Shown here: piece after piece, positions 1 through 18,724 of the stretch
How the letters are laid out: every line of letters starts with the position of its first letter
How positions within the stretch are numbered: the first letter of the stretch is position 1
Virus record (IMG/VR): IMGVR_UViG_2734482772_000011
Coordinates: 1 to 18,724 of that record
Source of the DNA: a virus
Taxonomy: Duplodnaviria > Heunggongvirae > Uroviricota > Caudoviricetes
DNA length: 18,724 nucleotides
Reading direction: 5' to 3' (one strand)
Made by a program: the position numbers and the translations under genes
The notes under the pieces: generated by a model
Told to the model about the DNA's origin: nothing
Seen by the model: only the letters and a program-made list of their open reading frames with translations
Database searches by the model: none

Positions 1-351
1 TCACTTTAGCCGTTCACGGGCCGTCTTCGCCTTATGGCACGGCCAGCACAGGCTCTGCAGATTGCTGTCGGCATCTGTGCCGCCATGCGCTTTAGGAATG
101 ATGTGGTCAACGGTTTTCGCCTCACGCACCACACCGGCACGCAGACATAACTGACACAGGCCTTTGTCACGCTTGAGCACACGTTCACGGATAACATCCC
201 ATTTCGAACCATAACCGCGCTGGTGCCGGGACTGGCCTGGCTTGTATTGCTTCCAGCCTTCGCTTTTGTGGCTTTCACAATAGCCTGACGGATCTGTGGT
301 GGTATGGCGGCAACCGCGAACACGGCAGGCTTTTGGGATTCGTGGCGGCAT
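1..351 (-). CDS. HNH endonuclease (terminase-associated type)
   Basis: Track ORF 116 aa; Cys-rich N-terminus (CRVRGC...CESH) and HNH motif (DHIIPKAHGG...LCWPCH); stop TGA at 3-1; sits after the lysis cassette where HK97-like phages carry an HNH before cos/terminase. Confidence 0.8.
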   Translation of the reverse strand: MPPRIPKACRVRGCRHTTTDPSGYCESHKSEGWKQYKPGQSRHQRGYGSKWDVIRERVLKRDKGLCQLCLRAGVVREAKTVDHIIPKAHGGTDADSNLQSLCWPCHKAKTARERLK

Positions 352-762
352 ATGTACTAATCTCCGATTTATCCAAATTTCACTGCCATAATGCCGACAT
401 TCTCTGCCATTATTGGCTCCGTTTATCCGTTAAAAGGGATATCAGTTAAGTTATCCCGTGCAGGGTATAAGCCATTGTCGAGACCACTCATTGAATGGCC
501 TCTGCAATAACCGATGTCTTTCCATCAGTCCGCCACCACAAAGAATCTTTTTTGCCATAAGGCTGGAGGTTCATCTTTCAGTGGCTGCCAGTGTTATTTC
601 CCCACTTACTGGCTTGGGTTGTTTCGTGGTACTGCCGCAACTGGTGGTGCACAGACTTAGTTAAATCTGTTCTCGCCTGAACTATCTTTTACATACCCGG
701 ATTGTGGGGATGTAAATCACGGTTTCATTATCAAGCCCACCCGTAGATGGGCTTTGGAATGG

Positions 763-1281
763 TCACTTTGGCAGTCCGGGGATCGATATTTGCGCCTGCT
801 GCTCAAGCCTTTCGATTCTTGCTATGAGTTGAGGTTTTTTGATCCTGCCCCAGCGGTTCAGCAAGCGTCCTGACATACTGGCAACATCCTTTTCCTTCAT
901 GAACTCCAGCATTAACTCGTTGTGCTCTCTTTGGTATGAGTGAGCCATCTCCATCAGCCTGTCACGCATCCAATTAAATGCTTTGATAAACGCCTCTTTG
1001 ATGGCGGCAGCTTTTTTGCCGGTAAACGACATGATGATGTACATCGCACCGTCTTTGGAAATTTCATATTCAACATACTGATTACCCTTGTGTTCATAGG
1101 TAACCCGCGAAAAGTTGCTGGTTAGAAATTCATCCGAACAGTCTAGCTTTTCGATTTTCTGAATGATGTGGTGATGCTGCTTGTCGAAGTAAGCTGCTAC
1201 CTTGCGGGAGGTTGTGATCACGCGATCACCAGAAACAACCACCATGTCCCGGAAATCGAGATTAGCCAATTGATGATTCAT
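763..1281 (-). CDS. Rha-family phage regulatory protein (antirepressor-like)
   Basis: Track ORF; Rha-like N-terminal segment VVVSGDRVITTSRKVAAYFDKQHHHIIQKI; ATG at 1281-1279 preferred over the track GTG start at 1317. Confidence 0.65.
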   Translation of the reverse strand: MNHQLANLDFRDMVVVSGDRVITTSRKVAAYFDKQHHHIIQKIEKLDCSDEFLTSNFSRVTYEHKGNQYVEYEISKDGAMYIIMSFTGKKAAAIKEAFIKAFNWMRDRLMEMAHSYQREHNELMLEFMKEKDVASMSGRLLNRWGRIKKPQLIARIERLEQQAQISIPGLPK

Positions 1282-1430
1282 AGCGTCTTTACCTTTTAGA
1301 AAGTGAGCCTGTCTCACAGAAAAGCCGTCCCGAGATGGTCGCCACCATATACGGCAGTTCTCAGGCTCAACTTTCTGAAAGGCTCGGGTGATGTAATATG
1401 CGCGTGAGATGCGCTGTGAAATTCAGATGT

Positions 1431-1453
1431 AAAAAAGCCCCGCATCGCGAGGC
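1431..1453 (-). terminator. intrinsic terminator downstream of Rz
   Basis: On - strand: GCCUCGC-GAU-GCGGGGC hairpin (7 bp, one G-U pair) followed by UUUUUU. Confidence 0.55.
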
Positions 1454-1485
1454 TCATTAAATGGACTTTGTGATTTGCAAAAAAA

Positions 1486-1923
1486 TTATTTCAGGCACTG
1501 AGTCCTGATGTATTCCTGCAGGTAGTTAACCTGCGCGGTTATCCTATCGATTCCACTTCTGAGACGGTAATAATTGAGTTCAGCATCTGCTGTAAGTCTT
1601 GGGCTTTCTCCATCGCCCATGCTGCTGGCTCCGGTCGTTGGCTTTGCACAGGTGGCGGCGACTTGCAGGCGCTTACGACCAGCAGAAACATCAGCACGGA
1701 GGCTTTCGATAGTCGCGTTAGCATCAGCAAGCTCCTTTGTGTATCTGGCGTCGAGTTCTGCTACATCACGTTGACGCTTCTGCATATCAGCGATAATGGA
1801 TGTGGCTTTATCGCGCTGTTCTTTGTAGGCGATTGCATTATCACGGTAATGATTAACAGCCCATGACAGGCAGACGATGATGCAGATAATCAGAGCGGAG
1901 ATAATCGCGGTGACTCTGCTCAT
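1486..1923 (-). CDS. Rz: Rz i-spanin
   Basis: Track ORF 145 aa, near-identical N-terminus to lambda Rz ([30 protein letters not shown]) by recall; follows R with 4-bp overlap. Confidence 0.9.
1539..1730 (-). CDS. Rz1: Rz1 o-spanin lipoprotein, embedded in Rz in the +1 frame
   Basis: Track ORF inside Rz; signal peptide with lipobox (LLVVSAC), proline-rich stretch KSPPPVQ...AAWAM like lambda Rz1; exact start uncertain. Confidence 0.7.
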
Positions 1924-2396
1924 ACCTCAATCTCTCTGACCGTTCCGCCTGCTTCTTTGAATTTTGCAATCAGGCTGTCAGCCTTATGCTCGAACTGACC
2001 GTAACCAGCCCCCGGCAGTGAAGCCCAGATATTGCTGCAACGGTCGATTGCCTGACGGATATCACCGCGATCAATCATCGGTAAAGCGCTACGTTCCTTA
2101 ATCTGTTGCAGTGCCACAGCGTCCTGGCTTTTCGGAGAGAAGTCTTTCAGGCCAAGCTGCTTACGATAGGCATCCCACCAACGGGAAAGAAGCTGGTAAC
2201 GTCCGGCTGCTGTTGATTTGAGTTTGGGGTTTAGCGTGACAAGTTTGCGAGGGTGATCGGAGTAATCAGTGAATAGCTCTCCGCCAACAATGACGTCATA
2301 ACCATGATTTCTGGTTTTCTGACGTCCGTTATCAGTCCCCTCTGACCACGCCAGCATATCGAGGAACGCCTTACGTTGATTATTGATTTCCACCAT
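1920..2396 (-). CDS. R: endolysin R (lytic transglycosylase)
   Basis: Track ORF 158 aa, [42 protein letters not shown]... matches lambda R almost residue for residue by recall. Confidence 0.95.
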
Positions 2397-2703
2397 CTTC
2401 TACTCCGGCTTTTTTAGCAGCGAAGCGTTTGATAAGCGAACCAATCGAGTCAGTGCCGATGTAGCCGATGAACACGCTCGTTATATAAGCGAGATTACTA
2501 CTTAGTCCGGCGAAGTCGAGAAGGTCACGAATGAACCAGGCGATAATGGCGCACATCGTTGCGTCGATTACTGTTTTTGTAAACGCACCGCCATTATATC
2601 TGCCGCGAAGGTACGCCATTGCAAACGCAAGGATTGCCCCGATGCCTTGTTCCTTTGCCGCGAGAATGGCGGCTAACAGGTCATGTTTTTCTGGCATCTT
2701 CAT
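2380..2703 (-). CDS. S: holin S (S107/S105 dual-start type)
   Basis: Track ORF 107 aa, [35 protein letters not shown]... matches lambda S by recall, including the Met-Lys-Met dual start. Confidence 0.95.
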
Positions 2704-2820
2704 GTCTTACCCCCAATAAGGGGATTTGCTCTATTTAATTAGTAATAAGGTCGATTACTGATAGAACAAATCCAGGCTACTGTGTTTAGTAATCAGATTT
2801 GTTCGTGACCGATATGCACG

Positions 2821-2858
2821 GGCAAAACGGCAGGAGGTTGTTAGCGCGACCTCCTGCC
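2821..2858 (-). terminator. strong hairpin between tRNA-Thr and S (tR-prime-like terminator or processing structure)
   Basis: Perfect 10-bp stem GGCAGGAGGT/ACCTCCTGCC with 10-nt loop at 2829-2858; on - strand followed by GUUUUGCC (short U tract). Confidence 0.4.
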
Positions 2859-2945
2859 ACCCGCTTTCACGAAGATCATGTGTAGAAGGCCGCAGCGTAA
2901 CTATCACTGATGAATTCAGGATAGCCAGTGGCTACGGCTCAGTTA

Positions 2946-3021
2946 TGGTGCTGGTTAACGGACTTGAACCGCTACCCATTCGCTTACAAGGCGACTGCTC
3001 TACCATTGGAGCTAAACCAGC
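2946..3021 (-). tRNA. tRNA-Thr (anticodon UGU), CCA encoded
   Basis: Hand-folded: acceptor GCTGGTT/AACCAGC (7 perfect bp), D-stem GCTC/GAGC, anticodon loop CTTGTAA, T-arm AGCGG-TTCAAGT-CCGTT, discriminator A, 3' CCA; 76 nt. Confidence 0.7.
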
Positions 3022-3026
3022 ATGTT

Positions 3027-3101
3027 TGGCGGGACAGCGTGGGCTCGAACCACGATAAGAAGGTTAACAGCCTTCCGTAATGACCTTTATACGACTGACC
3101 C
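3027..3101 (-). tRNA. tRNA-Asn-like (anticodon GUU), CCA encoded; slightly atypical
   Basis: Hand-folded: T-arm CGTGG-TTCGAGC-CCACG, anticodon stem GAAGG/CCTTC with loop CTGTTAA (same loop as E. coli tRNA-Asn by recall), acceptor GGGTCAG/CTGTCCC with one T:T mismatch, short D-stem; 75 nt. Confidence 0.55.
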
Positions 3102-3192
3102 AAATAAAAAAAGCCACCGTTGCAACTTAAGAGTCACTAACGGCATCTTATGCCAATAGTGTTGCTCATTTGCTCAATGATGTCAACACGTT
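3102..3192 (-). promoter_or_regulatory. late promoter region (pR-prime-like) downstream of Q
   Basis: Consensus -35 hexamer TTGACA on - strand (plus coords 3186-3181) right after the Q stop; no convincing -10 resolved by eye; position matches lambda pR-prime/qut. Confidence 0.3.
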
Positions 3193-3681
3193 CTATGCTA
3201 CATGTTTAATTTTCTCTACACGTTTCCGATTTTTAAACGCACTATCCAGAACCGGGTAAATCATAAACAACGAGGCATTAAGGATTTCGTCAACTTCCCG
3301 TCGACAGGTTGCGAGCGACGGTTTTTGAATGCGCCCGCCGCCACGGCATAACATCTTGCGAGGTCTTGCGACGCGATGATAGTAAGATGCAATGGCGTGC
3401 TTGGAAGAGCCATGAGCGTAGTAGCTGAGGAGGATTCCAAAGGCTTTCTTGTCAATGTACATGACGGAATCGACGACCTGAGAAATCAACATTCCATCAT
3501 CATCATTACACATTGGCCTTGTCATAACTCTTCCCGGCTCTACGCTCTCCATGAACTTCGCTATTACGCTGCTCATGCGCTTTTCCAGACGACCTGAATA
3601 AACCCATGCGCCCCACAGTTCAAGCCAGCCATTCAGCCACTCATGCTGTTCTTTGGTGAGGTTTAGTTCTCTTATGCCCAC
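3193..3681 (-). CDS. Q: late-gene antiterminator Q
   Basis: Track ORF 162 aa; Q-family hallmarks (LELWGAWV near N-terminus, Cys/Asp-rich central segment, SYYAHG); located between nin region and S. Confidence 0.8.
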
Positions 3682-4343
3682 GCGCCTTCTCCCTGTACCT
3701 GAATCAATGTGAGATTTCCGCAGAACACTGCCCCAGTATCGATATACATCTGGTTGGCAAATTTGAGTGGTTTCACTGCTGGCGTATGACCAAAGATAAA
3801 CGTGTCCGCGCCTTTAATTTCTTTAACGATCCCGTCTTGTGAGTTGCTGATTCGTTCGCGGTTCCAGATTACCTGCTGATGATCAACTGGCTTTCCAAAT
3901 TCGTATTCGTCACAAGGATAATCGGCGTGGCAGATGACATATTTTTTACCTTTGCTCACCAGTTCGATGATTAACGGAAGTTCTTCTGCTTTATGGGCAA
4001 GAGCTTTAGCCAGAATTTCTTTGTCGTAATCGAGATTAAAGAACCAGACACCGCCATTAAGCAGCCAGTGATTGACGTTTCCACGCTCTGATAAGCCATC
4101 AATCATCATGTGCTCATGGTTTCCACGTACAGCTCTGAACCAGGGGAATGTGATTAATTCCAGGCATTCAACGTTCTCTGCACCACGATCAACCAAATCG
4201 CCCACCGAGATAAGCAGGTCTTTTTTGTTGTCGAATCCAATCGTATCCAGTTTGTTCATCAGGTTCGTGTAGCATCCGTGCAGATCGCCAACTACCCAAA
4301 TATTTCGGTATTTGCTGCCATCAATTCTTTCGTAGATATTCAT
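3672..4343 (-). CDS. ninI: Ser/Thr protein phosphatase (lambda NinI/Orf221 type)
   Basis: Track ORF 223 aa; metallophosphatase motifs GDLHG, GDLVDRG, GNHE; position after ninG as in lambda. Confidence 0.9.
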
Positions 4344-4951
4344 GCAGCCTCACTTCTGCTGTTTCGCAGTTTTTTAAGTTTCTGTTGATACTCCGCCTTG
4401 ATGGCCCTGCACTCTTCGACAGTCCAGCGATGGCGGTTATGGTTTGATTCGATTTCGTCTACTGCTTCCTGCCCGATGCGGTTAATCAGTTCGACGCGAT
4501 ACGGAACGAGATTTCCGCTTTTATGTTGGTTGCACACCACGCATTGCTTGTGAATATTGCGTTCATCAAATCGGAGTTGAGGCGCCGCAGCAGTTGTCCG
4601 GTAATGCCCGGCATCCCACTGAGCAGACGTGAGCGTTCCGCACGAGATACATGGTAAGTCGCGGTCTCTTTCTCTGATGAAGGCGTTTACGGCTTGTTGG
4701 GCTTGTTTAATCCAGTAACTGCGGGGCTTTAAGGCGAGTTTTCGAATCTTAAGTTTATCTTTCTGTTTCTGCTCCTCTCGTCGTCGTTTCTTCTCTGCTG
4801 CCTTTTCCGCTTTTTCGCGTTCTTTGCTTCGTCGTTCGAGTGCTATCTTGGTTCCACACTCTGGAGAGCACCACCACTGATTGGCGAATGCAGGGTGAAA
4901 CCATTCCCGACATTCATCGTTTTTACATCGTCTTCGCGCTGGTTTAGCCAT
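4340..4951 (-). CDS. ninG: NinG (Rap) recombination protein
   Basis: Track ORF 203 aa; Cys-rich N-terminus ([12 protein letters not shown]...WWCSPECG) and lysine/glutamate-rich stretch typical of lambda NinG by recall. Confidence 0.9.
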
Positions 4952-5004
4952 CGTCTTCTTCCTCGTGCATCGAGCTATTCGGATCGCTCATCAGTTCTGC
5001 ACAG

Positions 5005-5511
5005 TTATGGTCTGCCATGGTTTTCATGAAAACCCAGTTCTTTTTCTGCCCTCTTCCTTTCTGCAATAGCGTCAATGATGCTAGCAAATATTCCAAGATA
5101 TTTGGTGCGCCCATCTACGCATATATTCGCAATCCACTTGCATCTCTCTTTATTGAAATACACTCCAGTCACTCCTGACGAATTGGTTATTTTTCTCTTT
5201 TGGTTCTGTGCATTCTGTTGGTGTGTAACCAATCGAAGATTAGATAGCCTATTATCTGACCTTACTCCATTTATATGATCAATTTTATACCCTAATGGAA
5301 TCTCACCATTATTTATCATCCATATAACGTGGTGAGCATAAGTAATTACACCATCGATAGTTAACATCCTATAACCATCACTCCTAATGTAACCAGCAAC
5401 ACTGCCAACCTTAACATTATTAGAAGGAGACACTTTCCATCTAAGTACACCTAAAACATCATCATATGATAATTTATTTCTTAATTCGTCTATGTTGCTT
5501 ATATTTCTCAT
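5005..5511 (-). CDS. HNH homing endonuclease with AP2-like DNA-binding domain
   Basis: Track ORF 168 aa; HNH_3-like segment (YKIDHINGVRSDNRLSNLRLVTHQQN) followed by AP2-like segment (SGVTGVYFNKERCKWIANICVDGRTKYLGIF); AT-rich by eye relative to flanking nin genes. Confidence 0.8.
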   Translation of the reverse strand: MRNISNIDELRNKLSYDDVLGVLRWKVSPSNNVKVGSVAGYIRSDGYRMLTIDGVITYAHHVIWMINNGEIPLGYKIDHINGVRSDNRLSNLRLVTHQQNAQNQKRKITNSSGVTGVYFNKERCKWIANICVDGRTKYLGIFASIIDAIAERKRAEKELGFHENHGRP

Positions 5512-5653
5512 TATGTTCCACCATATTTAAGCATTCATATATACAACGCTCACACACATGAACTTCCAGCACATGCAGCTTCTGACCGCAGTTAGCGCAC
5601 GTTAAAGCTCGCTCGACACTTCCTTGTTCGTAACTTCGATTTTGGTCAATCAC
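5474..5653 (-). CDS. ninF: NinF-like ORF with altered C-terminus (remnant at the junction with the HNH insert)
   Basis: Hand-translated, not in track: GTG at 5653-5651 overlaps ninE stop (GTGA); reads [59 protein letters not shown]; core [24 protein letters not shown] matches lambda NinF by recall; 3' end overlaps the HNH start by 38 nt. Confidence 0.45.
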
Positions 5654-5832
5654 CTTGTTTTCCTCGCACGTTCTCTAAGCCACCGGATATCCCACAGGTG
5701 AGCCGTGTAGTTGAAGGTTTTTACGTCAGATTCTTTTGGGATTGGCTTGCGTTTATTTCTGGAGCGTTTCGTTGGAAGGTATTTGCAGTTTTCGCAGATT
5801 ATGTCGGTGATACTTCGTCGCTGTCTCGCCAC
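5650..5832 (-). CDS. ninE: NinE
   Basis: Track ORF 60 aa, [23 protein letters not shown]... matches lambda NinE by recall. Confidence 0.9.
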
Positions 5833-5972
5833 ACGTCCTCCTTTTCCTGCGGTAGTGGTAACACCCCTGTTGGTGTTCTTTCACATCGGAGACACCATCG
5901 ATTCCAGTAAGGTTGATTTGGTCGGAAGCGGTTATCTTCTTTGCATTCACCGCACCGATAACATCGCATCAT
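5799..5972 (-). CDS. ninD: NinD (small Cys-rich protein)
   Basis: Within track ORF 5799..6032; start taken at [11 protein letters not shown] (ATG 5972-5970) which overlaps ninB stop as ATGA; Cys-x2-Cys pairs. Confidence 0.7.
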
Positions 5973-6409
5973 GCTGCCCGATCTCCCCATCTCGCTTTCC
6001 ACTCCAGAGCCAGTCGCGCTTCGTCTGACCACTTAACGCCACGCTCTGTACCGAATGCCTGTATAAGCTCTAATAGCTCCGCAAATTCGCTTACACGCAT
6101 CCTGCTGGTTGACTGGCCTATTACCACAAAGCCATTCCCGGCAAGGTTAGGAACAACGTCCTGCTGCTTTAATGCTGCGGTAAACACACACTTCCAGCTT
6201 TCTGCATCCAGCCAGCGACCATGCCATTCAACCTGACGAGAGACGTCACCAAGGCAAGCCCAAAGCTTTCGGTTTTGGTCTAAGCTGCGGTTGCGTTCCT
6301 GAATGGTTACTACGATTGGTTTGGTTGGGTCTGGAAGAATTTGCTGTACTGCGTGAATAGCGTTTTGCTGATGTGCTGGAGATCGAATTTCAAAGGTTAG
6401 TTTTTTCAT
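5969..6409 (-). CDS. ninB: NinB (Orf-family recombination mediator)
   Basis: Track ORF; start taken at [21 protein letters not shown] (ATG 6409-6407) with SD GAGGGA 5 nt upstream; matches lambda NinB by recall. Confidence 0.9.
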
Positions 6410-6422
6410 GACTTCCCTCTCC

Positions 6423-6457
6423 CCCAAATAAAAAGGCCTGCGATTACCAGCAGGCCT
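6423..6457 (-). terminator. intrinsic terminator between helicase and ninB (tR2 analog)
   Basis: 8-bp perfect stem AGGCCTGC/GCAGGCCT at 6434-6457, followed on the - strand by UUUUUAUUU. Confidence 0.6.
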
Positions 6458-6485
6458 GTTATTAGCTCAGTGATGTAGATGGTCA

Positions 6486-7922
6486 TCAGAATCCTCCTTT
6501 CTTCTTGGACTGCGGTTCCTCGCGTTCACGTCGGCGCATTTCAGCAGACTGTTGGTCTGTGTCATAAATAGCGCCATTTGCCTGAATGCAATACACCGTG
6601 CCGGTATTGCCATGACGATTGAGACGAAGGATTAGTTCAGTTTCACCAGGTGGAACACTGTCATCAAAAGCGCCTTCACGATGGATCCCGACCCAATAAT
6701 CGCAATCCTGTTCAATCTGCCCTGTATCTCGTGAGTCACTTGGTAATGGGCGTTTATTGGTTCTGCTTTCCAGTGCGCGGTTAAGCTGCGTCAGAAGCAC
6801 AACAACGCAATCAAGCTCTTTGGCAAGGTTCTTCAGTCCTTTGGTGATCATGCCGTAAGCAAGGTCGTTGCGATCGGCCTTCTCAGCGGTCATTAGTGTC
6901 AGGTAATCGACCAGAATCATGCCAACACATCCTTTTTCTCGCTTGATTCGACGGCTTTCGCTGACGATTTGAGCCAGAGATAATCCCGGCGTGTCGTCGA
7001 TGTAAAGCAGGTCTATTTCACTCAAGCGATTGGCTGTTTCTATCGCCCTGTTGAAGTCACCATCGTAATCACCCTGATAGCCGTCATCGGCGTCATTTGT
7101 CGCCGGAAGGTAAAAAATATTCGGGTTAACACCAGACTTCTGCCCTACCAGTTTTTCCAGTATCTGATCACCTGGCATTTCAAGGCTGAACATCAATGCG
7201 GGCTTTTTCTCATGCACTGCGCAATTGATTGCCATCTGGCTGTATAGCGTCGTTTTCCCCATCTTAGGGCGAGCGCCAATGACAAACAGAGAGCCTTTCA
7301 CCAGACCTTTCGGTGACAGCATCCTGTCCAGCGATGGGATCCCTGTGCTCATTCCCCGTTGTTCGCCTGACGGGTCAAATCGCTTCTCAAGGTCGCTAAC
7401 CCAGTCTTCCATGACCTCACCAAATGAGCGAAGGCCGCGACGCGATCCGGTTTTTGCATGGTCTGTCAGTTGCGTGAAAATCGACTGAATAGCTTCGTAC
7501 TTCTGCGTTGCAGTCATTCCGTTGCGGGAATAGAGCAATTCCGTCGCTTCAGTCATGCGGTTGATGGCGTAGCGTTCCATTGCGGTTTCGCGAACCTGCA
7601 TTGCATAAGCAACGATGTTTGCTGCGCTTGGCGTGTTCTTTGCGATCTCAGCGATATAAGCAAAACCGCCAACAGACGCCGTTAACGATTTACGCTCCAG
7701 TTCATCGAAAAGCGTCAGGCCATCTACTGGCTTTTGCTCACGGTGCATTCTGGTTATTTCTTCGAAAATGATTTTGTGTGGCCGGCTGTAAAATGAATCA
7801 GGCTTCAGCATCGCCAGAACCTTCTGGACGCGCTCACTGCTGTCATCATCCAGAAGCAATCCACCAATCACCGCCTGCTCTGCCTCGATGCTATGGGGCG
7901 GCGCATAAAAATTATCGGTCAT
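6486..7922 (-). CDS. replicative DNA helicase (DnaB family, P22 gene 12 type)
   Basis: Track ORF; Walker A GARPKMGKT, DnaB-like N-terminal segment SIEAEQAVIGGLLLD; ATG at 7922-7920 with SD GAGGGTG preferred over track GTG at 7937. Confidence 0.9.
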   Translation of the reverse strand: MTDNFYAPPHSIEAEQAVIGGLLLDDDSSERVQKVLAMLKPDSFYSRPHKIIFEEITRMHREQKPVDGLTLFDELERKSLTASVGGFAYIAEIAKNTPSAANIVAYAMQVRETAMERYAINRMTEATELLYSRNGMTATQKYEAIQSIFTQLTDHAKTGSRRGLRSFGEVMEDWVSDLEKRFDPSGEQRGMSTGIPSLDRMLSPKGLVKGSLFVIGARPKMGKTTLYSQMAINCAVHEKKPALMFSLEMPGDQILEKLVGQKSGVNPNIFYLPATNDADDGYQGDYDGDFNRAIETANRLSEIDLLYIDDTPGLSLAQIVSESRRIKREKGCVGMILVDYLTLMTAEKADRNDLAYGMITKGLKNLAKELDCVVVLLTQLNRALESRTNKRPLPSDSRDTGQIEQDCDYWVGIHREGAFDDSVPPGETELILRLNRHGNTGTVYCIQANGAIYDTDQQSAEMRRREREEPQSKKKGGF

Positions 7923-8811
7923 CGTGTTCACCCTCACGAACTTTCAGGTAGGTATTATCGTTAAGCAGGAAATCAAATCCCTTTTTGTGCCAGACAGTTC
8001 CGCGTTGATGGTTTGGACGCTCTTCGAACATCCATCGGCAATTTTCGCCTACGTAGCTCAAATAATTTCTCCAGTCCTGCATCGTGAACCCATGCCCGTC
8101 AAGCTGGCGGGTTATCACTCCGGCTTTGCGCCAGAACGTTCGGATCTGGTTTTTACGCTTGTCATTCAGTGCGCGGATTCTTGGAGCTTCAGGAAGGATT
8201 TCGTGGTAAGCATCGACAACATCCTGACAGCTGACGGAAGGTTTTTTCTTGTCAGACTTTTTGTCTGCTGTGGCACTCTCTAATACGTCAGTATTAGAGA
8301 TAATATTATTATATTCTTTATCTGTGGTAATTTGCTGGTAATCTGCTGGTACAGCATTGCTTACAGGCATTGGTATTGCTGGCTTTGAGGTGGTAATTTG
8401 CTGGTAATCTGCTGGTACAAAATTTGACTGATAATCGTCATATTTCTCTACTGAGAAAACTGAGAATTTACCGTGTGAAACCCAGTCAATCATGCCGAGT
8501 TTTTTGAACTTTCTAAGCAGGTACTGAACGCGATCTGGTTTGAGTCCTGTTTCAAACGCCAGAGAGTTTCTACCGCCAAGTAGCTTCCCTCTGCCTACCA
8601 GAATTTCTCCTGCGTCAGTCATTACATACTCAGGCGTATGCTTTGCTTTGAGGATTAAGTGAACCCACAGATGCGCTGCTTCTGCATCCTTGTAAAACGG
8701 CACATCCATAATTTTACGGTGCAGCAAGGCATACCCCTTACCGCTGCTTTGATGCGGTTGTTGTAGCCTTCTGGCCTCTCTGGCTTCGGCTAGATTAGAT
8801 ATGTTACTCAT
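7912..8811 (-). CDS. replication initiation protein (O-like)
   Basis: Track ORF 299 aa directly upstream of the helicase, downstream of cII; contains tandem peptide repeat [10 protein letters not shown] encoded by the iteron array, as in lambda O. Confidence 0.75.
8324..8419. repeat. origin-like iteron array inside the O-like gene, flanked by an AT-rich tract (8281-8320)
   Basis: Exact 30-bp direct repeat GTGGTAATTTGCTGGTAATCTGCTGGTACA at 8324-8353 and 8390-8419; each holds two TGCTGGTA sub-repeats 11 bp apart. Confidence 0.6.
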
Positions 8812-8950
8812 GACCTTTCTCCTTCTGCATCAGCTTCACTTTTTCCAACTCAGCCCGGAATCGACCAGGCTGCTTGAAGCTGGACAGGAAGCGATCACGT
8901 AGTATGTGTTTGTGAATTTTGTCCTGGTAAGGACTGAGTTGTTTTGTCAT
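8804..8950 (-). CDS. small hypothetical protein (48 aa) between cII and O
   Basis: Hand-translated, not in track: [48 protein letters not shown]; SD AGGAG 5 nt upstream of ATG 8950-8948; stop overlaps O start. Confidence 0.4.
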
Positions 8951-8982
8951 AATTACTCCTGTGGATTGATCCAGTAATTCCC

Positions 8983-9279
8983 TCAGAATTGCATATCAAT
9001 TTGCTTAGAGTCCCCGGCGGCCACCGGGGATTTTTTCTTTGTGATTCCATCAAGCGCATACTTAAAAGCCCTACTAATCGGACTGATGTCTGATGCCATT
9101 CCGAAAGCACACAAGACTGAAGCAATAAATCTCCAGTCCGTTCTGCTTATCTTCGATTCATGACAGCCAATCATCTTTGCCAGACCGCGCTGAGTAAGCG
9201 TTGACAGGTTGATAAGTAAATCTGTTTCTGCGCGATCAACGTCGCGCTGTGATAGTTTGCTGTAACTTGTTCGTTCCAT
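8983..9279 (-). CDS. cII: CII-like transcriptional activator
   Basis: Track ORF 98 aa; HTH region and C-terminus [18 protein letters not shown] resembling lambda CII (KKRPAATERSEQIQMEF) by recall; position between cro and O. Confidence 0.75.
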
Positions 9280-9364
9280 TTCTTAAGATTTCCAATAGTG
9301 AATAGCTAGTTGAAAGGTATGCGTGGAAACGCATATGGCCTTAGTTGGTCAAATATCTTGGAAC

Positions 9365-9410
9365 TCGCTTTTCAGCGACGTAGGACGAATGTCCGTTGTT
9401 ACAAAGAGCG
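9365..9410 (-). promoter_or_regulatory. nutR (boxA + boxB)
   Basis: On - strand: boxA CGCUCUUUGUAACAA (9410-9396), then boxB hairpin UCGCU-GAAA-AGCGA (9378-9365); same architecture as the nutL candidate. Confidence 0.55.
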
Positions 9411-9420
9411 GCTCCGCTTA

Positions 9421-9636
9421 TTAAGCGGCTTTGTGTTCCGGCGGGAACACGTCATCAAGACTTACTTTTGCGCCTAACTTATTTAGGCACGCAACAAGAG
9501 CACGGCATGTTTTAAGGTCTGGGAAGCGACGACCAGATTCCCAATGTCCGATAGCTCCCTGTGTGCATCCAACTGCCTTAGCAAGTGTTGTTTGAGAGAT
9601 ATTCAGTGACTCTCGATATTTTCGTAGGTTGCTCAT
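9421..9636 (-). CDS. cro: Cro-like repressor (HTH_XRE)
   Basis: Track ORF; start at MSNLRKYRESL (ATG 9636-9634) with SD GGAGG 5 nt upstream; HTH ISQTTLAKAVGCTQGAIGHWESG; divergent from cI. Confidence 0.75.
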   Translation of the reverse strand: MSNLRKYRESLNISQTTLAKAVGCTQGAIGHWESGRRFPDLKTCRALVACLNKLGAKVSLDDVFPPEHKAA

Positions 9637-9752
9637 ATGCCCTCCATAGTAACCTCGAATAAAAAATACAATATGTACTTTCCAAATACAAGCAAAAATA
9701 CACATTGTGCATGGATGGTTCCAGTACAGAGCGTAATAATAAGGACATGAAA
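9637..9752. promoter_or_regulatory. OR region (divergent PR/PRM with operator sites)
   Basis: Intergenic between divergent cro and cI; near-palindromic sites TACAATATGTAC (9667-9678) and TACACATTGTGC (9699-9710); the first recurs near pL. Confidence 0.6.
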
Positions 9753-10406
9753 ATGAAATGGTATGAACTGGCTAGATCCAGAATGAAAGAGCTCGGCATA
9801 ACTCAAGAGAAGTTAGCCGAAGAGCTAGGTATGACGCAGGGTGGGATTGGACACTGGTTGCGCGGATCTCGTCATCCATCTCTTAGTGATATTGGTGTGG
9901 TGTTTAAATACCTTGGTATTGATAACATATCATTCAACCACGACGGGACATTTTCACCTGTTGGCGAATACTCATCGGCCCCAGTTAAAAAACAATATGA
10001 GTACCCTGTATTTTCTCATGTTCAGGCTGGGATGTTCTCTCCAGAACTCAGAACCTTTACCAAAGGCGATGCGGAGAGATTGGTAAGCACAACCAAAAAA
10101 GCCAGTGACTCTGCATTCTGGCTTGAGGTTGAAGGTAACTCAATGACCGCACCAACAGGTTCCAAACCCAGTTTTCCTGACGGGATGTTAATTCTGGTTG
10201 ACCCTGAGCAAGCTGTTGAGCCCGGCGATTTCTGCATAGCCAGACTTGGTGGTGATGAATTTACCTTCAAGAAACTGATCAGGGATAGCGGTCAGGTGTT
10301 TTTACAACCACTAAACCCACAGTACCCAATGATCCCATGCAATGAGAGTTGTTCCGTTGTGGGGAAAGTTATCGCCAGCCAGTGGCCTGAAGAGACGTTT
10401 GGGTGA
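9753..10406 (+). CDS. cI: CI repressor (HTH + LexA/S24-like autopeptidase)
   Basis: Track ORF; start at ATG 9753 (SD AAGGA 7 nt upstream); N-terminal HTH ([20 protein letters not shown]), C-terminal S24 motifs (GNSM ... FKKL). Confidence 0.9.
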
Positions 10407-10472
10407 TATATGTGAAATGCATATATTGATATAAATGCAGCAATATCAAATAGTTAAAAGGTTATATTTTTA

Positions 10473-10853
10473 ATGAATGATCTTGATAAGAAAAAGTACG
10501 ACCAAGTTATTGATTCTGTGAACTTCGCCCTTAGATCGTTGTCAGAGTTATTCGAAGCCCATGGAATGCATGGGATGTATGATCTAACGAATCCAAGCCT
10601 TGATGAGCTAAAATTAGTGTTTACAAGGATGAAAAACGGTGTTGACTCTATTGCTCAAAGCTTTGAGCACATGGTAGAGACAGCAAAGGATATGGATGCC
10701 GCAAGTGCAAGCATAAATGTTATGAACATCAAACAAGGATTGATGTATGCTGAATCACTATTGCTTGCTGTAGAGAAATTAGACTATGATAAATGTGTGG
10801 AAGCAAATACGCAGATAAAAACCCACGATCTTCCACCAACCCAATGGCCTTAA
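10473..10853 (+). CDS. hypothetical protein, AT-rich accessory gene in the rexA position
   Basis: Track ORF 126 aa co-oriented with and downstream of cI; A/T-rich codons by eye; acidic, no obvious TM segment; no family recognised. Confidence 0.6.
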   Translation: MNDLDKKKYDQVIDSVNFALRSLSELFEAHGMHGMYDLTNPSLDELKLVFTRMKNGVDSIAQSFEHMVETAKDMDAASASINVMNIKQGLMYAESLLLAVEKLDYDKCVEANTQIKTHDLPPTQWP

Positions 10854-10921
10854 TAGTAAATCAAGATTTCATATAGTCTATTTGAACTAGGCTAGTACCA
10901 TAAAATAAACCGAGGAAACGC

Positions 10922-11023
10922 AATGAAAACCATGTCTACTCTGCACAAAGATGCAATGACCCTGAGATCTCTCATTAACGAGATTCTGGCTCGCTCGTCA
11001 GCACACACCAAAAAAGCCGCATA
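10922..11023 (+). CDS. small peptide ORF (33 aa)
   Basis: Hand-translated: MKTMSTLHKDAMTLRSLINEILARSSAHTKKAA; SD GAGG 7 nt upstream; followed 11 nt later by an intrinsic terminator. Confidence 0.35.
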
Positions 11024-11034
11024 ATGCCTACATA

Positions 11035-11060
11035 ACCCGGCCTCAGCGCCGGGTTTTCTT
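11035..11060 (+). terminator. intrinsic terminator ending the cI operon (tImm analog)
   Basis: CCCGGC-CTCAGC-GCCGGG hairpin followed by TTTTCTTT. Confidence 0.7.
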
Positions 11061-11245
11061 TGCCTCACCCCCCACCTAAAGACACATAACCAAATGTATT
11101 TATTGAAAAATAAATAGATACAACTCACTAAACCACGCAATTCTGATCTCTCCTTACATCGCCGAGGCGATACACCCACGCTAAAAAACAACACTATTAA
11201 ATACAAAGTGTTATAAAAAATCACCCCATTTTAGAACAAATCGTA

Positions 11246-11274
11246 TTGACCCAATAAAGTACATATCGTACTAT
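11246..11274 (+). promoter_or_regulatory. pL-like promoter with overlapping operator
   Basis: -35 TTGACC (11246-11251), 17-nt spacer, -10 TACTAT (11269-11274); revcomp of 11259-11270 is TACGATATGTAC, 11/12 identical to OR site 9667-9678. Confidence 0.5.
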
Positions 11275-11319
11275 TTAACCGTCAGCAGGACGCTGGAAGC
11301 CAAACGGAACAGACTGGCA

Positions 11320-11366
11320 GGCTCTTTAAACAACGTCGAACTCTCGACTACGTGGCTGAAAAGCCA
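11320..11366 (+). promoter_or_regulatory. nutL (boxA + boxB)
   Basis: boxA GGCTCTTTAAACAA (11320-11333) then boxB hairpin TGGCT-GAAA-AGCCA (11353-11366), about 100 nt upstream of the N start. Confidence 0.6.
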
Positions 11367-11464
11367 GATCACCCAACCACATGAGCTGTGGGATGCAATG
11401 CCGAAGCAACCGTCTCAGGAGGAGCTTCGAGATTGCATCACCAAAGTTTATTCGGGAGGAATCT

Positions 11465-11787
11465 ATGTCCAGAAAAACAGAATTTAAAGGCACCTCAGCT
11501 TCTCGTCGTAGAGCTCGTCGCGCAAACCTGCAAAGTCAGGAGGCGATTAGCTCCGACAAGCTACACAGACCAACCCCCTCTCGAGTGGTCTTGCAATGCA
11601 AGCGCAAACCAGCAATGAGAGCAGAAGTAATAACACTGACAACGTTGACCAGAAAATATGAAGGCTCAACTTGTCTTCCAAATGTAGCTCTTTACGCGGC
11701 AGGCTACAGGAAATCAAAACAACTGACAGCAAGGTGACTTGTGTTGGTCGCCAGAAAATAAAATTAGGCAGCAAACCACTTATTTGA
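11465..11787 (+). pseudogene. N: N-like antiterminator interrupted by an apparent 1-bp deletion (or sequencing error)
   Basis: ATG 11465 (SD GGAGG) opens frame with arginine-rich motif TSASRRRARRANLQ and stops at TGA 11735-11737; the conserved N C-terminus VTCVGRQKIKLGSKPLI is in the -1 frame, ending at 11787; adding one A to the A4 run at 11716-11719 fuses them into a 107-aa protein. Confidence 0.6.
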
Positions 11788-11795
11788 GGTGATAT

Positions 11796-12245
11796 ATGGA
11801 AGAACAAGCAAACAAGATTCTCGTAGAACTATTGCAAAAAGCCAGTAATGGAATAGACGCGGCTGTTTCATTTAGCCAGGCACAGATTCCTGATGTTATC
11901 CATCAGTTGCTGCTATGGAATATGGTTGACAGTCTGATTAAAACATTAATAGCCATTCTAACAATCCCACTGGTTTTCTGGTTTATGAAGAAGCAGTGCC
12001 AAAGAGTTGAGATAGGTAAAATCGGTAATGAAGGATATTCATGGGAGAAGGGAAATCCCAAATACAGGCCGACAATGGTTTGGGATAGCAAAGGTGATAT
12101 TGATCTTCTTATCATGCCATTGGTTGGAGTTTTGACTCTGTGGGGGATTTTTATTATTGGTGCAGTAACCAATATGACTTGGTTAAAAATTTGGCTGGCC
12201 CCAAAGCTTTACCTTATCGAATATGCAGCATCATTGGTTAAGTAA
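11796..12245 (+). CDS. hypothetical two-TM membrane protein (sieB-position accessory gene)
   Basis: Track ORF 149 aa; SD GAGGTG upstream; two hydrophobic segments (LIKTLIAILTIPLVFWFM and LLIMPLVGVLTLWGIFIIGAV); AT-rich by eye; between N and tL1-like terminator. Confidence 0.6.
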   Translation: MEEQANKILVELLQKASNGIDAAVSFSQAQIPDVIHQLLLWNMVDSLIKTLIAILTIPLVFWFMKKQCQRVEIGKIGNEGYSWEKGNPKYRPTMVWDSKGDIDLLIMPLVGVLTLWGIFIIGAVTNMTWLKIWLAPKLYLIEYAASLVK

Positions 12246-12248
12246 TTT

Positions 12249-12274
12249 CAGGCCGCATAGTCGGCCTTTATTTT
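12249..12274 (+). terminator. intrinsic terminator (tL1 analog)
   Basis: AGGCCG-CATAGT-CGGCCT hairpin followed by TTATTTTT. Confidence 0.7.
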
Positions 12275-12394
12275 TGGCATAAACAACAGAATAAACACTG
12301 CACTGTGTATTCATTCCAACGAGTGAATACACGGAGCAATGTCGCTCGTAACTAAACAGGAGCCGACTTGTTCTGATTATTGGAAATCTTCTTT

Positions 12395-12418
12395 GCCCTC
12401 CAGTGTGAGGGCTTTTTT
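12395..12418 (+). terminator. intrinsic terminator (tL2 analog)
   Basis: GCCCTC-CAGTGT-GAGGGC hairpin followed by TTTTTT. Confidence 0.75.
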
Positions 12419-12484
12419 ATATGCATACCAATAACGCTTCACTCGAGGCGTTTTCGTTATGCAATCAAATATAAGGAGTTACCC

Positions 12485-12619
12485 ATGATGCACTTTCAGC
12501 TCGCGGGTAGCGGCGTCATGTCCGCTTTCTACCCGCACGAATCTGAATTATCACGCCGAGTTAAACAATTAATCAGAGCAGCAAAGAAACAACTGGAGGC
12601 GTTATGCGCAATGAAATAG
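12485..12619 (+). CDS. cIII: CIII-like protein (FtsH inhibitor)
   Basis: In-frame part of track ORF 12380..12619 downstream of the terminator; ATG 12485 with SD AAGGAG 6 nt upstream; AGSGVMSAFYPHESELSRRVKQLIRAAKKQL resembles the lambda CIII helix region by recall. Confidence 0.55.
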   Translation: MMHFQLAGSGVMSAFYPHESELSRRVKQLIRAAKKQLEALCAMK

Positions 12620-12756
12620 CCATTAATCACCAGATGCTTCGTGCTGCACAGAACAAAGCAGTAATAGCCCGATTTATTGGTGATTCAAAAATGTGGCTTG
12701 AAGCAAATAAAGCGATGAAATCAGCTATCAACCTTCCGTGGTATCGCAGGAAATGA
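12604..12756 (+). CDS. Kil-like small protein
   Basis: Hand-translated 50 aa: MRNEIAINHQMLRAAQNKAVIARFIGDSKMWLEANKAMKSAINLPWYRRK; start overlaps cIII end; FIGD.KM motif and position recall lambda Kil (low certainty). Confidence 0.4.
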   Translation: MRNEIAINHQMLRAAQNKAVIARFIGDSKMWLEANKAMKSAINLPWYRRK

Positions 12757-12837
12757 GTTTTACAGATAACTGGTCAGACGAAGAATTCATTCGTCAGATG
12801 AAAGAAATGCTCAATCAGCACAAAGAACAGGAGAAAG

Positions 12838-13149
12838 ATGATGATTCTGACTCTGAATGATAAGCGTGAAATATCGCAAATAATCGCAAGTTTTACTGAT
12901 GAAGATTACGAACGAATCAACAGTGAAGTTGATCGCCTCTGCAAACGTTGCGACCCAATAAGCGAAATGCTTCGCTCATATAAACCAGATGAACACACTA
13001 AGGACGCTATCGACTGGCTGGAAGATGATGACTGTAACTATCAGGAAAAAGCCGCTGAATGGTTCTGGGATGCAATAACCGAAAGAGTTAAGGCTGAATA
13101 TGCCTTCGCAATATTCAAACGCAGACACATTTTTGGAGAAGCTGCATGA
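12838..13149 (+). CDS. hypothetical protein upstream of recombinase
   Basis: Track ORF 103 aa, acidic, ends 4 bp into the RecT start; no family recognised. Confidence 0.5.
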   Translation: MMILTLNDKREISQIIASFTDEDYERINSEVDRLCKRCDPISEMLRSYKPDEHTKDAIDWLEDDDCNYQEKAAEWFWDAITERVKAEYAFAIFKRRHIFGEAA

Positions 13150-14057
13150 GCAATATCGTTGAATTCGTTAAACAGCAGGAGCAGTTATTCTGCGGAGCAT
13201 TGACTGAACAGACGGTGACATGGGCTAAGGAAAGCCAGTTTGCAATTCAGTATTTCCAGAAAAACGATTACCTGGCTAAAACAGCACTGGCAAATCCAAC
13301 CAGCGCACAGAACGCCATCATCAATGTTGCGGCGATCGGCATCACCTTAAACCCGGCCAGCAAACTGGCTTATCTGGTTCCGCGCGACGGCATGGTGTGC
13401 CTTGATATCAGTTATATGGGATTGCTCCATATTGCAATGGAGTCTGGTGTTATCTCATGGGGTCAGGCAAAACTTGTTCATGCTAACGATACCTATGAGT
13501 CAAACGGGCTTGATAAAGCACCAACCCATAAATACAACGCCTTCGGTGATCGTGGTGATATCGTTGGCGTTTACTGCACAGTTAAGACGCCAGCAGGTGA
13601 TTATCTAACGGAAGAGATGAGTCTGGCTGAAATTGAGGCTGTAAGGAAAACAAGCAAGGCGGCCTTCAGCGATAAAGGACCATGGGTAAATCACTGGAAT
13701 GAGATGGCGCGAAAGACGGTCGTAAAGCGTGCAAGCAAGTATTGGCCTAAGGCATCACGTCTTGATAGTGCTATTCACGTACTAAACGAAGAAGAAGGTG
13801 TGTGGACTGAACCAGTTATGCCGCACAAATCAGAGGAAGATATCCGCGAAGATGAACGGAAACGCCAGCAGGAAATAACGGATAAAGCACAACTTCTTTG
13901 TGATGAAATGGCTCAGGCAGAAAACATGGATGATTTGAAGCGATATTTTGCAGAAGCATATCGCCTGACATCTGGAATGAAATTGCAGCAGAACGTACAA
14001 GCCATTTACGCAGAATGCAAAGCGAAACTGGAGGTTGCCAGTGAGCAAACTGTATGA
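13146..14057 (+). CDS. recT: RecT-family single-strand annealing recombinase
   Basis: Track ORF 303 aa; segment KGPWVNHWNEMARKTVVKRASKYWP resembles the RecT core (GPWVTHWEEMAKKTAIRR) by recall. Confidence 0.8.
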   Translation: MSNIVEFVKQQEQLFCGALTEQTVTWAKESQFAIQYFQKNDYLAKTALANPTSAQNAIINVAAIGITLNPASKLAYLVPRDGMVCLDISYMGLLHIAMESGVISWGQAKLVHANDTYESNGLDKAPTHKYNAFGDRGDIVGVYCTVKTPAGDYLTEEMSLAEIEAVRKTSKAAFSDKGPWVNHWNEMARKTVVKRASKYWPKASRLDSAIHVLNEEEGVWTEPVMPHKSEEDIREDERKRQQEITDKAQLLCDEMAQAENMDDLKRYFAEAYRLTSGMKLQQNVQAIYAECKAKLEVASEQTV

Positions 14058-14523
14058 AATTGCCAATGAATACGCAAAGCTGATGGATTCAGATTTAGAA
14101 CCAGAGATGATTGCTGACACAATAGAAGGCATGGAAGGAGAATTTACCGATAAAATAGAGCAACTTCTTGCCATTATTAAAAATGAATCTGGTTATGCTG
14201 AATGCCTCAAGGAAGAGGCAAAGTCACTAAATGAACGAGCCGCAGTAATTCAAAATAAGATTGACAACATTATGGCGTATATAGCGTCATCGCTTGAAAT
14301 GGTTGGCAAGAAAAAGATTCGAGCAGGTATTCACCAGGTAACAATCCGCAAACCGTCAGAAACTGTAGAAATCATCGACTCAAGCGCCATTCCTCCTGAA
14401 TACGTTGAGTTTGAAACGACAATTAAAGCCGACAAGTTGGCAATCAAACACCAACTAAAAGCAGGAATAAATATCCCCGGCGCTCAACTCAAAGTTGGGA
14501 AACCTTCACTTCTTATCAAATAA
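14041..14523 (+). CDS. Gp157-family protein (Siphovirus Gp157-like)
   Basis: Track ORF; GTG 14041 with SD GGAGG 6 nt upstream preferred over track TTG 14035; family call from recalled pattern and recombinase adjacency, not verified. Confidence 0.5.
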   Translation: MSKLYEIANEYAKLMDSDLEPEMIADTIEGMEGEFTDKIEQLLAIIKNESGYAECLKEEAKSLNERAAVIQNKIDNIMAYIASSLEMVGKKKIRAGIHQVTIRKPSETVEIIDSSAIPPEYVEFETTIKADKLAIKHQLKAGINIPGAQLKVGKPSLLIK

Positions 14524-14534
14524 CGGTATCGCCT

Positions 14535-14849
14535 ATGAAAAAGACTCCATGGGAGAAATGGGAAGTCGATTTCTTACGCGAAGTAGCGGCGACAATGCCA
14601 GTTGAAGTTATCGCTGAAAAACTGGAAAGGACTGAAAAAGCAGTAATGGCGAAAGCAACAAGGATTGGCGCTGACATTGTTAGCCGACTTCGTGGAAGAC
14701 GATGGACAAGAGCCGAAGTATCACTTTTCGGTAAGTTCTCCGCAGAAGAAATAGCAATTGCAACCTGCCGCTCAATTTATTCAGTAAGAGCTATGCGATA
14801 CAAGCTAAAAAAACTCGATGAAGAAAGAGCAGGCATACGAATAAATTAA
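14535..14849 (+). CDS. hypothetical protein with internal tandem helical repeat
   Basis: Track ORF 104 aa; two ~35-aa repeats each starting with W and acidic residues (WEKWEVDFLREVAATMP... and WTRAEVSLFGKFSAEEIA...). Confidence 0.5.
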   Translation: MKKTPWEKWEVDFLREVAATMPVEVIAEKLERTEKAVMAKATRIGADIVSRLRGRRWTRAEVSLFGKFSAEEIAIATCRSIYSVRAMRYKLKKLDEERAGIRIN

Positions 14850-14865
14850 CATGGAGTAATTAACA

Positions 14866-15147
14866 ATGAAGCTAAACATAGACCTAGGCAAATATGTTAT
14901 TACCGGAACCAAACACGATCTGATTCTTAGCGAAAGAGGAATTCTCAAAGAAGGCGAGAATGCAGGGAAAGAAACACTAAGCCGTATCGGTTATTACAGC
15001 AAGTTTGAGCATCTGGTTAAAGAATTATGCAACCGTGAAATCCTGTTATCTCAGGCGCAGACGCTACAGGATATTCAGCAACATATCGAGACTTTAGGTG
15101 TGTCACTTAGCATGGCTGTTGACCAGTTCGTGGAGAGTAAATCATGA
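14866..15147 (+). CDS. hypothetical protein
   Basis: Track ORF 93 aa in a co-directional operon; no family recognised. Confidence 0.45.
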
Positions 15148-15311
15148 GAGGACTTGCATACAATCCCGGCATTCTTCCGGCAGAAATGATTATTCGTCAA
15201 CGCGTAAAGCCAATGCCATCGAGAGAGGAATTGCTTAAGAGAAAGAGTTTCGGTTCTGTTAATGACAACAAATATCTGAATGCGATGTGGCGTAAAGGAG
15301 GCAACCAGTGA
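15144..15311 (+). CDS. small hypothetical protein (55 aa)
   Basis: Hand-translated: ATG 15144 overlaps upstream stop (ATGA); [55 protein letters not shown]. Confidence 0.4.
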
Positions 15312-15562
15312 GTAATTCAGCACGACTACAGCTTGGTTTTTCACCGCTATCAAAAACTATCATGCTGGCAAAAATGCGCGATGTTGAAGGTGGACGTATG
15401 CGCGTTGGCAATGATCCAGGTCGTGATGTTACCAATGAGGCCGCTCAATTGGTGTGGCGACTGGTCATGGCTGAAGGTGGTGAGATAGTGTGGGAGCTGG
15501 ATGATGGTTCTCGCATGGTGTTGAAGGCAGAAAAGCAGGAGGCAACCAGTGAGCAAGATTGA
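15308..15562 (+). CDS. hypothetical protein
   Basis: Track ORF 84 aa; GTG start overlapping upstream stop (GTGA) with AGGAGG 6 nt upstream. Confidence 0.45.
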
Positions 15563-16211
15563 CTATCAGGCACTGCGTGAGTTAGCAAAACAGGCAACAC
15601 AGGGTGAATGGGTCGCATTTATTTCGCCGGGCAAATACGGCACGTACGCCGTACACACACCAGGTGATAATCATCACGGAGATATTGTCGACTGGCCAGG
15701 ATTCGACGAACAGAAAAACGCAGAGAACAACGCTCGTTATATCGCAGCTTTCAACCCTGAAGTAGTGCAGGCGCTGCTGGATGAACGGGAAAGAAACCAG
15801 CAATACATCAAATCACGCGACCAGGAGAACGAGGAAATTGCGCTAACGGTAGGGAAGCTGCGTGTTGAGCTGGAAGCCGCAGAGAAGCGCAACGCAAAAT
15901 TACAAAGCGAGAATGCATACATCCGCAACCGGTTCAAAGAACTGGACCTGTTAATCGGGAAAAACATTCTGGTCATGCAGGCTGCCATTATAGAATGGCA
16001 GGCAACTGGCGACGCTAAGAGCGGACTGGCATGGATTTATAACACACTGTTTGACCCAGGCGAATTGCCGGACGAATCTGAGAAAGATGCTCAGGCCTAC
16101 TTTAATCGCAAATATGCACCGATTGACGAAAAGCTTATGGAGCTTCACGAGTGGTTTTGGGAACAAAGTAAAGCCGAGCGCGCCGCTGGCATTCGCATCA
16201 AAGGAGAGTGA
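15549..16211 (+). CDS. Ead/Ea22-like protein
   Basis: Track ORF 220 aa; N-terminus [22 protein letters not shown] typical of the Ead/Ea22-like family by recall; coiled-coil-like middle. Confidence 0.7.
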   Translation: MSKIDYQALRELAKQATQGEWVAFISPGKYGTYAVHTPGDNHHGDIVDWPGFDEQKNAENNARYIAAFNPEVVQALLDERERNQQYIKSRDQENEEIALTVGKLRVELEAAEKRNAKLQSENAYIRNRFKELDLLIGKNILVMQAAIIEWQATGDAKSGLAWIYNTLFDPGELPDESEKDAQAYFNRKYAPIDEKLMELHEWFWEQSKAERAAGIRIKGE

Positions 16212-16212
16212 T

Positions 16213-16734
16213 ATGAGCACTATCACTAAAGAACGTATCGAATTGTTCATTAAAAATCCGCTTGAAAACGGACTTACCCGTGGCGAACAAATGGAACTGG
16301 CACGGATTGCACTGGCATCGCTGGAAGCCGAACCTGTAAGCCAAACTTACAAGTTTCCAGTTAATACACCTTGCCAGGATGCGCCAGCCCATATCTGGCT
16401 GCAAACGGCTGGAGTATGGCCAGAAGATGGCGAGTTAAGCGAATTAACGTGGTGCAGCCACAATCAGCACCATGATGACACGCTATTTGTTCGAGCTGAC
16501 CTTGTGAATGGCAACTCTCCGGTAACTCCGGATGGTTGGATAAGCTGTAGTGAGCGAATGCCGGAGAAATACGATTTCGATATCTGGGTATTCTCTCCAT
16601 CCAGAGGCGTTCTTGACGGGCTACAGTGGGATGGCTCGATGTTTACTGATGATGAATATCAGTTCGTTATTCATGACGCCACGCATTGGATGAGAAAAGC
16701 ATATCCAGCAGCACCGCAGCAGGATGGTGAATGA
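16213..16734 (+). CDS. DUF551-like protein
   Basis: In frame with track ORF 16051..16734; start taken at ATG 16213 (SD AAGGAG 6 nt upstream); C-terminal GWISCSERMPEKYDFDIWVF resembles DUF551 by recall. Confidence 0.6.
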   Translation: MSTITKERIELFIKNPLENGLTRGEQMELARIALASLEAEPVSQTYKFPVNTPCQDAPAHIWLQTAGVWPEDGELSELTWCSHNQHHDDTLFVRADLVNGNSPVTPDGWISCSERMPEKYDFDIWVFSPSRGVLDGLQWDGSMFTDDEYQFVIHDATHWMRKAYPAAPQQDGE

Positions 16735-16884
16735 TGCCGCCAGTTAAAGTTGTGATTATCACTTTGGTGATGATAGTGATTGCGAGAATCATGTCTGGTG
16801 AAGTTTGGTGGATATGGTAATGGCTAAGGCAGCAGCAGAGCGCAACTAACAATCCTCGCACTCGCGGGGATTTCTTTTATCTGA

Positions 16885-16910
16885 ACTCGCTACGGCGAGT
16901 TTTATTTTAT
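16885..16910 (+). terminator. intrinsic terminator
   Basis: ACTCGC-TACG-GCGAGT hairpin followed by TTTTATTTTA. Confidence 0.5.
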
Positions 16911-16921
16911 GGAGATGACAA

Positions 16922-17089
16922 ATGCACTTCCGAGTCACAGGTGAATGGAATGGAGAACCATTCAACAGAGTTATCGAAGCCGAGAACATCAGCGACTGCT
17001 ATGACCACTGGATGCTGTGGGCGCAGATAGCACATGCAGACGTAACCAACATTCGAATTGAAGAACTGAAAGAACACCAAGCCGCCTGA
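16922..17089 (+). CDS. small hypothetical protein (55 aa)
   Basis: Hand-translated: MHFRVTGEWNGEPFNRVIEAENISDCYDHWMLWAQIAHADVTNIRIEELKEHQAA; SD GGAG 7 nt upstream; flanked by two terminators. Confidence 0.45.
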   Translation: MHFRVTGEWNGEPFNRVIEAENISDCYDHWMLWAQIAHADVTNIRIEELKEHQAA

Positions 17090-17102
17090 TGGCGGTTTTT
17101 TG
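17080..17102 (+). terminator. intrinsic terminator
   Basis: CCGCC-TGAT-GGCGG hairpin followed by TTTTTTGG. Confidence 0.6.
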
Positions 17103-17112
17103 GGGGTAGTAG

Positions 17113-17328
17113 ATGGCTGCAATTCACATTATATCAATAACATGCAATGTAATTCAGATAGTTGCTTGCATTATCTTTGTTTTCTCAATCATTCGCTCCC
17201 GACGATATTCTCCAGCAATTAACCGACATCCTGCACAGGTTGAAGCAGTCAGGATGGCTATAGAGTTACGAAATGAGATGAATAAGGCATTAATGGAGAT
17301 GGAGAAACCATTCACTGACAAACATTAA
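17113..17328 (+). CDS. hypothetical small protein with hydrophobic N-terminus
   Basis: Track ORF 71 aa; hydrophobic IHIISITCNVIQIVACIIFVFSII segment then charged tail. Confidence 0.4.
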   Translation: MAAIHIISITCNVIQIVACIIFVFSIIRSRRYSPAINRHPAQVEAVRMAIELRNEMNKALMEMEKPFTDKH

Positions 17329-17454
17329 GAGTGGAAATAAAGAAATCACACCGCCTCACACTCGGTGAGGCCTGTTCATTGCTCAATGATATCCAGACCT
17401 ACCATCGCCGCATCAATGCGGCTTTTTCTTGCGTGTAATTGCGGAGACTTTGCG

Positions 17455-17673
17455 ATGTACTTGACACTTCAGGAGTGGAACGCTCGCCAGCGACGCCCAA
17501 GAAGCCTTGAAACAGTTCGTCGATGGGTGCGCGAATGCAGGATATTCCCTCCTCCGGTTAAGGATGGAAGAGAGTATCTGTTCCACGAATCAGCGGTAAA
17601 GGTTGACTTAAATCGACCAGTAACAGGTAGCCTTTTGAAGAGGATCAGAAATGGGAAGAAGGCGAAGTCATGA
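17455..17673 (+). CDS. xis: excisionase Xis
   Basis: Within track ORF 17365..17673; from ATG 17455 reads MYLTLQEWNARQRRPRSLETVRRWVRECRIFPPPVKDGREYLF..., matching lambda Xis by recall; 3' end overlaps int start. Confidence 0.9.
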   Translation: MYLTLQEWNARQRRPRSLETVRRWVRECRIFPPPVKDGREYLFHESAVKVDLNRPVTGSLLKRIRNGKKAKS

Positions 17674-18724
17674 GCGCCGGGATTTACCCCCTAACCTTTA
17701 TATAAGAAACAATGGATATTACTGCTACAGGGACCCAAGGACGGGTAAAGAGTTTGGATTAGGCCGAGACAGGAGGATAGCAATCACTGAAGCAATACAG
17801 GCCAATATTGAGTTACTCTCAGACAGCGGACGCAAATCACTAATAGACAGAATTAAAGGCGGTGACGCAATCACTCTTCATGTGTGGCTTGACCGATATG
17901 AAACAATCCTCACCGAAAGGGGGATCAGGCCGAAAACTCTACTCGACTACGCCAGCAAAATCAGGGCAATCCGAAGAAAATTGCCGGACAAACCGCTCAC
18001 TGACATATCAACGAAAGAAGTGGCAGCAATGCTAAACACCTACGTAGCAGAAGGTAAAGCAGCTTCCGCAAAATTAATCAGGTCAACCCTTGTTGACGTT
18101 TTTCGTGAAGCAATAGCCGAGGGGCATGTGGCAACGAATCCGGTAACGGCAACCCGTACAGCAAAGTCAGAAGTAAGGCGCTCAAGGCTGACAGCTAATG
18201 AGTATGTCGAGATTTACCATGCAGCCGAACCTCTCCCTATCTGGCTAAGACTGGCGATGGATTTGGCCGTCGTTACAGGGCAGAGAGTCGGCGATTTGTG
18301 CAGAATGAAATGGTCAGACATAAACGACAACCATCTTCACATTGAACAGAGTAAAACAGGGGCTAAACTCGCCATTCCGCTAACGCTAACGATTGACGCG
18401 CTCAATATCTCATTGGCTGATACACTACAGAAATGCAGGGAGGCCAGCAGCAGTGAAACTATAATCGCATCAAAGCATCACGATCCGCTTTCCCCGAAAA
18501 CAGTATCAAAGTATTTTACAAAGGCGAGAAATGCATCTGGACTCTCATTTGATGGAAACCCGCCAACATTCCATGAACTGCGTAGCCTGTCAGCGAGGCT
18601 ATACCGGAACCAGATTGGCGATAAGTTTGCTCAACGTCTTCTCGGGCATAAATCAGATTCAATGGCGGCGCGGTATAGGGACAGCCGTGGACGGGAATGG
18701 GACAAAATTGAAATCGACAAATGA
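17651..18724 (+). CDS. int: tyrosine integrase (lambda Int type)
   Basis: Track ORF 357 aa, MGRRRSHERRDLPPNLYIRNNGYYCYRDPRTGKEFGLGRDRRIAITEAIQANIEL... matches lambda Int by recall; gene ends at the window edge. Confidence 0.95.
   Translation: MGRRRSHERRDLPPNLYIRNNGYYCYRDPRTGKEFGLGRDRRIAITEAIQANIELLSDSGRKSLIDRIKGGDAITLHVWLDRYETILTERGIRPKTLLDYASKIRAIRRKLPDKPLTDISTKEVAAMLNTYVAEGKAASAKLIRSTLVDVFREAIAEGHVATNPVTATRTAKSEVRRSRLTANEYVEIYHAAEPLPIWLRLAMDLAVVTGQRVGDLCRMKWSDINDNHLHIEQSKTGAKLAIPLTLTIDALNISLADTLQKCREASSSETIIASKHHDPLSPKTVSKYFTKARNASGLSFDGNPPTFHELRSLSARLYRNQIGDKFAQRLLGHKSDSMAARYRDSRGREWDKIEIDK

Follow-up and report, generated by a model that had tools for sequence, protein, structure and literature searches.

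A family of hairpins of 38-42 nt marks cassette ends between the lysis gene Rz and the HNH endonuclease gene of this viral DNA (18,724 nt; the window, as the whole analysed stretch is called here), and positions 1455-352 are probably an accessory-gene slot in the late operon of a lambda-like prophage with HK97-type packaging, with rha as the sole intact cargo gene of the slot. The hairpin family is the new detail; the locus itself is routine, an ordinary lambda-like prophage stretch of a known kind, and its cargo site is already known, having been noted for P22. All features from Rz to HNH are oriented on the minus strand, in the direction of the late operon. Rz (1923-1486; Pfam Phage_lysis, E=1.5e-36) is directly followed by an intrinsic terminator (1455-1435), which has a 9-bp stem with six G-C pairs and then TTTTTT, folds at -14.1 kcal/mol (z=-4.0), and is the upstream edge of the accessory region. 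An untranslated leader (1434-1282), co-conserved with rha in P22-like phages (query 47-1100), completes the Rha cassette together with the gene itself (1281-763), and between rha and HNH there remains a spacer of 411 bp (762-352).

The assignment of the gene at 763-1281 to the Rha family, proposed in the initial annotation, is confirmed by homology searches with Pfam and PHROG profiles. The 172-aa product matches Phage_pRha (PF09669) at 83.9 bits, compared with a curated cut-off of 29.9, over profile positions 1-90 of 91, the ORF11CD3 profile over positions 1-54 of 54, and PHROG 518, 'Rha-like transcriptional regulator', with E=5.5e-80. Since both domain profiles are matched end to end, Rha is not a fragment, and the concern that it could be the truncated part of a larger gene is dispelled; in agreement with its full length, the same gene (519 nt, 172 aa) is annotated in APC_JM3.2, JEP4, and E. 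coli ET5, and rha together with the spacer shows 97-98% identity in sequenced phages. In other relatives, rha is swapped for KilA-N, GIY-YIG, or other genes. The suggested link to antirepressor functions stands to the extent that the domains are shared with families annotated as anti-repressors, which is the sole basis of the link; the naming phenotype of rha, from phi80, is inhibition of phage growth in hosts lacking IHF. No sigma-70-like promoter was detected within positions 1-1600 on either strand by a consensus scan, which weak promoters could escape, and candidates picked by eye had the wrong spacing; the promoter that had been suggested for the spacer therefore found no counterpart in the scan. 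The position of rha with no promoter found, in a scan of consensus matches only, argues against a moron in the strict definition.

Boundary hairpin copy 1 (762-725; CCATTCCAAAGCCCATCTACGGGTGGGCTTGATAATGA) starts at the first base after the rha stop codon, scores 58.7 bits with a covariance model built for the family (R1), and folds at -18.4 kcal/mol (z=-4.2). It includes the AGCCCA...TGGGCT palindrome described earlier, which is present with its core at 734-753 instead of 734-755. Copy 2 (510-472; TTATTGCAGAGGCCATTCAATGAGTGGTCTCGACAATGG; 54.7 bits with R1) folds at -18.9 kcal/mol as a whole 39-nt element and at -17.6 kcal/mol (z=-3.5) in its central part (508-462). The model finds exactly these two copies in the window and about 290 in 200 related loci (1.78 Mb), and a separate pattern scan yielded 288 elements; a stop codon precedes 141 of them by at most 30 nt (83 with distance 0), and 26 come after a terminator tail. 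Each element consists of a lower stem of 6 bp, a 2x2 internal loop, and an upper stem of 10 bp (16 bp in total), with an invariant internal loop of CA opposite GA and conserved outer boxes, CCATTA and TAATGG; the invariant loop may point to a specific partner.

Covariation shows the hairpin to be a genuinely structured element. When four divergent copies left out of model building were taken into the test, 96.2% of the cells were paired and 11 of the 16 pairs had changed on both sides; the observed value was matched by none of 500 shuffles on each of five measures, sliding of the partner brought the pairing down to 32-51%, and pairing was kept through at least seven different stem sequences. 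G-U pairs are frequent, and in 15 of 20 copies folding is better on the late strand than on the opposite one. The element also follows the Rz terminator directly in mEp460-type phages, and one related locus (L110) carries a chimeric hairpin, indicating recombination inside the element. A literature search with the hairpin sequence returned unrelated primers only.

The second copy coincides with a point at which cargo is inserted in relatives. Accessory genes with lengths of 129-1315 nt are inserted in 42 related loci exactly between positions corresponding to window 513 and 489, or, in block coordinates, from C[132-148] (C[133] in most) to D[2-3], and window 512-490 is replaced there by the cargo genes and the cargo's own hairpin copy; the site is empty in 88 loci. 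The cargo includes proteins of the Gp49/Sf6-gp66 family, a DUF551 protein, small ORFs, and a trypsin-like protease pair, mostly on the late strand and without a detectable promoter of its own, so that the presence or absence of genes between the same flanks, as expected of morons, is observed without the promoter also expected of them. In another related locus (L020), a half-element lies at the junction of two cargo genes. Cargo is thus inserted at one defined point, and, given the insertions at 513/489 in relatives, a known cargo (moron) site is present in the window in its empty form. The earlier view of the interval between Rz and terminase as a variable accessory locus is borne out, and it also agrees with the description of the homologous P22 site as a moron site by Cenens et al. 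2013, in which relatives lack the insert or carry a different one (PMC3573128).

By sequence comparison, the spacer is a mosaic of blocks that are 93-98% identical to P22-like and HK97-like phages, and Stx phages also share parts of it. Parts of the spacer occur in 206 phage records and in 2546 of 5426 complete E. coli genomes, and the architectures among 191 mapped loci are A-B-C-D, A-C-D, A-D, and D alone. Block B (724-646), a non-coding segment, is limited in the map of these loci to some relatives (APC_JM3.2, JEP4, HK620, and ET5), and its fold is not significant (z=-1.9). Block C (645-492), the conserved non-coding segment upstream of the cargo site, shows few polymorphisms among 73 distinct copies, almost no covariation signal, and a fold z of -1.75; its polymorphisms avoid paired positions weakly (single-sequence fold, sense strand only, p=0.07). 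A test based on RNAalifold, with 3 of 104 paired versus 22 of 113 unpaired columns variable, was rejected because the structure is biased towards conserved columns. Block D, which covers 471-422 without its overlap with hairpin 2 and is not coding, is the most widely shared segment, common to P22-like, HK97-like, Stx, mEp460, and Ayreon phages; a scan of genome contigs for an exact 25-nt pattern of block D recovered 10 loci only and added little diversity. In P22, an orf25::CamR insertion serves as a marker (PMC10883804), and its tolerance indicates that block D is dispensable there; since P22 also lacks hairpin 1 and part of block D, none of these parts is essential in the laboratory. The blocks are flanked by 11 upstream ORF clusters and 8 downstream clusters, some possibly spurious; they persist beside at least 11 upstream ORF clusters, with this same reservation, and about four or five real downstream gene families. 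The uniform block identity of 93-98% may reflect recent spread rather than selection.

The downstream end of the spacer is formed by a recombination scar (421-369) and by the upstream region of the HNH module, block E (400-352). Of the P22-type DUF2560/orf80 gene, the scar retains codons 1-3 (ATG GCA GAG, 410-402) and, ahead of them, the ribosome-binding site (GGAG, 420-417); P22-like homology stops at 401, and the sequence beyond the third codon is unrelated and contains a remnant ORF of 13 codons, as judged by comparison with HK022, mEp234, and P22-like loci. Block E, which carries the HNH ribosome-binding site (GGAG, 365-362) and has a fold z of -1.0, is found in only 10 loci, all with the same HNH gene. 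This gene (351-1; HK97 gp74-type; Pfam HNH PF01844, E=2.3e-16), whose stop codon includes position 1 of the window, is the first gene of the packaging module; in the closest relatives (ET5 and RM9088), the genes for a P27-family small terminase and a large terminase come next. A role of gp74 in cos cleavage has been described (PMC9410871). In mEp234 and HK140, some 390 bp separate HNH from the genome end, and because this end is downstream of HNH in HK97-type relatives, cos is not expected inside the window; judged from these relatives, it should lie downstream of HNH, outside the window. The earlier remark that this stretch contains no lambda-type cos holds.

The spacer is non-coding. As originally stated, it contains no convincing ORF, and no conserved protein is hidden in it: no ORF exceeds 68 aa on the plus or 35 aa on the minus strand, no PHROG family matches any of the spacer ORFs, the candidates are broken in natural variants, and the homologous spacer is left without a gene in the annotated records examined, among them E. 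coli ET5 and RM9088 (both with NCBI annotation), HK022, and mEp234. The in-frame arrangement of an upstream stop with the post-hairpin sequence in phage 2851, considered as a possible read-through, was discarded, since it is a consequence of block sharing and the frame is soon closed in the window. With Rfam 15 at the gathering score, the window yields two tRNAs only, and at E<=10 the best match in the spacer is Proteo-phage-1, with 17.4 bits versus the 42 needed (E=3.2). The Chi site (GCTGGTGG) is absent from the window, and a version with one mismatch, ACTGGTGG, lies at approximately 632-639. The whole spacer folds with z=-4.6 on the late strand, a value that could suggest a long structured RNA; this candidate was rejected, since separate folding shows that the signal is carried by the two hairpins, with z values of -1.0 to -2.1 for blocks B, C, D, and E.

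In the explanation proposed here, the minimal backbone would be that of the mEp460-type phages, with Rz, terminator, boundary hairpin, block D, and packaging genes, and the window would differ from it by two inserts: the terminator and hairpin 1 would enclose the intact rha cassette, and the two hairpins a non-coding cassette composed of blocks B and C. The second hairpin lies exactly at the position where relatives carry further cargo, so that the 411-bp spacer would represent an empty cargo position plus a conserved linker, terminated by a recombination scar that would have joined a P22-type segment to the HNH module. The long conserved blocks may supply the homology for cassette swapping by phage or host recombination. 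The hairpins would fold in the late transcript and act, most likely, as barriers at mRNA 3' ends or as processing sites between cistrons; the Q-modified RNA polymerase would read through them, and rha and any cargo would be expressed as late genes.

Alternative readings of the spacer as a gene in its own right concern either a small protein or a small RNA. A hidden protein gene, which could be an orf25-like ORF of 22 codons (491-423), an ORF of 35 codons (558-451), or an opposite-strand ORF of 68 codons (458-664), is very improbable, even though orf25 is annotated in P22 records and GAGG lies 7 nt upstream of the ATG of the 22-codon ORF. All cargo-bearing variants have CAG in place of this ATG, Stx-type phages show a different frame, and the ribosome-binding site and ATG are buried within the 10-bp stem of the hairpin; a T-to-A change present in 5 of 73 variants abolishes the 35- and 28-codon ORFs inside block C, and the antisense ORF of 68 codons crosses the cargo site and is interrupted in 42 loci. 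The small-ORF readings were rejected on the natural variants and the lack of a PHROG match for any candidate. The suggestion of a small RNA from the spacer finds partial support in a published homologue, P22G, a 204-nt late-strand RNA from P22 and one of only ten loci taking 99.8% of P22 small-RNA reads (PMC13397905); window 637-495 is identical to nt 60-204 of P22G in 139 of 145 bases (96%). Block C and hairpin 2 (approximately 645-472) might therefore be a trans-acting small RNA, cut from the late transcript and acting on host or phage mRNAs, with the non-coding cassette itself as the cargo, a reading favoured also by the bounding of the segment by two hairpins, like the protein cassettes, and, on the sense strand only, by a weak tendency of polymorphisms to fall outside predicted pairs. 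Nevertheless, neither a promoter of its own nor a U-tailed terminator was found for the segment, Rfam gave no match, block C by itself folds unremarkably, and no target is named for the putative RNA. P22G starts within the rha coding region and ends within a hairpin arm, which looks like a product of degradation or read assembly. Among the putative sncRNAs of PMC13397905, only two are reported as validated; P22G could be a stable fragment of late mRNA, and a trans-acting role appears quite unlikely.

The hairpins themselves could be ordinary Rho-independent terminators insulating each cargo gene, as in the classical moron model, with the remaining spacer as neutral filler. Both have the G+C-rich stem-loop of such terminators, the stability of the family (-16 to -22 kcal/mol) and its position right after stop codons fit this role, the annotation of phage Ayreon lists one copy as a terminator, and type-2 copies are followed by UUUGAUAAU. 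The U run after the stem is missing, however: GAUAAUG is the conserved sequence on the 3' side, UU is all that adjoins the stem of copy 1, which is followed by UUGAUAAUG, no U adjoins that of copy 2, followed by GACAAUGG, and a terminator scan flagged neither of them. Moreover, a canonical terminator lies immediately upstream of the hairpin in several cassettes, which would make a second one redundant, and the lower stem and internal loop are conserved although a terminator does not need them; termination as the function of the hairpins is quite unlikely. That blocks and hairpins are functionless hitch-hiking DNA, spread recently with neighbouring modules, and that the cargo site is merely where illegitimate insertions are tolerated, is unlikely, if somewhat easier to credit. 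Identity uniformly above 90% with no distant homologues, the dispensability of the region in P22 (PMC10883804) together with the absence of parts of it from that phage, and the near lack of covariation in block C all point in this direction, but the compensatory changes and the retention of pairing through different stem sequences are not expected of neutral DNA, the same blocks persist beside many unrelated flanking genes, and many kinds of cargo enter at one position at the nucleotide level, each bringing a hairpin. A more specific role, for which the probability is again small, would make the hairpin a specific recognition element that defines the accessory genes of lambdoid late operons as a cassette system, either as a dedicated RNA-processing or protein-binding site that sets cargo expression or as a single-strand DNA hairpin through which cassettes are captured, as with attC or REP-RAYT. 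The map of the slot with its blocks and hairpins gives annotators a reason to leave the 411 bp unannotated and provides an exact point, 513/489, at which related prophages can be searched for cargo, including possible defence genes. The hairpin family, absent from Rfam, flags cassette ends in about half of the E. coli genomes, and if it controls mRNA processing or cassette exchange, it would help to explain how accessory genes are traded without disturbing late-gene expression.

Among the known systems, the closest in position is the orf25-pid-orf80 moron site of P22 (PMC3573128; PMC8835761), which occupies the same genomic position between homologous flanks and matches window 637-452 with 93% identity; relatives without an insert (PS34) or with a different one were noted by its authors (PMC3573128; Wolput et al. 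2022, PMC8835761). In P22, pid lies on the opposite strand, has a promoter and a terminator of its own, and has its insertion point some 37 nt downstream from the main one found here, whereas the window has no cargo at that place, and the window is joined to the HNH/HK97-type packaging module, whereas P22 continues with orf80 and gene 3. The hairpins resemble the boundary sequences of lambdoid phages in being short conserved sequences at module borders. In the work on the HK620 genome by Clark et al. 2001, seven such sequences were reportedly recognized at the borders of lambdoid modules and proposed as recombination foci reassorting the modules. HK620 carries this very spacer; the covarying hairpin with its conserved flanks and internal loop was worked out here and does not come from Clark et al. 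2001. Morons, which according to Juhala et al. 2000 and Hendrix et al. 2000 are said to be flanked by a promoter and a terminator, are similar as extra genes between two genes adjacent in relatives, each with a 3' stem-loop; here, this stem-loop differs in having no terminator U tract.

Outside the phage modules, the REP/BIME elements of enterobacteria are imperfect palindromes of about 40 nt found after stop codons in operons, where they stabilise the upstream mRNA. The hairpins share with them the repetition, the length, the location just after stop codons, and a structure conserved more than the sequence, but they show no similarity to the REP consensus, have no associated RAYT-type transposase, and are confined to accessory slots of phage late operons, with one or two copies per locus (occasionally three, counting weaker matches). 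Like integron attC sites, they form an imperfect palindrome at each cassette 3' end, with conserved outer boxes, a variable centre, and a strand bias; nevertheless, no integron-type tyrosine recombinase is annotated beside the slot in the records examined, and the element is therefore not filed as attC. The location of the junctions within long homology blocks fits homologous rather than site-specific recombination. Finally, the RNase III sites of T7 early mRNA are irregular intercistronic hairpins, cleavage of which leaves a protective 3' hairpin. The order of upper stem, internal loop, and lower stem, and the placement between cistrons of a long phage transcript, are common to both, although there is no sequence similarity and the predicted helix of the boundary hairpin (16 bp plus the 2x2 loop), close to but below the usual length of about two turns, appears short for a classical RNase III site.

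Towards the left end of the window, every gene is encoded on the minus strand, in the direction in which late genes are transcribed; these are the genes for holin (2703-2380), endolysin (2396-1920) and Rz (1923-1486, Pfam Phage_lysis), followed by a strong intrinsic terminator (1455-1435), a Rha-family gene (1281-763), a 411-bp spacer without a credible gene (762-352) and an HNH endonuclease gene (351-1), for which the first triplet of the window serves as stop codon. Out of frame inside Rz, a 63-codon ORF (1539-1730, minus strand) carries a lipoprotein-like signal, LLVVSAC, and probably encodes the Rz1 outer-membrane spanin. Two tRNA genes, for tRNA-Thr (tgt, 2946-3021) and tRNA-Asn (gtt, 3027-3101), both minus, occupy the other accessory slot of the late operon, that from the Q antiterminator gene to the holin gene. 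The Rha assignment made in the initial annotation is borne out by the 172-aa product, which matches positions 1-90 of the 91 of the Pfam profile Phage_pRha, all of ORF11CD3 (1-54 of 54) and PHROG 518, 'Rha-like transcriptional regulator' (E=5.5e-80); phages APC_JM3.2 and JEP4, as well as E. coli ET5, have the same 519-nt gene in their annotations, and the gene is complete rather than a truncated fragment of a larger one. PHROG families labelled anti-repressor match Rha more weakly and share its domains, and it is from this sharing that a regulatory role may be suggested here. At L014, one of the related loci compared with the window, and at similar loci, no stop codon interrupts the rha frame upstream, even across the Rz terminator, and the resulting apparent 243-codon ORF is probably an artefact of ORF extension; in the window this extension is closed by a stop codon.

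The spacer is conserved, and it is non-coding, as had been proposed from the sequence: the homologous interval carries no annotated gene in E. coli ET5 and RM9088 (NCBI annotation), nor in HK022 and mEp234, none of seven small ORFs taken from it matches a PHROG family, and the candidate ORFs are broken in variants. One of them, a 22-codon ORF like P22 orf25 (491-423), has a good ribosome-binding site, yet this site and the ATG lie inside a 10-bp hairpin stem, every cargo-bearing variant has CAG in place of the ATG, and Stx-type phages have a different frame; moreover, an orf25::CamR insertion serves as a marker in viable P22 in the Casjens laboratory (PMC10883804), so that this part of the spacer (block D, below) is dispensable in P22. 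Two further ORFs of 28 and 35 codons, in block C, are both destroyed by a single T-to-A change in 5 of 73 variants, and a plus-strand ORF of 68 codons crosses the cargo point described below, and inserts interrupt it in 42 loci. Pieces of the spacer, mostly 90-99% identical, were found in 206 phage records, and pieces are also present in 2546 of 5426 complete E. coli genomes, with up to five occurrences per genome; the phages include P22-like (HK620, Sf101, P22) and HK97-like (HK022, mEp234, HK140) ones, and Stx phages, mEp460 and Ayreon share short pieces only. An exact 25-nt block D match was also found in metagenome bins labelled Cellvibrionaceae, Nanosynbacter, Bacillota and Collinsella (L193, L194, L195, L200, L201), several with high-scoring copies of the hairpin described below; the contigs are probably misbinned DNA of enterobacterial phages.

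Alignment of 191 loci, drawn from phage records with annotation and from two pattern scans of IMG/VR, divides the region into minus-strand blocks A (768-713), B (712-646), C (645-492), D (491-422) and E (421-352), which occur in the orders A-B-C-D or A-C-D, with A joined straight to D (Stx phages), or as D alone (mEp460, Ayreon). In 88 loci C abuts D, as it does in the window, and in 42 others 129-1315 nt are inserted between positions 132-148 of block C (mostly 133) and 2-3 of block D, the edges corresponding to window 513 and 489, so that what the window shows is this cargo site in its empty state. The inserts are accessory genes on the forward strand, encoding a Gp49/Sf6-gp66 family protein (118-126 aa, PF13876), a DUF551 protein or ORFs of 23, 62 and 80 codons. 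One locus (L056, 9178-10492 of IMG/VR contig 2588253749_000007) has the largest cargo at this point, 1315 nt, which codes for a trypsin-like peptidase of 246 aa (Pfam Trypsin_2) and a partner of 59 aa. In PADLOC, this peptidase best matches the protease part of RT-Protease_XI (E=3e-15), and the pair is a possible prophage defence cargo. The neighbours of the module vary as well, being Rha, KilA-N with hkbL, a GIY-YIG nuclease or others upstream and HNH, DUF2560/orf80 or others downstream, in agreement with the earlier view of the Rz-to-terminase interval as a variable accessory locus. At the right-hand side, window 420-402 retains the ribosome-binding site and three first codons (ATG GCA GAG) of the P22-type DUF2560/orf80, P22-type homology ends at 401, and the remainder, in block E, is found only in the ten loci with the same HNH gene; by sequence comparison, the spacer ends here in a recombination scar. 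The absence of a cos sequence from 352-1453, also remarked upon initially, is as expected, since the HK97-type HNH protein gp74 acts with terminase at cos (PMC9410871) and the genome end of such phages is situated downstream of the HNH gene, at a distance of about 390 bp in mEp234 and HK140; ET5 and RM9088 have small and large terminase genes after the same HNH gene.

Every cargo gene ends in a stop codon followed by an element CCATYACAAAAGCC...GGCTTTGAYAATGG, and the hairpin already recognized behind rha (762-725) represents one type of this boundary element, a second copy with another stem lying at the empty cargo site (510-472). In all aligned types, CCATTA pairs with TAATGG in a lower stem of 6 bp, CA faces GA in a 2x2 internal loop that is invariant, and the upper stem has 10 bp of variable sequence. 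A covariance model trained on 20 copies finds exactly the copies at 762-725 and 510-472 in the 18.7-kb window (58.7 and 54.7 bits; next best 10.9 bits) and about 290 in 200 related loci (1.78 Mb), at 1-3 per locus; copies score best on a single strand per site, opposite-strand matches being low-scoring echoes of near-palindromic copies only. The model also recovered four divergent copies absent from the training set, at L028, L138 (two, both downstream of block D and one after a small accessory gene) and L166. With these four included, standard pairs occupied 96.2% of cells and 11 of 16 pairs had changed on both sides, the observed value being reached by none of 500 shuffles on any of five measures; pairing fell to 32-51% when the partner columns were slid. 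G-U pairs are common, and in 15 of 20 copies the late strand has a better fold than its complement (-18.4 vs -12.7 kcal/mol for the copy after rha, -18.9 vs -10.2 for that at the empty site). A separate pattern scan gave 288 elements: 141 begin no more than 30 nt from the stop codon of an ORF with 30 codons or more (83 of these at distance 0), 26 others come after a terminator tail, and the remainder are mostly the copy at the empty site. The boundary hairpin is a real element, and its family marks cassette ends. The divergent L028 copy (5006-5043, 32 bits, stem GCGTC/GGCGC) lies between Q and holin, behind the stop codon of an ORF of 89 codons, so that the hairpin is not restricted to the Rz-to-terminase slot. 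In the mEp460-type prophage of L138 (1857-1235, minus), three hairpins with three different stems stand in series, the middle one upstream of a small accessory gene and the last after that gene and its terminator, an arrangement that looks like a short cassette array. At L110 (8243-8284), a hairpin combines a 5' arm of cargo type with a 3' arm of empty-site type and has two mismatches at the stem base, a chimeric sequence that is direct evidence of a crossover inside the hairpin; together with a half-element at the junction of two cargo genes in L020, it indicates that crossovers do fall in or at the hairpin.

The U run of an intrinsic terminator is not present after either window copy (the first is followed by UUGAUAAUG, the second by GACAAUGG), the terminator scan reported neither, and several cassettes already have a canonical terminator just upstream of the hairpin. 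The hairpins have no match in Rfam 15, and a match to Proteo-phage-1 RNA in block C (583-646, minus) is sub-threshold (17.4 bits against the 42 needed, E=3.2) and was treated as chance. A structured RNA spanning the spacer might be suggested by the whole-spacer fold (z=-4.6 on the late strand, -1.8 on the other); piecewise folding traces this signal to the two hairpins, with z of -1.0 to -2.1 for blocks B, C, D and E, and among 73 distinct C-D sequences common polymorphisms weakly avoid paired positions of the single-sequence fold (p=0.07 sense, 1.0 antisense), which together are at most weak evidence for structure in block C. P22G, a 204-nt late-strand P22 RNA, is listed in a recent paper among ten loci taking 99.8% of P22 small-RNA reads (PMC13397905); its nt 60-204 match window 637-495 at 139 of 145 positions, which shows that P22 makes a stable RNA species from the homologous segment, any role of this species being putative.

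In summary, the initial reading was sound and the feature is real; the slot architecture, the non-coding spacer and the defined cargo point are shown, in a locus that is of a well-known kind and has a sequence already known from many phage genomes. The cassette-boundary hairpin is a modest new detail. The homology of blocks C and D would be long enough for phage or host recombination to exchange whatever sits between them, and we regard this structural and evolutionary account of the slot as quite probable. The hairpins may fold within the Q-antiterminated late transcript and act there as 3' exonuclease barriers or processing sites between cistrons, a specific RNA role that we propose only tentatively and that is somewhat doubtful; it would resemble that of REP elements and T7 RNase III sites. 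The closest parallel for the cargo site is P22 pid, a moron at whose site relatives have either no insert (PS34) or another one (PMC3573128); Cenens et al. reached for pid the same view of an empty or occupied site as that taken here (PMC3573128). In P22, pid is inserted slightly further downstream, at about window 452, than the cargo point at 513/489.

Follow-up and report, generated by a model that had tools for sequence, protein, structure and literature searches.

The killing in P2–lambda interference has been traced to P2 Old, a Toprim tRNase that cuts the host tRNA-ThrU(UGU) after C28 and C40, inside the paired CNG motifs of the ThrU anticodon stem, and for which host tRNA-Asn is a slower substrate (PMC12445682). 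The tRNA-Thr of phage 21 (tRNA-Thr21) protects against P2-OLD toxicity, with partial rescue, and resists cleavage in vitro, almost fully at Site 1, a resistance that the authors ascribed to the C28U/G42A change in the CNG motif plus a shortened anticodon stem (Govande et al. 2025, NAR, PMC12445682). The tRNA-Thr(UGU) of phage HK446 restored plating of the Old-sensitive phages HK97, HK542 and Bas34 almost to the wild-type level; the Thr tRNA alone rescued neither lambda nor recB cells exposed to Old toxicity, and the T5 Thr tRNA gave only partial rescue from Old (bioRxiv 10.64898/2026.07.10.737580). Overexpressed host tRNA-ThrU could not stand in for the phage tRNA in Old assays (PMC12445682; 10.64898/2026.07.10.737580), and the authors of the HK446 preprint suggest that the phage tRNA be explained by lifestyle and not by Old (10.64898/2026.07.10.737580). 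The PARIS nuclease AriB likewise attacks tRNAs: host tRNA-Asn is a secondary but biologically relevant target, and the Lys, Thr and Asn tRNA variants of phage T5 jointly neutralise PARIS.

A tandem pair of tRNA genes with the Asn(GUU) and Thr(UGU) anticodons has been described in the papers on SfI, epsilon34 and phage L (PMC3636060, PMC2629481, bioRxiv 2020.10.05.325894). According to the SfI genome paper, the pair downstream of Q is common to Sf6, ST64T, PS3 and p21, and the epsilon34 and phage L papers report the same tandem pair in P22-like phages.

Here we analysed a stretch of 18,724 nucleotides of tailed-phage DNA (IMG/VR record IMGVR_UViG_2734482772_000011; hereafter the window) that carries such a pair between Q and S. 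The pair is real, ordinary and already known, being the module of phage 21, Sf6, SfI and ST64T. The explanation that we judge best, and consider probable, is an intact late-operon module of this known kind in which tRNA-Thr acts as an Old-resistant stand-in for its host counterpart and tRNA-Asn probably does likewise.

Two intact tRNA genes in the late region

The preliminary description had folded two tRNAs by hand from the sequence. ARAGORN, run over the whole 18.7-kb window, called both structures and found exactly two tRNA genes, Thr(tgt) and Asn(gtt); Rfam agreed with it on both, so that the coordinates, the minus-strand orientation, the encoded CCA ends and the 5-nt separation given in that description all hold exactly:

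3027–3101, minus strand: tRNA-Asn(GUU), 75 nt, encoded CCA, discriminator G73 (ARAGORN and Rfam)
3022–3026, minus strand: inter-tRNA spacer AACAT, 5 nt (read from the sequence)
2946–3021, minus strand: tRNA-Thr(UGU), 76 nt, encoded CCA, discriminator A73 (ARAGORN and Rfam)

Against the Rfam family RF00005, for which the gathering score is 29, tRNA-Thr scored 61.5 bits (E = 2e-11) and tRNA-Asn 53.0 bits (E = 4e-9), both as full-length matches (1–71). A permissive Rfam search of positions 2700–3250 returned, beyond the two tRNAs, only one chance-level match. A 50-aa open reading frame on the plus strand (2928–3080), antisense to the tRNAs, was discounted as incidental to the tRNA sequence.

The Rfam alignment identifies the acceptor-stem T:T mismatch noted earlier in tRNA-Asn as U4:U69, and its short D stem as one of three pairs, owing to a U13:U22 mismatch. 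The variable loop of this tRNA has four bases, and the minimum-free-energy fold of the single sequence gives no clean cloverleaf. All the universal tertiary and loop nucleotides are nevertheless in place (U8, A14, G18G19, U33, T54-T55-C56 and A58). The E. coli AsnRS recognises G34, U35, U36 and the discriminator G73 as identity elements, and all four can be read in the window tRNA-Asn; those of ThrRS (G1:C72, C2:G71, G35 and U36) are likewise all present in tRNA-Thr. The anticodon stem of tRNA-Thr consists of G27·A43, U28:A42, C29:G41, G30:C40 and C31:G39, and the universal nucleotides of this tRNA are complete except that A14 is replaced by C14 (T14 in 3 of 17 unique natural variants). A Thr tRNA identical to that of the window, C14 included, works in vivo according to published work, and decoding of ACA has been reported for it (Govande et al. 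2025, PMC12445682). Both are genuine, intact phage tRNA genes.

Position behind the late terminator

On the minus strand the genes follow one another in the order ninG-like gene, ninI phosphatase, Q, a short non-coding stretch, tRNA-Asn, tRNA-Thr, hairpin, S, R and Rz, with the following features around the tRNAs:

3193–3681, minus strand: Q, late antiterminator of the phage-21 type (162-aa open reading frame, 97% identical to phage 21 Q)
3156–3186, minus strand: PR' late promoter, with the −35 element TTGACA at 3181–3186 (by homology to the phage 21 'pQ promoter' and Sf6 PR')
3102–3151, minus strand: late leader RNA of 50 nt, with qut region and intrinsic terminator tR' (by homology to phage 21 and Sf6)
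About 2829–2858, minus strand: stable hairpin in the S leader (−22.5 kcal/mol, z = −3.2)
2380–2703, minus strand: S, lambda-type holin/antiholin (107-aa open reading frame; homologue annotated in Sf6 and lambda)

Open reading frames, homology and folding together bear out the placement proposed in the preliminary description, between Q and S, past the late promoter and before the hairpin, with S following the tRNAs as the first of the late protein genes. The gene homologous to Q carries that label in the records of Sf6, JLK-2012 and others. The 90 nt from Q to tRNA-Asn match annotated features of phage 21 and Sf6 nearly base for base, and the window leader aligns with the phage 21 'aRNA' (AJ237660 4652–4701) and with the qut site and 'late mRNA leader terminator' of Sf6. 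With a folding energy of −14.3 kcal/mol (z = −3.2), the window leader has the tR' hairpin at about 3116–3144 and the U-run (U7) at 3106–3112. A generic promoter and terminator scan of positions 2400–3900 called neither PR' nor tR', the former being missed by the sigma-70 scan because its −10 element is weak and the latter because its stem is interrupted.

The first nucleotide of tRNA-Asn (G1, position 3101) is the base directly after the end of the leader and tR' (3102). As aligned, the tRNAs are thus located downstream of the predicted late terminator and not just of the promoter, and because they start one base past tR', their transcription should depend on antitermination by Q. The same arrangement of Asn(GUU) and then Thr(UGU), after a Q-controlled leader terminator and before the holin gene, is seen on alignment with the loci of phage 21, Sf6, L and JLK-2012.

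Comparison with lambda delimits the module. Positions 2691–2948 of the window are 96.9% identical to lambda 44942–45198; this homology resumes at 2948, within the CCA of tRNA-Thr, and runs through the hairpin into S, and on the Q side it stops at the ninI/Q junction. It follows from these limits that a block of phage-21-type Q, PR', tR' and tRNAs stands in place of the Q-PR'-6S-orf64 block of lambda. Judged by the same homology, the hairpin at 2829–2858 is part of the lambda-type lysis segment and S leader, not of the tRNA module.

The location also bears on an idea raised in the HK446 preprint of 2026, namely that the tRNAs make up for a host tRNA gene disrupted when the prophage integrates. 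Many lambdoid phages insert in tRNA genes, and HK446 does so at thrW; thrW, however, encodes Thr(CGU), which is neither UGU nor Asn, and phages that use it rebuild the gene from attP. In the window the tRNAs lie about 14.5 kb from int (17651–18724), and a lysogen should express a module behind the late terminator only poorly. Judged by eye, the window integrase looks lambda-like and starts as lambda Int does; lambda itself is not known to insert in a tRNA gene. Finally, HK97, whose att core is identical to that of lambda according to its record, has no tRNA genes. We regard compensation for integration as exceedingly improbable.

A long-known module

The 171-nt tRNA segment matches phage 21 at 99.4% identity and HK446, HF4s, Bas106 and many Salmonella phages at 98–99%, and it is carried by 369 of 5,426 complete E. 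coli genomes (about 7%), with at least 18 records at 100% identity. Records that label the pair as tRNA-Asn and tRNA-Thr include those of Sf6 (with the remark 'similar to phage 21'), BTP1, SPN9CC and vB_SosS_Oslo, among others. In HK446, HF4s and many Salmonella phage records it is present yet unannotated, and HK446 has been reported in the literature with a single tRNA, though both genes are there.

The closest relative is phage 21, which has an identical tRNA-Thr, a tRNA-Asn that differs by a single T-loop base, and the same promoter, leader and terminator, apart from two small changes in the promoter and leader; the genes downstream in the window are, in contrast, the lambda-type S, R and Rz. 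Sf6 (AF547987), SfI, ST64T, PS3, BTP1, SPN9CC and vB_SosS_Oslo carry the same two tRNAs in the same order and slot, followed as in the window by a lambda-like lysis cassette, but with another Q allele and other promoter-proximal sequence, and with virion modules of podovirus or myovirus types. HK446 again has the identical tRNA-Thr, together with the common T60 form of tRNA-Asn; its module stands behind Q, PR', 6S and tR' of the lambda type, whereas that of the window stands behind the phage-21 type.

Outside this group the resemblance loosens. The order Asn(GUU)...Thr(UGU) is shared with P1 trnA-trnT, with the Asn-Ser-Thr set of N4 and with the Asn-Phe-Thr-Arg set of Klebsiella phage Mulock. 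The tRNAs of Mulock belong to the same sequence family as those of the window; in P1 and N4, tRNA-Thr is only about 78–85% similar to that of the window and tRNA-Asn is of a different family. The P1 module, moreover, adjoins the C1-controlled ban promoter region, not a late leader. Phage T5 has the same Thr and Asn anticodons, and its tRNAs, like those of the window, are substituted around positions 39–41, by the AriB cut site; they are nonetheless of unrelated sequence and stand in the large array of a virulent phage that includes the essential Lys variant missing from the window.

In Stx phages a comparable slot, with Q and PR' before it and the lysis genes after it, holds the ileZ-argN-argO tRNAs. 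These have other anticodons, which read rare codons for Ile and Arg, are unrelated in sequence, and are classically interpreted as a supply for rare codons; a sequence search found only a 33-nt match between Stx phages and the window segment. The window pair differs from this set, as stated earlier, but it is not an unusual one: the pair of phage 21, Sf6, SfI and ST64T has long been known.

Natural variants and gene integrity

The mismatches and short D stem had led to the suggestion that tRNA-Asn might be a variant or decaying copy. To the features that would fit a non-functional remnant (U4:U69, U13:U22 with its three-pair D stem, the four-base variable loop and the unclean single-sequence fold) can be added the degenerate Thr slots that exist next to it in two relatives: phage L has as its second gene a 72-nt remnant, labelled Leu(UAA) in the record and not called by ARAGORN, and the 'Thr' of JLK-2012 joins a phage 5' half to a 3' half resembling host thrU, the anticodon stem being broken.

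We collected 104 loci that share the D arm of tRNA-Asn. Of these, 98 came from a scan of IMG/VR, which was far cleaner than that of species genomes (596 Gb); in the latter the 16-nt D-arm pattern was too short, and only 6 of 120 returned loci were real. tRNA-Asn is identical in 74 of the 104, and the T-loop variant of the window occurs in 6 more, so that the sequence is essentially invariant in 80. The sole difference between the window tRNA-Asn and the phage 21 and Sf6 copies is at T-loop position 60 (T to C relative to phage 21). tRNA-Thr of the window shares 100% identity with its counterparts in phage 21, Sf6 and HK446, and the spacer in relatives reads AACAT or AATAT. Of the 104 loci, 91 have a Thr(UGU) gene linked to this type of tRNA-Asn, and tRNA-Asn is kept even where Thr has decayed. 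A terminator-like T-run lies just upstream of tRNA-Asn (within 8 nt) in 93 loci; 70 of these have a tR' of the phage-21 type, and most of the other 23 a tR' of the lambda type, with a few other terminators.

In a diverged lineage of the Klebsiella phage Mulock type, three stem pairs of tRNA-Asn are changed on both sides (6:67 from A-U to G-C, 7:66 from G-C to A-U and 28:42 from A-U to C-G), and the lineage retains both U4:U69 and U13:U22; U4:U69 is found in 14 of 15 Asn variants. Among the unique natural variants of tRNA-Thr, compensatory changes occur at 3:70, 5:68 and 6:67, and G27·A43 and U28:A42 are invariant in 17 of 17. In the covariation test, which had little variation to draw on and an Asn D arm preset by the search pattern, 94.7% of cells for Thr and 90.2% for Asn were paired, against 22–52% in slid-partner controls. 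Because U4:U69 and U13:U22 are kept across about 100 loci while other stem pairs change in compensation, decay of tRNA-Asn is not supported; with an Rfam score well over the gathering score and the AsnRS identity elements and universal nucleotides in place, a remnant is very improbable, and the mismatches are conserved features of the gene.

tRNA-Thr and resistance to Old

The published resistance signature is present in the window tRNA-Thr, which has U28:A42 and G27·A43 and reads UCG/CGA where the host has CUG/CAG. The match to tRNA-Thr21 rests on the GenBank record of phage 21 and on the description in the paper (C28U/G42A and short stem). Old resistance has thus been published for an identical molecule, and the same role would explain why the present phage has retained the gene. 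The earlier proposal that the tRNAs counter host defences directed at tRNA is upheld to this extent for tRNA-Thr, through the identical tRNA of phage 21 and HK446.

Extended to the window, the mechanism would run as follows. Transcription would start at PR' and would pass tR' mainly once Q has rendered RNA polymerase termination-resistant, giving a transcript that the tRNAs would share with S, R, Rz and the virion genes. Host tRNA-processing enzymes would then cut out the tRNAs, whose CCA ends are already encoded. When an Old-family ABC-ATPase/Toprim tRNase destroys host tRNA-ThrU, the product of a single-copy gene and the sole decoder dedicated to ACA, the phage tRNA-Thr(UGU) would act as a nuclease-resistant stand-in and maintain ACA decoding in late gene expression. 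It would be poorly cut because it has U28:A42 and because G27·A43 shortens the stem.

Other genes of the window offer context for Old and are leads only. The classical Old trigger, lambda Gam, was absent from the window, which does encode RecT and a Mu-Gam-like protein (14035–14523). The first 21 residues of a 35-aa open reading frame at 12753–12860 are 86% identical to gp33 of HK446, a newly reported Old trigger (10.64898/2026.07.10.737580). HK446 also carries a protein inhibitor of Old, Oad2 (gp27), of which the window, in contrast, has no homologue.

Codon usage

The tRNAs could instead top up scarce host tRNAs for phage genes rich in ACA and in AAC/AAU, with no defence involved, and compensation for the codon usage of late genes had been among the first suggestions for this locus. 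ACA makes up 28–31% of the Thr codons in window genes. This is roughly twice the E. coli average of about 13–17%, and thrU is a single-copy gene. The SfI paper puts ACA at 17.3% for the phage and at 7.1% for its host, and the phage L paper counts AAC at 24 of the 25 Asn codons of the capsid gene.

The late genes themselves were compared between HK446, which has the pair, and HK97, which has no tRNA genes; these form a matched pair with near-identical virion genes, and were used because a search for an identical prophage, from which the virion genes of the present phage could have been taken, gave as its best matches records that cover only 50–67% of the window. ACA accounts for 13.4% of late-gene Thr codons in HK446 and for 16.7% in HK97, and Asn usage is alike (49 against 50 per 1,000 codons), so that carriage of the module does not track codon demand. 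Within the window the early genes are as ACA-rich as the late ones, although tRNAs behind tR' should be made late. E. coli, moreover, has several tRNA-Asn genes. No Asn bias was seen by the SfI authors, and the finding that extra host ThrU is no substitute for the phage tRNA in Old assays also counts against codon supply, albeit for defence and not for growth rate. Compensation of late-gene codons therefore finds little support, and we think it rather unlikely that codon supply accounts for the module; it is compatible with a role as Old-resistant stand-in and may bring a further gain, but the genes can be explained without it.

tRNA-Asn and anticodon-arm nucleases

For tRNA-Asn, a role like that of tRNA-Thr is probable, as suggested by its anticodon arm and by its recurrent linkage to Thr(UGU). 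Host asnT has paired CNG motifs, CGG (28–30) and CCG (40–42), where the window tRNA-Asn has AAG and CUU. At positions 36–41, host asnT reads UAAUCC and the window tRNA-Asn UAACCU; the corresponding reading is UAAUCA in host tRNA-Thr and UAAGCG in the window tRNA-Thr. The numbering register was checked against T5 tRNA-Lys, for which it reproduces the published changes U39A/A41C. Lacking both the paired CNG and the U36-A-A-U39 motif, the phage tRNA-Asn(GUU) would probably replace host tRNA-Asn in the same way as the phage tRNA-Thr replaces ThrU.

Such differences are to be read with care: any foreign tRNA differs from the host in the anticodon stem, so differences in the motifs alone are no proof of selection. 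Nor is the 'resistance signature' universal. In the Mulock-type Asn, C28:G42 restores the paired CNG motifs, and P1 Asn retains UAAUCA just as P1 Thr retains the paired CNG.

The same positions raise the question of which nuclease would have been the main selective agent, P2 Old or a PARIS-type AriB or another undescribed anticodon-arm nuclease. Of the three tRNAs that AriB mainly attacks, Lys(UUU), Thr(UGU) and Asn(GUU), the pair covers two, and the recurrent combination of Asn with Thr fits this list better than the target lists of Old. AriB cuts at 40|41, beside U36AAU39, and both window tRNAs are altered at 39 (G in Thr, C in Asn) and at 41; G39 occurs in every phage Thr(UGU) examined. Against this, tRNA-Lys(UUU), the tRNA that PARIS chiefly targets, is missing from the module, and since the T5 Lys variant is required for any PARIS rescue, the module should not alone defeat B185 PARIS. 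The direct data for a Thr sequence identical to that of the window, moreover, concern Old only. A main role for AriB or a similar nuclease instead of P2 Old is, in our estimate, unlikely, and resistance to Old is the reading that we retain for tRNA-Thr.

A further step, which we offer tentatively and at less than even odds, is that tRNA-Asn, far from being a passenger, may complete a minimal kit of two tRNAs in temperate lambdoid phages, cleavage-resistant like tRNA-Thr and needed for full escape. If so, the kit would act against ABC-ATPase/Toprim tRNases that rival mobile elements encode, among them Old (P2 prophages) and PARIS (P4-like satellites).

Implications

For annotation the consequence is routine, in that two real tRNA genes are to be labelled that are often left unannotated. 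For phage biology, the locus would be a case, in the textbook position, of a phage with a nuclease-resistant copy of a host tRNA, and classical P2–lambda interference would thereby be tied to a module that about 7% of complete E. coli genomes carry.

Exchange of the late-region tRNA cassette

Two junctions of the window's mosaicism with lambda were located: window 2948 (lambda 44942), among the final bases of tRNA-Thr, and window 3682 (lambda 43885), which is the ninI/Q boundary. Because the junctions fall at these two places, the block that comprises Q, the late promoter PR', the late leader terminator tR' and the tRNA genes behaves as a single exchangeable cassette. The tRNA pair of phage HK446 (NC_019714.1, locus L251) was inserted by itself directly 3' of the lambda tR' T-run and lies behind a Q/PR'/6S terminator of the lambda type rather than the phage 21 type. 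ARAGORN calls both HK446 genes:
910-984, tRNA-Asn(GUU)
990-1065, tRNA-Thr(UGU)

A scan of species genomes revealed that the same Asn tRNA occurs beyond Escherichia, Salmonella and Shigella (loci L028, L055 and L059), with Phytobacter sp. V69 and Shimwellia pseudoproteus as carriers. A 3.9-kb contig assigned to a Segatella copri MAG carries it too; this contig is probably a piece of an enterobacterial phage placed in the wrong bin.

Two putative HNH-like open reading frames (ORFs) were noted in the window, the first of which contains a motif, DHINGVRSDNRLSNLRLVTHQQN, that by eye looks like the HNH type of homing endonucleases:
5005-5511, minus strand, 168-aa ORF in the nin region with the putative HNH-type motif
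1-351, second putative HNH-like ORF, adjoining the lysis genes

Degenerate and chimeric Thr slots

In two relatives the Thr slot is occupied by an altered gene, which in JLK-2012 is followed by a tRNA-Gly gene:
790-861 of phage L cII-101 (L005), degenerate 72-nt copy annotated as tRNA-Leu(TAA)
790-865 of JLK-2012 (L006), annotated 'tRNA-Thr'
869-943 of JLK-2012, tRNA-Gly(UCC)

The phage L remnant, which the Thr slots of the PS3 and ST-32 records match, yielded no ARAGORN call, and the Asn tRNA upstream of it is intact. The JLK-2012 'tRNA-Thr', likewise not called by ARAGORN, is a chimera: its 5' half matches the phage-21 type exactly, and its 3' half resembles host thrU, with two anticodon-stem pairs broken. 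After it come tRNA-Gly(UCC) and tciA/tciB, which P1 also carries, ~0.7 kb downstream of its own Asn-Thr pair. The corresponding Asn-Gly pattern was tallied by ARAGORN at 7 of the 104 loci sharing the Asn D arm.

Possible Old-related genes and position 14 of tRNA-Thr

HK446 gp33 is reported to trigger Old, the tRNase of phage P2 (10.64898/2026.07.10.737580). Two possibly relevant window features lie near each other:
12753-12860, plus strand, 35-aa ORF directly 3' of kil, with an N-terminal match to gp33
14035-14523, plus strand, Mu-Gam-like end-protection protein beside RecT

The first 21 residues of the 35-aa ORF have 18 in common with gp33, and the remainder is dissimilar. Neither a lambda Gam homolog nor a homolog of Oad2, the HK446 inhibitor of Old, was found in the window.

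The window tRNA-Thr carries C at position 14 (window 3008). A14, the partner of U8, is nearly universal among tRNAs, and the Thr tRNAs of P1, N4 and the host all have it; T14 occurs in 3 of the 17 unique Thr tRNA variants. In vivo function has been published for a tRNA identical to the window tRNA-Thr (PMC12445682; 10.64898/2026.07.10.737580).

Follow-up and report, generated by a model that had tools for sequence, protein, structure and literature searches.

Related endonucleases in phage genomes

That free-standing HNH homing endonuclease genes (HEGs) can split phage genes is well established, and the ninF case described here is a well-delimited further example that involves no new system. 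It is located in a window of 18,724 nucleotides, by which we mean the whole stretch of DNA that was analysed. Among enzymes of solved structure, the closest to the ninF enzyme is I-HmuI of Bacillus phage SPO1 (1u3e), which was found to be the best match both by sequence (a marginal E=0.069) and by fold (E=1.2e-3). I-HmuI nicks one strand. The two enzymes share an HNH core of the form D-H...N...N, a comparable size (168 aa for the ninF enzyme and 174 aa for I-HmuI) and an extended DNA-binding architecture. However, they are just 22% identical and I-HmuI ends in a helix-turn-helix whereas the ninF enzyme is predicted to have an AP2-like C-terminal domain. Furthermore, I-HmuI is encoded in a group I intron of a DNA polymerase gene whereas the gene in ninF is free-standing.

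The genetic setting resembles that of the T4-type Seg and Mob genes and of the HEG that splits nrdD in Felix O1-like phages (PMC4837284). In each case a stand-alone ORF without an intron lies between or inside phage genes, its presence is polymorphic and the host gene is split and annotated as two pieces. The Seg, Mob and nrdD elements differ in that they occur in virulent phages, usually in essential nucleotide-metabolism genes of which the halves stay functional, whereas the ninF element is carried by a temperate lambdoid prophage and has a tiny dispensable gene as its target. The protein also resembles the HNH_3 plus AP2 phage endonucleases (PHROG 99; PF13392 with PF00847), with a match to PHROG 99 at E=3e-70, but its homologs in phage records are less than 60% identical and are located in other genes. 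The protein itself is already present in public databases under generic names. A literature search for HNH genes in ninF or the nin region found no paper on a ninF-specific HEG.

Gene order of the window

The window is a mosaic lambdoid prophage of the Escherichia type, since its closest phage matches (HK106, HK022 and lambda-like phages) cover only 41-50% of it. The genes of the nin part are all located on the minus strand and are given here in the order of transcription. A replication-initiator-like ORF (7912-8811) and the gene for a DnaB-type helicase (6486-7937) are followed by ninB (5969-6427), by ninD (5799-5972; PF17466, E=1.8e-41), which overlaps the end of ninB and the start of ninE, and by ninE (5650-5832; PF05322, E=1.5e-44), which is the upstream neighbour of the split ninF. 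These are followed by a chimeric ORF of 59 aa, termed NinF' here (5474-5653; NinF PF05810, E=6e-12), by the HNH_3 endonuclease gene of 168 aa (5005-5511; Pfam HNH_3 PF13392, E=1.2e-19) and by ninG, or rap (4340-4951; PF05766, E=5e-91), the start of which overlaps the end of ninF. The gene for a ninI-type phosphatase (3672-4343) is overlapped by ninG and precedes Q (3193-3681). An earlier reading of this DNA, made from the sequence alone and referred to below as the sequence-only reading, had noted the absence of ninC and ninH. We observed the same, as ninB lies directly before ninD and ninG overlaps ninI; ninD itself had gone unmentioned in that reading.

Two tRNA genes on the minus strand, tRNA-Thr (TGT) at 2946-3021 and tRNA-Asn (GTT) at 3027-3101, are located between Q and the holin gene and are followed by the lysis genes and a Rha-like gene. 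The same tRNA pair was also observed in the related prophage L047. An integrase gene (17651-18724) is found at the far end of the window. In addition, a second HNH ORF of 116 aa occupies positions 1-351 on the minus strand (PF01844, E=2.3e-16; PF14279, E=8e-9). It had been described previously as a terminase-associated HNH enzyme; the ORF is indeed present and belongs to a different family from the one in ninF. It lies downstream of the Rha-like gene at the window edge, with the terminase outside the window, and a position downstream of a Rha-like gene at such an edge is the usual place for terminase-associated HNH proteins.

An exact insertion that splits ninF

Alignment of the window with lambda and with empty alleles of E. 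coli prophages, after which the junctions were located by script, delimits an inserted block of 543 nt at 5005-5547 (minus strand). The uninterrupted ninF allele is GTTCACGTGTGTGAGC-ACTG-CTGCGCAGAACTGATG, and the window contains the 543 nt in place of ACTG. Comparison with lambda and with hundreds of E. coli prophages shows the insertion to be nucleotide-exact. The block is composed of a 36-nt leader and then the HNH ORF through its TAA stop, where the leader carries the ribosome-binding site of the HNH gene (GGTGGA) together with the start of the new NinF' tail. The GC content of the insert is 35.4% as compared with 49.6% and 48.0% in the 1-kb flanks, and the insert forms the lowest-GC 500-nt bin of the window.

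The 5' segment of ninF (5548-5653, minus strand) has a GTG start, consists of 35 codons plus one nucleotide and ends in ...LEVHVCE. A single difference was found between this segment and empty ninF alleles, a synonymous C>T at position -11 relative to the insertion site. NinF' is made of NinF residues 1-35 and a 24-aa tail. The coding sequence of this tail is the first 74 nt of the insert, and 38 nt of it (5474-5511) are shared with the HNH ORF. The NinF profile PF05810 (25 positions) matches this ORF over residues 18-42 with 45.7 bits against a cut-off of 27.5. The 3' remnant of ninF, 61 nt in length (4944-5004, minus strand), is located immediately after the HNH stop codon, encodes the authentic 19-aa end of NinF and contains the ATG of ninG together with its ribosome-binding site. 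This remnant could be read as a 24-aa peptide from an ATG within the 3' end of the HNH gene. When the block is removed and the four nucleotides ACTG are restored, a NinF of 56 aa is obtained that is identical to WP_000567007.1, the product of the empty allele in E. coli 14EC007, and the reconstructed DNA differs from that allele by two synonymous changes in 171 nt. Since the native C-terminus has been parted from the 5' ORF by the insert, the gene is a split ninF and not an intact member of the NinF family, in which a full-length protein has 56-58 aa and an acidic C-terminus.

Much of the sequence-only reading was therefore correct. It had described an AT-rich HNH_3 gene between ninE and ninG, and an upstream ORF that keeps the NinF core and has an unrelated C-terminus running 38 nt into the HNH ORF; all of this agrees with the alignment to insert-free lambdoid alleles, which it had proposed as a means of defining the boundaries. 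It was mistaken in stating that the 3' end of ninF had been replaced, as this end is displaced by 543 nt and retained intact. It had also left open whether the gene landed in ninF or next to it, and only the former holds.

A NinF' tail without the endonuclease, which would indicate an intact variant, was looked for in 227 phage records with a NinF match and in a search of 5.8 billion proteins, and none was found in either. In the phage records, all matches to the 59-aa query end at residue 43 or before it. Among the proteins of the large collection, the tail was found only in interrupted forms, and the other high-coverage matches to NinF' are normal NinF proteins or fusions.

The nearest empty allele was observed in E. 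coli 13KWH46, with two differences in flanks of about 250 nt on the left and 397 nt on the right of the insert. Both are synonymous C>T changes, at window positions 5558 (-11) and 5001 (+4), and lie at most 11 nt from the insertion site. They do not occur together in the other 39 copies that we compared (see below); copy L009 also has T at +4. An isogenic pair of empty and occupied prophages over many kilobases was not found, as the best empty allele matches the window over about 650 nt and mosaic joints follow. In the other copies the right junction lies inside an 8-nt palindrome, CTGCGCAG.

We considered whether the ends of the insert mimic the target or derive from a target-site duplication, and rejected both. 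The sequence GACCATAACTGT matches the target GAGCACTGCTGC at 8 of 12 positions, but 8 of these 12 nt belong to the insert and only 4 of those 8 match, which is the level expected by chance. The 3' end of the insert encodes the family-conserved FHENHG motif, occurs in the diverged relative L004 as well, and is therefore HEG sequence and not target.

The annotation of the locus is variable. RefSeq annotates the two halves of ninF as separate 'protein NinF' CDS, while its pipeline (PGAP) flags the endonuclease as an 'incomplete, partial' pseudogene in L002 (4367-4420), L003 (3271-3420) and L016 (3207-3356). Degeneration of the HEG in these genomes was rejected because the flagged copies are 100% or 99.6% identical and have an intact 168-aa ORF, so that the flags are annotation artefacts. 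Some of the partial HNH copies in GenBank are named 'serine/threonine protein phosphatase, partial'.

Family, active site and predicted fold of the HNH protein

The protein matches the HNH_3 profile over positions 2-46 of 46 with 70.1 bits against a cut-off of 24.8, and in PHROG 99 its match is annotated as 'HNH endonuclease'. All 61 aligned homologs match HNH_3 as well. The protein comprises an N-terminal beta region, an HNH beta-beta-alpha core at about residues 75-102 and a C-terminal AP2-like unit at about 117-159. Residues D78/H79, N91 and N100 align with D74/H75, N87 and N96 of I-HmuI, which have catalytic and metal-binding roles. D78 and N91 were found to be invariant among the 61 homologs and H79 and N100 to be at least 90% conserved.

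An AlphaFold2 model built on the homolog alignment has a mean pLDDT of 90.8 and displays the beta-beta-alpha fold as two strands (75-79 and 92-96) followed by a helix (97-102). The top PDB match of this model in Foldseek is I-HmuI, with a probability of 1.00 but an E value of only 1.2e-3, and AP2 domains come next. The AP2-like unit is modelled as three strands (117-120, 125-132 and 135-142) and a helix (145-159). It resembles 3igm, 7et4/7et5, 7wq5 and 1gcc with probabilities of 0.9-1.0 and weak E values of 0.05-0.3, where the match to 7et4/7et5 has an rmsd of 1.7 Å over 53 columns.

The Pfam AP2 profile (PF00847) falls below its threshold in this protein, with 15.4 bits over residues 112-143 against a cut-off of 33.3 (E=0.024). 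Nevertheless, 34 of the 61 homologs match AP2 (best 3.2e-8) and, taken with the predicted fold, this makes 'HNH plus AP2-like domain' a fair description of the protein. The HNH-AP2 type assigned by the sequence-only reading, which had suggested the family search, thus stands for HNH_3 on the protein's own score, whereas for AP2 the support is indirect and comes from the homologs and the predicted fold. On the basis of the HNH_3 domain, the aligned D/H/N residues, the confident model and the fold matches to I-HmuI and AP2 domains, the enzyme looks functional.

Variation among forty copies

Forty copies from RefSeq, GenBank and IMG/VR were studied in detail, 10 of which had been retrieved by exact protein identity. 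The left and right junctions are identical in all of them. The 543-nt insert with an intact 168-aa ORF is present in 39 of the 40, and the remaining copy (L044) has a one-base insertion. The backgrounds are diverse. At least three types of ninF 5' end were observed (the lambda type, the P22 type and a third type), the upstream gene is either ninE or ninX, and at least six unrelated downstream genes occur, which include ninG, a 70-aa ORF followed by ybcO, and an antirepressor gene. The replication modules beside the copies are of the O/P, O/DnaB or primase type. The element is polymorphic for presence and absence at a single nucleotide-exact site between otherwise homologous alleles.

The nucleotide diversity of the insert is 0.0043 as compared with 0.022 in the 72 nt of ninF on one side and 0.019 in the 56 nt on the other. 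It is thus about five-fold lower, in keeping with an element younger than its flanks, although the value for the insert is somewhat underestimated because 10 of the 40 loci were picked by exact protein identity. The same trend was seen in an unbiased survey of E. coli genomes, where the insert is 99.1-100% identical and the insert with its flanks 97.9-98.8%. Common polymorphisms in the flanks were found as near as 33 nt to the junction. Within the ORF, 8 nonsynonymous and 13 synonymous changes segregate.

Distribution of empty and occupied sites

The E. coli survey covered 5,426 complete genomes, and ninF-region DNA was found in 1,707 of them. An uninterrupted site, scored as at least 80% of the reconstructed 264-nt empty site, is present in 921 of the 5,426 genomes, with a best identity of 99.2%. 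The insert is present in 45, in 44 of these at 99% identity or more, and the occupied share is therefore about 2.6% of the ninF-bearing genomes. The E. coli insert copies listed all have a 'protein NinF' annotation on one or both sides. No record of the INPHARED phage collection carries the insert, so that all the copies seen are in prophages or viral contigs; 29 viral contigs of IMG/VR contain it.

Identical copies of the HNH protein have been recorded from at least 1,000 contigs, which belong to E. coli, E. albertii and other Enterobacteriaceae, and the interrupted NinF' has also been recorded from Salmonella enterica. The ninF-specific HNH lineage was seen only in prophages of Escherichia, E. 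albertii and Salmonella and in viral contigs. No close relatives were found in the GTDB species-representative genomes. About 3,800 phage records contain homologs, all of which are less than 60% identical (best 51.6%) and seated in other genes.

A relative that is 85% identical and 176 aa in length was observed in L004, a 909-nt metagenomic contig (SRR25288770). The order in this contig is a diverged NinF-like core (...IHVCEKCIY...), the HNH gene, a short diverged ninF-like end (MADPNGQMLEKDDG*) and ybcO. Since this relative occupies the equivalent place, the tie of the HEG lineage to ninF predates the near-identical E. coli copies. L004 also hints at a wider lineage of ninF-associated HEGs.

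E. coli 14EC007 (NZ_CP024131.1) has two lambdoid prophages in one chromosome, in one of which ninF is occupied (L016, about 1,752,426-1,753,174) while in the other it is intact (L015, about 3,056,573-3,056,743). These prophages form a natural donor and recipient pair.

Other endonuclease genes in nin regions

At least four other HNH_3 genes were observed in the nin regions of related E. coli prophages, some of them with AP2 or NUMOD4. They are located at 5053-5577 in L010, at 3081-3683 and 5053-5577 in L011, at 2768-3253 in L012 and at 2374-2940 in L016. The identity among these genes, and between them and the one in ninF, is 27-43%. Each occupies a site of its own, namely between ybcO and rusA, between ninB and ninE, upstream of ninB, or fused to the start of ninG. 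The last of these is joined to the first nine codons of ninG (MAKPARRRC...). Free-standing endonuclease genes appear to have a hotspot in the nin region.

Proposed homing and its alternatives

We propose that the block is a free-standing HEG of the HNH_3/AP2-like class with its home site in the middle of ninF, between codons 35 and 38, and we give this reading a probability of about 0.72. It is built on observed features, which are the exact and polymorphic insertion, the use of one site in many backgrounds, the low diversity of the insert, the intact ORF with its conserved active site and the foreign composition. The sequence-only reading had likewise invoked a free-standing homing endonuclease that landed in ninF; comparison of alleles confirms the insertion, and the sequence features point to homing as its probable cause. 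In lambda, ninF is dispensable (PMC10695390), and a disruptive insertion can therefore be tolerated at little cost to the phage.

The proposed cycle would start after induction or infection, when the HEG would be transcribed with the delayed-early pR/nin operon. A search for promoters and terminators inside the insert found none, and one promoter-like site was seen in ninE, fewer than in shuffled sequences. Without a promoter or terminator of its own, the insert is presumably transcribed when the polymerase reads through the nin operon. The recognition sequence of the enzyme would be the uninterrupted one around GTGTGTGAGC-ACTG-CTGCGCAGAACTG, for which the AP2-like domain may supply the specificity. 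The target during lytic growth would be a lambdoid genome with an empty ninF, either co-resident or co-infecting, in which the I-HmuI-like HNH core would make a nick or a cut, and recombinational repair from the occupied allele would copy in the HEG together with short flanking tracts. The occupied allele would be immune to the enzyme as its two half-sites are 543 nt apart.

The main rival is a single ancient insertion by illegitimate recombination that is now immobile and has been spread passively by the mosaic recombination of lambdoid phages, with a nuclease that no longer homes or has another role. Because lambdoid phages are highly mosaic, such passive spread is conceivable, and ordinary recombination in the flanks could carry one ancient insertion into many phages without any nuclease activity. 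The nin regions are indeed strongly mosaic, with joints exactly at the start and stop of ninF, and the low occupancy in E. coli would suit this reading. The occurrence of occupied and empty sites in the chromosome of 14EC007 also suits it, as it indicates that conversion is not automatic. The nin genes are repressed and silent in lysogens, and this coexistence is therefore compatible with homing too. However, the insert is about five-fold less diverse than the ninF DNA 1-72 nt away and is carried by several ninF haplotypes that differ as near as 33 nt from the junction, which together call for repeated transfer with very short flanks. In addition, an inert relic would not be expected to retain its ORF in all but one of 40 copies, nor to show a surplus of synonymous changes. 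An ancient passive insertion is harder to square with the diversity contrast and the intact ORFs, and we consider it unlikely.

It was also considered that the nuclease persists chiefly because it is a weapon of the phage or otherwise of use to it, where it would cut the ninF of rivals and exclude their markers or stimulate recombination in the nin region, the spread of the HEG itself being a by-product. The T4 enzymes Seg and Mob are known to exclude the markers of rivals in this way. Such a role is favoured by the four or more further HNH_3 genes that related nin regions carry elsewhere and by the position of the insert among the recombination genes ninB and ninG, and HEGs of other phages are enriched at the boundaries of genetic exchange (PMC10448857). 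However, this role is compatible with a homing mechanism and is no true alternative to it, and the low frequency of the insert speaks against a strong advantage. As the main reason for the persistence of the gene it appears quite improbable.

The upstream ORF might instead be an intact natural variant of NinF with the HNH gene merely as its neighbour, and NinF' does keep the CxxC...CxxC pattern (C19, C22, C34 and C37) because the insert supplies a Cys codon. This is contradicted by the tail, the coding sequence of which belongs to the insert and runs into the HNH ORF, by the finding that no NinF with that tail lacks the insert and by the authentic 3' end still present downstream, and we regard it as highly improbable. 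A group I or II intron or an intein, with ninF restored by splicing, was suggested by the frequent encoding of HNH_3 and I-HmuI-like enzymes in group I introns and was rejected as next to impossible, since Rfam gave no match at the gathering threshold or at E<=1 on either strand of 4800-5800, the ORF fills 507 of the 543 nt and leaves just 36 nt outside it, and the HNH frame, which has its own start and stop, differs from the ninF frame with a stop in between.

Meaning for lambdoid phages

Under the homing explanation, the locus provides a cleanly delimited natural candidate homing site in ninF, around GTGTGTGAGC/ACTG/CTGCGCAGAACTG, for an HNH/AP2-like enzyme. Lambdoid phages are the best-studied group of phages, and empty and occupied alleles are at hand even within one E. 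coli strain. As both alleles are readily available, homing is directly testable in lambda genetics. The finding also calls for a correction of the databases, since several RefSeq genomes present the intact gene as a partial pseudogene and the halves of ninF appear as separate 'NinF' proteins.

On a wider and much more tentative view, the ninF element might belong to a guild of at least five HNH_3/AP2-like HEGs with sites in ninF, at the start of ninG, between ybcO and rusA, between ninB and ninE, and upstream of ninB. The breaks made by this guild at prophage co-induction or superinfection could then be a main motor of the mosaicism of lambdoid phages at gene boundaries and of marker exclusion, which would also act between co-resident prophages; we consider this doubtful. 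The ninF element adds to the evidence that the nin regions of temperate phages collect selfish nucleases, which may contribute to mosaic recombination.

Follow-up and report, generated by a model that had tools for sequence, protein, structure and literature searches.

An array of short direct repeats within a phage initiator gene was identified in the window, i.e., the whole stretch of 18,724 nucleotides analyzed in this study, which comes from a mosaic lambdoid prophage and represents its early region. As judged from sequence comparison, the array very likely represents the theta-replication origin of a prophage of the HK022/VT2-Sakai type, located in the DNA that encodes the interdomain linker of its own initiator. 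Several lines of evidence support this assignment, including prior annotation of related phages, a geometry that was conserved while the repeat sequence turned over, coupling of the repeats to the N-terminal domain of the initiator, an order of elements shared with the origins of lambda and P22, the protein model and the adjacent helicase gene.

The repeats themselves are already known: a GenBank record from around 1999 labels them as origin iterons, and a description of phage L from 2020 covers the 11-bp repeats of the family. In this record, that of VT2-Sakai (AP000422), 'ori iteron 1' and 'ori iteron 2' are entered as misc_binding features with 'O protein' as the binding partner, and they map exactly to window positions 8390-8419 and 8324-8353. 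The homologous stretch is marked rep_origin in Sf6 (AF547987, gene 43), and the equivalent stretch of phage L (MW013502, gene 18) is a rep_origin feature described as 'putative origin of replication'. Zaworski et al. (PMC8022706) reported six imprecise 11-bp repeats in gene 18 of phage L, probably the origin, and the module was named Eru3 in Stx phages by Llarena et al. (PMC8044961). Database origin labels for the HK022/Sf6/L-type family are 'putative' or unsupported annotations, and literature searches revealed no experiment showing origin activity or binding by the initiator in this family.

An exact 30-bp direct repeat (GTGGTAATTTGCTGGTAATCTGCTGGTACA, plus strand) was present in the middle of the initiator gene at 8324-8353 and 8390-8419, as had been noted in the first-pass annotation. 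By arithmetic (N^2/2 x 4^-30), ~1.5e-10 exact repeats of this length are expected by chance in 18.7 kb. Two sub-repeats 11 bp apart, also recognized at that stage, were found in each 30-bp unit (TGCTGGTA at 8333-8340 and 8344-8351, and likewise in the second unit). In addition, we detected a degenerate third 11-bp unit that had been overlooked, CTGTGGTA at 8322-8329, in which TGGTA is retained. Exact copies of the sense-strand 11-mer TACCAGCARAT occurred at the four repeat positions only in the whole window.

On the minus (sense) strand, the array is organized as two triplets of tandem 11-mers. Triplet 1 (8385-8417) is composed of TACCAGCAGAT (8407-8417), TACCAGCAAAT (8396-8406) and TACCACCTCAA (8385-8395), with CCA cores at an 11-bp period, a layout common to 30 of 32 relatives. 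Triplet 2 (8319-8351), whose start is exactly 66 bp from that of triplet 1, is composed of TACCAGCAGAT (8341-8351), TACCAGCAAAT (8330-8340) and TACCACAGATA (8319-8329). The third unit of each triplet begins TACCAC, and that of triplet 2 extends into the AT-rich tract described below. The two triplets are separated by a 33-bp spacer (8352-8384, minus strand), the fastest-evolving part of the element. While the 30-bp repeat had been taken as the iteron, the binding unit is most likely an asymmetric 11-bp repeat present six times (2 x 3), in agreement with the description of phage L.

Several other signals were considered in this region. In the window type, the spacer carries an in-phase CCA-containing unit, AGCCAGCAATA (8374-8384, minus strand), as a fourth unit after triplet 1, and Klebsiella-type origins have a similar unit at this place; AGCCAGCAATA could be a weak seventh site. 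No convincing DnaA box or GATC cluster was seen by eye in 8270-8430. The plus-strand unit GCTGGTAA was compared with Chi (GCTGGTGG) and agreed at 6 of 8 positions; this candidate was rejected as a coincidence because relatives with other 11-mers have the same architecture.

The gene is transcribed from right to left in the window, and the AT-rich tract reported earlier to follow the repeats in this direction was indeed located 3′ of them. GC content of 8280-8319 was 0.20, and the tract proper comprises 24 nt at 8301-8324 (minus strand; sense sequence CAGATAAAGAATATAATAATATTA, GC 0.12) and is presumed to be the unwinding element. It is followed by a perfect palindrome at 8277-8300, TCTCTAATAC-TGAC-GTATTAGAGA, with 10-bp arms and a 4-nt loop. 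Its folding energy as single-stranded DNA was -10.1 kcal/mol (z = -5.35). The palindrome is unmentioned in the origin annotations of Sakai, Sf6 and phage L, to the extent that these were readable.

The initiator gene (7912-8811, minus strand; 299 aa) was assigned to the HK022 O / 'Eru3A' type based on its open reading frame and translation, identity to HK022 O and a match of the protein to PHROG 345 ('replication initiation O-like', E 1e-87). Nucleotide identity of the gene was 98.9% with O of HK022 and 98.7% with O of VT2-Sakai, an Stx2 phage, and the protein was 65-66% identical in amino acid sequence to those of phage L and Sf6. PHROG 'DnaD-like helicase loader' profiles matched over residues 25-194. 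Weak matches to Pfam Phage_rep_org_N were observed in 6 of 25 family members (best E 0.05), all Pfam matches being below the curated threshold, and neither PDB chains (sequence and profile searches) nor NCBIfam gave a match for the initiator. Similarity to lambda O was not detected by Pfam (no Phage_rep_O match), BLASTP (E 4.8) or hhalign (probability 0.1%). Thus, the earlier proposal of a lambda-like origin in an O-like gene is supported with regard to the origin, for which layout, comparative evidence and prior annotation all speak, whereas the gene is 'O-like' by position and role only. By analogy, the element would function like ori-lambda, yet it is placed outside the lambda O/ori-lambda family in the strict sense.

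An AlphaFold2 model of the initiator was of modest quality (mean pLDDT 61, pTM 0.38) due to a very shallow alignment, as a large protein database yielded almost only near-identical E. coli proteins. It contained an N-terminal winged-helix-like domain (~aa 36-123), a linker predicted to be disordered (aa 124-191, pLDDT below 35) and a confidently modelled C-terminal helical domain (aa 192-296). The linker is the part encoded by the origin DNA. Foldseek fold matches were weak (E ~1e-2), and all were winged-helix DNA-binding proteins.

Immediately downstream, and overlapping the end of the initiator gene, is a gene for a DnaB-like replicative helicase of the HK022 P / P22 gp12 type (6486-7937, minus strand; Pfam DnaB E 6e-32, DnaB_C E 3e-60). 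The helicase was 31% identical to P22 gp12 over 468 residues (E 2e-59). We also observed a small orf48-type ORF (8804-8950, minus strand) upstream of the initiator gene, the final 8 nt of which overlap the initiator start. Several phage records in RefSeq (NC_019708, NC_071003 and P22 NC_002371) call the product of this ORF a 'tail protein', which, given its position in the early operon, looks like an annotation error that has spread. Further upstream, a candidate locus for an oop-type antisense RNA was noted at 8943-9041 on the plus strand. A 33-bp block reported to be conserved at the oop promoter and 5′ end (Hayes, PMC3349717) is present at ~8943-8975, and a G+C-rich hairpin (TCCCCGGCGG/CCACCGGGGA) followed by TTTTTTCTTT is located at 9011-9041, where it overlaps the 3′ end of a cII-like gene (8983-9279, minus strand). 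Rfam gave no match for this locus or elsewhere in 7800-9300.

To describe variation in the element, relatives were gathered from annotated phages, GTDB genomes and IMG/VR, and 32 diverged members were aligned. The geometry was kept in 30 of these 32 while the sequence of the 11-mer differed among lineages: TACCAGCA in the window type, TGTCCAACG in L/Sf6, TGTCCAGCC in the CobraSix type and GTGCCAACA in Klebsiella and Yersinia types. Triplet starts were 66 bp apart in 29 of the 30 relatives with this geometry; in the one exception (L031), 77 bp was scored because of an extra in-phase CCA before the first triplet. The AT tract of the relatives was 21-27 bp long with a GC content of 0.05-0.21, and their palindromes had 9-10-bp arms and a 4-nt loop. 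Within types, identity was 0.89-1.00 for iterons versus 0.62-0.77 for the spacer. Among 47 close relatives, variable sites were found at 4 of 60 positions in the triplets, 8 of 36 in the spacer and 0 of 24 in the palindrome.

These patterns bear on the possibility that the array reflects no more than tandem duplication of a linker peptide of 22 residues, which would be under selection, or tolerated, as protein and would have no role as DNA. The repeat is in frame and, as the first reading of the sequence had stated, encodes a duplicated peptide (10 residues, occurring twice in the translation); its location in the predicted disordered linker and the natural expansion and contraction of the 66-bp unit in frame (277, 299, 321 and 343 aa) would also fit such a duplication. 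However, copies of the 11-mer fall into three different reading frames (GTA CCA GCA GAT TAC CAG CAA ATT ACC), so its repetition has no explanation at the protein level. In addition, the 32 relatives all retain CCA cores with an exact period of 11 bp though the peptide differs, the spacer peptide evolves freely, and the AT tract and covarying palindrome lack a protein-level rationale. We therefore regard a purely peptide-level duplication as extremely improbable, and an origin remains the preferred reading of the array.

Natural variants of the initiator differed in frame by whole 66-bp units. Proteins with one unit have 277 aa (L094, L095), those with two have 299 aa, those with three have 321 aa and those with four have 343 aa. 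Three-unit forms (L090, L091, P0002-P0027 and P0121) included numerous E. coli proteins and, as an independent case, one from Citrobacter; the four-unit form was P0001. Duplicated spacers were identical to each other within one protein. This pattern suggests that the number of units changed by repeated and recent unequal exchange between the 30-bp repeats in several independent lineages.

Several records in this dataset deserve comment. Enterobacterial-type initiators were found in a 799-kb contig of Chryseobacterium sp. 18061 (L014), with Sf6-type iterons and a palindrome as in the window, and in a 501-bp contig of Catenulispora yoronensis (L036). These copies, assigned to a member of Bacteroidota and an actinomycete, respectively, are likely the result of assembly contamination or misassignment. 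In Salmonella phage ST-29 (L006; CP051288, 301-1200), deposited as 'complete', the initiator gene is frameshifted around the origin region, reflecting either errors made when the repeats were sequenced or a prophage that is defective. The replication module also occurred in phage-sized records filed as plasmids, including NZ_CP044141.1 (H143, 50 kb, E. coli), CP026278.1 (H146, 48.6 kb, K. oxytoca) and LR134256.1 (H145, 21 kb, K. aerogenes), which may be excised or replicating prophage circles in the assemblies. Plasmid records were considered as natural proof of replicon function and rejected, as they were mostly phage-sized (21-50 kb) or very large replicons, and are probably excised or integrated prophages.

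The palindrome showed a distinct mode of evolution. Covariation was scored over columns 176-202 of a MAFFT alignment of the 32 relatives (alignment A2). Palindrome pairs were formed in 97.2% of cells, compared with 65.3% in shuffles, and none of 500 shuffles reached the observed value; pairing fell to 30-50% when the partner was slid by one to three columns. Compensatory (two-sided) changes were observed in 9 of 10 pairs, none of the pairs had changed on one side only, and U-G occurred in just one of 320 cells, although the compensatory changes represent few independent events and many of them are A-T to T-A flips without a wobble intermediate. Across lineages, 11 arm alleles were identified, every one of which was self-complementary. 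Such strictly Watson-Crick covariation is more in keeping with a dyad acting as DNA than with a helix in RNA. On these grounds, the covarying palindrome appears to be part of the origin element, following the AT tract, and compensatory evolution of an origin-flanking palindrome may be the sole new detail of this analysis.

These observations are also relevant to a second alternative, namely that the region is not an origin and provides some different signal at the DNA or RNA level, either an autoregulatory operator array or an antisense terminator formed by the palindrome and a T/A-rich run on the plus strand. A simple scan did flag 8277-8300 plus TAATATTATT as terminator-like on the plus strand, the phage L record has software-predicted minus-strand 'terminator' features at the same spot, and plasmid iteron arrays often autoregulate too. 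However, the stem is AT-rich (3 G-C among 10 pairs) and its tail does not qualify as a U run, promoter-like sites were absent from 7900-9000, and the covariation noted above favors DNA over RNA. The repeats are also far from the operon promoter, and the same arrangement is shared by the lambda and P22 origins. Taken together, a signal of this kind is very unlikely to account for the array, and we retain its assignment as an origin.

Initiators of the lambda family are modular, with origin specificity provided by the N-terminal domain and helicase handling by the C-terminal domain. In the current dataset, the type of 11-mer was predicted by identity of the N-domain (AUC 0.92), an association confounded by shared ancestry and physical linkage, and not by identity of the C-domain (AUC 0.59). 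For example, the window and Sf6 have C-domains that are 100% identical, N-domains that are 50% identical and different 11-mers. Conversely, a Pantoea prophage (L017) shares the 11-mer of the window, with 76% identity in the N-domain and 44% in the C-domain. The palindrome allele tracked the C-terminal half (AUC 0.84) somewhat better than the N-terminal half (0.74), with exceptions; as it follows neither half cleanly, the palindrome does not look tailored to either protein domain.

Independent assortment of the N- and C-domains, with the break in the linker, raises the question of whether the element is a recombination joint between modules (the N-domain plus iterons, and the C-domain plus helicase), conserved for promoting mosaic exchange among lambdoid phages. 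The contrast between the identical C-halves and divergent N-halves of the window and Sf6 is in line with this idea, as is the near identity of the AT tract and palindrome in phages that differ elsewhere. On the other hand, the palindrome allele itself varies among lineages, and a joint would leave the 11-bp phasing, fixed 66-bp spacing and compensation within the palindrome unexplained; moreover, exchange at this site is a consequence of, rather than an alternative to, an origin. A joint as the primary explanation is thus highly improbable.

A per-residue scan of mutual information between the N-domain and iteron bases revealed many correlated positions, all confounded by ancestry, and only one lead was kept. 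In 25 of 25 aligned proteins, the residues at 96-97, which are part of a helix predicted at 92-104, go together with particular bases at the two positions 5′ of CCA: QY occurs with TA, KY with TG, and [KR]S (KA in L037) with GT or AT. These residues might be a determinant of 11-mer recognition; the correlation is subject to the same ancestry effect and is presented as a lead only.

Comparison with known origins placed the element in a clear context. HK022 and VT2-Sakai showed no essential difference from the window: their gene belongs to the same family and is 98.7-98.9% identical in nucleotides, and the Sakai record has the same two 30-bp units. The HK022/Sakai/Sf6/L ('Eru3') members and the window share two 11-mer triplets 66 bp apart, the AT tract, the palindrome and an adjacent DnaB-like helicase gene, whereas Sf6 and L differ from the window in the 11-mer (TGTCCAACG) and in the N-domain (50-54% identical).

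The first-pass annotation had also pointed to the ori regions of lambda and P22 for comparison, and both were found to have the same order of elements, i.e., iterons, A-rich tract and palindrome. In lambda, the origin is likewise in the interdomain region of the initiator gene, and these elements, read directly from the sequence, follow one another in the order of transcription: four annotated 18-bp iterons (39034-39118), a ~40-bp A-rich tract, and then GTCAGAGAATTC-TGGC-GAATCCTCTGAC. There are also clear differences. The four lambda iterons are ~18-19 bp long, have internal dyad symmetry and pair as inverted repeats, whereas the window has six asymmetric tandem 11-bp units (2 x 3), and the AT tract is ~40 bp in lambda versus 24 bp in the window. 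In addition, lambda captures host DnaB with a P-type loader, while the window phage has its own DnaB-like helicase gene instead.

P22 resembles the window in that its origin is located within gene 18 and combines repeats with an A-rich tract and a short palindrome of G/C type, and in that the partner is a phage DnaB-like helicase. Direct reading of gene 18 revealed four dyad-symmetric ~20-22-bp repeats and an A-rich tract, followed by CCCCC-TAAA-GGGGG. The C-domain of P22 gp18 is weakly related to that of the window initiator (residues 159-294 vs gp18 144-269, 25% identity, E 1e-4), whereas its N-domain belongs to the lambda O type (43% identical to lambda O itself) and has no match to the N-domain of the window.

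A further parallel is provided by oriL of Bacillus phage SPP1, in which sites for the replisome organiser G38P lie within its own gene beside an AT-rich region, and the phage encodes a DnaB-type helicase. The window is similar in that the putative initiator sites are in the initiator's own gene near an AT-rich region and the phage has its own DnaB-type helicase; the sub-threshold Phage_rep_org_N matches and the PHROG 'DnaD-like helicase loader' matches given above also belong to this resemblance. SPP1 requires a separate loader, G39P, a counterpart of which was not seen between the initiator and helicase genes of the window.

Based on these data, a mechanism for initiation can be proposed. The N-domain of the initiator would bind the six asymmetric 11-bp sites, which follow one another head to tail at one per helical turn and form two triplets with a distance of 66 bp between their starts. 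The nucleoprotein complex that results may destabilize the adjoining 24-bp AT tract, as an analogy with lambda O and ori-lambda suggests. The C-domain would then recruit the phage's own DnaB-like helicase without a lambda-P-type loader, as suggested by gene content and by the weak similarity to the P22 gp18 C-domain. Transcription of the rightward (pR-type) operon crosses the element, as in lambda. The role of the palindrome is the least certain part of this scheme: it might act as DNA, probably as a hairpin or cruciform once the region melts. A stronger version, in which the palindrome is a required structural part of the origin that fixes the open complex or gives an entry site for the helicase, is possible but somewhat doubtful.

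The replication module described here is very common in E. coli prophages, with identical or near-identical initiators found in hundreds of contigs, and the same module drives the Stx2 phage of the Sakai outbreak strain. Identification of the origin in itself adds nothing new; however, the family offers natural material for origin tests, as the N-domain and 11-mer are swapped between members whose C-domains are identical, the number of repeat units ranges from one to four, and the palindrome occurs in eleven alleles that compensate. Defense systems such as Lamassu and OLD have been reported to sense structures at phage origins (PMC12663957; bioRxiv 10.64898/2026.07.10.737580). If the palindrome does prove to be a required structural part, the origin hairpin could be such a structure, and this initiator family would constitute a natural mutational series for testing the function of origin-flanking palindromes.

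Follow-up and report, generated by a model that had tools for sequence, protein, structure and literature searches.

Putative leftward and rightward N-utilisation sites with GAAA tetraloops in a lambdoid prophage immunity region of the VT2-Sakai type

The early region and gene N

We analysed the early region of an 18,724-nucleotide stretch of viral DNA, the whole of which is called the window here. The gene order turned out to be P, O, cII, nutR, cro, pR/oR, cI, cargo genes, pL/oL, nutL, and N (Table 1), with cII, the Cro-type HTH protein, the S24 repressor, and N_peptide identified by Pfam. A simple promoter scan did not detect pR, which was placed by homology to VT2-Sakai and by its operator, since pL and pR carry the same operator-like 14-mer. 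nutL lies about 47 nt downstream of the pL -10 hexamer, and each early transcript bears one nut copy, located after pL or after pR and cro and before the terminators. The VT2-Sakai stretch homologous to the tR1-region hairpin is annotated as a putative rho-dependent terminator. By analogy with known systems, the terminator after P may be a downstream target of the polymerase modified at nutR, and the three hairpins downstream of N may be targets of the polymerase modified at nutL.

Gene N, preceded by a GGAGG Shine-Dalgarno sequence, encodes a protein that matches Pfam PF25694 (N_peptide) over its full length (E 1e-31) and phrog_271 (1e-24). Its arginine-rich motif (SRRRARRANLQ) is N-terminal, and the gene lies just downstream of nutL, as is appropriate for a cognate N. 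Also kept are the segment EAISS..LHRPT and the C-terminal CLPNVALYAAGYRKSKQLTAR, while about 37 linker residues present in the 127-aa N of 933W are missing. The same protein, at 100% identity, is encoded on 14 IMG/VR contigs, and the best of 60 GenBank phage records scoring 95-99% has an N 98.9% identical to it; a search of PDB sequences with N gave no match. In the N protein of H-19B, mutation of R3, S11, R15, or R18 abolishes nut-dependent antitermination (PMC3526286), and all four residues are present in this N.

Table 1. Positions of early-region features in the window
Feature	Position	Strand	Basis or remarks
Strong intrinsic terminator	6434-6457	-	Directly after P (DnaB-like) gene; tR2-like position
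tR1-region hairpin UAUGCGU-UUCC-ACGCAUA, without U-tract	9314-9342	-	Between nutR and cII; fold z -3.3
nutR	9409-9365	-	Downstream of cro; boxA / spacer hairpin / boxB
nutR boxA GCTCTTTGTAACAA	9409-9396	-	First base 11 nt after cro stop codon
nutR spacer hairpin GGAC-ATTC-GTCC	9394-9383	-	Folds, comparison
nutR boxB TCGCT-GAAA-AGCGA	9378-9365	-	Folds, comparison; 5-bp stem, U-A closing pair
pR	9664-9692	-	Fixed offset from VT2-Sakai annotation
Operator-like AAGTACATATTGTA at pR	9667-9680		Sequence match
pL (TTGACC, 17 nt, TACTAT)	11246-11274	+	Promoter scan; homologous to annotated VT2-Sakai pL and operators
Operator-like AAGTACATATCGTA overlapping pL	11257-11270		Sequence match
nutL	11321-11366	+	Downstream of pL; boxA / spacer hairpin / boxB
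nutL boxA GCTCTTTAAACAA	11321-11333	+	Pattern scan; core GCTCTTT
nutL spacer hairpin GTCGA-ACTC-TCGAC	11335-11348	+	RNA folds
nutL boxB TGGCT-GAAA-AGCCA	11353-11366	+	Folds, comparison; 5-bp stem, U-A closing pair
Gene N, 90-aa antiterminator	11465-11737	+	Uninterrupted 90-codon ORF
Three terminator-like hairpins with T-tracts	12250-12267, 12395-12412, 12433-12452	+	Downstream of N and a 149-aa ORF

Anatomy and folding of the two sites

A scan of the window with the pattern GCTCTTT-N(18-34)-GCTGAAAAGC gave exactly two matches (11321-11364 on the + strand and 9409-9367 on the - strand), with none in 200 dinucleotide-preserving shuffles, in agreement with the original prediction of one boxA/boxB module per early transcript. 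The 10-mer GCTGAAAAGC is absent elsewhere in the window. Since generic 5-bp GNRA hairpins are not rare there (5 observed versus 1.3 expected), what is non-random is the composite boxA-plus-boxB site. A boxA lies 5' of boxB at both sites (GCTCTTTAA in nutL, GCTCTTTGT in nutR), and the linker from the spacer hairpin to boxB is TACG (UACG in the RNA) in both. AACAA and boxB lie 19 nt apart in nutL and 17 nt apart in nutR, in line with the predicted range of 17-19 nt. The two architectures had been described as identical, which holds for the common layout; the sequences differ in the tail of boxA, in the spacer hairpin, and at one base pair of the boxB stem (G:C in nutL versus C:G in nutR). The boxA consensus is GCUCUUUA-like, and the first nine bases of the nutL boxA match the rrn boxA core, GCUCUUUAA.

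Folding of each boxB alone gave the predicted 5-bp stem with a 4-nt loop, at -6.3 kcal/mol (z -2.8) for nutL and -5.7 kcal/mol (z -4.6) for nutR. The RNA folding proposed earlier as a check was favourable: the spacer hairpin and boxB both form in folds of the nutL and nutR RNAs, and nutL keeps both in the fold of the whole 199-nt leader. For the isolated 61-nt nut RNAs, the minimum-energy fold pairs boxA with the 3' arm of boxB and leaves boxB unformed; this fold was rejected because its flanking pairs show no covariation among variants and because it is gone from the whole-leader fold of nutL. Compensatory changes are found in the boxB stem, the outer pair being U:A, C:G, or A:U and the second pair G:C or C:G. 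All cells of the stem comparison pair (100%) versus 11-51% with the register slid, and we therefore rejected a 4-bp stem with a hexaloop and a shifted pentaloop register, as sliding drops the pairing to 51% or less.

Each boxB thus has a short, G+C-rich stem, a U-A closing pair, and a purine-rich loop of the GNRA type; in one relative the nutL loop is GCAA, also GNRA. The U-A closing pair is needed by lambda N, and the boxB pentaloops of lambda and P22 adopt the GNRA fold with one base looped out (PMC12027372, PMC12550061). The loop here is a true GAAA tetraloop without an extruded base, unlike the pentaloops of lambda (GNRNA) and of P22 and 933W (GACAA). Rfam contains no nut or boxB family; a scan at its gathering thresholds gave two tRNAs only, and a permissive scan of 9200-11600 gave chance matches only.

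Relation to known N and nut systems

The closest annotated system is that of VT2-Sakai (AP000422), to which positions 8900-11800 of the window align with 96.5% identity over 78%, the aligned nut regions being 97-98% identical. That record labels the two sites 'putative N-utilization' (nutR as 'putative N-utilization rightward'). Within the aligned region, nutR shows no difference from boxA through boxB, and the only difference in nutL is a single extra A in the loop of the spacer hairpin. The VT2-Sakai N, also 90 aa long, has the same position and 98.9% identity, and the operators at pL and pR agree. Essentially the same nut sequence occurs in Stx2 II, Stx1-converting phage, YYZ-2008, 1717, and 2851. 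The cargo between cI and pL differs, being a 126-aa phrog_16322 ORF in the window versus H0093 in VT2-Sakai, and the remainder of the window is like HK106, HK022, and Sf6, not like an Stx phage. Nut sites of the VT2-Sakai type are therefore already known, and the true four-base GAAA loop of boxB is their only unusual point.

In Salmonella phage epsilon34 (NC_011976, gene 43), a GAAA boxB is found at both sites within the same layout of spacer hairpin, UACG linker, and boxB; its nutR boxB is identical (TCGCT-GAAA-AGCGA), while the outer pair of its nutL boxB is C:G or A:U versus U:A here. The arginine-rich motif of its N, RRRERRAALQ, is of the same type as RRRARRANLQ. It differs in having no recognisable boxA at either site and a 120-aa N with a 933W-like body. 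A 'novel BoxB specificity' was already proposed in the epsilon34 genome paper (PMC2629481).

The sites of the H-19B/933W/HK97 type share the two-hairpin plan of spacer dyad and boxB, which is represented here by GTCGA/TCGAC in nutL and GGAC/GTCC in nutR; they have the same nutR spacer and boxB stem as the window, and GGAC-ATTC-GTCC is the nutR spacer hairpin of 933W, mEp234, and epsilon34 alike. The nutR of H-19B is described as folding into two hairpins, and NusA and Rho protect its spacer (PMC3526286). The C-terminus and the LHRPT segment of the N proteins are homologous. This type is otherwise defined by a GACAA boxB and a 127-aa N with the motif RSRRRERLKAKALANG, in place of which we found GAAA and SRRRARRANLQ. 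The 933W type differs from the window in its GACAA loop, a pentaloop that adds one base to an otherwise shared nutR backbone, in the motif RRRERLKAKALANG, in an N of 41% identity, and in a nutL without boxA.

The comparison with lambda and P22 suggested by the original prediction gave a divided picture: the stem and a GNRA or GNRA-like fold are alike, while those phages have pentaloops and shorter spacers without a hairpin. Lambda shares the order boxA-spacer-boxB, the location of the sites after pL and cro, and the 5-bp stem with a U-A closing pair and GNRA fold (PMC12027372), and its N motif, RRRERRAEKQ, resembles RRRARRANLQ. Its boxA is CGCTCTTA, its five-base loop (GAAGA or GAAAA) extrudes the base at position four, a spacer of 8-9 nt lacks a hairpin (23-24 nt with a hairpin here), and Trp18 of its N has no counterpart in this N. 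The P22 nutL boxB in complex with the gene 24 N peptide (PDB 1A4T) has a GCGCU/AGCGC-type stem and a GNRA-like fold as here, and its GACAA loop minus the looped-out C is exactly GAAA; P22 differs in the pentaloop itself, in the arginine-rich motif TRRHERRRKLAIER, and in a short, unstructured spacer.

Among 82 loci with a 90-aa N, no change occurs in GCTCTTT (the core of boxA), in either stem, or in the GAAA loop, and changes fall in the immediate flanks, in the nutL spacer loop, and rarely in the tail after the boxA core. The nutL spacer loop of related loci reads CTC, ACTC, ACAC, GCAC, or ATC on an invariant stem. The 90-aa-N loci have GAAA in 81/81 nutL and 76/76 nutR, and the 933W-type loci have GACAA in 81/81 nutL and 75/75 nutR, with no mixed-loop locus among those compared. 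Loci of the epsilon34 type (120-aa N, 933W-like body, RRRERRAALQ) carry GAAA at every nut site found (40/40 loci), while GACAA is the nutR loop of six loci from that scan whose motif is RRRERLKAKALANG. Taken together, RRR(A/E)RRAxLQ is accompanied by a GAAA tetraloop at every nut site found in all 121 loci (81 + 40). On these sequence comparisons, the boxB loop type follows the arginine-rich motif of N without exception in three N lineages; the loci are mostly 97-100% identical within a class, so the association amounts to about three independent lineages and should not be read as 200 separate events. A contig scan (596 Gb) with CTACGNNGCTGNAAAGC was too degenerate, the matches listed being chance ones in unrelated taxa and uninformative on taxonomic spread.

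Proposed function and alternatives

We consider it highly probable that the two elements serve a lambdoid prophage, one with an immunity/N module of the VT2-Sakai type, as its leftward and rightward N-utilisation sites. Their assignment as nutL and nutR, made in the original prediction, is upheld by position, annotated homologues, a cognate N, stem covariation, and the co-segregation of motif and loop. By analogy with lambda, P22, and H-19B, the lambda-like arginine-rich N-terminal helix would bind the GNRA tetraloop and the 5' stem face of boxB in the nascent RNA, and NusA would be recruited via the N segment ISSDKLHRPT together with the spacer. NusB/S10 would probably sit on boxA, and the C-terminal CLPNVALYAAGYRKSKQLTAR of N would keep the complex on RNA polymerase, which could then transcribe past tR1, the terminator that follows P, and those to the left of N. 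We found no experiment on this N/nut pair or its class in the searchable literature.

The role of boxA in this scheme is uncertain, because the epsilon34 class combines the same N motif type and tetraloop with no boxA. The sites could instead function in the mode of H-19B, with spacer and boxB sufficing for N plus NusA, boxA dispensable, and NusB/S10 not required. Neely and Friedman (2000) reportedly found that H-19B N needs neither boxA nor NusB. Several points agree with such a mode: 933W and mEp234 share the nutR spacer hairpin and UACG linker without any difference, both sites of epsilon34 and the nutL of 933W have no boxA. So does the finding that the spacer and boxB of H-19B nutR, and not boxA, are protected by N with NusA/NusG (PMC3526286). 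On the other hand, GCTCTTT is invariant at both sites in 82/82 90-aa-N loci while the bases just 5' of it vary, which points to selection acting on boxA among these loci. The boxA of nutL, moreover, matches the rrn-type core, and we regard the boxA-independent mode as rather unlikely, if still a serious competitor.

A role unconnected with N, the hairpins being chance structures or serving only in Rho loading, termination, or RNase processing, is very improbable. The tR1 rut site does overlap the nutR region in lambda and H-19B (PMC3526286), and generic GNRA hairpins exist elsewhere in the window, but the chance expectation for the composite motif is zero, the same module stands on both early transcripts, including at nutL, which adjoins no tR1-type terminator, and neither a Rho-only nor a terminator-only role predicts that the loop type should track the N motif in three lineages. 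Still less credible, to the point of being nearly negligible, is the picture of intact nut relics beside a frameshifted, non-functional N. A frameshift through a recent or artefactual lesion had been proposed originally; the list of open reading frames indeed has two overlapping ones in different frames (11381-11737 and 11388-11618), and N is 37 residues shorter than its 933W counterpart. Against this, the 90 codons run uninterrupted, the Pfam match is full length, and the VT2-Sakai N is equally long. The frame is, moreover, widely conserved: over 80 contigs and numerous phage genomes encode an identical or nearly identical N, and E. coli genomes annotated by NCBI PGAP carry the homologue, intact, under the name 'transcriptional antitermination N peptide'. 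The frameshift reading is thereby refuted: the 90-aa N is a short natural allele, and there is no lesion to explain.

With the annotation of the window corrected in this way, the window has a complete system for early antitermination, made up of N, nutL, and nutR, and the early regulation of the prophage is thus probably functional, not decayed, as judged from its sequence. We tentatively suggest, holding it somewhat more doubtful than not, that RRR(A/E)RRAxLQ and a GNRA-tetraloop boxB form a distinct, orthogonal N-nut specificity class, which would include the 90-aa VT2-Sakai-type and the 120-aa epsilon34-type N. If so, the loop recognised by an N of this class would be a true tetraloop lacking any extruded base, the contact attributed to that base in the complex of lambda would need to be missing or to have a substitute, and such an N would not act on the nut sites of 933W/H-19B, despite a difference of a single loop nucleotide in nutR.

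The advance is an incremental one in a mature field. The N motif and boxB loop make up a matched pair that stands one nutR loop nucleotide away from the well-studied pair of 933W/H-19B, and they make a minimal, naturally occurring system in which to study how a GNRA tetraloop is distinguished from a GNRA-like pentaloop by arginine-rich peptides. The same pair also bears on whether lambdoid prophages that share a host, for example the Stx phages of O157 strains, keep from activating each other.

The nut sites and their genomic setting

We obtained only two matches to the composite pattern GCTCTTT-N(18-34)-GCTGAAAAGC in the window, at 11321-11364 (+ strand) and 9409-9367 (- strand), and none in 200 shuffles; the 10-mer GCTGAAAAGC itself occurred twice, both times inside a nut site. 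A boxA plus boxB module on each early transcript is therefore real, and the coordinates and 17- to 19-nt spacing of the original prediction were correct. The identical architecture it described holds for the layout common to both sites (boxA, spacer hairpin, UACG linker, boxB) but not for their sequences, which differ. RNA folding gave each boxB hairpin a 5-bp stem and a 4-nt loop, and the spacer and boxB segments folded into two hairpins at both sites, a fold that nutL kept inside the whole pL leader.

The identification as nutL and nutR is supported by their position on the early transcripts and by VT2-Sakai (AP000422), the closest annotated system, where the homologous stretches are labelled "putative N-utilization rightward" and "leftward"; the nut interpretation is correct, and public annotation already contains it. 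Within the aligned stretches, nutR showed zero differences from VT2-Sakai from boxA through boxB, and the sole difference at nutL was a single additional A in the loop of the spacer hairpin.

The surrounding region is a lambdoid immunity and early-regulation module in reversed orientation. An operator-like sequence, AAGTACATATCGTA, is part of pL, and its near-identical counterpart AAGTACATATTGTA is found on the - strand in the cI-cro interval; nutR starts 11 nt past the cro stop. Terminators lie downstream on both arms, so both early transcripts need antitermination.

Features of the window
Feature	Position	Strand	Remark
tRNA gene	2949-3021	-	Rfam tRNA, 61.5 bits
tRNA gene	3030-3101	-	Rfam tRNA, 53 bits
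Strong intrinsic terminator after P	6457-6434	-	
P, DnaB-like	6486-7937	-	
O	7912-8811	-	
DUF2740 ORF	8804-8950	-	
cII	8983-9279	-	Pfam Phage_CII, 2e-31
Hairpin between nutR and cII	9335-9318	-	VT2-Sakai annotation: putative rho-dependent terminator
nutR	9409-9365	-	boxA GCTCTTTGTAACAA / GGAC-ATTC-GTCC / TACG / TCGCT-GAAA-AGCGA
Cro-type HTH gene	9421-9636	-	
cI, S24/HTH repressor	9753-10406	+	
126-aa ORF	10473-10853	+	phrog_16322, without Pfam match
Small ORF, 33 codons	10923-11024	+	
Terminator after 33-codon ORF	11034-11055	+	
pL	11246-11274	+	TTGACC, 17 nt, TACTAT
nutL	11321-11366	+	boxA GCTCTTTAAACAA / GTCGA-ACTC-TCGAC / TACG / TGGCT-GAAA-AGCCA
N	11465-11737	+	Pfam N_peptide, 1e-31, full protein covered
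Three terminator-like hairpins, left of N	12250-12452		

The 8900-11800 segment matched VT2-Sakai, Stx2 II, Stx1-converting phage, and the PA series at 96.5% identity with 78% of the segment covered, and the whole window is a mosaic nearest to HK106, HK022, and Sf6. Its replication, recombination, and integrase flanks (including 17651-18724) best matched these three and mEp235; no one phage record gave more than 50% cover, the immunity/N/nut module being of the VT2-Sakai type. The 126-aa ORF between cI and pL occupies the position of lambda rexAB, stands in place of VT2-Sakai H0093, and may be a moron or exclusion gene expressed in the lysogen; of 5,426 complete E. coli genomes, only 12 matched this cargo combination at a query cover of 80% or more. 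The two tRNA genes lie on the rightward (pR-sense) strand beyond the replication genes, an arrangement reminiscent of the tRNA genes of Stx-type phages.

An intact N gene

The original prediction took N to be frameshifted by a recent or artefactual lesion, which is an error: N is an uninterrupted 90-codon ORF behind GGAGG and agrees in length and position with N as annotated in VT2-Sakai. In 14 IMG/VR contigs N was 100% identical to it, its best match among 60 GenBank phage records at 95 to 99% was 98.9%, and NCBI PGAP labels its homologue in E. coli genomes an intact N peptide. Aligned with the 127-aa N of 933W it showed 41% identity, sharing the arginine-rich motif, an EAISS..LHRPT segment, and the C-terminal CLPNVALYAAGYRKSKQLTAR, with a linker about 37 residues shorter. 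It also has R3, S11, R15, and R18, mutation of which abolishes nut-dependent antitermination by H-19B N (PMC3526286).

The boxB loop and the arginine-rich motif of N

We then compared loop type with N type. Across the 82 loci with a 90-aa N, no change was seen in the boxA core, in either stem, or in the GAAA loop; variation was confined to the bases immediately upstream of boxA and immediately downstream of boxB and to the loop of the nutL spacer hairpin, with rare changes in the boxA tail after the core. No locus mixing loop types was found among the classes tabulated.

N motif and boxB loop by class
N class	Motif	nutL loop	nutR loop
90 aa (window, VT2-Sakai type)	SRRRARRANLQ	GAAA, 81/81	GAAA, 76/76
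127 aa (933W type)	RRRERLKAKALANG	GACAA, 81/81	GACAA, 75/75
120 aa (epsilon34 type), 40 loci	RRRERRAALQ	GAAA at all found	GAAA at all found
127 aa in epsilon34 scan, 6 loci	RRRERLKAKALANG	non-standard hairpin	GACAA

Since the nutR backbones of the 90-aa and 933W classes are otherwise the same, the difference between them is a single C. The epsilon34-type N combines a 933W-like 120-aa body with a window-like arginine-rich motif, and its nut sites have the GAAA tetraloop; the loop therefore follows this motif, not the remainder of N, and the epsilon34 group is decisive as to which part of N the loop type tracks. That a lambda-like arginine-rich motif is systematically paired with a boxB whose loop is a true GNRA tetraloop is the only new point here, and a mildly new one. 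All these counts come from classes whose loci are nearly identical to one another, so the association amounts to about three lineages. In a relative whose N is 84% identical, the nutL loop was GCAA, still GNRA. The two outermost pairs of the tetraloop boxB stems varied in a compensatory way (U:A, C:G, or A:U in one; G:C or C:G in the other), and stem pairing was found in all cells, versus 11 to 51% in slid registers.

In published descriptions, the lambda (GNRNA) and P22 (GACAA) loops each adopt a GNRA fold by looping out one base, and closure of the loop by a U-A pair is important for lambda N (PMC12027372; PMC12550061). In contrast to these pentaloops, the window boxB is the tetraloop itself, and GACAA minus its looped-out C is GAAA. 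The epsilon34-class sites (L167, 1020-1090 on the - strand and 3315-3400 on the + strand) have a tetraloop boxB and spacer hairpin as in the window, and a novel boxB specificity was already suggested for epsilon34 N when that genome was described (PMC2629481). Our search of the literature found no experimental work on this N/nut class.

In SPN9CC (L168, ~3385-3400) and loci L193, L196, L197, L199, L200, and L202, which have a 933W-type N motif, nutR was TCGCT-GACAA-GGCGA, the loop being closed by a U.G pair, and the nutL position held the hairpin GCTC-CGTCAAC-GAGC, not a GACAA boxB.

Antitermination and leader structures

On the model of lambda, P22, and H-19B, N would bind boxB on the nascent RNA through its arginine-rich helix, NusA would contact both N and the spacer, and boxA may be a site for NusB/S10; the C-terminus of N would modify RNA polymerase so that tR1 and later terminators are ignored. 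As to the use of boxA, it is invariant, with a consensus sequence at both sites, in the 90-aa class, whereas no recognisable boxA was found at nutL or nutR in the epsilon34 class; at H-19B nutR, boxA is unprotected by N with NusA/NusG (PMC3526286).

Three further structures were observed. A 6-bp hairpin, CCGCTT-AAT-AAGCGG (9414-9428), spans the cro stop codon 4 nt upstream of the nutR boxA; it folds weakly (z, -1.0) and was terminator-like in the + strand scan. The isolated 61-nt nut RNAs (11315-11375, +; 9355-9415, -) favoured a fold, at -14.9 and -20.4 kcal/mol, in which boxA GCUCUUU paired with the boxB loop and 3' arm AAAAGC around the spacer hairpin. This alternative fold showed no covariation; it may be a competitor of the nut fold, like that reported for H-19B NUT RNA. 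A long stem-loop, in which 11381-11400 pairs with 11431-11451 (+), separates nutL from the Shine-Dalgarno sequence of N; the entire 199-nt N leader folded at -68.8 kcal/mol (z, -4.1). This stem is kept in the window, STEC1589, 933W, mEp234, epsilon34, and SPN9CC, with five compensatory pairs, and is similar to the RNase III-sensitive leader structure through which translation of lambda N is controlled.

Follow-up and report, generated by a model that had tools for sequence, protein, structure and literature searches.

The lysis/lysogeny switches closest to the one described here are those of phage VT2-Sakai (AP000422) and of the Stx1-converting phage of strain Morioka V526 (AP005153), in whose GenBank records six 17-mers are each annotated as 'putative operator', together with pR, pRM, pL, nutL and nutR. 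The operator set reported below is therefore already known, in the form of GenBank predictions and not of mapped binding sites, and its rediscovery is confirmatory since the sites have been annotated in GenBank from the time of the VT2-Sakai and Stx1-phage records. Working from the GenBank sequences of the six VT2-Sakai operators, Sedhom and Solomon assayed lambda CI on them by EMSA and obtained micromolar, near-nonspecific affinities, about ten-fold weaker than those for lambda OR1 and OL1 (PMC9803871, PMC10742460). A search of the literature, which included the operator strings themselves, turned up neither footprinting nor EMSA data for the cognate CI or Cro. Operators of phages 933W and BAA2326 (O104:H4) were characterized by EMSA and footprinting in the Koudelka laboratory (PMC3317979, PMC5977221). 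These two phages also have lambdoid, Stx-phage-associated switches with three OR sites, but their operator sequences are unrelated to those described here and are backed by cognate binding data, whereas the present sites are predicted. OR1 of BAA2326, for example, is ATAACTGTGCGTAATG, and the sites of that phage are weakly symmetric (PMC5977221). The operators of phi1720a-02 were also compared and are likewise unrelated to the six sites.

The window (the whole stretch of 18,724 nucleotides that was analyzed) represents a lambdoid early region, oriented opposite to the conventional map of lambda. The cro gene (9421–9636, stop codon included; minus strand), annotated as cro in VT2-Sakai, encodes an all-alpha protein of 71 amino acids with an HTH_3 domain (Pfam, E 4e-12), and beyond it lie cII, O, and P. 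On the plus strand, cI (9753–10406) encodes a protein of 217 amino acids possessing the Pfam domains HTH_3 and Peptidase_S24, its start codon being that of AP000422; an alternative ATG at position 9747 would add the residues MK. An earlier note on this DNA had described the gap between these genes as the cro-cI intergenic region, correctly so, given the HTH_3 gene on the minus strand and the HTH_3/Peptidase_S24 gene on the plus strand that flank it. The cI (pRM) transcription unit ends at an intrinsic terminator (11034–11055, plus strand) upstream of OL; AP000422 has a terminator at the corresponding place, and an open reading frame of 126 amino acids occurs between cI and the terminator of the window. 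Next comes a good sigma-70 promoter on the plus strand identified by consensus scan (11246–11274, TTGACC-17-TACTAT), which is the 'putative major leftward promoter' of AP000422. It feeds the gene of the N antiterminator (11465–11737, plus strand; 90 amino acids; Pfam N_peptide, E 1e-31), which heads the pL operon and whose translation is one residue apart from the N of VT2-Sakai. The term pL-like promoter used in the earlier note was thus also apt, and the repeat it had placed there does overlap the spacer and -10 element.

The other two promoters of the switch were read from the sequence. We infer pR on the minus strand at 9663–9691, with a -35 element TTGTAT (9691–9686), a 17-bp spacer and a -10 element TATTTT (9668–9663), and pRM on the plus strand at 9712–9740, with a -35 element TGGATG, a 17-bp spacer and a -10 element AATAAT, its predicted start lying near the ATG at 9747. 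The hexamers of both are weak consensus matches that were not called by the consensus scan, and both promoters occupy the same places as the 'putative major rightward promoter' and the 'putative maintenance promoter for cI' of AP000422.

The cro-OR-cI segment (540 bp, from cro through OR into the 5' end of cI) is 98.0–98.5% identical to AP000422, AP000363, and AP005153, 100% identical to E212 and EC.P3, and 98–100% identical also to Stx2 II, 1717, 2851, Nil2, and YYZ-2008. Several non-Stx P22-like phages, E212 among them, belong to this set of matches. The six sites of the window were located by transfer of the GenBank 17-mer annotation; the three OR 17-mers and OL1 are identical to those of VT2-Sakai, and the spacing of the sites and the positions of pR, pRM, and pL are the same, whereas OL3 differs at two non-core positions and OL2 at one. 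The cargo between cI and OL also differs, with other genes in VT2-Sakai in place of the 126-amino-acid open reading frame, and the OL-OR distance is ~1.6 kb in the window as against ~2.3 kb in VT2-Sakai-type relatives. Elsewhere the window is a mosaic of another composition, and at most 67% of the window is covered by any one complete Escherichia coli genome. The near-identity of the cro-OR-cI segment and of the operators indicates immunity of the VT2-Sakai/Sp5 type, and not of the lambda, 434, P22, 933W, or BAA2326 type. This gives a name to the immunity specificity that the earlier note had expected the sites to define. Lambda immunity was rejected for the lack of any full or half site of the TATCACCGCCGGTGATA type in OR or OL and for a CI N-terminal domain that is only distantly similar, and 434 and P22 immunity were rejected when their operators (ACAA-N6-TTGT and ANTNAAG-N4-CTTNANT, respectively) both gave no match in the window.

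The putative operators are six 17-bp sites of dyad symmetry with the consensus nAnTAC-N5-GTAnTn, three of them between cro and cI, within a gap of 116 bp, and three at pL. The OR1-like site AAATACAATATGTACTT (9664–9680) is closest to the consensus, covers the -10 element and spacer of pR, and is annotated as 'putative operator' in both AP000422 and AP005153. It is followed by the OR2-like site AAATACACATTGTGCAT (9696–9712), which has a weaker right half-site and is centered ~43 bp upstream from the start predicted for pRM, and by the OR3-like site CAGTACAGAGCGTAATA (9722–9738), which covers the spacer and -10 element of pRM. At the other control region are the OL3-like site AAATACAAAGTGTTATA (11199–11215), the OL2-like site TAGAACAAATCGTATTG (11232–11248), reaching into the start of the pL -35 element, and the OL1-like site AAGTACATATCGTACTA (11257–11273), covering the pL spacer and -10 element. 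Center-to-center distances are 32 and 26 bp in OR and 33 and 25 bp in OL. Each 17-mer has two-fold symmetry around its central base pair, with the five central bases free to vary. The consensus of the 12 half-sites is nAnTAC(A/G)n; all of them have A5 and C6, 11/12 have A2 and 9/12 have T4. With a position matrix, the pR and pL sites score best (18.8 and 17.9, respectively) and the pRM site scores lowest (14.0). The sites stand where repressor operators are to be expected, over elements of pL and of the predicted pR and pRM. Two further candidates were noted. The half-site AAATACAA (9684–9691), considered as an alternative register for OR2, was rejected, its partner half being poor and its position coinciding with the pR -35 element on the other strand. 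A weak seventh site, CATAACCAAATGTATTT (11085–11101), has one good half-site and the seventh-best matrix score in the window; it is present in L001–L003, carries no GenBank annotation and is of uncertain status.

The earlier note had drawn attention to four 12-bp near-palindromes, and all four were found at the positions it gave. These are TACAATATGTAC (9667–9678, plus strand) in the cro-cI intergenic region, which forms the core of the OR1-like site; GTACATATCGTA (11259–11270, plus strand; TACGATATGTAC on the minus strand), the core of the OL1-like site; TACACATTGTGC (9699–9710), the core of the OR2-like site; and TACAAAGTGTTA (11202–11213), contained in the OL3-like site as its core. Their symmetry is real, but the repeat unit is one of 17 bp and not 12, and they represent four of the six sites, the ones over pRM (9722–9738) and over the pL -35 element (11232–11248) having been missed. 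The exact motif TACRATATGTAC has two matches in the 18.7 kb, with 0.00 expected (0/200 shuffles), and TACRNNNYGTA has four in the window against 0.53 expected, three of the four falling inside the two control regions. The window has just three copies of the 8-base core NANTAC-N5-GTANTN, every one of them in OR or OL. With enrichment and clustering at the two control regions far above chance, the motif is not spread at a similar frequency throughout. A matrix was also built from the two strong sites only, those containing TACAATATGTAC and GTACATATCGTA, and used to rank ~18,700 positions. The remaining four annotated sites rank 3rd, 4th, 5th, and 7th, all within 75 bp of the strong sites. Scored singly, these four weaker sites fall within the range of the best matches in shuffled sequence, and their significance comes from their clustering and from the comparative data, not from individual scores.

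It is conceivable that only the four 12-bp near-palindromes are operators, two in each control region, and that 9722–9738 and 11232–11248 are left unbound. Both of these sites are among the weaker matches to the consensus, and some lambdoid phages do have fewer than six sites, 933W being said to have five (PMC10742460). Nevertheless, 9722–9738 carries the 8-base core exactly, and the two sites lie over pRM and the pL -35 element, where a third and a second site, respectively, would be expected. In all relatives that retain cI, moreover, they keep invariant cores and the fixed spacing of 26 and 25 bp, and conservation reaches positions 1–3 and 15–17, beyond a 12-bp core. A two-plus-two arrangement is consequently considered very improbable, and the six-site arrangement is preferred.

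Conservation was examined in 11 enteric sequences retaining cI (phage records and genome contigs), which are closely related and represent few independent lineages. Among these, none of the 48 core columns varies, compared with 11 of 54 at other operator positions and 28 of 50 in the spacers (Fisher p = 4e-11 for core against spacer and 7e-4 for core against other operator positions). Because the core columns had been chosen from the window, this cross-genome comparison is an independent test. It points to purifying selection on the operator cores relative to the surrounding intergenic DNA. The Klebsiella phage phiKp_30, by contrast with these cI-bearing sequences, has lost cI save for ~20 codons and has also lost OL3, and its remaining sites include core substitutions in OR2 (G12T), OR3 (T13C), and OL2 (A14G). 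Such changes are compatible with a relaxation of constraint as well as with selection to escape repression.

These data also bear on whether the repeats could be AT-rich elements associated with promoters (-10/-35-like or UP-like) or the product of chance, in place of operators specific to a protein. Several of the sites do overlap promoter hexamers, and the half-site at 9684–9691 is itself the pR -35 element when read on the other strand. Promoter composition or chance would not, though, account for dyad symmetry around a variable center, for the confinement of the exact core to OR and OL, or for a core that stays invariant while the spacers diverge. In addition, the motif and its spacing recur in Pseudomonas loci of 60% GC that have nothing but the recognition helix of the repressor in common with the window (see below). 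An origin of this kind is regarded as extremely improbable, and the reading of the repeats as operators is retained in what follows.

The proteins predicted to act at these sites were next compared with structurally characterized repressors. Over residues 82–217, CI matches the C-terminal domain of lambda CI almost completely in an alignment with PDB 3bdn/8gmu, and both the cleavage site and the catalytic Ser and Lys are conserved. The N-terminal domain is a distant match to that of lambda; it is ~15 residues shorter, lacks the N-terminal arm, and keeps the equivalents of Gln33 and Gln44 in its helix-turn-helix. Cro and this N-terminal domain share 35% identity (E 1e-12) and have near-identical recognition helices, that of Cro being TQGAIGHWESG. 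As homologous all-alpha helix-turn-helix proteins with near-identical recognition helices, CI and Cro could read one operator set, as in 434 and P22. The pairing of a CI and a Cro that are paralogous all-alpha helix-turn-helix proteins with similar recognition helices is a likeness to these two phages, and P22 C2 is a weak PDB match for the Cro of the window, although the operator is of 17 bp here rather than 14 or 18 bp.

If the sites were instead read by one regulator only (e.g., Cro), or by a different factor from phage or host, CI would have to bind elsewhere. There is a precedent for operators of that kind, the footprinted ones of BAA2326 being weakly symmetric and not obvious from sequence (PMC5977221). 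Against this stand the near-identity of the two recognition helices and the CI-like nature (HTH_3 and S24) of the Pseudomonas homologs that keep the motif. OR and OL show no further obvious repeated dyad. We regard a division of this kind between regulators as highly improbable and favor binding of both CI and Cro to the six sites.

A comparison with operators of repressors having a similar helix-turn-helix was made by scanning species-representative genomes, which yielded 76 loci of the Pseudomonas fluorescens group (60% GC) encoding a CI-like protein with HTH_3 and S24 domains. The N-terminal ~56 residues of these homologs are mostly 50–62% identical to the CI of the window, the few full-length matches being 38–43% identical, and they have the same recognition helix. 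When the window-derived matrix was applied to 1 kb on either side, the best matches fell at -84 (76/76 loci) and -51 (72/76) from the start codon. This spacing of 33 bp is also found in the window, a few loci add a site at -25, 26 bp further on, and there is an intragenic site at +243. At the -84 site, positions 2, 4, 5, 6, 12, 13, 14, and 16 are invariant or near-invariant (position 6 shows a single departure), and the five bases in the center are free to vary. Such a pattern is the footprint to be expected of a dimeric helix-turn-helix operator and would tie the motif to the recognition helix. Hence, similar-HTH repressors in Pseudomonas keep both the motif and the 33-bp spacing. The Pseudomonas gene is a chromosomal, non-prophage, LexA-like regulator that is divergent from a DUF6124/DUF3077 gene and occurs in at least 76 genomes. 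Its identification with AlpR was considered and dropped, since no operator sequence for AlpR appears in the AlpA paper and no link between the two was found.

Taken with the invariant cores and the helix shared by CI and Cro, the conserved geometry in Pseudomonas supports the proposal of the earlier note that the sites are repressor operators. It is very probable, judging from these comparisons, that the six 17-mers are the CI/Cro operators of a lambda-like lysis/lysogeny switch of the VT2-Sakai (Sp5) type. By analogy with lambda, 434, and P22, CI dimers would be expected to bind first to the best-matching sites, 9664–9680 at pR and 11257–11273 at pL, by which transcription of cro and N would be turned off. 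From the middle OR site (9696–9712), CI may activate transcription of cI, and the weakest site (9722–9738), inside pRM, would allow negative autoregulation at high CI levels; the latter is also the likely preferred target of Cro. Upon RecA-stimulated self-cleavage of CI, Cro could then take over the same sites. The lambda-type C-terminal domain could allow pairwise cooperativity as well as OL-OR looping across the ~1.6 kb.

The layout resembles that of lambda in having six 17-bp pseudo-symmetric operators, three in OR and three in OL, with the best-matching sites over pL and the predicted pR and the poorest match over the predicted pRM. Positions A2, A5, and C6 of the half-site are common to the TATCAC of lambda, to which can be added the near-identical C-terminal domain of CI, and lambda CI activates pRM from about the same position as that of the middle OR site here. 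One difference that stands out is in spacing. Lambda sites are spaced at 24 and 23 bp in OR and at 24 and 20 bp in OL, compared with 32/26 and 33/25 bp in the window, such that OR1 and OR2 are separated by three helical turns instead of ~2.3. Given an OR1-OR2 distance of 32 bp against 24 bp in lambda, lambda-like cooperativity is not to be assumed. OR2 in the window, unlike that of lambda, also leaves the pR -35 element uncovered, and the Cro encoded there does not have the lambda-Cro fold but is all-alpha, of HTH_3 type, and related to the CI of the same switch.

One possible, though on balance unlikely, explanation of these features is that the helix-turn-helix/operator cassette is an old portable module with its own geometry, and that the CI of the E. 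coli phages is a chimera of this module with the oligomerization/cleavage domain of lambda. The geometry in question is the three-turn separation of OR1 and OR2 with the pR -35 element uncovered. If this were true, such a module joined to a C-terminal domain identical to that of lambda would imply a cooperative geometry unlike the 24-bp arrangement of lambda. The invariant cores, the natural cI-less operator variant of phiKp_30 and the Pseudomonas homologs provide precise targets for CI/Cro biochemistry.

An operator set determines which phages are excluded by a lysogen and how tightly the prophage is maintained. The Stx2 phage of O157:H7 Sakai has the present immunity type, as do many other Stx1 and Stx2 phages, and the parameters of this switch therefore bear on Shiga-toxin induction. 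The VT2-Sakai/Sp5 immunity type was found in 565 of 5,426 complete E. coli genomes.

The operator clusters between cro and cI (OR) and at pL upstream of N (OL) are spaced as direct copies of each other and not as mirror images, with the arrangement a-33-b-25/26-c on the plus strand for both (window 9696-9740 versus 11232-11274). It therefore follows that pL (11246-11274, plus strand) is placed relative to OL2 (11232-11248) and OL1 (11257-11273) almost exactly as the predicted pRM (9712-9740, plus strand) is relative to OR2 (9696-9712) and OR3 (9722-9738). Given this near-equal placement of the two promoters, the choice between repression and activation would be set by how strong site c is; OL1 is a strong site and OR3 a weak one.

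The match to the window-derived operator matrix ranked seventh in the window was CATAACCAAATGTATTT (11085-11101), in which one half-site is perfect. It lies approximately 114 bp upstream of OL3 (11199-11215), right after the terminator (11034-11055, plus strand). Conservation of this sequence extends to VT2-Sakai, the Stx1 phage and E212; lineages in which the gap between cI and OL is short lack it. The match may be an accessory site or may have arisen by chance.

In the position of rexAB, between cI and OL, an ORF of 126 aa occupies 10473-10853 (plus strand), and a promoter-like site is located at 10426-10454. A Pfam search with this ORF returned no match, its sole match being PHROG 16322, a family of unknown function. 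The cargo carried between cI and OL varies among phages of the same immunity, with E212 possessing an 858-bp gene and VT2-Sakai other ORFs. The 126-aa ORF may represent a moron or defence gene that is expressed in the lysogen.

Derivatives of this immunity region with deletions in cI were found in two phages, both isolated from sewage, namely Klebsiella phage phiKp_30 (locus L007, 930-1200) and Escherichia phage EC.P3 (locus L008, 1959-2422). In phiKp_30, nearly all of cI and also OL3 are gone, and OR2, OR3 and OL2 carry mutations in the conserved half-site positions that are reminiscent of lambda vir. In EC.P3, approximately 400 bp are deleted inside cI and the operators are intact.

This cI and operator region of E. 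coli phages was also identified, with 93-100% protein identity, on two metagenome contigs binned as Bacteroidota ('Segatella copri' MAG, L009, JAJXBQ010000280.1) and Bacillota ('Bacillota bacterium' MAG, L011, JAEZIN010000021.1). Most likely both contigs come from enterobacterial phages and were mis-binned. The window taken whole (1-18724) is a mosaic, of which at most 67% is covered by any one complete E. coli genome; the OR segment by itself occurs in about 10% of complete E. coli genomes.

Chromosomes of the Pseudomonas fluorescens group (loci L012-L088) encode a conserved, stand-alone LexA-like regulator whose recognition helix is the same as in the CI of the window; its gene is located among housekeeping genes and is divergent from a DUF6124/DUF3077 gene. 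These loci possess the operator motif of the window together with the 33-bp spacing, with sites at about -84, -51 and +243 relative to the ATG of the regulator. The last of these is a perfect operator-like palindrome, AAGTACAACCCGTACTT, within the coding sequence of the regulator itself, where it codes for KYNPYF. It is present at +243 in 68 of 76 loci, the remainder having similar sites at +246 or +261. Coincidence in the codons could account for it, or it could be an operator within the gene.

Directly after the stop codon of N (11465-11737, plus strand), the DNA at 11734-11787 codes in a different frame for VTCVGRQKIKLGSKPLI and a stop. The encoded peptide is the C-terminal end of N proteins of the lambda/21 type, as they occur in phages vB_EcoP-683R2 and Louie, and the stretch looks like a recombination scar of an N-gene swap.

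Follow-up and report, generated by a model that had tools for sequence, protein, structure and literature searches.

The open reading frame at positions 11796–12245 of the window (the whole 18,724-nucleotide stretch of DNA analysed) is a genuine gene and not a chance reading frame. It encodes a two-pass inner-membrane helical-hairpin protein of a family that is already catalogued (PHROG 3054, "Sf6 gene 34") and very large, but functionally blank. As judged from sequence comparison, the gene is a swappable accessory cassette, composed of a gene and a terminator without a promoter, that was placed behind the antitermination gene N of a lambdoid prophage. With less than even confidence, we tentatively favour a role as a non-essential, envelope-directed factor of the lytic cycle that acts in lysis timing, envelope protection or the control of secondary infection.

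The gene and its surroundings in the pL operon

The plus strand of the window runs in the leftward (pL) direction of the lambdoid prophage, with cro on the minus strand and both cI (9705–10406) and ORF126 (10473–10853) on the plus strand. The features around the target gene are listed below.

11034–11055, plus strand: timm-like terminator of the pRM (cI) transcript; 8 bp, 6 of them G-C, −15.9 kcal/mol
11246–11274, plus strand: pL-like promoter with overlapping operators; promoter-like match TTGACC-17-TACTAT
11320–11366, plus strand: nutL-like site; boxA-like GCTCTTTAA and a small hairpin, TGGC-TGAAAA-GCCA
11465–11737, plus strand: antitermination protein N, 90 aa; Pfam PF25694 N_peptide, E = 1e-31
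11771–11795, plus strand: upstream edge of the cassette, including the Shine-Dalgarno sequence GAGGTGAT; homology to other carriers starts at 11771–11787
11786–11793, plus strand: Shine-Dalgarno sequence GAGGTGAT; 6 nt from the end of GAGG to the ATG
11796–12245, plus strand: target gene; ATG start, 149 codons (149 aa); PHROG 3054 (Sf6 gene 34 family)
12250–12277, plus strand: intrinsic terminator GGCCGCATAGTCGGCC with T-run; the first terminator of the pL operon here

From 11034 to 11801, the window was 93–97% identical to the Stx phage VT2-Sakai, the annotation of which could be carried over. The region 11034–11055 (93% identical) is annotated there as "rho independent terminator for pRM transcript", and 11246–11274 aligned with the "major leftward promoter" and the OL operators. 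The site at 11320–11366, which aligned with the "N-utilization leftward" site, probably functions as nutL, and the N region shared 96.6% nucleotide identity. Because pL, nutL, N and the pRM terminator all align with these annotations, the target gene can be assigned to the pL operon, behind N and ahead of the first pL terminator. The terminator at 11034–11055 separates the cI–ORF126 unit, which is expressed in the lysogen, from the pL operon. Downstream of the target gene, the order is its own terminator, two more terminator-like hairpins, cIII, Kil (PHROG 2055) and RecT, followed by further early genes and then int. An Rfam search of 10800–12900 returned no RNA family.

That the reading frame is a genuine gene follows from a full-length PHROG 3054 match (E = 7.7e-64, residues 1–149 on profile positions 1–137 of 137), from the number of its homologs and from a dN/dS below 1 in its plus-strand frame, indicating purifying selection. 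A spurious reading frame, or a gene on the opposite strand (ORFs 11903–12172 and 11547–11807), was ruled out, as it is the plus frame that is conserved. The initial annotation had described a 149-aa reading frame with a good Shine-Dalgarno sequence, a soluble N-terminus, two hydrophobic helices and an intrinsic terminator directly behind it, and all of this held: the exact coordinates are 11796–12245 on the plus strand with a GAGG Shine-Dalgarno sequence, Kyte-Doolittle hydropathy placed the helices at about aa 46–64 and 104–126 behind 43 N-terminal residues that are non-hydrophobic and net-acidic in composition, and the terminator hairpin (12250–12267; 6 bp, 5 of them G-C, −9.7 kcal/mol) starts 5 nt past the stop codon and is followed by the T-run TTTATTTTT. 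The AT-rich composition noted there is real (39.3% G+C, compared to 46.1% for the whole window) but unremarkable, and we do not consider it a strong anomaly, because the adjoining pL-operon segments are equally low (0.36–0.41).

A promoterless cassette that varies between close relatives

The match to VT2-Sakai extended through N, a 58-nt spacer and ATGGAA up to 11801 and resumed only at 12263; between the same junctions, VT2-Sakai carries an unrelated 83-aa gene, H0090, in place of the target gene. The presence of the gene thus varies between near-identical phages, and close relatives can do without it. Homology to the target did not start before 11771–11787 in Salmonella phage Oslo or in the P22-like phages HF4s and Gally. 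An IMG/VR scan returned 80 loci, in 79 of which the target could be placed, with relatives 74–99% identical. In all 79 close relatives, the gene was located downstream of N on the same strand, and what lay between the two differed: ral in about 25, sieB on the opposite strand in about 9–10, H0090 in about 5 and nothing in about 35. Whatever the upstream gene was, the upstream sequence travelling with the target amounted to about 15–25 nt, essentially the Shine-Dalgarno sequence, and the terminator was kept in essentially the same form in nearly all of the 79 relatives.

In the stretch from 11400, which is shortly before the N start codon, to the beginning of the target gene, no sigma-70-like promoter was found (best match 8 of 12 positions), in scans that are blind to weak or non-sigma-70 promoters. 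A promoter of its own in the junction between the N stop codon and the target start, which the initial annotation had raised as a check, thus did not emerge. Following the lambda paradigm, the gene would be read from pL along with N, with immediate-early timing on infection or induction and before N acts, and it would be silent in the repressed lysogen.

Conserved tails around a variable membrane module

The protein could be divided into five parts, which are listed with their coordinates in the window.

11796–11924, plus strand: conserved acidic N-tail, aa 1–43; predicted helical and periplasmic
11931–11987, plus strand: membrane helix 1, aa 46–64, by hydropathy; sequence not conserved
11988–12104, plus strand: variable basic loop, aa 65–103, beginning KKQCQR; predicted cytoplasmic
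12105–12173, plus strand: membrane helix 2, aa 104–126, by hydropathy; sequence not conserved
12174–12242, plus strand: conserved C-tail, aa 127–149; predicted periplasmic or interfacial

An alignment of 107 diverse members revealed the motif GIDAxVxFxxAEIPDVIHQLLxW in the N-tail, with F26, P32, Q37 and L39 invariant, and the motif WLxIWxAPKxxLIEYAAxLxK in the C-tail of about 22–23 aa, with P136, K137 and L140 invariant. Two hydrophobic segments were present in 90 of the 107 members, and the length of the loop ranged from 12 to 76 aa across the family. The target has the architecture that characterizes PHROG 3054, namely conserved tails, two helices and the APK..LIEYA motif. The dN/dS values were 0.05–0.12 for the N-tail, 0.1–0.25 for the C-tail and 0.4–0.6 for the centre. 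Positive selection in the variable centre was not demonstrated, with dN/dS at 0.4–0.6 at informative divergence, and a value above 1 was obtained in one near-identical pair only (5 non-synonymous changes and 1 synonymous change). The central values indicate that constraint on this part of the sequence is relaxed. A comparison with Sf6 gene 34 gave 95% nucleotide identity over codons 1–41 and 93% over codons 129–149, while no nucleotide similarity was detected between codons 41 and 129. Sf6 gp34 thus carries an unrelated central module (TM1, loop and TM2) between matching ends, which makes it an intragenic mosaic.

To assign the topology, charge statistics alone were used. Flanks of 12 residues, taken from 347 members with two clear helices, contained 3.4 K/R on the loop side and 1.3 on the tail side, and the charge distribution favoured a cytoplasmic loop in 81% of these members; members with short loops retained about 2.8 K/R per approximately 15 residues. 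By the positive-inside rule, applied to the K/R of the loop flanks and the acidic N-tail, an N-out/C-out arrangement with both conserved tails at the periplasmic face is probable. It is no firmer than that because TM2 by itself points the other way: the loop end at this helix is acidic and the C-tail is net positive. An AF2 model of moderate confidence (pLDDT 72, pTM 0.44) contained a long helix at residues 2–68, then a small irregular loop, and helices at 106–125, 128–134 and 136–148. Fold searches returned nothing specific.

We infer that the conserved tails are the functional part of the protein and face the periplasm. Invariant tails combined with an interchangeable membrane anchor offer a clear handle for mutation.

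A large family in phages and prophages of diderm hosts

The remote-homology search that the initial annotation had proposed led to PHROG 3054 and to no characterised homolog. The catalogue labels this family "unknown function", and all 107 diverse relatives matched the same PHROG. A set of 5.8 billion proteins yielded 547 homologs of the target, every one labelled "hypothetical". Among 50% identity clusters, 1852 representatives matched at E <= 1e-3, all of them stand-alone proteins of 115–185 aa. Searches of Pfam and NCBIfam with the target protein gave no match, nor did a sequence-profile search of PDB; PADLOC-DB gave 0 families at E <= 10, and Pfam searches with all 107 aligned members produced only scattered, sub-threshold membrane-protein noise. 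No holin or antiholin family was among the Pfam or PHROG matches of the target family. Literature searches by PHROG identifier, accessions, Sf6 gp34 and topic uncovered no work on a family member, and the papers on CSP1 lysis suppression, the phage L genome and lambdoid Chi phages make no mention of the family; in all, we found no structure, Pfam model or publication for PHROG 3054.

A tblastn search against 50,697 phage genomes detected homologs in 176 records. Temperate lambdoid or P22-like carriers included Sf6 (gene 34, its protein 49% identical to the target overall), Oslo (AMBK_46, 88% identical), HF4s, Gally and Stx2_EH2086; another named member is HK639_44, and the HF4s copy is labelled "TM helix-containing protein". 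Strictly virulent carriers included phi92 (gp220) and its relatives, the N4-like Klebsiella phage MY01, Salmonella phage UTK0001, many Vibrio phages of the Nahant collection and Pseudomonas phage Lyrsu01. In virulent phages, the homolog was placed among early, middle or DNA-metabolism genes, next to a DUF2800 nuclease (Vibrio phages), an AAA ATPase (phi92), RNAP2 and dUTPase (MY01) or a DNA polymerase (L024). A scan with one genome per species recovered 31 prophage loci, the hosts of which were all diderm (Gamma- and Betaproteobacteria, Bacteroidota and Ignavibacteria), as was every host named across the phage-genome, homolog and prophage searches.

An Rz-like i-spanin gene immediately preceded the homolog in at least 10 of the 31 species-level prophage loci. 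These loci came from Pantoea, Buttiauxella, Dryocola, Proteus, Yersinia, Xenorhabdus and an Enterobacteriaceae MAG. The spanin and homolog genes were separated by a 7-nt gap or joined by an overlapping stop and start, so that the homolog closes the lysis cassette of the late operon. Upstream lay a holin (PHROG 198) and endolysins (PHROGs 181, 7 and 1768), and the spanins belonged to four PHROGs (13, 214, 1152 and 312). With three endolysin types and four spanin PHROGs involved, the association with lysis cassettes does not hinge on one particular lysis protein family. Elsewhere the gene stood alone: in prophages of Pseudomonas lundensis and Rahnella, it was oppositely oriented and flanked by terminators, with the large terminase gene on one side and the portal gene on the other; the copy of Vibrio phage 207E29.1 likewise ran opposite to the neighbouring genes. 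Such lone, oppositely oriented copies require a promoter of their own. No conserved partner gene was found across the loci examined (31 prophage loci and 79 relatives), where only N (in close relatives) and Rz-like spanins (in distant prophages) recurred as neighbours. The slots after Rz and between N and cIII are known insertion hot spots for accessory genes.

Possible functions of the target gene

A role in the envelope or in lysis is favoured because the end of the lysis cassette is the one functional neighbourhood that recurs, because virulent phages carry the family and because the hosts are diderm. The working part would be the two conserved terminal helices (the acidic N-tail, about 43 aa, and the amphipathic C-tail, about 23 aa), and the two membrane helices with the basic cytoplasmic loop would serve as an interchangeable anchor. 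During lytic growth, the protein would work on its own on the periplasmic side of the infected cell's inner membrane, where it might keep the envelope controlled or protected until programmed lysis, in the manner of antiholins or of T4 Sp and Imm. Some observations count against this reading. The adjacency to lysis genes may be positional and not functional, the target gene of this window is far from the lysis genes, and the lone opposite-strand copies resemble lysogenic-conversion morons.

A bolder form of the idea, which we regard as a long shot, is that the members of PHROG 3054 are widespread, periplasm-facing regulators of the diderm envelope, the conserved tail helices of which engage a shared component. 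This might be the periplasmic coiled coil of an Rz-type spanin, a holin-independent lysis checkpoint or a conserved inner-membrane complex of the host, and the tails would set when the envelope is breached, or whether a second phage breaches it. If true, it would reveal a layer of lysis and superinfection control, not described so far, in both temperate and virulent phages.

Among the alternatives to a lytic-cycle envelope factor, host takeover or anti-defence survives best, and we regard it as unlikely. The protein would be an early membrane protein, the tails of which inhibit a conserved envelope protein of the host (a protease, a transporter or receptor, or a component of division or stress sensing) or a membrane-bound defence effector, by analogy to the action of cIII on FtsH, Kil on FtsZ and DicB on ManYZ. 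Host modulators (N, ral, cIII and Kil) are encoded in the same early operon, the positions in virulent phages are early or middle, and it is a single gene without a conserved partner. Tail conservation extends over phages of Enterobacterales, Vibrio, Pseudomonas, Betaproteobacteria and Bacteroidota, a breadth that speaks for a conserved target on the host side rather than in other phages. However, about one-third of the prophage homologs are located in a late lysis cassette, which is too late for takeover and for anti-defence at an early stage, no target can be named, and Pfam and PDB profile searches detected no similarity to any known inhibitor.

We consider it less likely still that the gene encodes a membrane exclusion or abortive-infection factor that is expressed from the prophage by a weak promoter of its own and kills or blocks superinfected cells. 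This develops the proposal of the initial annotation, which had pointed to the slot between N and cIII as the site of sieB and other exclusion genes in lambda and P22 and to a different membrane-acting exclusion or abortive-infection factor, while not recognising the sequence as SieB. The last point was borne out, as the family profile of this two-helix membrane protein gave an hhalign probability of 0.4% against SieB. The positional argument stood in part: sieB does occur in this slot in relatives, but on the opposite strand. An exclusion or abortive-infection factor acting in lysogens was not supported by the anatomy of the gene. The target is co-directional with pL and has no promoter-like site, only the Shine-Dalgarno sequence travels with it, and the pRM transcript ends at 11034–11055, before pL. 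The gene also co-occurs with a real sieB (in Oslo and in about 9–10 IMG/VR loci), homologs are found in strictly virulent phages and inside late lysis operons, and PADLOC gave no match.

Some features do fit such a factor. The gene encodes a small membrane protein in the accessory slot where sieB and ral sit, near-identical phages differ in whether they carry it, a terminator always accompanies it in the manner of a moron, and its G+C content is below the window average. The hypervariable centre and the intragenic mosaic of Sf6 would be expected for a specificity determinant, but at moderate divergence the dN/dS of the centre stays below 1, which is more readily explained by relaxed constraint than by clear positive selection. 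The defence reading stays alive as a rival mainly because the lone opposite-strand relatives (P. lundensis, Rahnella and Vibrio phage 207E29.1) need a promoter of their own and because the centre is variable. On balance, an abortive-infection gene expressed in the lysogen is less likely than a lytic-cycle envelope factor; a T4 Imm- or Sp-like exclusion operating in the lytic cycle could still be part of the function.

It is very improbable that the protein anchors complexes of phage DNA replication or recombination to the membrane, like phi29 p16.7 or p1, for although the gene lies among DNA-metabolism genes in virulent phages (Vibrio phages, phi92, MY01 and L024) and upstream of the recombination module in lambdoid phages, its conserved tails are acidic and predicted to be periplasmic, nucleic-acid-binding features are absent, the lysis-cassette and terminase/portal contexts do not fit, and close relatives manage without it.

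We see no sign of a categorically new kind of system and regard the gene as a moderately interesting and readily testable lead, not as evidence of a new defence gene. The family spans lambdoid, P22-like, N4-like, phi92-like, Vibrio and Pseudomonas phages as well as prophages of several diderm phyla, and it sits in two of the best-studied segments of lambdoid genomes, those immediately behind N and behind Rz. Since Sf6 is genetically tractable and carries the gene, a function could be assigned by simple deletions with lysis and superinfection assays. If the family controls lysis or secondary infection, a common component would be added to the textbook schemes of lysis and exclusion; if it controls neither, it would be one more accessory membrane protein.

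Comparison with known systems

The closest relatives are the PHROG 3054 members themselves. Sf6 gene 34, Oslo AMBK_46, HK639_44, the HF4s copy and phi92 gp220 are true homologs that share the two helices and the tail motifs, and the lambdoid and P22-like members occupy the same position as the target in the early left operon, before a terminator.

Like the target, SieB of lambda and P22 is an accessory membrane protein whose gene is located between N and the recombination genes; expression of sieB in lysogens is driven by a promoter of its own. The two have no sequence relationship, as Pfam gave no link and hhalign against Oslo SieB gave the low probability stated above. The sieB gene lies on the strand opposite to pL, as seen in Oslo, whereas the target is co-directional with pL and promoterless. 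The identification of the target as SieB was rejected on this hhalign result, on its location on the same strand as N and pL, and on the lack of a promoter-like site in 11400–11796.

T4 Imm and Sp provide the best functional analogy for what may be an envelope guard of the lytic cycle. Imm is small and early and, like the target, has two hydrophobic helices, and it is encoded among the replication genes of a virulent genome; early expression of the target is predicted from its position between N and the first pL terminator. Unlike the target, Imm is only 83 aa long and lacks conserved extramembrane tails. Sp, which couples exclusion with resistance to lysis, is also an early envelope protein encoded among replication genes, but it is a soluble periplasmic protein, in contrast to the two-helix target. 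Homology was rejected for both Imm and Sp (hhalign probability 0.1% each), and the late lysis-cassette position of many PHROG 3054 members is unlike that of either.

Antiholins and lysis-timing accessories (P2 LysA, T4 RI and P1 LydB) are non-essential membrane proteins that modulate lysis and are encoded in or beside lysis cassettes, a location shared by the spanin-adjacent homologs (at least 10 of 31 prophage loci). Known antiholins are each matched to a particular holin, whereas in PHROG 3054 the same tails occur behind unrelated sets of holins, endolysins and spanins; moreover, the target is located in an early operon far from the lysis genes. Homology to P2 LysA was rejected (hhalign probability 0.2%).

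Morons such as HK97 gp15 and lambda bor and lom share with the target a present-or-absent insertion, a lower G+C content and a terminator of their own. The classical moron has its own promoter and is expressed from the prophage, whereas the target cassette brings only a ribosome-binding site and no promoter. In its architecture and distribution, the target family differs from every characterised exclusion, immunity and antiholin protein.

A candidate exclusion gene downstream of cI

The slot immediately 3ʹ of cI, which rexAB occupies in lambda, is filled in the prophage by a short reading frame:

10473-10853 (+), ORF126, 126 aa, between cI and the terminator that ends the pRM transcript (11034-11055)

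ORF126 is contained in the lowest-G+C part of the window (0.36-0.39) and matched PHROG 16322, a family of unknown function, while Pfam and PADLOC searches gave no match. From its location, ORF126 would be expected to be co-transcribed with cI in lysogens. On positional grounds, ORF126 is more plausible as an exclusion gene expressed in lysogens than is the membrane-protein ORF behind N.

Other features of the window

Three further features were recorded outside the cassette gene:

12395-12412 and 12433-12452 (+), two terminator-like hairpins with T-runs, between the cassette terminator and cIII
12838-13149 (+), 103-aa ORF just 5ʹ of RecT, PHROG 3486 (unknown function)
5005-5511 (-), HNH endonuclease gene (Pfam HNH_3, E = 1e-19)

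With the cassette terminator included, three successive terminator-like sites precede cIII within 200 nt, and an Rfam search of this hairpin region matched no family, the cIII thermometer included. The 103-aa ORF, for which Pfam and PADLOC searches found no match, is shared with the P22-like phage Gally at an identical position. The HNH endonuclease gene adjoins NinG in the rightward operon, within a patch whose G+C falls sharply to 0.36-0.38, and probably represents a homing-type mobile insertion.

Homologs of the cassette gene in bacterial loci

The closest E. coli chromosomal copy (98% nucleotide identity) resides in a degraded prophage of E. coli O103:H2 strain 129, in which the terminase, cII and exo genes are broken by two IS3 copies (4314-5527 and 11892-13105 of locus L008). 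Despite this disruption, the ORF itself is undamaged. In a Pseudomonas lundensis prophage (L016, 3764-4519) and in Rahnella (L017), a family homolog and a 62-aa ORF form a unit flanked by terminators; inserted between the genes for the large terminase and the portal protein, it has the opposite orientation. The terminase is 813 aa in Rahnella versus 490 aa in the Pseudomonas prophage, and the extra central segment could be an intein-like insertion.

Mosaicism and recurrent junctions

Compared with Sf6 gene 34, both ends of the cassette gene are 93-95% identical in nucleotides, whereas the central part encoding TM1-loop-TM2 (11920-12179 versus 3125-3357 of Sf6 locus L001) has no detectable nucleotide similarity. 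The pattern is an intragenic mosaic, and it suggests module exchange within the gene, the conserved ends serving as recombination sites.

A short sequence also recurs at gene junctions:

11768-11807 of the window; 2644-2683 and 2992-3124 of Sf6 locus L001, junction sequence ending ATTTGAGGTGATAT-ATG

This sequence, present in two copies in Sf6, was found 5ʹ of differing pL-operon genes, and in some IMG/VR loci it was also placed after the cassette terminator. It looks like the annotated 'boundary sequences' (bsq4) of Sf6, a type that may mediate cassette shuffling.

Follow-up and report, generated by a model that had tools for sequence, protein, structure and literature searches.

The early-left (pL) operon of this lambdoid prophage raises the question of how a phage recombination module is built when it encodes an annealase and, at first sight, neither an exonuclease nor a Gam. 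In the window, by which we mean the whole stretch of 18,724 nucleotides that was analysed, the operon runs on the + strand through cIII (12482-12619; PF08134, 2.2e-30; phrog_550, 2.9e-13), kil (12604-12756; PF06301, 1.7e-20; phrog_2055, 1.2e-35), a 35-aa ORF (ATG 12753 to 12860), an acidic ORF of 102 or 103 aa, a RecT-family annealase of 303 aa (13146-14057), a Gp157-family protein and a Mu gp9-like protein, and the ORF coordinates of the first-pass annotation were all confirmed. The genes are tightly packed, with ATGA overlaps at the junctions of kil with the 35-aa ORF and of the 103-aa ORF with RecT, and a 17-nt overlap between RecT and Gp157. The earlier RecT and Gp157 assignments are well supported: RecT matches PF03837 (2.7e-32; 112.4 bits against a cut-off of 24), TIGR00616 (82.4 bits against 52.65) and phrog_148 (1.8e-92), while Gp157 matches PF05565 (1.6e-37; 129.4 bits against 28.6) over profile positions 1-162 of 162, as well as phrog_253 (2.6e-53). 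The Gp157 frame was listed from TTG 14035 to 14523, but its likely start is GTG 14041, which gives 160 aa, because a GGAGG lies 6 nt upstream and the homologues are also 160 aa long.

The absence of a phage exonuclease, asserted at first pass, is borne out by a Pfam scan of the ORFs from cI (9705) to int (18724), which returned no Exo/YqaJ (PF09588), RecE or DUF3799 (PF12684) domain and no PF06064 Gam match; for the pL operon the exonuclease search took in every ORF from 10473 to 18724. On the - strand, outside the module, the nin region encodes a NinB/Orf recombination mediator (5969-6427; PF05772, 1.3e-54) and NinG/Rap (4340-4951; PF05766, 5.1e-91), which is a structure-specific endonuclease and not a resection exonuclease. 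The missing nuclease had been made to seem an oddity by implication, which it is not. The module DNA is ~98% identical to that of phages HK140, mEpX1, Gally and Kapi1, the full annotation of HK140 contains no recombination exonuclease either, and a 2025 survey describes HK140 as having SAP-4 (a RecT-type annealase) and MuGam with no nuclease and no SSB, and reports the nuclease as absent from 84 of 246 comparable lambdoid modules (PMC12315714). The recombination module without a nuclease is therefore the HK140 type already described, and what is new is the 103-aa ORF, which has no annotation in Pfam, NCBIfam or PHROGs. Chi sites are uninformative here: the window has 0, where chance alone predicts 0.5, and the 40.7 kb of HK140 have 4, against a prediction of 1.4.

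This acidic ORF extends for 103 codons from ATG 12838 to 13149, but translation probably starts at the second ATG, 12841, to give 102 aa, since an AGGAG at 12829-12833 lies 7 nt ahead and the homologues are 102 aa long. It corresponds to HK140 gp42 and belongs to phrog_3486. The product is all-helical and acidic (pI 4.65 for the 103-aa form; 24 D+E against 15 K+R), and it is the product of a real conserved gene: hmmsearch against 1.84 billion proteins gave 52 cluster representatives at the 50% identity level, nearly all of ~100 aa, and the gene is present in ~5% of complete E. coli genomes (264-302 of 5,426), where it is labelled 'hypothetical'. The family has a median pI of 4.65 and a median net charge of -9, next to a pI of 4.99 for GamS and 4.70 for GamL. 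Single-sequence and profile queries returned nothing meaningful in Pfam, NCBIfam or PDB sequences. Distant members (25-40% identity) always come first in a recombination module, with partners that vary (RecT and YqaJ, DUF3799 and RecT, an unknown 167-aa protein and YqaJ, or RecT and Gp157). Family-wide, a C-terminal E-[A/V]-A encodes the Shine-Dalgarno sequence of the next gene, which here overlaps at the ATGA shared with RecT.

Among 48,164 chains, Gam was the single best structural match of the 102-aa protein, with by far the lowest rmsd of the leading matches, and the protein has the GamS arrangement of a long N-terminal helix, two short helices and a long C-terminal helix, at ~15% identity to lambda Gam in the structural alignment. 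In hhalign, the family aligned with lambda Gam at P 0.0013, with a score of 22.6, a probability of 18% and 26 columns confidently aligned; the score is 5.8 sd above 200 column shuffles (mean 11.3, sd 1.9, maximum 16.7), none of which reached it. Against the single lambda Gam sequence the hhalign probability was only 3%, and the family profile does not retrieve Gam from PDB sequences. Neither the window protein nor any of the 36 family members matched PF06064 at E values up to 10, in the same scan that gave 2e-34 for true Gams, and the precomputed Pfam assignments of family members are empty. The earlier statement that no Gam is evident thus holds for plain sequence searches only, and fails in that the 103-aa ORF itself has the Gam fold.

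The N-terminal helix of lambda Gam plugs the ssDNA channel of RecB; the 102-aa family shows no detectable sequence similarity to this helix, whose contacts are not alignable. The similarity is instead concentrated in the most conserved motif of the ORF, DDDCNYQEKAAE (D62 to E73; 13024-13059, + strand), over which BLASTP also detects the Gam of phage Dewey (E 1e-4). The motif aligns with lambda Gam D107–E118, and D62, N66, E69 and E73 of the window protein fall on D107, E111, E114 and E118, four acidic residues that stand in for DNA phosphates (PMC9836394) at the RecB arm, where they form ion pairs with RecB K268, K288, R297 and R255/K256/K828 (PMC9836394, Table 1). The positions that correspond to these RecB-arm contacts are the most conserved in the family; among 36 members, D64 is kept in 27, position 66 is acidic in 23, the Y/F in 28, the Q in 32 and E/D69 in 30. 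The structural check for DNA mimicry proposed at first pass yielded a Gam fold, and it is very likely that in the 102-aa protein we have a strongly diverged relative of lambda Gam.

The position of the gene argues in the same direction. Lying between kil and the annealase, it occupies the lambda gam slot, which is also the P22 arf slot; the first-pass view of this slot as the usual site of anti-RecBCD genes is right for lambda gam and wrong for P22, in which abc1 and abc2 are downstream of erf and not upstream. The DNA homology of the kil region to phage Dewey (93.5%) stops at 12759, with kil forming the left edge of an exchangeable cassette, and 12760-13143 is the only part that cannot be aligned between kil and the region from RecT onward (96%). 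At the corresponding position phage Dewey has a lambda-type gam whose product is 63% identical to lambda Gam, and in other RecT-Gp157 modules the same slot is filled by a PF06064 Gam (L017) or a PF28165 GamL (L018). The 102-aa gene is thus cassette-equivalent to lambda-type gam and GamL. Furthermore, two distant relatives (L005 and L008) come after proteins with 57% identity to Mog, the phi80 'modifier of Gam', which stands before gamL in that phage; the window itself has no Mog homologue. Taken together, the fold, the conserved contact motif, the gene position and the cassette replacement point to a lambda-Gam-like protein, and they support the proposal that the acidic ORF is a nuclease inhibitor, with RecBCD as its presumed target.

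There are other ways in which these observations might be read. The protein might have the Gam fold and a different target, such as SbcCD or a restriction or defence nuclease, or it might inhibit RecBCD in a manner unlike that of lambda Gam; the acidic duplex-mimicking surface would have been kept while an unrelated N-terminal helix redirected it to another DNA-end or DNA-binding enzyme. The N-terminal half is indeed unlike that of lambda Gam or GamL, which share exactly that part, only the C-terminal motif is held in common with lambda Gam, and in Gp157 there is already one candidate for protecting DNA ends. Should Gp157 indeed protect ends against RecBCD, two anti-RecBCD functions in one module would be unusual and would count against the Gam reading; HK639 is the only phage that the survey's account of such genes names as having two (PMC12315714). 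However, the shared motif consists of precisely the RecB-arm contacts, either lambda-type gam or GamL replaces this gene in the same cassette, and relatives follow Mog homologues just as phi80 gamL does, so that we consider a different target somewhat improbable. The other suggestion made at first pass was a recombination accessory factor. That the protein is such a factor, assisting the annealase or the protein paired with it in the manner of P22 Arf (a RecT loader or chaperone, say), and no nuclease inhibitor, is in our view quite improbable. Its occupation of the arf slot, its constant place at the head of recombination modules and its translational coupling to the next gene through the ATGA overlap and the C-terminal E-[A/V]-A would all suit such a role, yet the gene immediately downstream of the relatives varies among RecT, a DUF3799 nuclease, an unknown 167-aa protein and Y8K6, unrelated families that argue against a specific partner among them, and the fold and contact motif point to Gam in a protein without similarity to Arf. 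As for a chance likeness between small, helical, acidic proteins, with a function unrelated to nucleases or recombination, this seems most improbable given that Gam came first of 48,164 chains, its rmsd well below those of the other leading matches, that the profile score stands so far above the column shuffles, and that none of the arguments from synteny, cassette replacement and Mog linkage depends on structure.

The annealase of the module is probably paired with Gp157. RecT, assigned to the 'SAP-4' type of single-strand annealing proteins (PMC12315714), is 97% identical to phage Dewey RecT and its core (residues 1-215) is 59% identical to phi80 RecT/Bet. Its acidic C-terminal tail (residues 216-303, pI 4.75; 13791-14054, + strand) matches only RecTs with a Gp157 gene directly after them (L009, L017 and L018; E 1e-26 to 1e-44). 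It finds no match in phi80 RecT, whose core is of the same type but which is followed by Exo, whereas the phi80 tail matches that of a RecT with an unrelated core and YqaJ after it (L008; E 3e-15). That the tail tracks Gp157 suggests that RecT and Gp157 work as a pair. Gp157 sits where phi80 has exo, and its AF2 model (pLDDT 80.5) consists of a long helix (21-88) and a small beta/alpha C-terminal part. One might therefore suppose that either Gp157 or the 104-aa protein that follows it is an unrecognised nuclease of the module, all the more as the RecT tail co-varies with Gp157 in the way that Beta-type tails co-vary with Exo. This is hardly credible, however, as neither protein matches a nuclease family in Pfam, NCBIfam or PHROGs, the coiled-coil helix and beta/alpha part of the Gp157 model have no nuclease-like structural match, and the 104-aa protein is Mu gp9-like with two helix-turn-helix-like repeats.

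Gp157 has instead been linked with Mu Gam, and on this side too the claim that no Gam is evident had been overtaken, since PHROGs classes the protein under 'Mu Gam-like end protection' and the survey lists it as a 'MuGam'-type anti-RecBCD protein (PMC12315714). The label is supported only weakly by our results. Sub-threshold PF07352 hits occur in five of 29 Gp157 members (best E 0.0022, below the Pfam threshold), and hhalign against a six-sequence Mu Gam alignment gave a score of 20.8 (P 0.017), 3.5 sd above shuffles (13.1 +/- 2.2), of which the highest, 21.5, exceeds the real score. PDB searches with Gp157 found no Ku or Mu Gam structural match, and hence no Ku-like fold, and the literature on Gp157 with RecT offers passing annotations only. 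Gp157 probably binds DNA ends in the manner of Mu Gam and is no nuclease.

The two remaining small ORFs add context. The first ~21-28 residues of the 35-aa ORF (phrog_17766, 1.1e-15) recur, by tblastn, in the gene that follows kil in at least 93 lambdoid phages, and correspond to the N-terminus of P22 Arf, or 'recombinase' phrog_2123, whose profile matches over positions 1-21 of 52 (8.3e-12); against P22 Arf itself only the SDEEFI motif is found, with 10 residues aligned at E 0.008. The ORF is probably either left over from a mosaic junction or codes for a small accessory peptide. The basic 104-aa protein (14535-14849, + strand; pI 10) is a homologue of Mu gp9 (E8), with a BLASTP E of 5e-5 and a phrog_323 match of 2.8e-20, Mu gp9 itself giving 5.2e-29 with phrog_323; the Mu gp9 gene adjoins Mu gam. 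The description 'Abc1-like' given to this ORF in the annotation of phage Gally was rejected, as BLASTP against P22 Abc1 gave no hit at E <= 100 and tblastn misses P22.

The reading that we find fairly probable as a whole is that of an HK140-type module without a nuclease, in which the 102-aa Gam-fold protein blocks RecBCD and the RecT tail docks onto an end-binding Gp157. The 102-aa protein would act as a dimeric acidic DNA mimic occupying the DNA-end site of RecBCD at the RecB arm, and linear phage DNA and intermediates of recombination would thus escape degradation by RecBCD. Since the module has no resection nuclease, ssDNA would have to be supplied by nucleases or helicases of the host or arise at replication forks, and RecT would anneal it with its module-specific tail probably in contact with Gp157. 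A bolder generalization, improbable enough that we offer it as speculation, is that HK140-type modules carry out nuclease-free, end-tethered annealing with RecT, a third Gam-fold lineage and Gp157 docked on the RecT tail. In such a scheme an unrecognised third sequence lineage of the Gam fold may keep the surface that mimics DNA at the RecB arm while carrying a new N-terminal helix, which could confer a different target range or allow RecBCD to be blocked without setting off retrons Ec48 and Se72 or other guards of that sort, and Gp157 may be an end-binding protein that has replaced the exonuclease on a dedicated RecT tail. Gp157 proteins are widespread beside Erf, Sak4 and RecT annealases in phages of Gram-negative and Gram-positive bacteria, and if the scheme were true they would be a general non-nucleolytic partner of phage annealases.

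More immediately, a 'hypothetical' gene of the studied phages HK140, mEpX1, Kapi1 and Gally acquires a testable function, and the anti-RecBCD proteins of the Gam fold would gain a third sequence lineage, so that surveys of recombination strategy may have misclassified some phages to which they ascribe no RecBCD inhibitor of the lambda type, or MuGam only. Inhibitors of RecBCD trigger retrons and other guard-type defences and potentiate quinolones, and a divergent Gam would therefore be a useful tool for learning what these defences recognise. The co-variation of the RecT tail with Gp157 suggests a concrete role for a poorly understood family, and also which genes to co-express in recombineering with the RecT of this module.

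How the module relates to known systems can now be set out. It is nearly identical in DNA to the HK140-type lambdoid module, in which the survey's text on HK140 does not count gp42 as an anti-RecBCD gene (PMC12315714). The Arf-Erf-Abc1-Abc2 module of P22 is likewise lambdoid and likewise has an annealase without a phage exonuclease, and its Arf shares the N-terminal SDEEFI with the 35-aa ORF; the window has no homologue of Abc1 or Abc2, and its strategy is likely to be one of blocking RecBCD, as against hijacking it in P22. Mu Gam (Ku-like, PF07352) is of the same length class as Gp157, has the same helix-then-beta/alpha layout and aligns with it weakly but collinearly over 117 profile columns, with the motifs R-x-P-S-x-S-V and K-x-A-I, and both adjoin a gp9-like gene. 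With lambda Gam (GamS; PF06064; PDB 2UUZ and 5MBV) the 102-aa family shares the motif D-D-D-x-x-[FY]-Q-E-x-x-A-E in an acidic, all-helical protein of ~100 aa, and differs in having no HMM-level match and an N-terminal helix of unrelated sequence. Membership of the GamL family (PF28165, phrog_1050) was rejected at the sequence level: hhalign against phi80 GamL gave 5% or nothing, the family scored 10.8 against the phi80 and L018 GamLs, which is the shuffle mean, PF28165 is not among the precomputed hits of family members, and the window protein falls in phrog_3486 and not in phrog_1050. Nevertheless phi80 GamL, reported to have the Gam fold despite its differing sequence (PMC12315714), resembles the window protein in size and acidity, is encoded in the same slot ahead of a RecT with that type of core, and comes after Mog; two distant members of the window protein's family come after Mog homologues. 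GamL has in common with lambda Gam the N-terminal helix (84.5% probability over 44 columns), whereas the 102-aa family shares with lambda Gam the C-terminal motif instead.

The window is a lambdoid prophage. Its + strand, from ~9.7 kb on, has the early-left operon together with the repressor gene (9705-10406; Peptidase_S24 and HTH domains) and N (11381-11737; PF25694), the last two genes being excisionase (17446-17673) and integrase (17651-18724); the - strand in the left part carries the pR genes, namely cro-like, cII, O-like, a DnaB-type helicase, NinB, an HNH gene, NinG, a phosphatase and Q. All the elements listed by the first-pass annotation were found where it had placed them, the start sites of two being shifted slightly. 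The operon encodes, all on the + strand, cIII (PF08134, 2.2e-30), kil (PF06301, 1.7e-20), a 35-aa ORF (ATG at 12753; 12753-12860), a 103-aa ORF (12838-13149), RecT (PF03837, 2.7e-32) and a Gp157-family protein (PF05565, 1.6e-37). For the 103-aa ORF the likeliest start is the second ATG, 12841, with AGGAG 7 nt before it, yielding 102 aa as in its homologues; for Gp157 it is the GTG at 14041, giving 160 aa. Two conserved pL-operon proteins without a Pfam match flank N: one, of 126 aa, is encoded between cI and N (10473-10853, +; phrog_16322), and the other, of 149 aa, after N (11796-12245, +; phrog_3054), with hydrophobic stretches that are suggestive of a membrane protein.

The 102-aa protein matches no family in Pfam or NCBIfam and is assigned to PHROG 3486, 'unknown function'. 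The family to which it belongs is real: among 1.84 billion cluster representatives searched with a profile, 52 members were found, nearly all of them ~100 aa long. The family is acidic (median pI 4.65, median net charge −9), and a template-free AlphaFold2 model built from 36 diverse members is confident (pLDDT 90.3, pTM 0.77) and made up of five helices. Profile-profile comparison of the family with an alignment of lambda Gam gave a probability of 18%, a score of 22.6 and a P of 0.0013; none of 200 column-shuffled controls reached that score (mean 11.3, sd 1.9, maximum 16.7). The alignment pairs TKDAIDWLEDDDCNYQEKAAEWF of the window with a 23-residue stretch of lambda Gam including D107, E111, E114 and E118, which in the RecBCD-Gam structure ion-pair with the RecB residues K268, K288, R297 and R255/K256/K828, the majority of which contact DNA phosphates as well (PMC9836394, Table 1). 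The columns matching these contacts are the best-conserved motif of the family (D in 27 of 36 members, acidic in 23, Y/F in 28, Q in 32 and E/D in 30). The protein very probably represents a third lineage, by sequence, within the lambda Gam fold, which is what is new relative to the known module. The earlier statement that no Gam is evident in the window was wrong in substance, although a Pfam scan of the operon ORFs returned zero PF06064 matches.

The suggestion that this ORF encodes a nuclease inhibitor is supported and sharpened by the profile comparison, the contact motif, gene position and cassette exchange. Inhibition of RecBCD is a well-supported inference, tempered by three negative results: neither the protein nor its family has an HMM-level match to lambda Gam, the family has no detected similarity to phi80 GamL, and its N-terminal helix has no detectable sequence relationship to either. 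That helix is the part common to lambda Gam and GamL, and in lambda Gam fills the RecB ssDNA channel; the target may have changed relative to lambda Gam.

The genomic evidence on the 102-aa gene is independent of the structure. In lambda, gam lies between kil and the annealase, and the 102-aa gene occupies the same slot. Homology to phage Dewey DNA extends to the end of kil (12759) at 93.5% and returns at the start of RecT (13144) at 96%; across the 384-bp non-homologous gap, Dewey has a cassette with a gam 63% identical to lambda's, before a 97%-identical RecT. Two more RecT-Gp157 modules hold, in this slot, a PF06064 Gam in one case and a PF28165 GamL in the other. Distant relatives (25-40% identity) every one head a recombination module, with varying partners: RecT and YqaJ, DUF3799 and RecT, an unknown protein and YqaJ, or RecT and Gp157. 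Proteins 57% identical to phi80 Mog lie just upstream of two of them (L005, 2256-3260; L008, 2773-3732). Mog, named 'modifier of Gam', is an antitoxin for GamL and is encoded ahead of gamL in phi80; the window contains no Mog homologue.

Several neighbouring features deserve mention. A small protein of phrog_1273/PF27050 (Phage_P22_Y8K6) accompanies gam-type cassettes (L013, 1958-2200; L009, 4306-4629), lying between kil and gam in Dewey and between the 102-aa member and RecT in L009. A 167-aa protein (phrog_21613, without a Pfam match; L006, 723-1226; L007, 477-980) fills the place expected of an annealase, with a family member on one side and a YqaJ exonuclease on the other, and may be a single-strand annealing protein that has gone unrecognised. 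In nearly every family member the C-terminus reads E-[A/V]-A, the stop overlapping the ATG of the next gene (13135-13149 in the window), and the phi80-type GamL of L018 (2825-3112) likewise ends GEVA; this probably reflects the downstream gene's Shine-Dalgarno (GGAG) and ATGA coupling, not protein function. The first ~21-28 residues of the 35-aa ORF are common to the post-kil gene in at least 93 lambdoid phage records, and it shares the motif SDEEFI with P22 Arf; its divergence past this shared N-terminus makes it look like a mosaic junction. One database protein, P0025, carries that N-terminus fused to the 102-aa protein's C-terminal half, and the join at the DDD codons suggests a microhomology deletion.

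The whole module has been described before. HK140, mEpX1, Gally, Kapi1, Louie and 683R2 carry the 2.9-kb region at 97-98% identity (megablast), and among complete E. coli genomes it is present in 264-302 of 5,426. A survey from 2025, covering 325 lambdoid phages, lists HK140 with a type-4 RecT-family annealase and a 'MuGam' anti-RecBCD protein, the survey's name for the Gp157-type protein, and as lacking a phage nuclease and SSB (PMC12315714). A nuclease is missing from 84 of the 246 Enterobacteriales modules counted there (PMC12315714), so a nuclease-less RecT module is ordinary in this phage group. The reported absence of an exonuclease held: profile searches matched RecT to its family and found no exonuclease domain in any operon ORF (Pfam). 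The other recombination genes of the window, NinB/Orf (5969-6427, -) and NinG/Rap (4340-4951, -) in the nin region, are not resection exonucleases; the HNH endonuclease gene between them (5005-5511, -; PF13392, 1.2e-19) is probably a mobile insertion. The 18.7-kb window contains no Chi site (GCTGGTGG) and HK140 (40.7 kb) contains 4, all on the same strand and within structural genes, too few for any statement on RecBCD reliance.

Over its core (residues 1-215) RecT shares 59% identity with phi80 RecT, whereas the tail (216-303; 13791-14054, +) is unrelated to the phi80 tail. The window tail matches only RecTs followed by Gp157 (E 1e-26 to 1e-44), and the tail of phi80 RecT finds its match (E 3e-15) in a RecT that has an unrelated core and YqaJ downstream. 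In this small sample of four versus two (L009, L017, L018, L008, L014), the tail co-varies with the downstream gene, Gp157 or Exo/YqaJ, independently of core relatedness, which suggests that Gp157 is the physical partner of RecT, replacing the exonuclease.

Sequence comparisons lend weak support to a Mu Gam-like nature of Gp157. PHROGs labels the family 'Mu Gam-like end protection', and 5 of 29 members have sub-threshold PF07352 matches (best E 0.0022); hhalign against six Mu Gam sequences was collinear over 117 columns and scored 20.8, with shuffles at 13.1 ± 2.2 and the highest, 21.5, exceeding it. The following gene, encoding a 104-aa basic protein with two internal repeats (14535-14849, +), is annotated in phage Gally as 'Anti-RecBCD protein 1 (Abc1-like)', for which BLASTP against P22 Abc1 gave no support. 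It is instead a homologue of Mu gp9 (E8; BLASTP E 5e-5), both belonging to phrog_323. One detail supporting the Mu Gam link is that gp9 lies directly beside gam in Mu, just as its homologue lies directly beside Gp157 here.
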